Origin: an uncultured bacterium | GTDB taxonomy: Bacteria; Auribacterota; JACPWU01 | Assembly: GCA_964640155.1 (NCBI GenBank) | Contig: CAZXEQ010000008.1 | Span: 30,001 to 62,000, forward strand | Direction of reading: 5' to 3' | DNA: 32,000 bases | In this document: one piece after another, positions 1 through 32,000 of the stretch | How the letters are laid out: every line of letters starts with the position of its first letter | Position numbering within the stretch: position 1 is the first letter of the stretch | Made by a program: the position numbers and the translations under genes | Notes under the pieces: generated by a model | Database searches by the model: none | What the model was told of the DNA's origin: nothing | The model's input: only the letters and a program-made list of their open reading frames with translations

Positions 1-546
1 CCTCGTTCGATCGTAAAATTGTACAAAACCGCATTGTTTGCATGATGAAAGATAAAGTTCTATTTTTTTTCTATCCCAAAATCCCCCTATTTTGTTTTTT
101 ACATCCATTAACATTTTAAACTCACGATAGTCTGTATTTTTGCAGTCTGGACAAGAATTCTTTCGAAAATCCTTGATCCATTCTTTAAACCAAGGACTAT
201 TGATTTTTTTCTCTGGACGATTTGAACCCGCTAATAAATCAATATGATAGAAGCGTTTTAGTCCGCATCCCTGGCAATAAACTTCGAATAAATCTGCGTC
301 AAAAGGGTTTGTTTCATAGCGGCGTTCCTGGCATTTGAAACACCGGAAATTTTTTGCTAAATGGTTTCTTAATTTTTGAATAACATTTTGCAAAGGAACA
401 TCTTCAAAATGGCTTTTAATGTCTTTAGCTGATATACGATCCGGCGCAGCTTCTTTTCGGTTTAAAATAATAAAAACGGCAATGGCAGCTGAAATTGCCA
501 CTAAAATTGCAAACAATATTAAAAATAAATGCGGACTTATCGTCAT
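1..546 (-). CDS. hypothetical membrane-anchored protein with two zinc-ribbon-like CxxC...CxxC modules (start inside window, 3' end runs off the window edge)
   Basis: Hand translation of the minus strand from ATG 546-544 stays open to position 1: MTISPHLFLILFAILVAISAAIAVFIILNRKEAAPDRISAKD...FRCFKCQERRYETNPFDADLFEVYCQGCGLKRFYHI...NSCPDCKNTDYREF...LSSCKQCGFVQFYDRTR. It has an N-terminal hydrophobic anchor and then four CxxC pairs. The start lies 1 nt after the HIT gene stop (TAA 550-548). It is not in the ORF track because it has no stop in the window. Confidence 0.6.
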   Translation of the reverse strand, partial: MTISPHLFLILFAILVAISAAIAVFIILNRKEAAPDRISAKDIKSHFEDVPLQNVIQKLRNHLAKNFRCFKCQERRYETNPFDADLFEVYCQGCGLKRFYHIDLLAGSNRPEKKINSPWFKEWIKDFRKNSCPDCKNTDYREFKMLMDVKNKIGGFWDRKKIELYLSSCKQCGFVQFYDRTR

Positions 547-547
547 A

Positions 548-892
548 TTAACCTGGAGGCCAAGTCATGGGCCGTCCACCTAAAAGATGTAGATGAACAT
601 GATACACTGTCTGACCAGCTTCAGGATTACAATTAGCAACCAAGCGATATCCTTTTTGGTCGATATTATTTTCTTTGGCCAACTGATTGGCCACCATAAG
701 CATTTTACCCCAAAGAGAAAGATTGTCAGGTTTTATTTCACTGATTCTTTCAATATGAATCTTAGGAATAATTAAAAGGTGCACAGGGGCTTGGGGTTTG
801 ATGTCATTAAAGGCAAGAATTTCTTTGTCTTCGTAATGGAGTGTTGCAGGGATTTCTTTTGTAACAATTTTACAAAAGATGCAATGGGTCAT
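548..892 (-). CDS. HIT-family (histidine triad) nucleotide hydrolase, HinT-like
   Basis: 114 aa. N-terminal CIFCKI and the C-terminal histidine triad QTVYHVHLHLLGG are the family signature. The ATG start is 29 nt downstream of the atpD stop. Confidence 0.9.
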   Translation of the reverse strand: MTHCIFCKIVTKEIPATLHYEDKEILAFNDIKPQAPVHLLIIPKIHIERISEIKPDNLSLWGKMLMVANQLAKENNIDQKGYRLVANCNPEAGQTVYHVHLHLLGGRPMTWPPG

Positions 893-921
893 ACTCTCAC
901 ATAAATTGAAACAGGAACCGT

Positions 922-1560
922 TTAACTTTCCTTTTTTCTCTCTAACTTTAGCTTAATCTTCTTAAGTCTAAAAGTATCTTCTCTTTCTCTTTGTTCGATA
1001 ACCCCACGAATAAATCGAATATGTTGGGCCATTGTAGGAAGAATGACTTGCTCTAAGGCATTTACGCGGCGGGTTGTCTTTTTAATTTCAAGGCCTAATC
1101 GACGTAATCTAACCTCAATCGAAGCAATTTTAACTAAAAGAGATGAAACCTCTTCAAAAGAAACCGCTGTACGATGCATTCGAGCGCTTAAGGCGCTTGG
1201 GCTGCAACCTCTCTCTAGGGGAGATCTTTTCCATTTTTCTTCTAAGAACTCAGGAACTTTAACGCCCCACACATTTCTTAATTCATTCTCAAGGCGAATT
1301 TGTCTGGAACCCGCCATGGCCATAGACTCAACGGCATCACTTCCTTCAATCGCTTTTGTTAAAGCTAATTCTTGATAGCTTTTAGTCATGGCTTCTGTCA
1401 GGTTTTGGCGAGACTGCAAAGTTTGTTTGACAACATTAAAAAATTCCATCACCAATGCATCTCGTTTTCTCTTGAGGAGATCTACCCCTTGTCGGGCAAG
1501 ACCTGCCTGATGCTTTAGGCTCAGTAAATTCATTCTTGTTGCGCTAACATTCGCACTCAT
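922..1560 (-). CDS. atpD: V/A-type ATP synthase subunit D (central stalk)
   Basis: 212 aa. SATRMNLLSLKHQAGLARQGVDLLKRKRDALVMEF is the typical D-subunit N-terminus, and the C-terminus is basic coiled-coil. It sits directly after the A and B subunits. Confidence 0.85.
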   Translation of the reverse strand: MSANVSATRMNLLSLKHQAGLARQGVDLLKRKRDALVMEFFNVVKQTLQSRQNLTEAMTKSYQELALTKAIEGSDAVESMAMAGSRQIRLENELRNVWGVKVPEFLEEKWKRSPLERGCSPSALSARMHRTAVSFEEVSSLLVKIASIEVRLRRLGLEIKKTTRRVNALEQVILPTMAQHIRFIRGVIEQREREDTFRLKKIKLKLERKKES

Positions 1561-1576
1561 AAGCAGCTTTCTTTTA

Positions 1577-2983
1577 TTAATCTATTTTTACTATTTCTTC
1601 CATTAATTCACCGTAATAGCGATCAATGTGTTTTTTCTGAACACGTTTAAGTTCGCTCTTCGGTAAATGAGTTGAAAGGAGTTTCCATCCAAGATTTAAA
1701 GTCGTTTCGATCGTTCTATTTGTAACGCCTTGATTGATAAACTTCTTTTCGAAGTCTTCGGCAAATTTAAGATAACGTTTATCTAAATCTGTGAGGGCTT
1801 CTTCACCGATGATAGCAACCAACTTGCGTAAATCACGCCCATTAGCATAAGCTGCGTAAAGCTGATTAGCCAATTCGCGATGATCCGCTCTTGTTTTACC
1901 TTCACCAATACCGCTGTTCATCAATCGAGATAGACAACGAGGAGCATCTACTGGAGGATAAACTCCAACGCGATGAAGTTGACGTGATAAAACAATTTGT
2001 CCTTCCGTGATATATCCCGTCAAGTCTGGAATAGGGTGGGTGATGTCATCATCTGGCATGGTCAAAATAGGAATTTGTGTGATGGACCCTTTTTTACCTT
2101 TAATTTTTCCTGCACGTTCATAGATGGTTGCCAAGTCCGTGTACATATATCCTGGATAGCCACGACGACCTGGGATTTCTTCTCTTGCAGTTCCAATTTC
2201 GCGCAAGGCCTCACAGTAATTGGTCATATCTGTCAATACCACAAGGACTTGATAATCATGTTCATAAGCCAAATACTCTGCCACAGTCAAAGCACAGCGA
2301 GGTGTTAAGAGACGTTCAATGGTTGGATCATCCGCTAAATTAAGAAAGATTACTGTTTTTGAAAGGGCTCCGCGTTCTTCAAGATCACGAATAAAAAATG
2401 AAGCTTCGCGCATGGTAATTCCCATGGCGGCAAACACAACTGCGAATTCTTCTTGGGCACCCAAGACTTTAGATTGTCTCACAATCTGTGCAGCAATTTC
2501 ATTTGCAGGAAGTCCTGCTCCTGAGAAAATAGGAAGTTTTTGTCCGCGAACAAGCGTATTTAATCCATCGATCGTTGAAATACCTGTTTGAATAAATTCT
2601 GCAGGTTTTTCTCGAGAGGTTGGATTCATTGGAATACCTGTGATGCTCATTCTTTTTTCTGGGACAATGGCAGGAAGCCCATCAATAGGATTTCCAATAC
2701 CATTAAAGCGTCGTCCAATCATCTCTTTGGAGACGCCGATTCGAGCGACATGTTCACGAAGAGAAACAGAGGTTTTAGCAAGATCAAGCCCTCTTGTTTC
2801 TTCCAAGATTTGAATGACTGCGAATTGTTCAGAAACGTCAATGGCTTGACCGCCTCTTTTGCTGCCATCAGGAAGCCATATATCAACGAGGGCTCCATAT
2901 GAAAGATCTTTTGCCCCTTCAACAAAAAGAAGAGGTCCTGAAATATAATTTACTGAGTTATAGTAACGGGTTGCAAGTTCCAC
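1577..2983 (-). CDS. atpB: V/A-type ATP synthase subunit B (non-catalytic)
   Basis: 468 aa. Motifs: [26 protein letters not shown] (degenerate P-loop region), [27 protein letters not shown] start at 2983, with AAGGAG (reverse complement of 2992-2997) 8 nt upstream. It overlaps the atpA 3' end by 34 nt. Confidence 0.95.
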
Positions 2984-4701
2984 GTTTCGATCTCCTTTAA
3001 AACTTGTTGCAGATTATTTTTCCAGTCCTTCAAACCAACATCTTTTAAACGACCAATTTTTTCACGCAAGGGGGATTCAAGTACCATCTCAATGTTACCG
3101 CCTTGTTTTAATATTTGGGCTGATTTGTGATAAAAAGCGAGCAAAGCTTTTAACATGCCATCTTGCTTTTCCATGGGGCAATATGCATCCATTTCTGAAA
3201 ATGCACTTTGCTGTAAGAAATCTTCCCGAAGCATGGCACCTATTTCAATGACCAAGCGTTCATTATCTTGTAATGCATCGGGCCCGACCAATTGAACAAC
3301 TTCCATGAGTTCGGACTCTCTTTGTAAAAGCTCCATGATTTGTTTACAGTTTTGTGTGAACTCGGCAGAGACATTCTTTTTATACCAGTCTTCCAAATGT
3401 TCTTGATAAAGACTGTAACTCTTTCCCCAGTTAATAGCGGGGAAGTGCCGCCGATTAGCTAAACTTGCATCAAGAGCCCAGAAAGTTCCAACGATTCGTA
3501 ATGTGCTTTGCGTTACAGGTTCAGAAAAATCTCCTCCTGGAGGTGATACGGCTCCTACAACGGTTACAGATCCTACTCGGTTATCTCTTCCCAAACAAAC
3601 TACACGGCCCGCACGTTCATAAAATGCAGCAAGACGAGTTCCTAAATAAGTAGGATAACCTTCTTCGCCAGGCATTTCTTCAAGTCGGGATGAAATTTCA
3701 CGCATAGCCTCAGCCCATCGAGAGCTAGAATCCGCCATTAAAGCAACGTTATAGCCCATATCACGATAATACTCGGCCATCGTGATACCTGTATAAATTG
3801 AAGCTTCGCGTGCAGCTACGGGCATGTTAGAGGTGTTTGCGACGAGAACAGTTCTTTCCATCAAAGGACGACCTGTTTTAGGATCTGTCAATTCTGGAAA
3901 TTCATGAAGCACATCAGCCATTTCATTGCCGCGCTCACCACATCCTACGTAAATAATAATATCTGCACTGGAATATTTAGCTAAAGTTTGCTGAACCACT
4001 GTTTTCCCTGATCCAAAAGGGCCTGGAATTGAAGAATTGCCTCCTAAGGCAAGAGGGAAGAGAGAGTCAAAAATTCTTTGCCCTGTAACAAACAATTCAT
4101 TAGGATCCATTTTCTTTGCATAAGGGCGGCGACTTCGTACGGGCCAACGTTGAACCATGGTCAGTTCTTGTCCTTCAGAAAAGCGACAAATAATTTCATG
4201 AATGGTATAAGAACCTTCTTTGATTATTTCAGAAACTGTTCCGGACATGCCAGGAGGAACGAGAATGCGATGCTTAAATCCACCTTCTTGGGTTTCTCCA
4301 ATAACATCGCCAGCGGCTACTTTATCACCCACTTTTACTTTAGGCGTAAAGGGCCATTTTTTCTCTTTCGAAAGTGCATCAACGAAAATTCCTCTTTCAA
4401 TGAAATCGCCTTGACTGGCTCGAATTACTTCAAGAGGACGCTGAATGCCGTCATAAGTTGTGGAAAGAAGACCGGGTCCAAGTTCTGCCATTAAGGGAAG
4501 ACCTGTATTTTCGATAGGTTCTCCGACAAAGAGACCTGAAGTATCTTCATAAACTTGAATAAAGGCAGTTTCCCCATCCAAGCGAATGATTTCTCCTAAA
4601 AGCCCTAATTTTCCTACCCGGACAATGTCATACATTTTAGCGCCGGTAATTCCGCGGCCAATTACTGCCGGTCCTGCAATACGTGCAATCATGCCACTCA
4701 T
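2950..4701 (-). CDS. atpA: V/A-type ATP synthase subunit A (catalytic)
   Basis: 583 aa. Walker [33 protein letters not shown], and the A-subunit-type extra region between the N-terminal barrel and the P-loop. The ATG is preceded by AAGGAG. Confidence 0.95.
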
Positions 4702-4733
4702 AGTTCAACTCCTTAATTTACTTGGCCCTATTT

Positions 4734-5060
4734 TTATTTCAGTTTTACGTAATATCCAATACAAGAACGAACTAATTCAGAAACGTATTTTTCCTGATCC
4801 TCTTTAGAAATATCTATTTTGGGAAGAGGAAGAACAACAGGAAAAGGTTTTTCCTCAAGATGTTTTTGAAGTTTTTTGTCATTTGTAGGAAACAGGTCTT
4901 CTTCAATCGCAACTAAACTCGGTTCATTTCTATCTATAAAACCTTGCAAAAGATCTTTGGCTTCCTGTGCAGATTTTACTTCCAGCACATTAACCCCAGC
5001 CAGCCGAAAACCGCTTGACCAATCTCCTTTGCTAATCAGACTAAAAGGAACTTTAGACAT
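4734..5060 (-). CDS. atpF: V/A-type ATP synthase subunit F
   Basis: Small protein (SKGDWSSGFRLAGVNVLEVKSAQEAKDLL...LVAIEEDLF) typical of F subunits. The track ORF begins at a TTG (5078). ATG 5060 has GAGGA 8 nt upstream and overlaps the atpC stop (5053-5055) in an ATGTCTAA arrangement, so I prefer 5060. Confidence 0.75.
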   Translation of the reverse strand: MSKVPFSLISKGDWSSGFRLAGVNVLEVKSAQEAKDLLQGFIDRNEPSLVAIEEDLFPTNDKKLQKHLEEKPFPVVLPLPKIDISKEDQEKYVSELVRSCIGYYVKLK

Positions 5061-6108
5061 GAATGAGTTCCTCTTCAATTTTTTCAGAAGGAATGCGCGC
5101 TATTTTTGCTCTTACAATGATACGTAAATTTCGAATTTCAGCAATTTTAAGCCATAAAAATCCAAAAACAACATCAAATCCTAAAGGATCACCTAAAAAA
5201 GCTTTACCGCTTTCACGATATACTTTTTGTTCTAGAAGTCTTTCAACGCATACTTCATCTTTAGCTTTTTGAGACAAGCCTAAAGCGGTGCTAATCATTT
5301 GACAGGCTGCTTCGCTTGTTTCTTGTTGAAGAATGGAGGTATACAGGCTTTTCCCAATATGTGCTCCCTTATTAAGGAAATAGGAAAGCCCTTGCGCGAG
5401 AGGGAGATGTTCTTCTCGAATTCTTAAGGCAGAACGTACATTAAAAAGATCTTTAAGATAAGATAAAAATTCACCTAAAGCTTCTTTTTCTTGTTTAAGC
5501 TTTTTAATTTGCTCATCAGCAATTCTTAAGAATGAATTTTCAAGTGCGCTTTCAAGAATAATTAATTTTTGAGTTTCTTGAAATTTTGAAAGAACTTGAA
5601 ATAAATCCCTACTAAAAGGAAATTTCCAGATATAAAGAATTTCAATCACAGATTTCAGATCAGGTGATTCAGCTAATTCTTTCAGAAGAGGTTCGCTTAA
5701 CTGTCCAACGGGAAGAGTAGAGAACAAAATTTCAGAAGAGGATCGATTCGTGAATTTCCCCCTTAAAACAGTTCGTATCGCTTCCATATCCCAATAGAGA
5801 AGGAGAGTTTCAAATAGTTTACGTGGCTCACCATCTAATAGTTTTAAAATGCTTTGAGTTGTATCAGCTAAATCTCGTCGGAATACTTCTTCAAGAGTAC
5901 TGAGCGAAGGATTTTCCTCTAAAAGGTGAAAATGCTTTGAGAGGTGAGTGTTTTTAAGAATTTCAAGAATTTCATCTAAGTTTTTACATGTTTTGAGATC
6001 TTGAAATTGGGCAAGAGAAATCAGCTCACTTTTCATGCCTCGAATACGGGCGTTGATGTAAGCATAATCTGTTGAGGCGCTAATTGAATAGGAAACCACT
6101 TTACTCAT
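5053..6108 (-). CDS. atpC: V/A-type ATP synthase subunit C (d-type, rotor-stalk connector)
   Basis: 351 aa, all-helical. TDYAYINARIRGMKSELIS near the N-terminus resembles the conserved start of C(d) subunits. Its position between E and F fits the canonical I-K-E-C-F-A-B-D order. Confidence 0.75.
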   Translation of the reverse strand: MSKVVSYSISASTDYAYINARIRGMKSELISLAQFQDLKTCKNLDEILEILKNTHLSKHFHLLEENPSLSTLEEVFRRDLADTTQSILKLLDGEPRKLFETLLLYWDMEAIRTVLRGKFTNRSSSEILFSTLPVGQLSEPLLKELAESPDLKSVIEILYIWKFPFSRDLFQVLSKFQETQKLIILESALENSFLRIADEQIKKLKQEKEALGEFLSYLKDLFNVRSALRIREEHLPLAQGLSYFLNKGAHIGKSLYTSILQQETSEAACQMISTALGLSQKAKDEVCVERLLEQKVYRESGKAFLGDPLGFDVVFGFLWLKIAEIRNLRIIVRAKIARIPSEKIEEELIHV

Positions 6109-6126
6109 TGTTTTTTGTGCTTTTTA

Positions 6127-6711
6127 TTATGATGACGGCCAAAGGTTTTTGACCACCTCCGTCGTTAAATTACTCATCGCTTTTGAGAGCCGATTATCCA
6201 GAGTGTTTTCAATGATCAACTTATGATCCGCTGTTTTTACAACAACACCATTTAAAACCTTTGGATTTGAATGAACATCGGCTTCTTTGTGAAGCTGTTT
6301 AAGTAAGTTTTGAACTAAAGAAACATCCTTTGCAGAAACTTCTATAGTCACTTTACCTGTTAAATTCTTTAAGGATTCTTGAAGCAGGCTTTCAAGAATC
6401 TGTGGATAATCTGATTCTTTTGATGTTTTCTGAATCCGCTCTTGTGCATTTGCATAGACATTGTCAAAGGCTTTTCGTCGAGATTCCAGAAGAAGTTGAT
6501 TGCTTTGAGATTTTGCATTTCCAAGCATTTTGGCTTCTTCCATATCCATCTCTTCTTTAGCCTTTGTCATGATTTCATCACGCGATTTTTCAATTTCAGA
6601 TTTTGTCTGATTTTGAAGAAGCTGAATCTGGGTCTCAGACTCCTCGCGAATTTTGTTTTTTTCTATAGATGCCTCTTTTTCAAGAGCCTCTAGCATTAAT
6701 TCAATAGACAT
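6127..6711 (-). CDS. atpE: V/A-type ATP synthase subunit E (peripheral stalk)
   Basis: 194 aa. It has a long charged N-terminal coiled coil followed by a globular C-terminal domain. It lies between K and C. Confidence 0.75.
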   Translation of the reverse strand: MSIELMLEALEKEASIEKNKIREESETQIQLLQNQTKSEIEKSRDEIMTKAKEEMDMEEAKMLGNAKSQSNQLLLESRRKAFDNVYANAQERIQKTSKESDYPQILESLLQESLKNLTGKVTIEVSAKDVSLVQNLLKQLHKEADVHSNPKVLNGVVVKTADHKLIIENTLDNRLSKAMSNLTTEVVKNLWPSS

Positions 6712-6774
6712 CTCGTCACCTTTTTATTATTCCTTTCAATAACTGAAGGATCGGTACTATTGCATTGCACCTTT

Positions 6775-7110
6775 TTAGAGAACAAATATGATTAAAACTG
6801 CAACGACGAATCCTAAAATAATCATGGTTTCAGGAATGGCTTCTAAAATAATAACAGAACCGACAACTTCTGGTTTTTCAGCCAATGCACCTGCGCCTGC
6901 AGCACCAATTCTGGCTTGAGCGAGTCCTGAAGCCAAAGCAGAAAGGCCTACCGCAATAGCAGCAGCAATTGCCTTAGTTCCAACGTTAGAAGAAGATTTT
7001 TCTGTTTTTACGGCTGTTTCATGCGCAACTTCTGTTTCTGCACTTAAAAAATGAGTTGCACCAAAAAACCACATTCCCAAAACTAAAATTAACCATAAAC
7101 CTTTTTTCAT
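6775..7110 (-). CDS. atpK: V/A-type ATP synthase subunit K (c-ring proteolipid), single hairpin with an N-terminal hydrophobic extension
   Basis: GLSALASGLAQARIGAAGAGALAEKPE...AIPETMIILGFVVAVLIIFVL is a proteolipid hairpin carrying the carboxylate. I prefer ATG 7110 (MKKGLWLILVLG...) because AAGGAG (reverse complement of 7119-7124) lies 8 nt upstream. The track start, GTG 7158, overlaps atpI. Confidence 0.85.
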   Translation of the reverse strand: MKKGLWLILVLGMWFFGATHFLSAETEVAHETAVKTEKSSSNVGTKAIAAAIAVGLSALASGLAQARIGAAGAGALAEKPEVVGSVIILEAIPETMIILGFVVAVLIIFVL

Positions 7111-7144
7111 CTCTTTTTCTCCTTTGTACTGTTTTTGAATGTTG

Positions 7145-9013
7145 TTAACGTTTACCACTTTTGGTTAGGGGTTGATAAAAATCCCCGCCTGCTTCATAAA
7201 ATTTTGTAAAAAATTCAACATAATGCAAACGAACAGATTGAATTGTAGGGCTGAAAGCCAAAATCATGTTAATGATATGAAAAGTGATAGCAATGATAGC
7301 TCCTAATATGACATTTCCTACAAGACTTCCCATCATATTTCCGACAAAGGCCAAATAGGCACTTGCGACTCCTACGGCCATTAAACGAGCGTAAGAAAGC
7401 ATGTTCCCCACAAATGAAAGAAGCTCCATCAGCATCATGGGGCCTTTCATGATAATAAGAAGAGGAATCGATATAACGATCGCAATCACCGATGGAATCT
7501 TAATGACATTGGGGATTTGGCCGGCCAAAACACCGATTAAGGCAAATAGACTAGCCAGGGCCACTAAAATGGCTATCACTTCAATAGTTTCATGATTGTG
7601 ACGATGTCTTATAGATTGAATTAACTTTAAAACGAAACCTAAAGTCACATGCATGACGCCTATTCCAATGGCTAGCAAAAGAAGGGGGACTAGAGAATGC
7701 ATTCTGTTCCATTCGATGGTAGTGCCACCCAAATGCATGGTGAGGGGATGAAGAACGCCTTTTCTTTCAAGCCAGTCGCCAAAACATTCGCCAAATACAA
7801 ATCCAAATATAATGGTATAAGTCGACGCCATAAGGATGATTTCAGAAACACTTTTTATCATTTCATTTTTGGTTTTAAATCTAAGAATAAGTGCTATTAC
7901 AAAGAAAATAGCGCCGTAACCAATGTCACCCATGATCAAACCAAAGAAAATGGGAAAGAAAATAGCAACAAACGGCGTAGGATCAATGCTTCCATATTTG
8001 GGAGGGCGAAGCACTTTTATAAAAAGTTCAAAGGGTCGTGCCCAGCGTTTATTTTGAAGAAGAGTAGGGGCATGATGACAATCTTCCACGCCTAAATAAA
8101 CGGAAGAACCAAAATGTTTTTGAAGTGCTGTTTCCAAACTTTTAATATCTTTTTCAGGATTAAAACCTGTAAGGACAAAAGTTTTTTGAGTTTGTCCAAG
8201 CCCTCGATTCGCTTTTAGCGCATTAATTCGATCTTGAATTCTAAATTTGAATGATTGAAGTGACGAAAGATTCTTATCTGAAATTTCTTGAAGATTTTTT
8301 TCGACCTCTTTAAGAAGATTTGGAATTTCTTGATGTCTTATTTCCATTTGCTTTACGGCATCTGAAAAAGAATAAGAAGCCAATGAAGAGGGTAGTTTGA
8401 TTTCGCTTAGCCCATAGCGATTTAAAAAAGAACGCAATTGAGAACTTTGAGATTTGTAGAAGGCAATTACAAGACCTAAACTATCAGAATCCGTGGATCT
8501 CTTAAAAAGAAGAACTTTCCCAGCGAAAAGCTTTGCCAGTTCTTGTTCCATTTCTTCCAAACGCTTGCTTTCTCTCTTTGAGACAATAAATCCTAAGGTT
8601 TCAAAGTTTTTACTTCCTGAAAGAGGTTCAAGTAAGGGAGCGAGGGTTTTTAAGGTCTCTTGATAAGCTCTAATAATGGAAAGTTCGTCGCTTAGTGTTT
8701 GCTTCTTTTGTCCTAAATCATAAACTTTTTGAGATAAATCATTAGACCATGATTCCCAATCTTTAATTTCTGAATCCAAAGTTGAATGACTTATCTTTTG
8801 AGAAACAGGCAAAAGAGAAGTTAACGTTTCAAGTTTGGCCAGGAGTTTTTCTTGGGCGCTAAGTTCATGCCCTAATTTCTCATCTAAACGCTTTTTCTCA
8901 GTTTTTTCGGATTCTGTAAGATGAACGGTGCCTAATTCTTGGAGGAGATCGATTACAGCCTGTGTCAGAGATTTAGGTCCCGACACAACGATCTTCTTCA
9001 TCTGTGCAATCAT
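7145..9013 (-). CDS. atpI: V/A-type ATP synthase subunit I (a-type stator/ion channel)
   Basis: 622 aa. It has a soluble coiled-coil N-terminal half and a polytopic C-terminal half containing NMLSYARLMAVGVAS, which holds the conserved stator arginine. It overlaps the upstream gene in an ATGA arrangement. Confidence 0.85.
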   Translation of the reverse strand: MIAQMKKIVVSGPKSLTQAVIDLLQELGTVHLTESEKTEKKRLDEKLGHELSAQEKLLAKLETLTSLLPVSQKISHSTLDSEIKDWESWSNDLSQKVYDLGQKKQTLSDELSIIRAYQETLKTLAPLLEPLSGSKNFETLGFIVSKRESKRLEEMEQELAKLFAGKVLLFKRSTDSDSLGLVIAFYKSQSSQLRSFLNRYGLSEIKLPSSLASYSFSDAVKQMEIRHQEIPNLLKEVEKNLQEISDKNLSSLQSFKFRIQDRINALKANRGLGQTQKTFVLTGFNPEKDIKSLETALQKHFGSSVYLGVEDCHHAPTLLQNKRWARPFELFIKVLRPPKYGSIDPTPFVAIFFPIFFGLIMGDIGYGAIFFVIALILRFKTKNEMIKSVSEIILMASTYTIIFGFVFGECFGDWLERKGVLHPLTMHLGGTTIEWNRMHSLVPLLLLAIGIGVMHVTLGFVLKLIQSIRHRHNHETIEVIAILVALASLFALIGVLAGQIPNVIKIPSVIAIVISIPLLIIMKGPMMLMELLSFVGNMLSYARLMAVGVASAYLAFVGNMMGSLVGNVILGAIIAITFHIINMILAFSPTIQSVRLHYVEFFTKFYEAGGDFYQPLTKSGKR

Positions 9014-9408
9014 GAAGAAGCCTCCGACAAAATATCCAGTTTTTCTTTGGATGCTTTTGAGGCGTGTTTTGGAAGCATAGCCGATAGTACAACCTGAATT
9101 GCGTTGTTTGTATTTTGTTGGGCTTGTTTTAGGAGTTTCTCATATTCTTTTTTAGCTTCAGAAAGAATTTCTTCGGTTTGAACAGCTAAAGTTTTTCTTC
9201 TATCTATTTTGTATTTTTCAGCTTCTTCCCGAGCTTTTTTAAGAGATTTTTCAAAGGCTTCTTTTGAAGTCTTGCGTGCTGTTTCAACCTGTTCTAAAGC
9301 TTGAGCTTGTGCTTCTTGAATAGATTTTTCTATTTTTTCTTCTTTTAGTTTTATTTTTTTGAGAAGCTCTATTTCTAAATTGTGATCTGCTTGAGATTTG
9401 TGTTCCAT
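9010..9408 (-). CDS. coiled-coil peripheral-stalk-like protein, first gene of the V-ATPase operon (H/G-like)
   Basis: 132 aa, almost entirely charged heptad-like sequence (KIKLKEEKIEKSIQEAQAQALEQVETARKTSKEAFEKSLKKAREEAEKYK). It is translationally coupled (ATGA) to atpI. The assignment rests on position and composition only. Confidence 0.55.
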   Translation of the reverse strand: MEHKSQADHNLEIELLKKIKLKEEKIEKSIQEAQAQALEQVETARKTSKEAFEKSLKKAREEAEKYKIDRRKTLAVQTEEILSEAKKEYEKLLKQAQQNTNNAIQVVLSAMLPKHASKASKEKLDILSEASS

Positions 9409-9460
9409 AAAGTACCCATGATTAGTGTGCTAGATGATATACCGTGATAAGAGTTCGCAA

Positions 9461-9489
9461 AAAATAGCAAAGATCAGTCAAATGGTCAA
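9461..9489 (-). promoter_or_regulatory. candidate sigma70-type promoter of the V-ATPase operon
   Basis: On the minus strand: TTGACC (9489-9484), a 17-nt spacer, then TATTTT (9466-9461), about 50 nt upstream of ATG 9408. This is a pattern match only. Confidence 0.3.
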
Positions 9490-9752
9490 TGTTTTTTTAG
9501 AAAATTTTTAAGAAGTTATGCTTAGGAAAGCTGTAAGAGAAAGAACTGTATTTAAGCGTACATCAAACGTCCCTTGGGTTGAGGAATGTGCCCCCCCCAA
9601 TTTACTCTTCGAGCAAGCCTGTAAGGCGCGTCGAGAAGCAAGCAGAGCCAGTACTTATTTTTATCCTTCTTCGGGTCGCCTAGATCTGAATACGTATTAT
9701 TTTTTTAACATATTGTTCTGGAGTAAGATGTAAATATATAATAATCCATTTT

Positions 9753-9781
9753 TTGATCTTGCTCCTTAAATATGCTATATT
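9753..9781 (+). promoter_or_regulatory. candidate sigma70-type promoter of the 1105-aa ORF
   Basis: TTGATC (9753-9758), a 17-nt spacer, then TATATT (9776-9781), 55 nt upstream of ATG 9836. This is a pattern match only. Confidence 0.35.
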
Positions 9782-9835
9782 TACGTCACTCTGTCAGTTA
9801 AAAAATTAACGATAAAATATATAAAGCGTAATAAA

Positions 9836-12800
9836 ATGCGATTTTCTCTAAAATTATTCGTAACTTCAATTGTATTATTCGCCTTCTTTTTAAATTCTAT
9901 AAATGTCTCATTTTCAGACACTACGTCTATTCCAACTTCAAAATTTGAAAACTCAAATATTGCTTGTTCTGTTTTTATTCCAGAAGCCTATGGAAGTATT
10001 GATCAATCACATATTGATGGCAAATCTCAAGTAATTTTGATCAAAGATGTGCATTGTCAGTATGAGGCTCAAAAGAATATATCCAAAATACTAGAAACCC
10101 TCATTCGAGATTATAAGGTGGATTTGGTTTGCGTAGAAGGAGCAGAAGGTTTGGTGGATACATCTGCTTTTAGCGCTTATCCTGATTCAAAGATGAGGGA
10201 GAAAGTAGCTGATAAATATCTTAAAAATGGAATTTTGAGTGCCTCTGAAGCGCTCTCAATAGCAAAAGCAAAAGATTCACCTTTTACTATTTATGGGGTT
10301 GAGGAGACAAGATTATATTTAGAAAATTTTACCGGATTTAGAAATACGATTAAGAATAAATCGGAAACAAAAAGATTTATTGAAATCATAAGTTCGGTGA
10401 TTCATTTATTAAAATCAAAAATTTTTAATAAAGGCTTGCTGGAATTAGATGGAAAAGCTCTTAAATATGAAGACGGCAAGCTGGACATAAAGGATTGGGT
10501 TGAATATTTAAGCTCAAATAATAGCTTTGTGAGCAAAAAAGAAAACATTCAGTTTTTTCTTGAAATAAATCGGCTCAGCAAAAAAGTTGATTTTAGAGCT
10601 TTGGAAAAGGAGAGGAAGTTTTTTATTGAGGAACTAGGAAAGAAACTCACTAAAAATGAATTAAAGATCGTCATTGAAAAGACTTTATTTCTTAGGCTTG
10701 GGAAAATATCTGCAGAAAATTATTTTAAATTCATTGATTCTCATTTGCATCATTTCAAAGACTCAGAATCTATTGCAAATCTTAAGCGGTATAGCCAATT
10801 GATTAAACTTCAAGCTAAGCTTGATTTTCAAGTTCTTTCAGACGAAATAGAAGAAGTGGAACAGATGATCCGAAATAATCTTTATCAGAACACCACAGAA
10901 AGTGACTTAGATCAAACTGCTAAAACGGTACGAATCTTAGATAAGCTTTATCAGTTGACGCTCACACGCAAAGAACTGAAGTATTACCATCACAACAAAA
11001 CTCTCTTATCTCTCTCAGCAATTCTAAAATCTGTTTTGACGCTGGCCCAAAAACAGAAAATCAATATTCCTTCTGAACTGAATGACAAAAAATTGATTGA
11101 TAAAGTGAGTCAAGTCAATCAACCCGCGCAATATTTTTATAAGAAGGCATTAGAACGAGACAAGATTCTTGTCAAAAATCTTCTCGAAAAAATGAAAAAG
11201 GATCATGAAGACACTGCTGTAATTGTCGTAGGTGGATTTCATGCGGATGGAATCATTCAAGAATTAAAAGACAGACAGGTTTCATATATTACGATTCTTC
11301 CCAGAATTACCAAGATCGATGAAAAGTCGCCTTATCTCAATGTCATGATGAATCAATTCAAAAATTTCAATCAATCAGTAGGAGAAGTGGGTATAAAAAA
11401 TCTCTCCCCAGTTTTAGCTCTGAGTGAATTGGGTAAAATATTGACGCATTGGGCATCTCGTATAGCTCATGATGAGATAGGACGAAAAAGCATTGAAGAT
11501 CTAGTTGCTCAGTATGGAGGGATTGATCTAAAAAGCATTAAAGAGCTTTTCAAGTTAGCAGGAATAGCTTTTATGTCGACAATGTTTCTAGAAAAAGCTT
11601 TATTGGCAGGAAGTGTCTTAGACTTAAAAAGTGAAATAATGACGATAACCGAATATAGAATTATCAATACTCCTGACGATCTTACAGCATCATTTTTAAT
11701 AGAAGCATTAAAAATAGCAAATATCTTGAGACAAAGAAAAGGATATAGAAGTTTGGATATTGAAAGTGTGATACAGAAAAGACGCGAGAAGATAATTGCT
11801 AGATCTAAAGTGAGAGACATAAAAACGCCAATCGATTTTTCGAAAGATGCAGCGGCAGATCAGATTTTAGAGGCTTTGAATAGCTTATGGGCACAGCATA
11901 TTTATCGAGGGATAAATATGAACGTGGGAGACGCATGGATTCTCTTTGTGGGAGAGTTTTTTGAAGGATATTCTTTGGAAGCAAAATTCTATTTACAGAG
12001 AAAGATAGGAGATGATCAGAAAAAGAAAGATTCCTTAGCAGAATTGTTATCTGAAGTTTCAAAAAGAAAAAACATTCAAGATTGCTATACAGCAGCTTAT
12101 ATGTGGGCGATCGTGCTTTCCCAGGCTTTTGAAGTAGGAGTTTTGATTGAAGAAGATGAATATACATTACATATCCACAGTGATATTCCCTCAGAAGTAA
12201 AGATGGGTTTTACCAGTAGTACTACTGATAGACGTACAGGTATTGCCATTAGAACAGAGGGAAGAGAAGCATTATTAGATGGAGACTTTTCAGGCATTAT
12301 ATTTGGCCTAGAAGACGCAGGAGTTAAAAATAATTGGATGAAAGGAGCAAAGGTTTTTCGAGATGGATGGAGAAAAGATGGAATAGTATTCCCATACATA
12401 GAATGTCAACCAGAATCAGTAGCAGAAAACAAAAAAAGAGCTTCTATCGATAAAAGACCCTCCGATCAAAATCCGCTTGTGGGAAAATCTGAAATAACAC
12501 CAGTTGCTGTTTCTAAGCCATCGCCAAAGGTTCAAAGCACGTCTTGGAACAAAATATTTGATGCTTTCATATATGTTTTCATTGCAGTAGTGGGGATAGT
12601 ATTTGTTGTTATCTTAGTTTTAGTTCTTTACATTCTTCTTAAGCCTGCTGGAAATATGTCTTCAATAAGTCGTTTTTCCGAGTTTCCGTCTTCAGCGTTG
12701 GCGAGCGTTTTAAAAGGAGCATCAAAAGAAAGCAAGACACCGGCTACTATAGGAGATTCAAGGGTTTATTTGTTTGGGGAACAGAATAGAGATGAACTTG

Positions 12801-13153
12801 TGCAAGATATACAGAGAACAGCTAAACAGATTTTGGGGGCAAATGTAATTATTGATGGTAAGAAGGTTTTTAAACTTTTGAAAGAAGATAAAATTAATAA
12901 ACAAATTATGTTATCTGATGTTATAGAAGCAATGCCGGAGGGGATGAACGCTCAAGCAGTCGTCGCGTTGGGTCTTCAGCTAAGTCAATTAGCTTCGCTA
13001 CAAAAAGTGGTGGGCCAAGATGCATTAAACGAAGGCGGGAGCGTTATCTGTTCGATTTTAATGGAAGTCGTGAAGGGAGCGAGAAGAGGTGTTGAGACTA
13101 AAGATCTTGAAGTCTTATCCTCTCAGCATAGATACTGTGACGTTGCGGCATAA
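9836..13153 (+). CDS. giant exported/membrane protein of unknown function with a TraB/GumN/Tiki-like motif set (paralog 1)
   Basis: 1105-aa uninterrupted ORF. N-terminal signal/anchor MRFSLKLFVTSIVLFAFFLNSINVSFS. Motifs: ILIKDVH(73)CQYEAQ, VDLVCVE(101)GAEG, VIVVGGFH(469)ADGI. One strong internal TM segment, FDAFIYVFIAVVGIVFVVILVLVLYILL (about 12557-12645), is followed by a tail of about 170 aa. The N-terminal ~500 aa are colinear with the ORF at 28394. Confidence 0.85.
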   Translation: MRFSLKLFVTSIVLFAFFLNSINVSFSDTTSIPTSKFENSNIACSVFIPEAYGSIDQSHIDGKSQVILIKDVHCQYEAQKNISKILETLIRDYKVDLVCVEGAEGLVDTSAFSAYPDSKMREKVADKYLKNGILSASEALSIAKAKDSPFTIYGVEETRLYLENFTGFRNTIKNKSETKRFIEIISSVIHLLKSKIFNKGLLELDGKALKYEDGKLDIKDWVEYLSSNNSFVSKKENIQFFLEINRLSKKVDFRALEKERKFFIEELGKKLTKNELKIVIEKTLFLRLGKISAENYFKFIDSHLHHFKDSESIANLKRYSQLIKLQAKLDFQVLSDEIEEVEQMIRNNLYQNTTESDLDQTAKTVRILDKLYQLTLTRKELKYYHHNKTLLSLSAILKSVLTLAQKQKINIPSELNDKKLIDKVSQVNQPAQYFYKKALERDKILVKNLLEKMKKDHEDTAVIVVGGFHADGIIQELKDRQVSYITILPRITKIDEKSPYLNVMMNQFKNFNQSVGEVGIKNLSPVLALSELGKILTHWASRIAHDEIGRKSIEDLVAQYGGIDLKSIKELFKLAGIAFMSTMFLEKALLAGSVLDLKSEIMTITEYRIINTPDDLTASFLIEALKIANILRQRKGYRSLDIESVIQKRREKIIARSKVRDIKTPIDFSKDAAADQILEALNSLWAQHIYRGINMNVGDAWILFVGEFFEGYSLEAKFYLQRKIGDDQKKKDSLAELLSEVSKRKNIQDCYTAAYMWAIVLSQAFEVGVLIEEDEYTLHIHSDIPSEVKMGFTSSTTDRRTGIAIRTEGREALLDGDFSGIIFGLEDAGVKNNWMKGAKVFRDGWRKDGIVFPYIECQPESVAENKKRASIDKRPSDQNPLVGKSEITPVAVSKPSPKVQSTSWNKIFDAFIYVFIAVVGIVFVVILVLVLYILLKPAGNMSSISRFSEFPSSALASVLKGASKESKTPATIGDSRVYLFGEQNRDELVQDIQRTAKQILGANVIIDGKKVFKLLKEDKINKQIMLSDVIEAMPEGMNAQAVVALGLQLSQLASLQKVVGQDALNEGGSVICSILMEVVKGARRGVETKDLEVLSSQHRYCDVAA

Positions 13154-13327
13154 TTTAAAATTTAAAACCCGAAGATAAATTTTTACCTTATTCTAGCTAA
13201 TTCTAGTAGGCCCCATTTCTCTCAGTTAAAAATCTCTCCTTTCTTTTTTTTGCCCAAGAGGGAAATTAAGATTCTTGGTTATATTATCTAAAATCTAGAA
13301 TACAGAAAATTACTCAGCCTTTTAAAA

Positions 13328-13356
13328 TTGCATTTGTAGAACTCTGTTGTTAGACT
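13328..13356 (+). promoter_or_regulatory. candidate sigma70-type promoter of secA
   Basis: TTGCAT (13328-13333), a 17-nt spacer, then TAGACT (13351-13356). GAGGAGAG lies 3 nt upstream of ATG 13384. This is a pattern match only. Confidence 0.35.
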
Positions 13357-13383
13357 CGAGCTTTAAAATTTAGAGGAGAGCTT

Positions 13384-16300
13384 ATGCTTCGGTGGATTTT
13401 AAGCAAGACAATTGGAACTAAAAATGAAAGAGAAGTGCGGCGTTTGTTTAAAAGAGTTGCCGCAATTAATGAAAAAGAGATTGAGTATCAAAGTTTAAGT
13501 GAAGAAGCTTTAAAAGCTAAGACGACTGAATTTCGAGATCGGCTTTCTAAAGGCGAAACACTTGATGATCTTTTGGTTGAAGCCTTTGCAGTGGTTAAAA
13601 ATGCTTGCCGCAGAATGGTAGGCAAATCTTGGAATGTGGTAGGTCATCCTTTGCGTTGGGAAATGATTCCTTTTGATGTGCAACTCATTGGAGGAATGGT
13701 TTTACATCAGGGAAAGATTGCTGAAATGGCAACAGGAGAAGGGAAAACACTTGTTGCGACTCTACCTGTTTATTTGAATGCTTTGGCCAATCCGGTTCAT
13801 TTGGTGACGGTCAATGACTATTTGGCAGAGCGTGATTGTGAATGGATGGGTGAGATTTATAAATTTTTAGGTTTGAGTGTTGCATTTCTTCAAAACAGCA
13901 TGGATTTCGAAGACAGAAAAAGAGTGTACGCTTGCGATATTGTTTATGGAACGAACAGTGAATTTGGCTTTGATTATCTAAGAGATAACAGCATGGCGAC
14001 ACGCGTTGAGGAGCAAGTTCAACGCGGTCATTTTTACGCTATTATTGATGAAGTGGATAGCATTTTGATTGATGAAGCACGTACGCCACTTATTATTTCG
14101 GGTCCTTCCACAGTTTCAACGCATCGCTATGATGAATTAAAACCTCTGGTGCAAAATTTATTTCAGAAACAAACTCTTTTATGTAATCGCTTGCTTAAAG
14201 AAGCTCGCGACGTTATCGAAAAAGAAACCTCATCGAAAGAGGAAAGAGAGCAGGCGCAACTTAAACTTTTTCAAGTGCTTAAGGGAACCCCAAAGAATCG
14301 ACAGCTTTTAAAAATGATGGAAGAGCCCTCCAATCGAACCATCTTGGACAAAATAGAACTTCAAATGATGAGTGAGCTTCGTAAGCAGGAGAGATATGAG
14401 GCGATTGAAGAGCTCTATTTTAGCATTGATGAAAAGGGTCATGAAATTGATCTGACAGAAAAAGGAAGATCTCTTATAGCGCCTAAAGATCCGCATGAGT
14501 TTACTCTGCCAGATTTAGGAAGTATTTTTCAGGAAATCGATTTAAATGAAGCTCTAACCGAAGAAGAAAAACAGCGACAAAAAGACAAGATTCAAAATGA
14601 TTATAACGATAAGGGCGAAAGACTTCATAATTTAAGTCAGCTTTTGCGTGCTTACTCTCTTTTTGAAAAGGATGTTGATTATGTCGTCCAAGATAATAAG
14701 GTTTTAATTGTCGATGAATTTACAGGACGCTTAATGCCTGGACGACGTTATAGCGATGGTCTTCATCAAGCGCTTGAAGCTAAAGAAGGTGTAAAAATTG
14801 AACGTGAAACTCAAACGTTTGCAACAATTACGATTCAGAATTATTTCAGAATGTATAAAAAATTATCAGGCATGACTGGTACTGCAGAAACTGAAGCCAA
14901 CGAGTTTTTTCAAATTTATAAATTGTCTGTTGTTGTGATTCCTACGAACGATAAAATTCGTCGCATGGACTATCACGATGTGATTTATAAAACGCGACGA
15001 GAAAAATACAATGCAATGGTGAATGAGATAGCTCAATTTCATGAGGCCAAGCATCCTGTTCTGGTTGGAACGGTTTCAGTCGAAGCGTCGGAAGTTTTAA
15101 GTCGACTTCTTAAGAGACGAGGGATTGTTCACGAAGTTTTGAATGCGCGTCAGCATCAAAGAGAAGCTGAGATTGTCTCCAGAGCAGGCCAGCCTGGGGC
15201 AGTGACCATTGCAACAAATATGGCGGGCCGTGGAACTGATATTAAACTTGCCCCCAGTGTTGTTAAAAGCACCAATTGTGCACTTATAGCGCCTAAATCT
15301 AGCAAAGAACCTTGTCCTCATTTGGAAGAGCTTCAATGTAAAAAGAAAGTTCCATGTGGTCTTCATGTCATTGGCTCAGAACGTCACGAAGCTCGCCGTA
15401 TTGATCGTCAGCTCAGAGGACGAAGTGGACGTCAAGGAGATGCAGGATCTTCACGTTTTTATATTTCTCTGGAAGATGATTTGATGCGACTTTTTGGATC
15501 CGATCGTATTGCTCGGGTGATGGATCGTATGGGAATTGAAGAGGGGCAAGATTTGACTCATCCCTTGTTAACCCGGTCTATAGAAACAGCGCAAAAACGT
15601 GTGGAGCAACGCAATTTTGGAGTTCGTAAACATACTCTTGAATTTGACGATGTTATGAATAAACAGCGTCAGGTAATTTATGATTTTCGTAATCATGTCT
15701 TAAGAGGCGAACGCCTCAAAGACGACATTCTCGAAATTATTACAGAAGTTGTAACTCTTAAAGCCAATGAGTTTTTTTCGGAAAGTGGTGAGATTGATTT
15801 AGCTGGATTTTGTAAATGGATAGATTCGACGTTTCCTCTTCATTTAAGTCAGAGAATGAACTCGTATGAGGAAAAAGATAAAGAAGAAGTCCTAGAACTT
15901 CTTTTAAAAGAAATTAATGGATTATACGAGTTCAAAGAAAAAATTGAAGAAGACCGCATGCCTCGCCTTGAACGCATCGTTCTTCTAAATGTAATTGATC
16001 GTTTATGGCGAGAGCATCTCTATAATATGGATTCTCTGCGGGAAGGGGTTTATCTGAGGGCTTATGGTCAGAAGGATCCCTTGGTAGAGTATCGTGCAGA
16101 AGGTTATACGATGTTTTCAGAGCTGATGGGGAATATAAAGTCCGAAATTTGCAGAGAAATTTTCAGAATTACCGCAACTCCAGAATATTTTGAGAAAGCT
16201 ATGAAGGCTTTGCCCACGCAATTGATTCACAAACAGGTCGAAGGTTTTCAAGTGGCCGGACCTCAACCTGCTCAAGCGCAAGAAACTGAGCAGAATATAG

Positions 16301-16428
16301 AAACCAACGAAGAAACATCTCATCTAGCGTCGAAGATCCCTATGCATCGTGAAGCTCCAAAAGTAGGCCGTAATGATGTTTGTCCTTGCGGAAGTGGAAA
16401 GAAATATAAAAAATGTTGTGGCAAGTAA
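13384..16428 (+). CDS. secA: preprotein translocase ATPase SecA
   Basis: 1014 aa. Motifs: [14 protein letters not shown] (Walker A), [21 protein letters not shown] (DEAD-like), [12 protein letters not shown], and the C-terminal zinc motif [14 protein letters not shown]. Confidence 0.97.
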
Positions 16429-16468
16429 ATAAGCAGTTTCGGTGTTTGATAATGGATGATTATTTCTC

Positions 16469-18034
16469 ATGGAGAAAGTTGATTTAACACAAAGAAAATC
16501 TTTCGTTTTTAGGTTATTCTCATTTCTCTCTATTATTTTCTTTATTCTTGCTCTTCGTGGAACTTTAGGCGGTCTTACCATTTGGTTTTCGTTCATTCCT
16601 CTGTTTTATTTGCTTGATCAAATCCCAAGTCCCATACGTGCATTTCATTGGTCTTGGTGTGTTGGACTGGGCTCTTATCTTTATTTAGCTTTTTGGCTTT
16701 CTCAAGTAACCACTGTTGGTTATTTTCTTCTTTGCTTTATGCTTGCGATGTATTTTGGATTCTTCGGGTTTTTTTATAAAAAGTGGATGCTTCAAGAAAG
16801 TTTTTGGGCTATTCCCATTTTGGCATGCTTGTGGACGTCTTTAGAATATTTAAGAGGGTGCGGGCCTTTGGCTTTTCCCTGGTTTGTTCTAGGGTATTCC
16901 CAGCATGCACACTTATCTTTTTTACAGATGATAAGTTGGAGTGGAAGTTTTGGTCTGTCCTTTTTTATTGTTTGGATGAATCGGGCGCTGTATGAATTTT
17001 TCTTTTATTATAAAAAATCATTAAAAAACCGTTTATTATTTTTGGGAATAGGATGTATTTTTCTTGTGGGCGTTTATAGTTCTGGACTTGTGCGATTACA
17101 ACAACGATCATTATATAATCAAGAGTCTCCTGCTTTGTCTGTTGCGCTCATTCAGGCCAATATTCCTCAAGATGAAAAATGGGATCCTGTTCAGGCTAAT
17201 TTTATTTTAAAAAAATATGAGCGTATGACTCTGCAAATCGCATCTCAAAATCCCGCGCTTATTTTATGGCCAGAAACTGCTATGCCGGGTGATTTTAAGA
17301 AGAGCCGAAAACTTCAAGAAAAAATTAAATTTCTTGCCCTTGAAACAAACTCTTATATGTGTTTGGGGGGAAATGATGATCTTTTGGATACCTCAGGTGT
17401 TATTACAAATGCAGCCTATTTGATTAATCCCGAAGGAAGTCTTATAGATCAATATGATAAAATTCATCTTGTGCCTTTTGGAGAGTACGTTCCCTTGAGA
17501 AAATGGATGCCTTGGCTAGGGAGTTTTACACTTGGTGATATTGATTTTTCACCGGGGAAAACTTTCAAGGTCTTTACCAACGGTTTTGACCCATTTTCTG
17601 TTGTAATATGTTTTGAAGATATTTTGCCTCATCACGTTCGTTCATTTGTTAAATCTGGAGCCCATTGGCTTGTTAATTTAAGTAATGATGGATGGTTCGG
17701 TCGTTCTAAAGCAGCCGAGGAACATTTTAATTTGGCAAGATTCTCTGCCATTGCGAATGGAGTAAGCCTAGTTCGATCTACTAACACAGGGGTTTCCGGT
17801 ATTATTTCCCCATTTGGAGAAATACAAAAAAGAATAGAAGATTCATTCGGAAACAATATAGAAGTAGAAGGAAGTAAGGTGTATTCCGTTCAGACTAAGA
17901 AAGTTAAAACCTTTTATCAGGCCTATGGAGACCTTTTTTCTCAAATTTGCTTAGGAATTGTTATTATATTTGGATTACTCAAATTCATTTTTAGAAAGAC
18001 TATGAAACATAAGGAGATTGAATATGCTGCCTGA
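16469..18034 (+). CDS. lnt: apolipoprotein N-acyltransferase
   Basis: 521 aa. It has a polytopic N-terminal half followed by a CN-hydrolase domain with ILWPETA (Glu), YDKIHLVPFGEYVP (Lys) and SVVICFEDI (Cys), plus a terminal TM segment. Confidence 0.9.
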   Translation: MEKVDLTQRKSFVFRLFSFLSIIFFILALRGTLGGLTIWFSFIPLFYLLDQIPSPIRAFHWSWCVGLGSYLYLAFWLSQVTTVGYFLLCFMLAMYFGFFGFFYKKWMLQESFWAIPILACLWTSLEYLRGCGPLAFPWFVLGYSQHAHLSFLQMISWSGSFGLSFFIVWMNRALYEFFFYYKKSLKNRLLFLGIGCIFLVGVYSSGLVRLQQRSLYNQESPALSVALIQANIPQDEKWDPVQANFILKKYERMTLQIASQNPALILWPETAMPGDFKKSRKLQEKIKFLALETNSYMCLGGNDDLLDTSGVITNAAYLINPEGSLIDQYDKIHLVPFGEYVPLRKWMPWLGSFTLGDIDFSPGKTFKVFTNGFDPFSVVICFEDILPHHVRSFVKSGAHWLVNLSNDGWFGRSKAAEEHFNLARFSAIANGVSLVRSTNTGVSGIISPFGEIQKRIEDSFGNNIEVEGSKVYSVQTKKVKTFYQAYGDLFSQICLGIVIIFGLLKFIFRKTMKHKEIEYAA

Positions 18035-19149
18035 AATTTTAGAAAGAGTTAAGACGGTGGATCAACAGTTTAAAGATTTAAGAAAGTTTCTTTGACTACG
18101 ATAATAAAAAGGCCCGCCTCAAAAAACTAGAAGAAGAAATGTCTCAACAGGCATTTTGGGATAGCTCTGAGAAATCTAGAAAAACCATTGATGAAGTTAA
18201 GCTGCTCAAAGGAAAACTTGATCCGTTTGATCAATTCGAAAAAAAATTTCATGATTTAAAAAGCGTTTTAGATTTAGTTCATGGAGAGGATTCTGCCGAA
18301 GCGCATGAACTTATCAAGGAGATAAACACAGATCTTTCAGGTCTTGAAAAGAAGATTGGAGATCTTGAAATTAGAAATATTTTAGGTGGCCAGTATGACG
18401 CTAATTCAGCAATTATAACGATTCATTCCGGTGCAGGAGGAACAGAATCTTGTGATTGGGTAGAAATGTTACTGCGCATGTATCGCCGCTGGATTGAAAC
18501 ACATGGATTTAAAGATGAGATTGCGGAAATCATGTTAGGAGAAGAAGCGGGCATCAAAAGTGTCACGCTGATTGTTGAAGGGGAATATGCCTATGGATAT
18601 TTAAAGGCCGAAAAGGGCATACATCGATTGGTGAGAATCTCTCCGTTTGATTCCAATAAAAGACGACATACGTCATTTGCTTCTATGGATGTAATTCCAG
18701 AAATTGCTGATGATGTCGAAGTAGACATTCAGGATAAAGATTTGCGCATTGATACATTCAGGGCCAGTGGAGCAGGTGGCCAGCATGTCAATAAAACAGA
18801 CTCTGCAGTTCGGCTTACACATATTCCAACGGGTATTGTTGTGGCTTGTCAAAACGAAAGATCACAGCATAAGAATAAAGCCACTGCTATGAAGGTGTTG
18901 CGTGCAAAACTCTATGACCTGAAGCAAAAAGAACAGACGGAAAGAATGGCCAAGATTCAAGGTCAAAAAGCAGATATTGCCTGGGGAAGTCAAATCAGGT
19001 CTTATGTTTTTCAACCTTATACCATGGTTAAGGATCATCGAACGGGTGTTGAAACTTCCAATGGAAATGCGGTGATGGACGGCGATATCGATGCATTCAT
19101 TCAGGCGTATTTACGGGGAGTTCGTAGACCGGATAGGGAAGTTTCTTAG
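18024..19149 (+). CDS. prfB: peptide chain release factor 2, made by a programmed +1 frameshift (18024..18092 joined to 18094..19149)
   Basis: Frame 0 reads MLPEILERVKTVDQQFKDLRKFL and then TGA (18093-18095). The +1 frame continues DYDNKKARLKKLEEEMSQQ... into the 336-aa track ORF, which contains the RF2 SPF motif (RISPFDS) and GGQ (GAGGQHVNKT). AAGGAG lies 7 nt upstream of ATG 18024. The start overlaps the lnt 3' end by 11 nt. Confidence 0.93.
18090..18096 (+). promoter_or_regulatory. prfB +1 frameshift site CTT TGA C
   Basis: This is an exact match to the canonical RF2 autoregulatory shift heptamer. The upstream stimulator is only a weak purine-rich stretch (AAGAAAG, 18081-18087) rather than a strong SD-like AGGGGG. 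Confidence 0.85.
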
Positions 19150-19251
19150 AAAATAAACCTGAAAACTGATACTTGGCGCTTGGAATTTTTATTAAATAAA
19201 GATATATTCATCACCTCTTTTAGATCAGATTATTACCAGATGAATTAATTG

Positions 19252-19325
19252 CGGGCCGTAGCGTAGCCTGGTAGCGCGCCTGAATGGGGTTCAGGAGGTC
19301 GGGAGTTCGATTCTCCCCGGCCCGA
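19252..19325 (+). tRNA. tRNA-Pro (anticodon GGG)
   Basis: Folded by hand. Acceptor stem CGGGCCG/CGGCCCG; D stem GCGT/GCGC with a GG-containing loop; anticodon stem CCTGA/TCAGG with loop A-T-GGG-G-T; variable loop AGGTC; T arm GGGAG-TTCGATT-CTCCC; discriminator A. CCA is not encoded. A C1-G72 pair and G37 are typical of tRNA-Pro. Confidence 0.9.
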
Positions 19326-19328
19326 TAT
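19293..19328 (+). repeat. direct repeat copy 1 (3' part of tRNA-Pro plus 3 nt)
   Basis: AGGAGGTCGGGAGTTCGATTCTCCCCGGCCCGATAT. This 36 nt is identical to 19587-19622. Confidence 0.9.
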
Positions 19329-19586
19329 GTTTGTTTGATTTTATGCATGCTTATGAGATTAAACGGCTTTAAACTCCTGAACCAGGAAAGGGTACGGGAA
19401 AACAGTCGTTTTCCCGATGAGATTTTGATCCCACCACCTGATAGTTTGCCAGGAGGCAAGCCTCAAAGAGGCGTTCGCTTCGCGAACTCTATTAGGTGGC
19501 GGGATGATTCCTGAGTAGGAAGGATAGATCGAGAAAGGAAACCATAGGTTGCCTTTCTCGGGAGGAGTCCGAAGACGACGACGTGA
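19329..19586 (+). ncRNA. candidate unclassified structured RNA, or relic of an integrated element, between the tRNA-Pro 3'-end repeats
   Basis: Perfect or near-perfect helices: 19395-19403/19408-19416 (9 bp); 19428-19444/19489-19505 (17 positions, 1 mismatch, 1 G-U) enclosing hairpins 19446-19450/19455-19459 and 19473-19478/19482-19487; 19508-19512/19517-19521; 19530-19538/19552-19560 (9 bp) with inner 19540-19543/19547-19550. The segment is visibly more GC-rich than its flanks. I recognised no known family. Confidence 0.35.
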
Positions 19587-19622
19587 AGGAGGTCGGGAGT
19601 TCGATTCTCCCCGGCCCGATAT
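19587..19622 (+). repeat. direct repeat copy 2 (orphan 3' part of tRNA-Pro, att-like)
   Basis: Identical 36 nt to 19293-19328. The sequence upstream of it (GACGACGACGTGA) has no similarity to the 5' part of the tRNA, so this is not a second tRNA gene. Confidence 0.9.
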
Positions 19623-19692
19623 TTTAAAACCATCATTTCATATCTTGTGTTTAGCGGTTAGTAAAAATGAAACAAAGTAGATTGGAGATAAC

Positions 19693-20667
19693 ATGAAAAT
19701 TTTTAGCATGTGTTTTATGTTTGTTCTTGCTGCCATTCTTCCATCTCAAGCAGACTCTGTCAAAAATCAAATTAAATTTCAGGAAATATCCGAAAAGCAG
19801 ACTGTTATATCAATGGAGTTTCAATATTCAAGTGAAGGGAAGGGGACGGTCCTTTTTGAAAAACGAGGATATGATTGGAAAGCTATTGTTCGCGACCCAA
19901 GTCGCAAAATTATAAAAATGCTTGATATTCCTTCCAGTAAGATTTTGGACATAGGTGTGTTAAATCTTCGCGGTGAAGGGGATGAAGATATTTTCTTTGC
20001 AGGTAAACAATCCGGATCAGATTTTCATATTACTCAATTAAGTTTATTAAATACAAAGCAACTTTCGCTGATTACTTTGTCCATGCGATTTGATGATCAG
20101 AAAACACATCCTATTTCAGTTGTAAAGAGATCGGAAAATTTTTCTCAAGAGTTATTGAAACCCGAAAGTGACTTCTTAGAGAAAGTTAAATTCGAATATG
20201 GTTATTTGGATCAGCAAATGATCGAGCAGGATTCTGCAAATCCAAAATATGCTTTTTATTTCTGGGCTAAAGATAATGTAAATCTTGTAAATGGCACCGT
20301 GAAGACTCGTTCCTATCAAGGGTCTGTTTCTGATCTAGGGAAAACAACAGATCAATGGGAGGAGAATGGAATTGAGTATGTTGCCTATAAAATGGGACCG
20401 GTGATTGCTTATAATAAAAGTAAAAACGAACACGTTGTTCTTTATCATCCCAACAGCATGTATCATTGGCCAACAGTATTGCGTAAAGTAAATGAGTATT
20501 TGGTCATTGGAACTAAGGGGGAAGGTCTTATTGTTATTGATCTTAGAAATTTTCGGTTTAAGAGGCATCGTTTCTTTAATCATGATGATGATATAAAAAG
20601 AATTAAGTTGTTGGAAGGCAATAAAGTTCTTGTGAATGACTTTAGAGTAATTCCGTTAAATTGGTAG
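19693..20667 (+). CDS. hypothetical secreted protein
   Basis: 324 aa. Signal-peptide-like N-terminus MKIFSMCFMFVLAAILPSQA, with GGAG upstream of the ATG. I recognised no motif. Confidence 0.7.
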   Translation: MKIFSMCFMFVLAAILPSQADSVKNQIKFQEISEKQTVISMEFQYSSEGKGTVLFEKRGYDWKAIVRDPSRKIIKMLDIPSSKILDIGVLNLRGEGDEDIFFAGKQSGSDFHITQLSLLNTKQLSLITLSMRFDDQKTHPISVVKRSENFSQELLKPESDFLEKVKFEYGYLDQQMIEQDSANPKYAFYFWAKDNVNLVNGTVKTRSYQGSVSDLGKTTDQWEENGIEYVAYKMGPVIAYNKSKNEHVVLYHPNSMYHWPTVLRKVNEYLVIGTKGEGLIVIDLRNFRFKRHRFFNHDDDIKRIKLLEGNKVLVNDFRVIPLNW

Positions 20668-20676
20668 GATTCTCTT

Positions 20677-21999
20677 TTAGAGCGGAGTTGCAACTTCGAG
20701 CATTCGATGATTTGAAATATTTTGATTCATCTCGTGACAAAGTCGCTTGAGTCGATTTATTTCTGAGATTCCCAGCTTTAACATGGGGAAACTTGTCTTA
20801 TTGTGATTCAAAGGTTCATCTAAATCAATCCATTCTCGACACATCTCTCCATCAGGGGTTCCCGGGATAGGGGAAAACTCTGAGAGCATAACTCTAATCC
20901 CTGAACTGTTTGCAAAGCGCATTGAAGCTTCTACATTTTGCGTTTCTCCCTGAGGATGTCCTACAATCAGATAAGCCGTAATATGATTTAAATTGGCTCC
21001 TGCATTTTTAAGATTCTCAATAGCTTGTGCAAACTCATGGGAATATACTTTACCGCCTGTTTTCTTCTGCCATTCATAAGCAGTGCTTTCAAAACCTAAA
21101 TAAAGCATTTTAAAACCAGCTTTTATCATGAGCTTTGCAATTTCTGGAGTGATAAAGCGTGCGTTAAGAGCATTAGGGGTGTGAAATGAAATATGGATGT
21201 TTCTCTCAATGACCTTTTCTAGAAAAGGAATCAAAATTTTGTTTTGTTGATATAAAAGAGCATCATCATAAAAAACGATATTTTTTGCACCAAGTTTTAA
21301 AAGAAATTCCAGTTCATTTAAAGATCTTTCGACAGGATTGGGAATAAATTTCGGATACACTTGAGGAACGGAACAATAGGTGCATCGAAAAGGACAGCCT
21401 TCCGCAAGTTTAAGCACGCCCACACGAAGTTTAGGGTAGATCTCCCATAAAGGGGGTTGTGTAAGATCTGGAGTTATTCCTAAAAGGTTCCAAAGGGGAT
21501 CAAGATTTAATCCTTCAACAATAAAATCTACTTTTAGATTTTTTGCATGATCCGTGCATAAGGTTGCATAAACGCCTCCCAAAATAATTTTTGTTTTTGG
21601 CCAAAACGCTCGAATATCTTCAATCACTTCCTTTACTCCTAAATACCAATAAGTCATGACGGTTTGAACAAAAGCAAAATCAGAAGGAGGATTGTCTTGA
21701 AGAAATTTTTGAAAATGAAGTCTTGGGATTCCATTTCTTCTATAGTTTCGAGGAACATGCTTAAAAACTACAGGTTTAGAAATGATTTCAGAAAGGAATT
21801 CTCCTCGCCCCCATTCGTCGCCGCGAAGAGAAGTTTGATTTATGAGAGGATGCTCGCGATCTAAGAAGTCAAAGAGCTGAAAATGAGTTTCATTTCTTAA
21901 AAAACCAGCAACACGTAACAGGCCAAAAGGTTTTAGCCAAAAATCATATGCGGAAAAATCATAAATAGGTGGATTAACGAGTAAAATACTAGGTTTCAT
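20677..21999 (-). CDS. radical SAM enzyme with an N-terminal B12-binding-like domain
   Basis: 440 aa. ILLVNPPIYDF at the N-terminus is typical of B12-binding-domain radical SAM proteins, and the CxxxCxxC cluster is present in LAEGCPFRCTYCSVP. Confidence 0.88.
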   Translation of the reverse strand: MKPSILLVNPPIYDFSAYDFWLKPFGLLRVAGFLRNETHFQLFDFLDREHPLINQTSLRGDEWGRGEFLSEIISKPVVFKHVPRNYRRNGIPRLHFQKFLQDNPPSDFAFVQTVMTYWYLGVKEVIEDIRAFWPKTKIILGGVYATLCTDHAKNLKVDFIVEGLNLDPLWNLLGITPDLTQPPLWEIYPKLRVGVLKLAEGCPFRCTYCSVPQVYPKFIPNPVERSLNELEFLLKLGAKNIVFYDDALLYQQNKILIPFLEKVIERNIHISFHTPNALNARFITPEIAKLMIKAGFKMLYLGFESTAYEWQKKTGGKVYSHEFAQAIENLKNAGANLNHITAYLIVGHPQGETQNVEASMRFANSSGIRVMLSEFSPIPGTPDGEMCREWIDLDEPLNHNKTSFPMLKLGISEINRLKRLCHEMNQNISNHRMLEVATPL

Positions 22000-22125
22000 G
22001 AAGAAAGATTATAGCACAATATTATTCTTAAATTTATATATCCCATTCCATGAAATGTGCGATTAAAATTGAAAGAAGAATAGGTTTAGAGTACTCTTTA
22101 TCCTCAATAAATGGAGGAGGTTTTT

Positions 22126-22782
22126 ATGACGACAGCAATTGAAACGAATATAGGTGGAATTCCAAAGATTGGTGATATAGCCCCCGATTTTACGGCGATT
22201 ACAACTCAAGGGGAGTTAACGCTTAGTCGGTGGCAAGCCGATTCCTGGGTTCTTCTATTTTCTCATCCTGCAGATTTTACACCTGTTTGTTCGACTGAGC
22301 TTTCAGAATTTGCTCGTCGTGAAGCAGACTTTGCAAAGCGTAATGTAAAATTGATCGGAAATTCAATCGATAGTGTTCATTCTCATCTAGCTTGGCGTGA
22401 GAATCTTCAAAAGATTTTTAATTGTAAAATTAATTATCCGTTAATTGCAGATATCAACATGGCTGTTGCTCAAAAGTACGGGATGATTCATCCAGGGCAG
22501 AGTTTAACTGCAACTGTGCGTGCTGTATTTGTGATTGACCCGAAGAGAGTGATTCGCGCCATTATTTATTATCCTATGAATGTAGGACGCAATGTTGATG
22601 AAATCTTGAGATTGATCGATGGACTTCAAACGGCAGATAAAAATGCTTGCGCAACTCCTGTTAATTGGAAACCAGGGGAAAAGGTCATTGTTCCTCCTCC
22701 TAAGACAGAGAAAGAAGTTGTTGATCGACTTGCAGCTGCTTATGAGAAGCTGGATTTCTATCTTTGTAAGAAGGATATCTAA
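22126..22782 (+). CDS. peroxiredoxin, 1-Cys (Prx6-like) type
   Basis: LLFSHPADFTPVCSTEL carries the peroxidatic Cys in a Prx6-like context. I prefer ATG 22126 over the track start 22111, because 22111-22120 (ATGGAGGAGG) supplies a GGAGGAGG SD for 22126. Confidence 0.9.
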   Translation: MTTAIETNIGGIPKIGDIAPDFTAITTQGELTLSRWQADSWVLLFSHPADFTPVCSTELSEFARREADFAKRNVKLIGNSIDSVHSHLAWRENLQKIFNCKINYPLIADINMAVAQKYGMIHPGQSLTATVRAVFVIDPKRVIRAIIYYPMNVGRNVDEILRLIDGLQTADKNACATPVNWKPGEKVIVPPPKTEKEVVDRLAAAYEKLDFYLCKKDI

Positions 22783-22900
22783 AAACAGTGGATGGTGAAT
22801 AGGGATTGGCAATTGATCGTATCCTAATCCGCATGAAAATTACCTTTCTCTATTCACTATCCTTCATGCACATTCCCTTGTACTTCTTCCCTTTATTTCA

Positions 22901-22929
22901 TTGTAGAGACCTCTATTTTTAGATATAAT
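22901..22929 (+). promoter_or_regulatory. candidate sigma70-type promoter of the hom-thrC-ask-cimA cluster
   Basis: TTGTAG (22901-22906), a 17-nt spacer, then a perfect TATAAT (22924-22929), 30 nt upstream of ATG 22959. Confidence 0.4.
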
Positions 22930-22958
22930 TTTTTCTCCTAATTCTTTACAAAGGGAAT

Positions 22959-24257
22959 ATGAACTCTATAAAAATTGGACTTATTGGATGCGGGACTGTT
23001 GGAAGTGGCGTTGTGGAGCTTCTCTCGAAAAATCGAGATTTAATTGCTTCTAGAACAGGAATTTTTCTTGATTTAAAAAAAATCGCTATTCATGACACTA
23101 AAAAGAAGCGGTCTTCTTTTTTAAACCAGGATTGCTTAACATCAAATCCTGAAGTGGTTGTAAGCGATCCCCAGATTCAAATTGTTGCAGAGTTGATGGG
23201 CGGAATCCATCCCGCCAAAGAATTAATTCTAAAAGCACTTCGAAGCGGGAAACATGTTGTTACGGCCAATAAAGCTTTGCTTGCGCAATGCGGACAGGAG
23301 CTTTTTGAAGTGGCTAACCAATATCAACGCCATCTTTTTTTTGAAGCAAGTGTGGGTGGGGGCATTCCTGTTATAAAAGGACTGCGTGAAGGTTTGGTTG
23401 GAAATCATTTAAAAGCGATTTATGGTATTGTGAATGGAACCTCAAATTTTATTTTAAGCAAAATGAGTTTAGAAGGAGTTGATTTTCAAGAAGCTTTAAA
23501 AGAAGCCAAAAAACTAGGTTATGCAGAAGCTAATCCGCGTTTTGATTTAGAGGGAATTGATTCTGCTCATAAGCTTGTGATTCTGACTTCACTGGCTTAT
23601 GGGCATTGGATTCCACTCAAAAAAGTTTATACGGAAGGTATTACAAAAATCACAGCCCAAGACATTGAACGGGCGAGAGAATTTGGATATGTTATTAAGC
23701 TTTTAGCAATTGCAAAAGATAAAGGTGATGCAATTGAAGCGCATGTGCATCCAACTTTGATTTCACGCCACCATTCGCTCTCTTCGGTGAATGGTGTTTA
23801 TAATGCAATTTTTTACGAGGGAGACTTTGTAGGGCAAGGACTTCTTTATGGGAAAGGTGCAGGCGCAGGTCCTACAGCCAGTGCAGTTGTAAGCGACATT
23901 GTAGATGCGGCAAAAAAGCTTGGAGACATAAAAATTGATTTTGAAGCAAGATCTTTGGCCAAGTCAAAGAATGTTGAAAGTATGGATGAGTTGATTGGAC
24001 GCTCTTACTTAAGATTTTCTGCCCTTGATCAGCCAGGCGTGCTAGCAAAAATTGCTGGGGTTTTAGGTAAACATGGCATCAGCATTTCTTCAGTGATTCA
24101 AAAAGAAAGACACGCCAGCGGTGCGGTGCCTGTTGTTGTGATGACACATCAAGCTAAAGAAAAAAATTTTAGAGAAGCCATTGAAAAGATTGATCAGATG
24201 GATGCGATTCGTTCAAAAACTTTAAGAATTCGAGTAGAAGAGGAAGGTGTCGAATGA
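22959..24257 (+). CDS. hom: homoserine dehydrogenase (with C-terminal ACT domain)
   Basis: 432 aa. Motifs: IGLIGCGTVGSGV (NAD-binding fold), VTANKALLA, GGGIPVIK, GIVNGTSNFIL, and a C-terminal ACT-like segment (DQPGVLAKIAGVLGKHGISI). Confidence 0.93.
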   Translation: MNSIKIGLIGCGTVGSGVVELLSKNRDLIASRTGIFLDLKKIAIHDTKKKRSSFLNQDCLTSNPEVVVSDPQIQIVAELMGGIHPAKELILKALRSGKHVVTANKALLAQCGQELFEVANQYQRHLFFEASVGGGIPVIKGLREGLVGNHLKAIYGIVNGTSNFILSKMSLEGVDFQEALKEAKKLGYAEANPRFDLEGIDSAHKLVILTSLAYGHWIPLKKVYTEGITKITAQDIERAREFGYVIKLLAIAKDKGDAIEAHVHPTLISRHHSLSSVNGVYNAIFYEGDFVGQGLLYGKGAGAGPTASAVVSDIVDAAKKLGDIKIDFEARSLAKSKNVESMDELIGRSYLRFSALDQPGVLAKIAGVLGKHGISISSVIQKERHASGAVPVVVMTHQAKEKNFREAIEKIDQMDAIRSKTLRIRVEEEGVE

Positions 24258-25312
24258 GTTGGAAGGGAATTATTCATGGATACAGACAATTTTTGCCTGT
24301 TACTGAAAAAACACCTATTGTTTCTTTAAATGAAGGCAATACACCTTTAATTTATGGAAAAAATATTAGCGAGAAATTAGGCGCGGGGCTCAAAATTTAT
24401 TTTAAATTGGAAGGGTCTAATCCTACGGGTTCTTTTAAAGACCGTGGAATGACCATGGCAATTTCAAAAGCAGTTGAAGAGGGATCAAAAACTGTCATTT
24501 GTGCATCTACGGGAAATACCTCTGCAGCTGCAGCTGCTTATTCTGCTCGGGCAGGTTTGAAATGTATTGTCCTGGTTCCAAAAAGTGGAATTGCATTGGG
24601 TAAATTGGCTCAAGCTTTAATGCATGGTGCCATTGTTTTAGCTGTGGATGGAAGTTTTGACGAAGCTTTAACCGTTGTGAAAGAGATTGTTGAAACGCAT
24701 CCCATCACTTTGGTTAATTCTATTAATCCTTATCGACTGGAAGGTCAAAAAACAGGAAGCTTTGAAATTTGTGATTGGTTGGAAGGCAAAGCCCCTGATT
24801 TTCATTTTATTCCGGTAGGTAATGCAGGCAATATTTCTGCTTATTGGAAAGGGTATCAAGAATATTTTCAGATAAAGAAAGCTCATCAATTGCCAAGAAT
24901 GATTGGATTTCAGGCTGCAGGAGCTGCTCCGATTGTAGAGGGCCATGTTGTTGAAAAGCCAGAAACGATTGCGACCGCTATAAAAATCGGGAATCCGGCT
25001 AATTGGAAAAAAGCAAGTGAGGCTGTGAAAGATTCAAATGGCTTAGTTGATAAAGTGAGCGACGAAGAAATTTTAAAAGCTTATCAAATGTTGGCCAGAC
25101 TCGATGGAATTTTTGTTGAACCTGCTTCTGCTACAACCTTAGCAGGGATTATAAAGCTTAAAGAAAAAGATTTTTTTGCGAATCGTAAAGAGTCAATCAT
25201 CGTGGCCACATTAACAGGAAATGGCCTTAAAGATCCGGATCGTGCGATTAAAGTAGCTGGAGAACCAAAAGTTATCAAACCTAAAATAGAAGAAGTTTTA
25301 AAATTTATATAA
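24254..25312 (+). CDS. thrC: threonine synthase
   Basis: 352 aa. PLP-lysine motif NPTGSFKDRGMT, and STGNTSAAAAAY. ATGA overlap with hom. Confidence 0.93.
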   Translation: MSWKGIIHGYRQFLPVTEKTPIVSLNEGNTPLIYGKNISEKLGAGLKIYFKLEGSNPTGSFKDRGMTMAISKAVEEGSKTVICASTGNTSAAAAAYSARAGLKCIVLVPKSGIALGKLAQALMHGAIVLAVDGSFDEALTVVKEIVETHPITLVNSINPYRLEGQKTGSFEICDWLEGKAPDFHFIPVGNAGNISAYWKGYQEYFQIKKAHQLPRMIGFQAAGAAPIVEGHVVEKPETIATAIKIGNPANWKKASEAVKDSNGLVDKVSDEEILKAYQMLARLDGIFVEPASATTLAGIIKLKEKDFFANRKESIIVATLTGNGLKDPDRAIKVAGEPKVIKPKIEEVLKFI

Positions 25313-25336
25313 AATTTTTTAAAAGGATTTTAAAGC

Positions 25337-26551
25337 ATGTCGTTGATTGTTCAAAAATATGGTGGTAGCTCAGTTGCAAATCCTGAGCGAATTAAAAATG
25401 TGGCCCATCGTATTGTGGCTGCAAAAAAAGCTGGAAGCAACGTTGTTGCAGTTGTCTCTGCTTTGGGAGATACCACGGATGATTTGATTGAATTGGCAAA
25501 GAAGATTACGGATAATCCGAGCGATCGTGAAATGGATATGCTGATGGCAACAGGAGAGCAAATGTCGGCAGCGTTGCTGTGTATGGCAATTCATGCATTA
25601 GGATATTCAGCCATTTCTTTTACGGGTGCACAGGTGGGAATTTATACAGACAATGTTCATACAAAAGCAAAAATTAGAAGTATCAGTACAGACCGAGTTC
25701 AAAGCGCTTTAAAAGAAGGTCACATTGTTGTTGTTGCAGGTTTTCAAGGAGTGAATGATACTCAAGATATTACAACATTGGGCCGAGGCGGGTCTGATAC
25801 GACAGCAGTTGCTTTGGCTGCGGTTCTTAAAGCAAATACATGTGAAATTTATACGGATGTGAATGGCATTTACACAACGGATCCCAGAGTGGTTCCAGAA
25901 GCAAAGAAAATTCCTGTAATTTCTTATGATGAAATGTTGGAGCTGGCAAGTTTAGGCGCAAAGGTGATGCATTCACGCTCAATTGAATTTGCAAAAAAAT
26001 ATGGTGTAGATATTCATGTAAGATCTAGCTTTAATAATGAAGTTGGGACGATGATTACGGAGGAGGTAAAAGAAATGGAAGATGTCGTGATTCGAGGGAT
26101 TGCAGCAGATAAAGATCAAGCCAAAGTTACGATTAGTAAAGTTCCTGATCAGCCGGGTATTGCTGCGAAACTGTTTAAAATTTTAGCTGATGCACATGTG
26201 AATATTGATATGATCATTCAAAACGTGAGTGAGAAGGGGCATACAGATATCTCATTTACCGTAAGTGAAACGGATTTACCTAAAACGCTTAAAGTTCTTA
26301 AAAATGCATGTGCTGAAGTGGGCGCCCAGAAGCTTGATTCGGATGACAAAATTGCTAAAGTTTCTGTGGTGGGGGTAGGAATGAAAAGTCATTCAGGCGT
26401 TGCTGCAAGCCTTTTTGAAGTACTGGCGCATGAAGGAATCAATGTTGAGATGATAAGCACTTCTGAGATTAAAATTTCCTGTGTCATTCGAAGAGAAATG
26501 GCCGATAAAGCAGTAAAAGCAATTCATAAAAAGTTTGAATTAAATAAATAA
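25337..26551 (+). CDS. lysC: aspartate kinase (alpha subunit; two C-terminal ACT domains)
   Basis: 404 aa. Motifs: IVQKYGGSSV, TLGRGGSDTTAVALAA, YTDVNGIYTTDPR, followed by tandem ACT-like segments. Confidence 0.93.
   Translation: MSLIVQKYGGSSVANPERIKNVAHRIVAAKKAGSNVVAVVSALGDTTDDLIELAKKITDNPSDREMDMLMATGEQMSAALLCMAIHALGYSAISFTGAQVGIYTDNVHTKAKIRSISTDRVQSALKEGHIVVVAGFQGVNDTQDITTLGRGGSDTTAVALAAVLKANTCEIYTDVNGIYTTDPRVVPEAKKIPVISYDEMLELASLGAKVMHSRSIEFAKKYGVDIHVRSSFNNEVGTMITEEVKEMEDVVIRGIAADKDQAKVTISKVPDQPGIAAKLFKILADAHVNIDMIIQNVSEKGHTDISFTVSETDLPKTLKVLKNACAEVGAQKLDSDDKIAKVSVVGVGMKSHSGVAASLFEVLAHEGINVEMISTSEIKISCVIRREMADKAVKAIHKKFELNK
26059..26077 (+). promoter_or_regulatory. internal ribosome-binding site plus in-frame ATG (possible aspartokinase beta-subunit start)
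   Basis: GGAGGAGG (26059-26066), an 8-nt spacer, then ATG 26075, which is in frame (Met247) at the kinase/ACT boundary. Confidence 0.45.
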
Positions 26552-26605
26552 AAACAGTAATTCGTATTTCGTAAAAATGAACTGCGAACTACAGGTCTTA
26601 AAAAT

Positions 26606-28207
26606 ATGACAAAGCAAATAAAAATCTACGACACAACATTAAGAGATGGCGCTCAGGCAGCTGAGATCACATTCTCCGGAACCGACAAACTTTTGATTGT
26701 AGAGAAACTGGATGATTTTGGCATTCCTTATATCGAAGGAGGATGGCCGGGATCTTCTCCTAAAGAAGTTAACTTTTTTAAAGAAGCAAAAAAACTTAAG
26801 CTTAAAAATGCAAAGCTTGTTGCATTTGGTAGCACAAGAAAACTAAATAGCTCTGCAGCCTCAGATCCTCAAATCAAAGCTTTGCTGGATGCAGATACTC
26901 CTGCTGTTACCATTTTCGGAAAAAGTTGGACATTGCATGTTGAAAAAATTTTAGGTGCCACATGGGATGAAAATCTTGCCATGATTCATGACTCAGTTAA
27001 ATTCTTAAAGAGTCATGACAGAGAAGTAACTTATGATGCAGAGCATTTTTTTGATGGCTATCAGGATAATCCAGAATATGCCTTAAAAACTTTAAAAGCA
27101 GCCGAAGAAGCTGGGGCAAATTATATTGCCCTATGTGATACAAATGGTGGAACTTTGACCTCTCGACTTTTTGAAATCATTCAAAAGGTGCGTAAAGAAA
27201 TCAAAGCTCCTTTGGGGATTCATGTTCATAATGATGCAGGCTTAGCTGTTGCAAATTCTGTCATAGCTGTTGAGGCTGGAGTCATTCAAGTGCAGGGTAC
27301 CATCAATGGTTATGGCGAGCGCTGTGGTAACGCCAATCTTTGTAGTATTATCCCTAATTTACAGCTTAAGTTAGGATATTCCTGTTTAGCCGAGAACAAG
27401 CTAAAACATTTATCGGAATTATCACGATTTGTAGATGAATTGGCTAATCTTCGTCATGATGAGCGTGCACCTTATGTAGGCGCACATGCCTTTGCTCATA
27501 AAGGTGGAACCCATGTTCATGCCGTTCAAAAAGTCACAAAAAGTTTTGAGCATATTGAACCCGAATTAGTGGGAAATCAACGAAGAATTCTTGTCTCAGA
27601 AATGGCCGGGAAAAGCAATATTATGGTCAAAGCCATTGAATTAGGAGTGGATTTAACAAAAGAAGATCAAAATCCTGAGGTTCGAAAAATTGTTCAGGAA
27701 CTTAAAAAACTTGAGCATGAAGGCTATGAATATGAAGCAGCTGAAGCTTCTTTTAAATTGCTCATGCGAAAGGTTCTTAAAAAGCATAAAAACTTTTTTG
27801 AATTGGAAGGTTTTCGTGTCATCATCGAAAAACAAGGCAATGGAAAACCTCGTTCAGAAGCAACAATCAGAGTAAAAGTGGATGGTGTTTGCGAGCATAC
27901 TGCAGCTGAAGGGGATGGACCTGTGAATGCCTTAGACAACGCGCTCAGAAAAGCCTTGATGAGTTTCTATCCATCACTTGCCAATGTTCATCTTCAGGAT
28001 TTTAAAGTTCGTGTGCTAGATGCCAAAGCAGGAACTGGTGCCAAAGTACGTGTTTTGATTGAGACCAAGGATGATCAAGATATGTGGGGAACAGTGGGTG
28101 TAAGTGAGAATATCATTGAAGCCTCCTGGGAAGCCTTGGTGGACAGTCTCGAATATAAGCTTTTGAAGGATGAAGAAAAGAGCAAAAAGATGAGTGGTTT
28201 GGCTTAA
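26606..28207 (+). CDS. cimA: (R)-citramalate synthase (long LeuA/CimA-family enzyme with a C-terminal regulatory domain)
   Basis: 533 aa. Motifs: [39 protein letters not shown], and a C-terminal LeuA-dimer-like domain. Distinguishing CimA from LeuA rests on the GGWPG-type N-terminus and the length, so it is less certain than the family call. Confidence 0.75.
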
Positions 28208-28393
28208 TGCGATTTCTTCGCAAATAAGTTTCTTATCTTTTTTCTAAAAAAATTGTTTTTTGTTTACCTTTTCTTGACTAGCTCATCTACCTGTAATAAG
28301 CTTGCCACTAAGATTGTTAAATAAAACAAACTTGTAGCAAATTAAGAGCACTCTCCTTAAAAATGGCTAATCTGTAATAAGTCATTACAACTT

Positions 28394-31300
28394 ATGGAGG
28401 ATAACAATTTGTTACGGAGAATTATTGTTGGCTTATTAATTTTTTCTTTAAGCCTGGATATCACTGGTATTAGTGTAAAAAGGCAACTTCAGGCTCAAGT
28501 CCTCCCTCTGTCCAATCCTCAAAAAGCAGGAACTTCATTAGGAATTGATTCTTTAGATCTTAAAGATATGCAGCTAGAAAAAACCTTTAAAGGATCTCTG
28601 CCTTTTCAAATTATTCTTATTCGAGATATTCATGCCGAACCAGAAGCCCAATTCAAGATTGCGGATTCACTCAAAGAAATATGTAAACAATTATCTGCTA
28701 AAGTATTTATTGAGGGGGCCTCTGGGGTTGTTCGTCCTTTATTATATCAATCTTTTCCCGATAAGAATATTCGGCGTAAAGCTAGTAAGACCTTTGTTGA
28801 AAAAGGTTATTTAACTGGGGCTGAATTTGCAGCTATTGAAATGGGTTTACAGAGTAATTTAAAAATTTACGGTGTTGAGAATATTAATCTTTACATCAAG
28901 AATTTAAAGGCTTTTTGGAAAACTCGCCAATTACACAAAAAAAATGAAACTATGATTGAGAGAATAGAAGTTTCTTTAAAAGAACTTAAAGACAAGTGCT
29001 TCTCTTTAGAACTCCAAAAACTTGATTTTATGGAGAAATCTCTAAATGATAAAAATTTTAATTTAAAAGAAATCATCGGCTCATTAGAACCGCTTTTATT
29101 CAAAGAAGGATGGGTTTGGGATAAGTGGAAAAATCTTGCTCAAGTGTATGAGATTTTAAAAACAGGAGAGAGCATAAATCAAAACGCTGTCCAGGAGGAG
29201 TTACAACTTTTATTTAAAGAACTTGAGAAAAAACTTCCCAAAAATCAATTGCAACAGCTTGTGGAAAGTGGACTGACTTATCGGTTAGGAAGGATTTCTG
29301 CATTTGAGTATTTTGAGGATTTAGAAAAAATAGTAAAAACTCAAATGTCTTTAGAAATCTTTGACCGGAAATATCCTCATTTAGAAAAATGGAAACAATT
29401 AAGCTTAAAACAGGAGAAATTTAATTTTTCAAAAGCACAGGAAGAACTTCAAGATCTTATAAACGCTCTCTTTGAAAAGATATCCACACGAGAGGGTGTA
29501 ATAGAATTGAGGAATTTGGATAAGGTTTGGTTTTTGTTTCAGAAGTTGGTTTTACTTAAGTTGTCGAAAGGAGATTTTACAGAAATAAAAAAATGGAATT
29601 TGGAAGAGAATTTTGATCAGTGGCATCATCAACTCATAAAATTAAACGATGTTTCTGTGGTTTTATCTTTGTTCGATATTCAGAGTTTTAAAGAGCTTTT
29701 GCAAACGGCTGAGAGTTTTTATGGGTATGCACAAAAAAGAGATCAGGTGTTAATCAATAATACATTGAAGAGATTGTCTAAGTCCGATGAGGTAGGAGTT
29801 TTAATTACGGGAGGTTTTCATACAGATGGAATTCAACAAGAGCTGGAAAAAGAAAAAATTTCTTATGTTACATGGACGCCACAAATTAGAAATTTTTCCA
29901 AAGAGAATTTTTATGAAAAAATTATGATGGATAGAAGTTTTAATCTTGAAGAGGCCTTTTCCTCAAAACGTTTTATTTTGAGGGATAATTCTGATGAACT
30001 TCGACGCATGCTAGGAATTCCTGTGGATAAAGTATTAAAAGTACTAAACCAGAAAGCATATACACAATTAGATCAAGAAATCTTAGAAGGTTTATTAAGA
30101 GAAGCTGATGAAACCAGAATCGGAACAATCAATGAAACAGTTTCTTCTTGGATGAGAGAAAGGAGACTTGCTCCTGACTGTGATGCTCTAGAAGTAGAAC
30201 GTGTAGCTCTTGCATCTGAAAGATATGCACCTGCAGAGGTTTTTTTATCATTGACCCGCTTAGATAGCAGCAGTCATTGGGAAAGAATTTTAGCTAAGCG
30301 TGTTGTTCGTGAAGCTTTTGGTGGAAGCAAAAAATATGAAGGGCTTGTCTATTTAACTGAAACGATGATGAAGAAAAGCCATCAAGCAACTCAAGCAATT
30401 GTAATAAAAGTCATTCGGAAAATGATGGATGAAGTTCAGATTTTTTTAAAAGAACAAAAAAAGGAAAAAGCCGAAGAAAAAGTGCTGATGGCTTTAGACC
30501 TTCTTATCTATTTTCTTCAGCGCTCTAGAAGTTATTTTGTGCCTTCTTATCTTCTTAAAGAAGTTTTATTGAGAATTAAATCTGATCCAATGAAAGATTT
30601 AGGCCCGGCTTGTTTTGAAAAAATAGCGCCCATGATTGTAGAGATGGAGAGATATTTGCCGAGTGCGTTTTGGATGAGAGAAGCAGTTTGGATGAATCAC
30701 ATTGAACTTATCAAAGCTATAATGAGGCAAGAACAAAAGGCATTGCTGGATGAGAGAGTAGCGTTGTACGAAAGGGCTGGGCTATATCTTTCTGGTTTTT
30801 TAAATGAGATCAAAAAGCTTGCACAAGAGGGTCATCTCAAAGAAGCCTTAGCGCTTTTTGATCTTGTTTTTTTAGAAAATGATTTTAAAGAAGGTGACTT
30901 TTTAAAAGAAATTCAAAAAGTAAAATCTTTTTTAGAAGCTAGAAAACGTTTGCCTGATTTAAGAATGCAGCTATTAGATGCTTCAAAAATTTTTAAAGAA
31001 GGATTAATGATAAAAGATTTTTCAGAAAGTACAGTTACTTTTGAAGAGGTGTTGAGTTTATATCATTCTTCTCAAGTTCTCATGAGGGAGGCTCAATTAG
31101 ATTCTTTTGAAATAAAATTAGGGAATCGTTCTTTTATTTATACTCCTGTGATGCTCGAGGATAGAATTAGCTTGCTCGAGAACTTGATCCATTTTGAAAA
31201 TGCAATTGTAAAGTGGGATGGAACTCAAGTAGAGCATTTTATAGGAGTTCTAAAGAAATGTTTTGAAAAAACGAAACTTTCAGATGAAGAACGTTTAGGA

Positions 31301-32000
31301 TTTGAAAGATTATATGCAGAATATCAACTCATAGCAGAGATTCGCTTGCAAATTATGCAAGGTGATCTTCCCCGGGCGATCAGTCGTATATCATCGCTTC
31401 AAAACGCTGCACAAGCGCTGCCTCTGGCGCAGTTTTTTTATGAGCACTTGTTTGTTCATTTAAAACAGAAATTAACGGATGCTGTTCAAAATTCTGAAGC
31501 TGTTGGGAAAGCATTATTAGAACTTGATGAGCTATTTGCAATCAGATTGCCGGGTCCAGTACCCGCTTCTCTTTATGCTGATATGAGCCTTTTGGAAGAA
31601 CGCTTAAAATCAATCAAGAAGGCTTATAAACTTTATCAGGAAACACTTGAATTAATTGAAAGAGAAGAATTTGAGGGAGTGGAGCAAAATGCTGAGCGGA
31701 TTTCAAGAATATCAACGATCTGGGCCAAGATACTACGTGCAAAATTGGTTGATGAAAAAAATATCTTCAATGCGAAGATTCAAGAGAGATTAGATGAGTA
31801 TTGGAAGAAGGGGGAAGAGGCTTTTAAGAGAGTTTTAACGGTAGAAACAGAGCGGAAGTTTGACAAAGAAGCTTTGCAAACAGCTTTGGAAAATTATTCT
31901 CTTTTACTAAAAGAGAACTCTAAAAATCGGTCTTTAAAAATTGAAAGATCTAAGATTGTTTTGAAGCGTAATTTGATTCAAGCGTTTTTAAAAATTGATG
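28394..32000 (+). CDS. giant exported protein of unknown function, paralog 2 of the 9836 ORF (3' end beyond the window)
   Basis: Hand translation stays open from 28394 to the window end (more than 1200 codons). The track shows no competing long ORF in any frame here. N-terminus: MEDNNLLRRIIVGLLIFSLSLDITGISV. Motifs: ILIRDIH(80)AEPEAQ, KVFIE(107)GASG, VLITGGFH(476)TDGI. After that comes a long helical, repeat-like region. The true start may be TTG 28409, because GGAGG (28396-28400) lies 8 nt upstream of it. Confidence 0.85.
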   Translation, partial: MEDNNLLRRIIVGLLIFSLSLDITGISVKRQLQAQVLPLSNPQKAGTSLGIDSLDLKDMQLEKTFKGSLPFQIILIRDIHAEPEAQFKIADSLKEICKQLSAKVFIEGASGVVRPLLYQSFPDKNIRRKASKTFVEKGYLTGAEFAAIEMGLQSNLKIYGVENINLYIKNLKAFWKTRQLHKKNETMIERIEVSLKELKDKCFSLELQKLDFMEKSLNDKNFNLKEIIGSLEPLLFKEGWVWDKWKNLAQVYEILKTGESINQNAVQEELQLLFKELEKKLPKNQLQQLVESGLTYRLGRISAFEYFEDLEKIVKTQMSLEIFDRKYPHLEKWKQLSLKQEKFNFSKAQEELQDLINALFEKISTREGVIELRNLDKVWFLFQKLVLLKLSKGDFTEIKKWNLEENFDQWHHQLIKLNDVSVVLSLFDIQSFKELLQTAESFYGYAQKRDQVLINNTLKRLSKSDEVGVLITGGFHTDGIQQELEKEKISYVTWTPQIRNFSKENFYEKIMMDRSFNLEEAFSSKRFILRDNSDELRRMLGIPVDKVLKVLNQKAYTQLDQEILEGLLREADETRIGTINETVSSWMRERRLAPDCDALEVERVALASERYAPAEVFLSLTRLDSSSHWERILAKRVVREAFGGSKKYEGLVYLTETMMKKSHQATQAIVIKVIRKMMDEVQIFLKEQKKEKAEEKVLMALDLLIYFLQRSRSYFVPSYLLKEVLLRIKSDPMKDLGPACFEKIAPMIVEMERYLPSAFWMREAVWMNHIELIKAIMRQEQKALLDERVALYERAGLYLSGFLNEIKKLAQEGHLKEALALFDLVFLENDFKEGDFLKEIQKVKSFLEARKRLPDLRMQLLDASKIFKEGLMIKDFSESTVTFEEVLSLYHSSQVLMREAQLDSFEIKLGNRSFIYTPVMLEDRISLLENLIHFENAIVKWDGTQVEHFIGVLKKCFEKTKLSDEERLGFERLYAEYQLIAEIRLQIMQGDLPRAISRISSLQNAAQALPLAQFFYEHLFVHLKQKLTDAVQNSEAVGKALLELDELFAIRLPGPVPASLYADMSLLEERLKSIKKAYKLYQETLELIEREEFEGVEQNAERISRISTIWAKILRAKLVDEKNIFNAKIQERLDEYWKKGEEAFKRVLTVETERKFDKEALQTALENYSLLLKENSKNRSLKIERSKIVLKRNLIQAFLKID

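Follow-up and report, generated by a model that had tools for sequence, protein, structure and literature searches.

Two reading frames with a common N-terminal module

Two long open reading frames on the forward strand share an N-terminal module within the window analysed here, a stretch of 32,000 nucleotides. ORF A (9836..13153) encodes a 1105-residue protein, identical to database protein P0005, that comprises from its N- to its C-terminus a signal peptide, the shared module (the "head"), a unique region of 370 residues, one transmembrane (TM) helix and a C-terminal tail of about 170 residues. ORF B starts at 28394 and continues past the window end at 32000; its 1202 residues within the window are identical to the start of P0006, which in full has 3658 amino acids. 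"Giant", as the preliminary description called the ORF A product, is a label that better fits ORF B.

The Sec-type signal peptide of ORF A (9836..9916, forward strand; MRFSLK / LFVTSIVLFAFFL / NSINVSFS) is a prediction read directly off the sequence. The head that follows had been given the range 9836-11350, or residues 1-505; conservation across the family places it, roughly, at residues 45-527 (9968..11416). Along it on the forward strand lie D71-V-H73 (10046..10054), E101 (10136..10138), G154-V-E156 (10295..10303), R441-D442 (11156..11161) and G466-G-F-H469 (11231..11242). An all-helical insertion or lid of near-fixed length is placed at residues 158-455 (10307..11200), and segments of it show weak DUF1722-like and PAH-like similarity in Pfam. 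Further on, a Kyte-Doolittle scan finds a single strongly hydrophobic TM helix with its peak at residues 916-934 (region 12512..12640, forward strand). No homolog of the tail (residues 520-1105) was found among 150 family representatives, in Pfam or in the PDB.

The ORF B head (residues 52-534; 28547..29995, forward strand) carries the corresponding motifs D78-I-H80, E107, G160-V-E162, R449-D450 and GGFH476; outside the head no Pfam or PDB match was found for ORF B, the tail having been searched against the PDB as well. The preliminary description had proposed a colinear N-terminal module common to two paralogs, to be checked by pairwise alignment, and BLASTP bears this out: residues 65-514 of ORF A and 72-521 of ORF B (about 450 amino acids) are 28% identical with E=1e-43, a likeness that, on this sequence comparison, is far beyond chance. 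The motifs it quoted were all found where it had placed them in both proteins, and the distance of 396 residues between the two histidines is indeed the same in each.

Promoter and terminator scans around ORF A gave chance-level results only, and no neighbour in the window (V-type ATPase, SecA, Lnt and others) is conserved in synteny in 82 related loci. The strand switch near 9.4 kb was considered as a replication origin and is unlikely to be one, DnaA boxes being present at chance level.

A large family of heads on variable tails

The head module is a family without earlier annotation. It falls outside the coverage of Pfam and NCBIfam, neither of which gave a match for ORF A or ORF B; nor did these databases or PDB sequence searches assign the module as a whole to a different known family, an outcome that would have spoken against the preliminary description. 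An exhaustive profile search recovered 9431 protein clusters with related heads, 6212 of them at E<=1e-30, where a word-index homolog search had returned four relatives, even with an 80-sequence profile. In the best 150 of the 9431 clusters the module is always N-terminal, with the match starting in the first ~110 residues, and the proteins that carry it are often 2000-7700 amino acids long, the longest having 7727. The 362 genomic relatives come almost entirely from Candidatus Omnitrophota MAGs, with several paralogs per genome. The architecture, for which the preliminary description recognised no characterised counterpart, is thus not peculiar to the window; it is how the proteins of a very large family in Omnitrophota normally begin.

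Members of this family are divergent (25-40% identity among hundreds of sequences). Over a set of 151 representatives of the family and 80 genomic loci, H73, E101, G102, G154, Y161, R441, G466, G467 and H469 are invariant or conserved to at least 97%, and D71 is conserved in 99%, so that the expected invariance of the His, Glu and His positions among relatives held. Spacing is nearly as constant: 28 residues separate His from Glu in 142 of 148 members, and again 28 separate Arg from the second His in 145 of 148.

The head is constant and the tails are variable. ORF A and ORF B each have a unique tail; those of their relatives include sugar-nucleotide enzymes, glycolytic enzymes and a GHKL ATPase, among others. 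Some genomes encode head and tail separately, in neighbouring genes that both have a signal peptide and are apparently translationally coupled. For seven heads there is no long partner gene close by. An LRPxAAxSS motif that split tails carry at their N-termini was considered as a repeated polyprotein cleavage site and rejected; it occurs once per tail and is absent from fused proteins.

Since the module follows a Sec-type signal peptide, the head is most likely exported, a prediction from sequence in which we place fairly good confidence. A net-positive n-region and a hydrophobic core are present in 138 of 144 family members, with an AxA-like site next in many; the h-region spans 10-15 residues and is followed by small-x-small sites. 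A later TM segment is found in just 18 of 151 members, and usually none lies between head and tail. The export reading fits badly with the tails themselves, because in many of them the enzymes depend on substrates of the cytoplasm (PGK, GAPDH, enolase, PFK, glutamine synthetase, GHKL ATPase). One could suppose instead, though we think it rather unlikely, that the hydrophobic N-terminus tethers the protein to the membrane and that head and tail stay on the cytoplasmic face, the head being a cytoplasmic esterase or peptidase of the erythromycin-esterase (Ere) type that serves a membrane-bound multi-enzyme assembly. Ere enzymes are cytoplasmic, the dependence of tail enzymes on ATP, NAD or sugar phosphates (PGK, GAPDH, enolase, TIM, FBPase, PFK, PGM, UDPGP, glutamine synthetase, HATPase_c) would be accommodated, and the rarity of a TM helix between head and tail also favours such a tether. 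The canonical positive n-region, h-region and small-x-small sites nevertheless predict an N-in/C-out topology with cleavage, the split tails have signal peptides of the same kind, and signal peptides are likewise predicted in a published survey of the topology of long proteins in Omnitrophota (10.64898/2026.06.07.730766).

Predicted fold and putative active site

AlphaFold modelling of the ORF A head (model m7fd7b78fae4c; pLDDT 78, pTM 0.68) gave strands at residues 65-71, 97-100, 151-155, 460-466 and 483-489, with a hairpin strand at 53-59 and a helix after each; the strands terminate directly before H73, E101, E156 and GGFH469. The model of the ORF B head (m7877170bb41f; pLDDT 67) is weaker. 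The head is thus predicted to be a small alpha/beta core of five strands, in the chain order expected of a parallel TIKI sheet, together with the N-terminal hairpin strand; the TIKI-fold core is a parallel beta-sheet of five strands flanked by helices (PMC6254334). In both models the core is interrupted after its third strand by a conserved all-helical subdomain with a fixed length of about 285 residues.

When the ORF A model was compared by Foldseek with 350,542 PDB chains, structures of the erythromycin-esterase family took ranks 1, 3, 4, 5 and 6 (3b55, 6xcq, 6xcs, 2rad_A/B), and HopBA1, also a TIKI member, came at rank 41. The ORF B model recovered 3b55, 2qgm and 2rad again, its best-ranked matches being coiled-coil proteins. 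For both models all matches lie below the conventional threshold (E 0.04-0.9, TM about 0.2), so that the structural likeness to the proposed superfamily gains support from the ranking of Ere-family structures in both models, at scores that are all sub-threshold. The preliminary description had regarded the known members as compact single domains, which is inaccurate: in erythromycin esterases some 125 residues occupy this position (from D136 to R261 of EreC). Because the Ere enzymes have an insertion at this very point, the helical insertion of the head enlarges one at a known site and is not a new split.

Profile comparisons with known families, as the preliminary description had suggested for TraB/GumN, ChaN and the erythromycin esterases, gave nothing above cut-off; for ChaN they did yield recurrent weak matches. 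PF04187 (ChaN, of the Tiki superfamily) matched 27 of 80 members exactly over the RD...GGFH stretch, with a consensus E=0.004 and a best score of 17.6 bits against a gathering cut-off of 27.7; only the C-terminal 45-80 residues align. One member matched DUF5694 (PF18950) at 2.3e-5 (25.3 versus a cut-off of 27.5 bits). The head module is not a member of the Ere family PF05139, since there is no Pfam match to it, hhalign of the family profile with a 95-sequence Ere profile gave a non-significant probability of 2-4%, and an Ere HMM scored real head cores no better than shuffled decoys; the best local hhalign alignment, at that non-significant score, does align the catalytic His of Ere to H73 and its catalytic Glu to E101. 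The EreC and Bcr sequences were fetched from the PDB with an EreB-like probe, and the fetched database sequences alone serve as evidence. No match to PF01963 (TraB/PrgY/GumN) was found in any of 80 members, and E. coli YbaP of the TraB family reached a probability of 0.4% against the family profile in hhalign, a single-sequence comparison and so a weak test. PDB sequence searches with family profiles yielded nothing more than weak, EF-hand-like alignments of the helical part (E 0.06-0.3) and a single match due to chance. Deleting the helical insertion in silico, so that Pfam and PDB profiles could span both halves, raised no scores.

The catalytic set of EreC is E47/H50/E78/R261/H289 (PMC7979712), and it maps one-to-one onto D71/H73/E101/R441/H469, the numbering having been checked against the EreC sequence; EreC G134-I-D136 likewise corresponds to G154-V-E156. 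In EreC the H50-E78 and R261-H289 spacings are both 28, as in the head family, and the 28-residue His-Glu spacing recurs in Bcr135 (H85/E113) and in RRSP (H3902/E3930), whose 2His/2Glu set is E3900/H3902/E3930/H4030 (PMC6254334). The pattern typical of such sites, in which a strand closes with acidic-x(1-2)-His, a Glu comes 28 residues on and a second His follows a late strand, is present as D71/H73/E101/H469, with Asp for the first Glu; the transition-state Arg, which sits on the helix before the second-His strand and in EreC is R261, has its equivalent 28 residues before the second His in the invariant R441. It is thus quite likely that the head belongs to the TIKI / Ere / ChaN / TraB superfamily, and, by analogy with these enzymes, the head is probably catalytically active. 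By the same analogy (EreC, RRSP), H73, oriented by D71, would together with E101 and H469 position and deprotonate a water molecule; the activated water would attack an ester or peptide carbonyl, with R441 stabilising the oxyanion, and the helical subdomain may form a substrate-recognition lid.

A domain that has the TIKI/ChaN fold and is not an enzyme, and that instead binds ligands or docks so as to anchor or organise long proteins at the envelope, is improbable in our estimate. It would agree with haem-binding ChaN as the sole Pfam family matched repeatedly, with the precedent of PMT C1/C2, which has the TIKI fold and neither catalytic motif nor activity (PMC6254334), and with the weak PAH-like and DUF1722-like similarity of the helical subdomain, which suggests peptide binding. 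The near-invariance of the five EreC catalytic residues at equal spacings in hundreds of such divergent members argues the other way, as conservation of this kind usually marks active enzymes and is missing in inactive TIKI members, PMT among them. An unrelated alpha/beta-plus-helical domain with a convergent or coincidental resemblance to TIKI/Ere would explain why no sequence or structure match reaches statistical significance (TM about 0.2) and why coiled-coil proteins lead the ORF B list, and it too is given little probability, as almost all Ere-family chains of the library rank among the first six matches of model A and turn up again with model B, the residues correspond five for five with identical 28/28 spacing, and ChaN and DUF5694 match independently on the colinear C-terminal motif.

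The best explanation of the whole, held with some confidence, is an unannotated family of the TIKI / erythromycin-esterase / ChaN / TraB superfamily that is most likely exported, probably catalytic, and placed as a constant head on variable tails. The observations themselves establish the paralogy, the size of the family, its N-terminal placement, the invariance and spacing of the residues and the joining or splitting of head and tail, whereas superfamily membership, catalysis, export and any action on the tail are inferred.

Possible role and comparison with known systems

Because head and tail are fused in some proteins and encoded by adjacent genes with their own signal peptides in others, the head, once exported, might act on the tail protein or together with it, for instance by clipping, maturing or releasing it. 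That it acts on the tail is doubtful, and tail processing is a guess; action on the tail cannot be the whole story, since seven heads stand without a long partner gene. A fuller proposal, which we hold to be unlikely, is that the head is a dedicated maturation enzyme of Sec-exported mega-proteins, a TIKI-type protease or esterase that would dock on, clip or release the tail, in cis when fused and in trans when adjacent. If true, this would be a bacterial system, specific to Omnitrophota, for processing heads and tails, in which some tails are fused glycolytic/gluconeogenic enzymes, and a handle on how these bacteria deploy giant proteins.

The bacteria of the Omnitrophota are ultra-small, have not been cultured and probably depend on a host, and their hallmark long or giant proteins have been described as poorly conserved and nearly without recognisable domains. 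A conserved head that looks catalytic and occurs in more than 9000 protein clusters would be their first common denominator. It would also offer a concrete experimental target, one domain of roughly 480 residues with five residues of interest, and a profile built from the family alignment would name thousands of "hypothetical proteins". An existing puzzle becomes sharper at the same time: Sec signal peptides precede polypeptides that carry glycolytic enzymes, and these are linked genetically to a TIKI-like head.

With the Omnitrophota long and giant proteins (West-Roberts 2023; Seymour 2023; 2026 complete-genome preprint) the family shares phylum, length class and N-terminal signal peptides, and the tails of both include HATPase_c, PGM, sugar-metabolism and other "cytoplasmic" enzymes. 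In those reports the N-terminal regions "generally lack identifiable domains" save C39 and S8 peptidases, and term searches of the texts turn up neither Tiki, TraB nor esterase. ORF B (3658 aa, no Pfam domain) and the family at large have the features of this class, the phylum of the window being taken there from the family distribution only.

Among characterised enzymes, the erythromycin esterases (EreA/B/C, Bcr135/136; PF05139) are the best-ranked structural neighbours of the head, at sub-threshold scores, and they share with it five functional residues in the same order, both 28-residue spacings, and the G-x-acidic motif after the third core strand with the insertion at the same point. They differ in lacking significant sequence-profile similarity to it, in having Glu three residues before the His where the head has Asp two before, in an insertion of about 125 rather than about 285 residues, and in being free-standing enzymes of ~400 amino acids, whereas the head has a signal peptide and long C-terminal extensions. 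ChaN / Cofac_haem_bdg (PF04187) and DUF5694 (PF18950) are the sole Pfam families with recurrent matches, colinear over RD...GGFH near the C-terminal end of both domains, but these fall below curated cut-offs and leave the N-terminal half of the head unmatched.

RRSP (DUF5, an endopeptidase domain of MARTX toxins), the Wnt proteases Tiki1/2 and TraB/PrgY are, as the head appears to be, TIKI-fold hydrolases with a 2His/2Glu-type site and with His and Glu 28 residues apart; they form part of, or are joined to, large proteins that are secreted or lie in the membrane, and depend on added helical domains to recruit their substrates (PMC6254334). No sequence similarity between the head and this group is detectable, and RRSP is an internal effector domain where the family described here is an N-terminal head. 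Tiki proteins consist of a signal peptide, a TIKI domain and a single TM helix, a layout that resembles that of ORF A.

The two long reading frames and their surroundings

By exact look-up, the 1105-aa product of ORF A (9836-13153, plus strand) is database protein P0005. ORF B, also on the plus strand, begins at 28394 and runs past the window end; its visible 1202 residues are the start of P0006, a 3658-aa protein on the same 95-kb NCBI contig as ORF A. The preliminary description had proposed that both carry one N-terminal module with a TraB/GumN/Tiki-like His-Glu-His signature. BLASTP bears out the common module, aligning residues 65-514 of ORF A with 72-521 of ORF B at 28% identity (E=1e-43); all of the motifs quoted are found in both proteins, and the two His residues lie 396 residues apart in each, as claimed. 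The observation is confirmed as real, and its interpretation is essentially correct after three corrections.

The window is ordinary bacterial chromosome. A V/A-type ATPase operon occupies the minus strand (548-9013), and the plus strand carries ORF A, SecA, Lnt, RF2, peroxiredoxin, hom, thrC, aspartokinase, a LeuA-like gene and ORF B, with a minus-strand radical-SAM gene (20677-21999) among them. None of these neighbors recurs beside module relatives at 82 other loci.

The RF2 gene, prfB (18024-19149), has a programmed +1 frameshift site of the classic type (CTT TGA C, 18089-18095); its short upstream frame opens with the ATG at 18024 and the downstream frame is the listed ORF 18139-19149. 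In SecA (13384-16428, 1014 aa) the DEAD-like motor match covers residues 7-508, against a Pfam profile of 290 positions, which implies that the preprotein cross-linking domain is not the only insertion. Two ORFs have no Pfam match: 9010-9408 (minus, 132 aa), which comes after the gene for V-type ATPase subunit I and reads in the direction of that operon, and 19693-20667 (plus, 324 aa). GC skew turns from negative to positive at about 8000-10000, where gene orientation flips across a 427-bp AT-rich spacer (9409-9835). A replication origin was considered there, but DnaA boxes are no more frequent than expected by chance, and the switch therefore most likely reflects gene-strand bias.

A common head of long Omnitrophota proteins

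A word-index homolog search gave four relatives only. When 1.84 billion cluster representatives were searched exhaustively with a profile, 9431 proteins matched at E<=1e-3, of which 6212 had E<=1e-30. In each of the 150 best of these 9431 matches, the match starts no further in than about residue 110; the median length of these proteins is 2259 aa, the shortest (~320 aa) being fragments and the longest having 7727 aa. Scanning genomes gave 362 relatives, nearly all from MAGs of Candidatus Omnitrophota, a few under other labels, and often with several to a genome. The architecture is not that of a singular protein: a very large Omnitrophota family has this head in common. Named relatives are annotated "hypothetical protein", and neither Pfam (2025) nor NCBIfam (2026) holds a model for the module. 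A Nature Microbiology survey described giant ORFs of Omnitrophota with few annotated domains, and the N-terminal regions of such proteins "generally lack identifiable domains" (10.1101/2023.11.21.568195); by term search, neither that paper nor a 2026 preprint (10.64898/2026.06.07.730766) mentions Tiki, TraB or esterase.

The N-terminus resembles a Sec signal peptide, with a net-positive n-region and hydrophobic core in 138 of 144 members and, in many, a site of the AFA|A or YA|AP kind; that of ORF A reads MRFSLK-LFVTSIVLFAFFL-NSINVSFS. ORF A has one strong TM helix at ~916-934, so that its signal peptide and head are followed by a spacer, this helix and a short tail, in an order resembling that of Tiki. 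A later TM segment of any kind occurs in only 18 of 151 members.

Tails and split head-tail gene pairs

No relatives, Pfam domains or PDB matches were detected for the tails of ORF A and ORF B. Other tails are mostly similar to one another (at least one partner for 123 of 135), and some carry UDPGP, PGM, NTP-transferase, CofD, PFK, metallo-beta-lactamase and HEAT domains, or HATPase_c. The last is seen in P0001 (locus L001, 6131-8944), the closest relative of the ORF A head at 39% identity, where a C-terminal GHKL ATPase is fused to the head with no TM helix between; upstream, and read from the other strand, is a small EF-hand-like gene.

A short ORF (~440-585 aa) consisting of the head only is present in 16 of 82 loci. 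At eight of the 16, a long same-strand ORF begins 3-33 nt past the head stop codon, often directly behind a GGAG-like sequence, and each such split tail has its own predicted signal peptide; seven heads are apparently truly alone. All five split tails that were scanned, each 3-6 nt past its head-only gene, encode fused central-metabolism enzymes: TIM, PGK, enolase and FBPase at L071 (3775-12237), TIM and GAPDH at L081 (11497-16515), DeoC aldolase at L073 (1934-5863), GlpX-type FBPase at L062 (9936-13211), and glutamine synthetase and SIS at L040 (11436-20489). At 35 loci another long same-strand ORF ends 110-470 bp upstream, and since several flanking ORFs themselves carry the module, the genes often stand in tandem arrays. 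Fusion in some genomes with fission in others is a classic sign that head and tail are functionally linked. Because the two are genetically coupled, action of the head on its tail, or together with it, is the leading guess. At loci L011 (10001-11600) and L057 (10001-11400), in-frame TAG stops break up what would otherwise read as one fused head-tail gene, and the L011 ORF downstream of the TAG opens with the conserved post-module linker; the stops could reflect a pseudogene, sequencing error or readthrough.

Five split tails (L071, L073, L081, L057 and L075) have in their first ~60 aa the motif D-x-LRP[QK]-x-A-[AE]-SS, right behind the predicted signal-peptide cleavage point. It occurs once per split tail, with no internal repeat, and is absent from fused family members, for which reason polyprotein cleavage at this motif is not supported. 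The head may dock on the tail or clip it at this motif, in loose analogy with Tiki, which trims the mature N-terminus of Wnt. The puzzle is that ATP-, NAD- and sugar-phosphate-dependent enzymes of cytoplasmic type should lie behind signal peptides, as is also raised in the 2026 preprint (10.64898/2026.06.07.730766).

Fold and putative active site of the head

Conservation spans residues ~45 to 527 of ORF A and ends there. Among 151 representatives, 80 genomic copies or both, the residues that are invariant or conserved to at least 96% are G53, D71, H73, N81, E101, G102, G105, G132, E138, G154, E156, Y161, F434, Y435, R441, D442, N448, G466, G467, H469, G472, P489 and Y500; the proposed His/Glu/His set (H73, E101, H469) is thus retained among relatives. 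An AlphaFold model of residues 1-535 (pLDDT 78.3, pTM 0.68; low only in the signal peptide and beyond residue 507) predicts strands at 53-59, 65-71, 97-100, 151-155, 460-466 and 483-489 with helices between. H73, E101, E156 and H469 each lie directly behind a strand, at the edge where a parallel sheet usually has its active site. From residue 158 to 455 (10307-11200) the model is all helical. In 83 of 148 members the two His are exactly 396 residues apart (range 379-460), and with its length so nearly fixed the insertion is a folded subdomain, not a linker. Two of its segments give recurrent weak Pfam matches, to DUF1722 (31 of 80 members, with a single score over the curated cut-off) and to the PAH domain of ZNF598 (54 of 80; best 1.4e-6), which are only hints of small helical bundles. 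Against the PDB, the family profile also aligns weakly with EF-hand proteins (E 0.06-0.3).

Foldseek comparison of the ORF A model with 350,542 PDB chains placed erythromycin-esterase-family structures at ranks 1, 3, 4, 5 and 6 (3b55, 6xcq, 6xcs, 2rad_B, 2rad_A; E 0.04-0.37, probability up to 0.72), with E above 0.01 and TM ~0.2 against solved structures; HopBA1, a TIKI-fold effector, ranked 41. An independent, poorer model of ORF B (pLDDT 67) recovered 3b55, 2qgm and 2rad amid coiled-coil noise. With scores below the gathering thresholds, the Pfam ChaN model ("Tiki superfamily") matches 27 of 80 members weakly (family consensus E=0.004), always at the RD...GGFH segment near the C-terminal end of that model, and DUF5694 matches one member (2.3e-5). 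With a 95-sequence Ere profile, the best local hhalign alignment pairs H73 and E101 with the catalytic His and Glu, but at a probability of only 2-4%; an Ere HMM did not separate real cores from shuffled ones, and in silico removal of the helical insertion did not improve similarity scores.

The catalytic set of EreC is E47, H50, E78, R261 and H289 (PMC7979712; numbering checked on the EreC sequence from the PDB), corresponding to D71, H73, E101, R441 and H469 of ORF A. In both proteins His-to-Glu and Arg-to-His are each 28 residues, as they are in 142 and 145 of 148 members, respectively. The same His-Glu geometry is found in Bcr135 (H85/E113) and the RRSP endopeptidase (H3902/E3930), the latter with E3900 two residues ahead of its His and also H4030 (PMC6254334). 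From this convergence of individually weak evidence and the five-residue functional match, it is probable that the module belongs to the TIKI/Ere/ChaN/TraB superfamily. The superfamily reading of the preliminary description is therefore essentially right, with similarity that is sub-threshold; the module falls outside the Pfam families of Ere, ChaN and TraB as such. After export, the head would present a TIKI/Ere-type active site, in which H73, held by D71, would act as general base, E101 and H469 would position water, R441 would stabilize the oxyanion and the helical subdomain would select the substrate, with ester or peptide as candidates for the bond cleaved.

The insertion, which the preliminary description set against compact single-domain members, has a counterpart. 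EreC has a G-x-D motif (G134-I-D136) at the place of the module's G154-V-E156, and from this G-x-acidic motif to the Arg there are ~125 residues in EreC (to R261) and ~285 in the module, at the same site: the helical subdomain is an expansion of an insertion already present in erythromycin esterases.

Follow-up and report, generated by a model that had tools for sequence, protein, structure and literature searches.

What is a gene-less, densely folded segment of 258 nt doing at the 3′ end of a tRNA gene? The segment follows tRNA-Pro(GGG) in a 32,000-nt stretch of DNA (the window, to which all positions refer) from an uncultured lineage of Candidatus Auribacterota, a barely studied candidate phylum of the PVC group. 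Its GC content is 48% compared with 37.6% for the window, an enrichment that had already been pointed out in a preliminary description made from the sequence. Such a value is as expected for foreign DNA, and GC-rich stems alone would raise it too. The preliminary description proposed a novel non-coding RNA (ncRNA); here, we weigh this proposal against the reading that the segment is inserted mobile DNA.

A 294-bp insertion polymorphism at the 3′ end of tRNA-Pro

A repeat search revealed that the segment is bounded by a perfect direct repeat of 36 nt, with a start-to-start spacing of 294 nt between the two copies (Table 1). The repeat contains positions 41–73 of tRNA-Pro (33 nt), starting with the final 3 nt of the anticodon stem and continuing through the variable loop, the T-arm and the 3′ strand of the acceptor to the discriminator; the 3-nt trailer TAT completes it. 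The tRNA is intact at one end of the segment, and a 3′ fragment of the same tRNA lies downstream on the same strand. That a complete tRNA stands on the 5′ side and a T-arm/acceptor fragment on the 3′ side had been described before and was borne out by our data; what had gone unrecognized is that the fragment is one copy of a 36-nt insertion repeat. As the repeat ends in TAT and not in CCA, the duplicated sequence was copied from DNA or from a precursor, not from mature tRNA. Retro-insertion primed by mature tRNA was ruled out on account of this genomic trailer and because the repeats are direct, not complementary.

We retrieved the corresponding loci of relatives through the upstream RF2 gene, prfB, using the two closest in the protein collection. 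The closer one (hereafter the sister) is JAYRIK010000099.1, a contig of the metagenome-assembled genome (MAG) of Candidatus Auribacterota bacterium isolate SZ_szas25bin.51, with an RF2 that is 97% identical; the other (the outgroup) is a Logan contig from sample SRR22387960, with an RF2 that is 87% identical. Both share the gene order secA, lnt, prfB, tRNA-Pro(GGG), a 324-aa ORF and a radical-SAM gene, and in both the tRNA is identical to that of the window. In the alignment, the tRNA of these two loci is joined straight to the downstream flank (…CCCGATAT/TTTAAAACC…), and the same flank (TTTAAAACC...) follows the right copy of the repeat in the window. The alignment gap was clean against either relative and measured exactly 294 nt (258 + 36). 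Taken together, the 36-nt repeat and the empty site in both relatives mean that the window carries a 294-bp insertion, not a conserved intergenic feature: the segment is a strain-specific insertion polymorphism bounded by a duplicated tRNA 3′ end. The preliminary description had made its proposal depend on conservation in relatives, and there is none in either of the two that were available. Five more distant relatives (L004 and L006–L009) shared too little synteny to inform the comparison. Since both sister and outgroup are empty, parsimony places the insertion after the split from the sister, and the two copies of the repeat, still identical at 36 of 36 positions, agree with a recent event.

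Table 1. Features of the tRNA-Pro locus, in window positions
Feature	Position	Strand	Basis
Sigma-70-like promoter match TTGGAA-17-TATATT, upstream of tRNA-Pro	19180–19208	+	consensus match only; ~0.9 expected by chance
Intact tRNA-Pro, anticodon GGG, putative integration target	19252–19325	+	ARAGORN; Rfam RF00005, 61.6 bits; alignment
Left repeat copy (attL-like identity block)	19293–19328	+	repeat search and sequence
Element-specific, non-coding, hairpin-dense DNA, 258 nt, 48% GC	19329–19586	.	alignment with sister and outgroup; folding; no Rfam or protein match
AU-rich 14-bp hairpin with 5 G-U pairs	19332–19365	+	only plus-specific helix; weak statistical support
Perfect 9-bp hairpin CGGGAAAAC-AGTC-GTTTTCCCG	19395–19416	.	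z −2.8
Four-way junction: 17-position closing helix and three abutting hairpins	19428–19505	.	folding
Junction hairpin TTGCC-AGGA-GGCAA	19446–19459		
Junction hairpin GCCTC-AAA-GAGGC	19460–19472		
Junction hairpin GTTCGC-TTC-GCGAAC	19473–19487		
5-bp hairpin TTCCT-GAGT-AGGAA	19509–19522	.	folding
9 + 4-bp extended hairpin CGAGAAAGG-A-AACC-ATA-GGTT-G-CCTTTCTCG	19530–19560	.	repeat search; z −3.2 for 19506–19565
Right repeat copy, displaced tRNA-Pro 3′ fragment (attR-like)	19587–19622	+	repeat search, alignment

Structure, coding potential and transcription of the insert

Folding of the 264 nt at 19326–19589 gave a minimum free energy (MFE) of −107.3 kcal/mol for the plus strand, compared with −72.8 ± 5.0 kcal/mol for 200 dinucleotide shuffles, none of which was as stable (z −6.84). 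For the minus strand of the same 264 nt, the overall z-score was −8.44, and the single-stranded DNA fold reached −8.5. We also scanned the 32-kb stretch in 100-nt windows on both strands (25 shuffles per window), and of the 1278 windows, 19401–19500 was the lowest in MFE as well as in z. The structure excess of the segment, a main claim of the preliminary description, is thus far beyond chance. The next most structured 100-nt windows of the scan were 15851–15950 (−; z −5.8), inside the secA coding region, and 23551–23650 (+; z −4.8), inside the homoserine dehydrogenase gene, and with 25 shuffles per window these may be noise.

All helices that had been listed previously are present in the sequence at the positions given for them (Table 1). 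A unit likened to a three-way junction turned out to be four-way, one of its hairpins (GCCTC-AAA-GAGGC) having been overlooked. Its closing helix (arms 19428–19444 and 19489–19505) contains one A/C mismatch (A19433/C19500) and one G-U pair (G19440/T19493), and the linkers inside the junction are tight, at 0–1 nt. The unit folds with −46.9 kcal/mol (z −7.4) on the plus strand and with −46.3 kcal/mol (z −8.70) on the minus strand. The G19440–T19493 wobble had been taken to select the plus-strand transcript, a claim that we have to revise: the A19433/C19500 mismatch turns into a G-U pair on the minus strand, which folds equally well, so that the single wobble does not select the plus strand. Indeed, the main helices comprise 58 Watson–Crick pairs and one G-U pair and therefore favour neither strand. 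A strand difference was seen only for the left hairpin region (19326–19394), with z −2.24 for plus versus −0.66 for minus. In general, low folding energy alone does not separate RNA structure from DNA-level palindromes, and the z-scores given here are to be read with this in mind. No U-tract terminator was found, in line with the earlier remark that none of the hairpins is followed by a U-tract, and an array of terminators was ruled out on this basis.

With Rfam 15 at the gathering threshold, tRNA alone passed in the whole window. At E-values up to 10 in the region 19100–19800, the only matches besides tRNA were chance-level ones to SscA, SraB and Plastid-ycf2, far below threshold, and no tmRNA was detected by ARAGORN; the segment still belongs to no RNA family that can be named, as had been said from the start. 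The ORFs across it had been judged spurious, and our searches agree. None of the open frame pieces of the insert had a credible match in Pfam or PHROGs, which also revealed no integrase pseudogene or other coding remnant. The exact spurious ORFs were not on record in protein databases, the 62-aa plus-frame translation had no word matches among 5.8 billion proteins, and the 76-aa minus-frame translation gave 0 matches by phmmer against 1.84 billion representative proteins.

No promoter or terminator of the insert's own was found. The sigma-70-like match upstream of tRNA-Pro (Table 1) is the only candidate for a promoter from which the plus strand of the insert could be transcribed; its sequence is the same in the sister and partly diverged in the outgroup. 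We detected no terminator-like site up to the downstream ORF, so the insert is probably co-transcribed with the tRNA on the plus strand: transcription from the tRNA promoter would continue into it and give the tRNA transcript a passive and very stable extension at its 3′ end. Within the insert, CTCCTGAACC (19374–19383, 10 nt) is an exact complement of tRNA nucleotides 19288–19297 (GGTTCAGGAG), which form the 3′ strand of the anticodon stem and the start of the variable loop. By our estimate, ~0.06 such matches are expected by chance, and this one may be a coincidence. In the predicted fold of the full transcript, CTCCTGAACC pairs with the tRNA, and the 5′ acceptor strand of the tRNA pairs with the second copy of the repeat instead of the first. 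We regard this predicted alternative pairing of the acceptor strand as a thermodynamic curiosity.

According to Pfam, the neighbours of the insert are housekeeping genes (secA, lnt, prfB, radical SAM, peroxiredoxin, hom, an aspartokinase-type gene and a leuA-like gene), and a gene for a PLP-dependent enzyme in the same neighbourhood is probably thrC. The prfB (RF2) gene carries the canonical programmed +1 frameshift motif CTT TGA C at 18085–18100 (tttCTTTGACtac), so the 336-aa ORF at 18139–19149 is only its post-frameshift part. ORFs of 1105 aa (9836–13153, +), 132 aa (9010–9408, −) and 324 aa (19693–20667, +) have no Pfam domain. The last of these is lineage-specific, given that it has just two relatives among 5.8 billion proteins, namely its own genome's copy and that of the sister. 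A further ORF of at least 1213 aa (~28360 to 32000, +) runs past the right end of the window and is absent from the ORF list because the window end cuts it, and a V-type ATPase subunit I homologue is encoded at 7145–9013 (−), where the adjoining minus-strand ORFs (~548–9408) may share an operon.

Origin of the insert

Using blastn with a word size of 7, we found no second copy of the insert, either elsewhere in the window or in those parts of the contigs of the sister, the outgroup and sample SRR8893623 that had been retrieved, and a blastn search in the distant setting against phages and plasmids returned no match. Scans for exact matches, which catch near-identical relatives only and which diverged family members would escape, gave 0 matches in viral contigs for 20–24-mers taken from the core of the junction, from either end of the insert and from the hairpin at 19530–19560, and 0 in genome contigs and metagenome contigs for the junction-core 20-mer. 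In the same kind of search, now for an attP, the tRNA 3′ 33-mer without the tRNA's own preceding C had 0 matches in the viral and metagenome collections, and the 25-nt segment from the T-arm to the end had 0 in the viral collection. Neither an integrase nor another mobile-element gene was present among the 10 window ORFs scanned with Pfam. With no ORF remnant inside and no integrase nearby, the element is non-autonomous.

In our judgement, it is reasonably likely that the segment is the DNA between the att sites of a very small element without genes at the 3′ end of tRNA-Pro(GGG), which would be either a miniature non-autonomous integrative element or what deletions have left of a larger one (CIME-like). 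The recombinase would have been a tyrosine integrase that acted in trans or has meanwhile been lost; with a single instance at hand and neither integrase nor parent element seen, it is the layout that points to such an enzyme. Recombination would have taken place between an element-borne copy of the tRNA 3′ end (the attP identity block, 36 bp) and the chromosomal tRNA gene, with a likely crossover at the T-loop TTCGATT, between the symmetric T-stem arms GGGAG and CTCCC. The 36-nt block presumably reflects a T-loop sublocation, in keeping with established knowledge of integrase core sites. The product would be an intact tRNA regenerated on the left (attL), a 3′ tRNA fragment displaced to the right (attR) and 258 bp of element DNA between the two. 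The hairpins would be cis-acting sequence inherited with the element, and candidates for their role are recombination arms, signals for regulation, transfer or replication, and a cargo RNA. As a separate observation, TCGGGAG-GAG-TCCGAAG (19557–19575), which lies immediately within the right boundary of the insert, bears a loose resemblance to the left half of the putative att core, TCGGGAG-TTCGATT; this may reflect a second core-type binding site, the scar of an older event or coincidence.

Several points speak against this reading. As a substrate for recombination, a circle of 294 bp would be unusually small, and recombination arms are not normally so hairpin-rich. In addition, the agreement between identity block and host extends into the unconstrained TAT trailer, a result that a target-site duplication would give as well. 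The dense, symmetric structure of the 258 nt (z ∼ −7) is left unexplained by the integration model and may have a function of its own. It may represent cis-acting DNA or single-stranded DNA (ssDNA) signals of the parent element, cargo RNA or nothing functional. We think it unlikely that the 294 bp are a complete, functional mini-element, an integrase-world counterpart of a MITE that combines an att core with a multi-hairpin module and uses an integrase in trans. If it were, the module could act as a four-way-junction RNA or as an ssDNA signal for transfer, priming or recombination.

It is similarly doubtful that the 258 nt harbour a functional plus-strand ncRNA, be it cargo or newly acquired, an explanation that is compatible with delivery by integration. 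Such an RNA would be part of the transcript from the tRNA-Pro promoter and would be released by RNase P, RNase Z or RNase E at the tRNA and the tRNA-like 3′ fragment. The exceptional thermodynamic stability, the promoter-like site upstream with no terminator-like site before the insert, the one plus-only hairpin with its 5 G-U pairs and the lack of a coding signal are all in favour of an RNA, and as the segment matches no known family, this RNA would be new. Against this, the segment is absent from both relatives, and no homologues were found from which covariation could have been read. The main helices, with their single G-U pair, are at least as stable on the minus strand and as DNA, whereas selected RNAs are usually richer in wobble pairs and show strand asymmetry. 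Furthermore, the acceptor strand of the 3′ fragment has no partner inside the insert, so the fragment is not a processing-competent minihelix (19556–19625, z +0.6). Of the original proposal of a novel ncRNA, the exceptional structure, the lack of a family and the non-coding nature stand; a host ncRNA gene does not, since the segment is missing from both relatives and their empty site is intact. The segment may still act as an RNA that a mobile element carries as cargo.

An insertion made by something other than an integrase, with a long target-site duplication, appears improbable. This could be a transposon or retroelement that makes 36-bp staggered cuts, or filler DNA captured during repair. 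It would readily explain why the repeat equals the host sequence exactly, including the unconstrained 3-nt trailer, and why neither an integrase nor a parent element was found. The ends of the insert (GTTTGTTTGATTTT... and ...GACGACGACGTGA) are not terminal inverted repeats, however, and the blastn searches yielded no second copy. The usual duplications of bacterial transposons measure 2–14 bp, which leaves 36 bp far outside their range, and the boundaries of the repeat match the classic integration block of a tRNA 3′ half. Because of the ends without inverted repeats and the 36-bp duplication, and as a single copy in the window and the fetched loci, a MITE of the DDE transposon type was ranked low and set aside.

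We give little credence to an ancestral arrangement that was lost in the sister and the outgroup, for example by homologous or site-specific recombination between the 36-nt repeats. Recombination between perfect repeats would yield exactly the empty site that we see, and three genomes cannot prove the direction of change. Nevertheless, given that the one empty relative is the sister and the other the outgroup, two independent and precise losses would be needed; the repeats are identical at 36/36 positions even though window and sister have diverged by several percent in nearby intergenic DNA; and the GC content of the insert is foreign. Even if this scenario were true, the segment would still have originated as an att-flanked element.

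Least probable of all is an assembly artefact, in which the assembler would have built into the contig, at the repeat, a separate small molecule or some other locus with the same 36-nt tRNA segment. The contig does come from a metagenome assembly, and an exact repeat of 36 nt is a branch point in a de Bruijn graph. A Logan contig (k = 31) from SRR8893623 with an identical prfB (locus positions 3001–4011, corresponding to window 18139–19149) does break there: the locus ends at position 4184, the equivalent of window 19322, which is the end of the last 31-mer containing the unique base 19292, and the next 31-mer is common to both copies of the repeat. On the other side, modern metagenome assemblers finish at k above 36, at which the junctions need spanning reads, and the contig name k141_564334 of a related MAG shows k = 141. 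A foreign piece would moreover require the 36-mer on both of its sides, which amounts to a 294-bp circle, that is, the excised form of the same element. Crucially, the break at 19322, an independent sign of the repeat in raw data, requires that the right junction of the element (…GTGA/AGGAGG…) is present in the SRR8893623 reads. The integrated form and a hypothetical excised circle have this junction in common, and the break fits both.

Comparison with known mobile elements and structured RNAs

Like REP/BIME, ERIC, Correia, RUP and Rickettsia palindromic elements, the insert is short and non-coding, forms hairpins and is richer in GC than the AT-rich genome around it, and like other MITE-like repeats of bacteria it is probably co-transcribed with its neighbours and folds equally on both strands. 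Those repeats, in contrast, occur in many copies with terminal inverted repeats and short duplications, and they are not inserted at tRNA 3′ ends between 36-bp repeats. HEARO/omega RNA, bridge RNA, retron msr-msd and ROOL/GOLLD resemble the insert in being multi-helix, non-coding and 150–300+ nt long within mobile DNA. Unlike them, it has no Rfam match at E up to 10, and neither Pfam nor the ORF list showed an adjoining gene for IscB/TnpB, an IS110 recombinase or a reverse transcriptase (RT).

Further parallels are found at tRNA genes. Islander maps integrase-made islands by looking for a complete tDNA that is followed, downstream and on the same strand, by a displaced fragment of its 3′ end, and it rejects candidates <2 kb (PMC4383910). 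In a survey of tDNA islands, the flanking repeats were 15–221 bp long and for the most part spanned T-loop, T-stem and 3′ acceptor half (bioRxiv 10.1101/2020.11.02.365908). Our insert has the intact tDNA, the 3′ fragment on the same strand and, in relatives, an empty site with the same flanks. It has no tyrosine or serine integrase, and its 258 bp plus a 36-bp repeat compare with a minimum of ∼2 kb. As in tyrosine-integrase islands and prophages, the identity block runs over the variable loop, the T-arm and the 3′ strand of the acceptor into trailer nucleotides, and the composition looks foreign. In size, however, the insert lies >10-fold below the smallest islands that standard pipelines accept, the cut-offs being 2, 2.5 and 3.5 kb, with an integrase often required. 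If the insert is a working mini-element, others of its kind would escape island finders, whose cut-offs of 2–3.5 kb and frequent demand for an integrase exclude them.

CIMEs (cis-mobilizable elements) are decayed derivatives of ICEs or IMEs that keep attL and attR after loss of the genes for integration and transfer (PMC5704250). The insert likewise retains perfect 36-nt repeats resembling attL and attR, and integration and transfer genes are absent. It shares with CIMEs the direct att repeats at a tRNA 3′ end, the lack of integrase, excisionase and transfer genes, and a mobility that would be possible only with a recombinase in trans. It differs from them in its cargo of 258 bp of non-coding DNA, in that no cognate ICE, IME or integrase was found, and in its host from an uncultured Candidatus Auribacterota lineage. 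The CIMEs described to date are, to our knowledge, kilobase-scale and gene-carrying.

If the insert is a remnant, it provides a clean example of decay within an integrated element whose att repeats were kept perfect, as well as a caution that exceptionally structured ‘intergenic RNAs’ near tRNA genes can be scars of mobile DNA. If it is a working unit, it would define a class of elements that are shorter than a kilobase, have no genes and rely on tRNA-targeting integrases, and its four-way-junction module would be a new cis-acting or RNA element. Compared with the systems above, the putative att-flanked integrative element or CIME is extremely miniaturised, smaller by about an order of magnitude than what standard pipelines retain.
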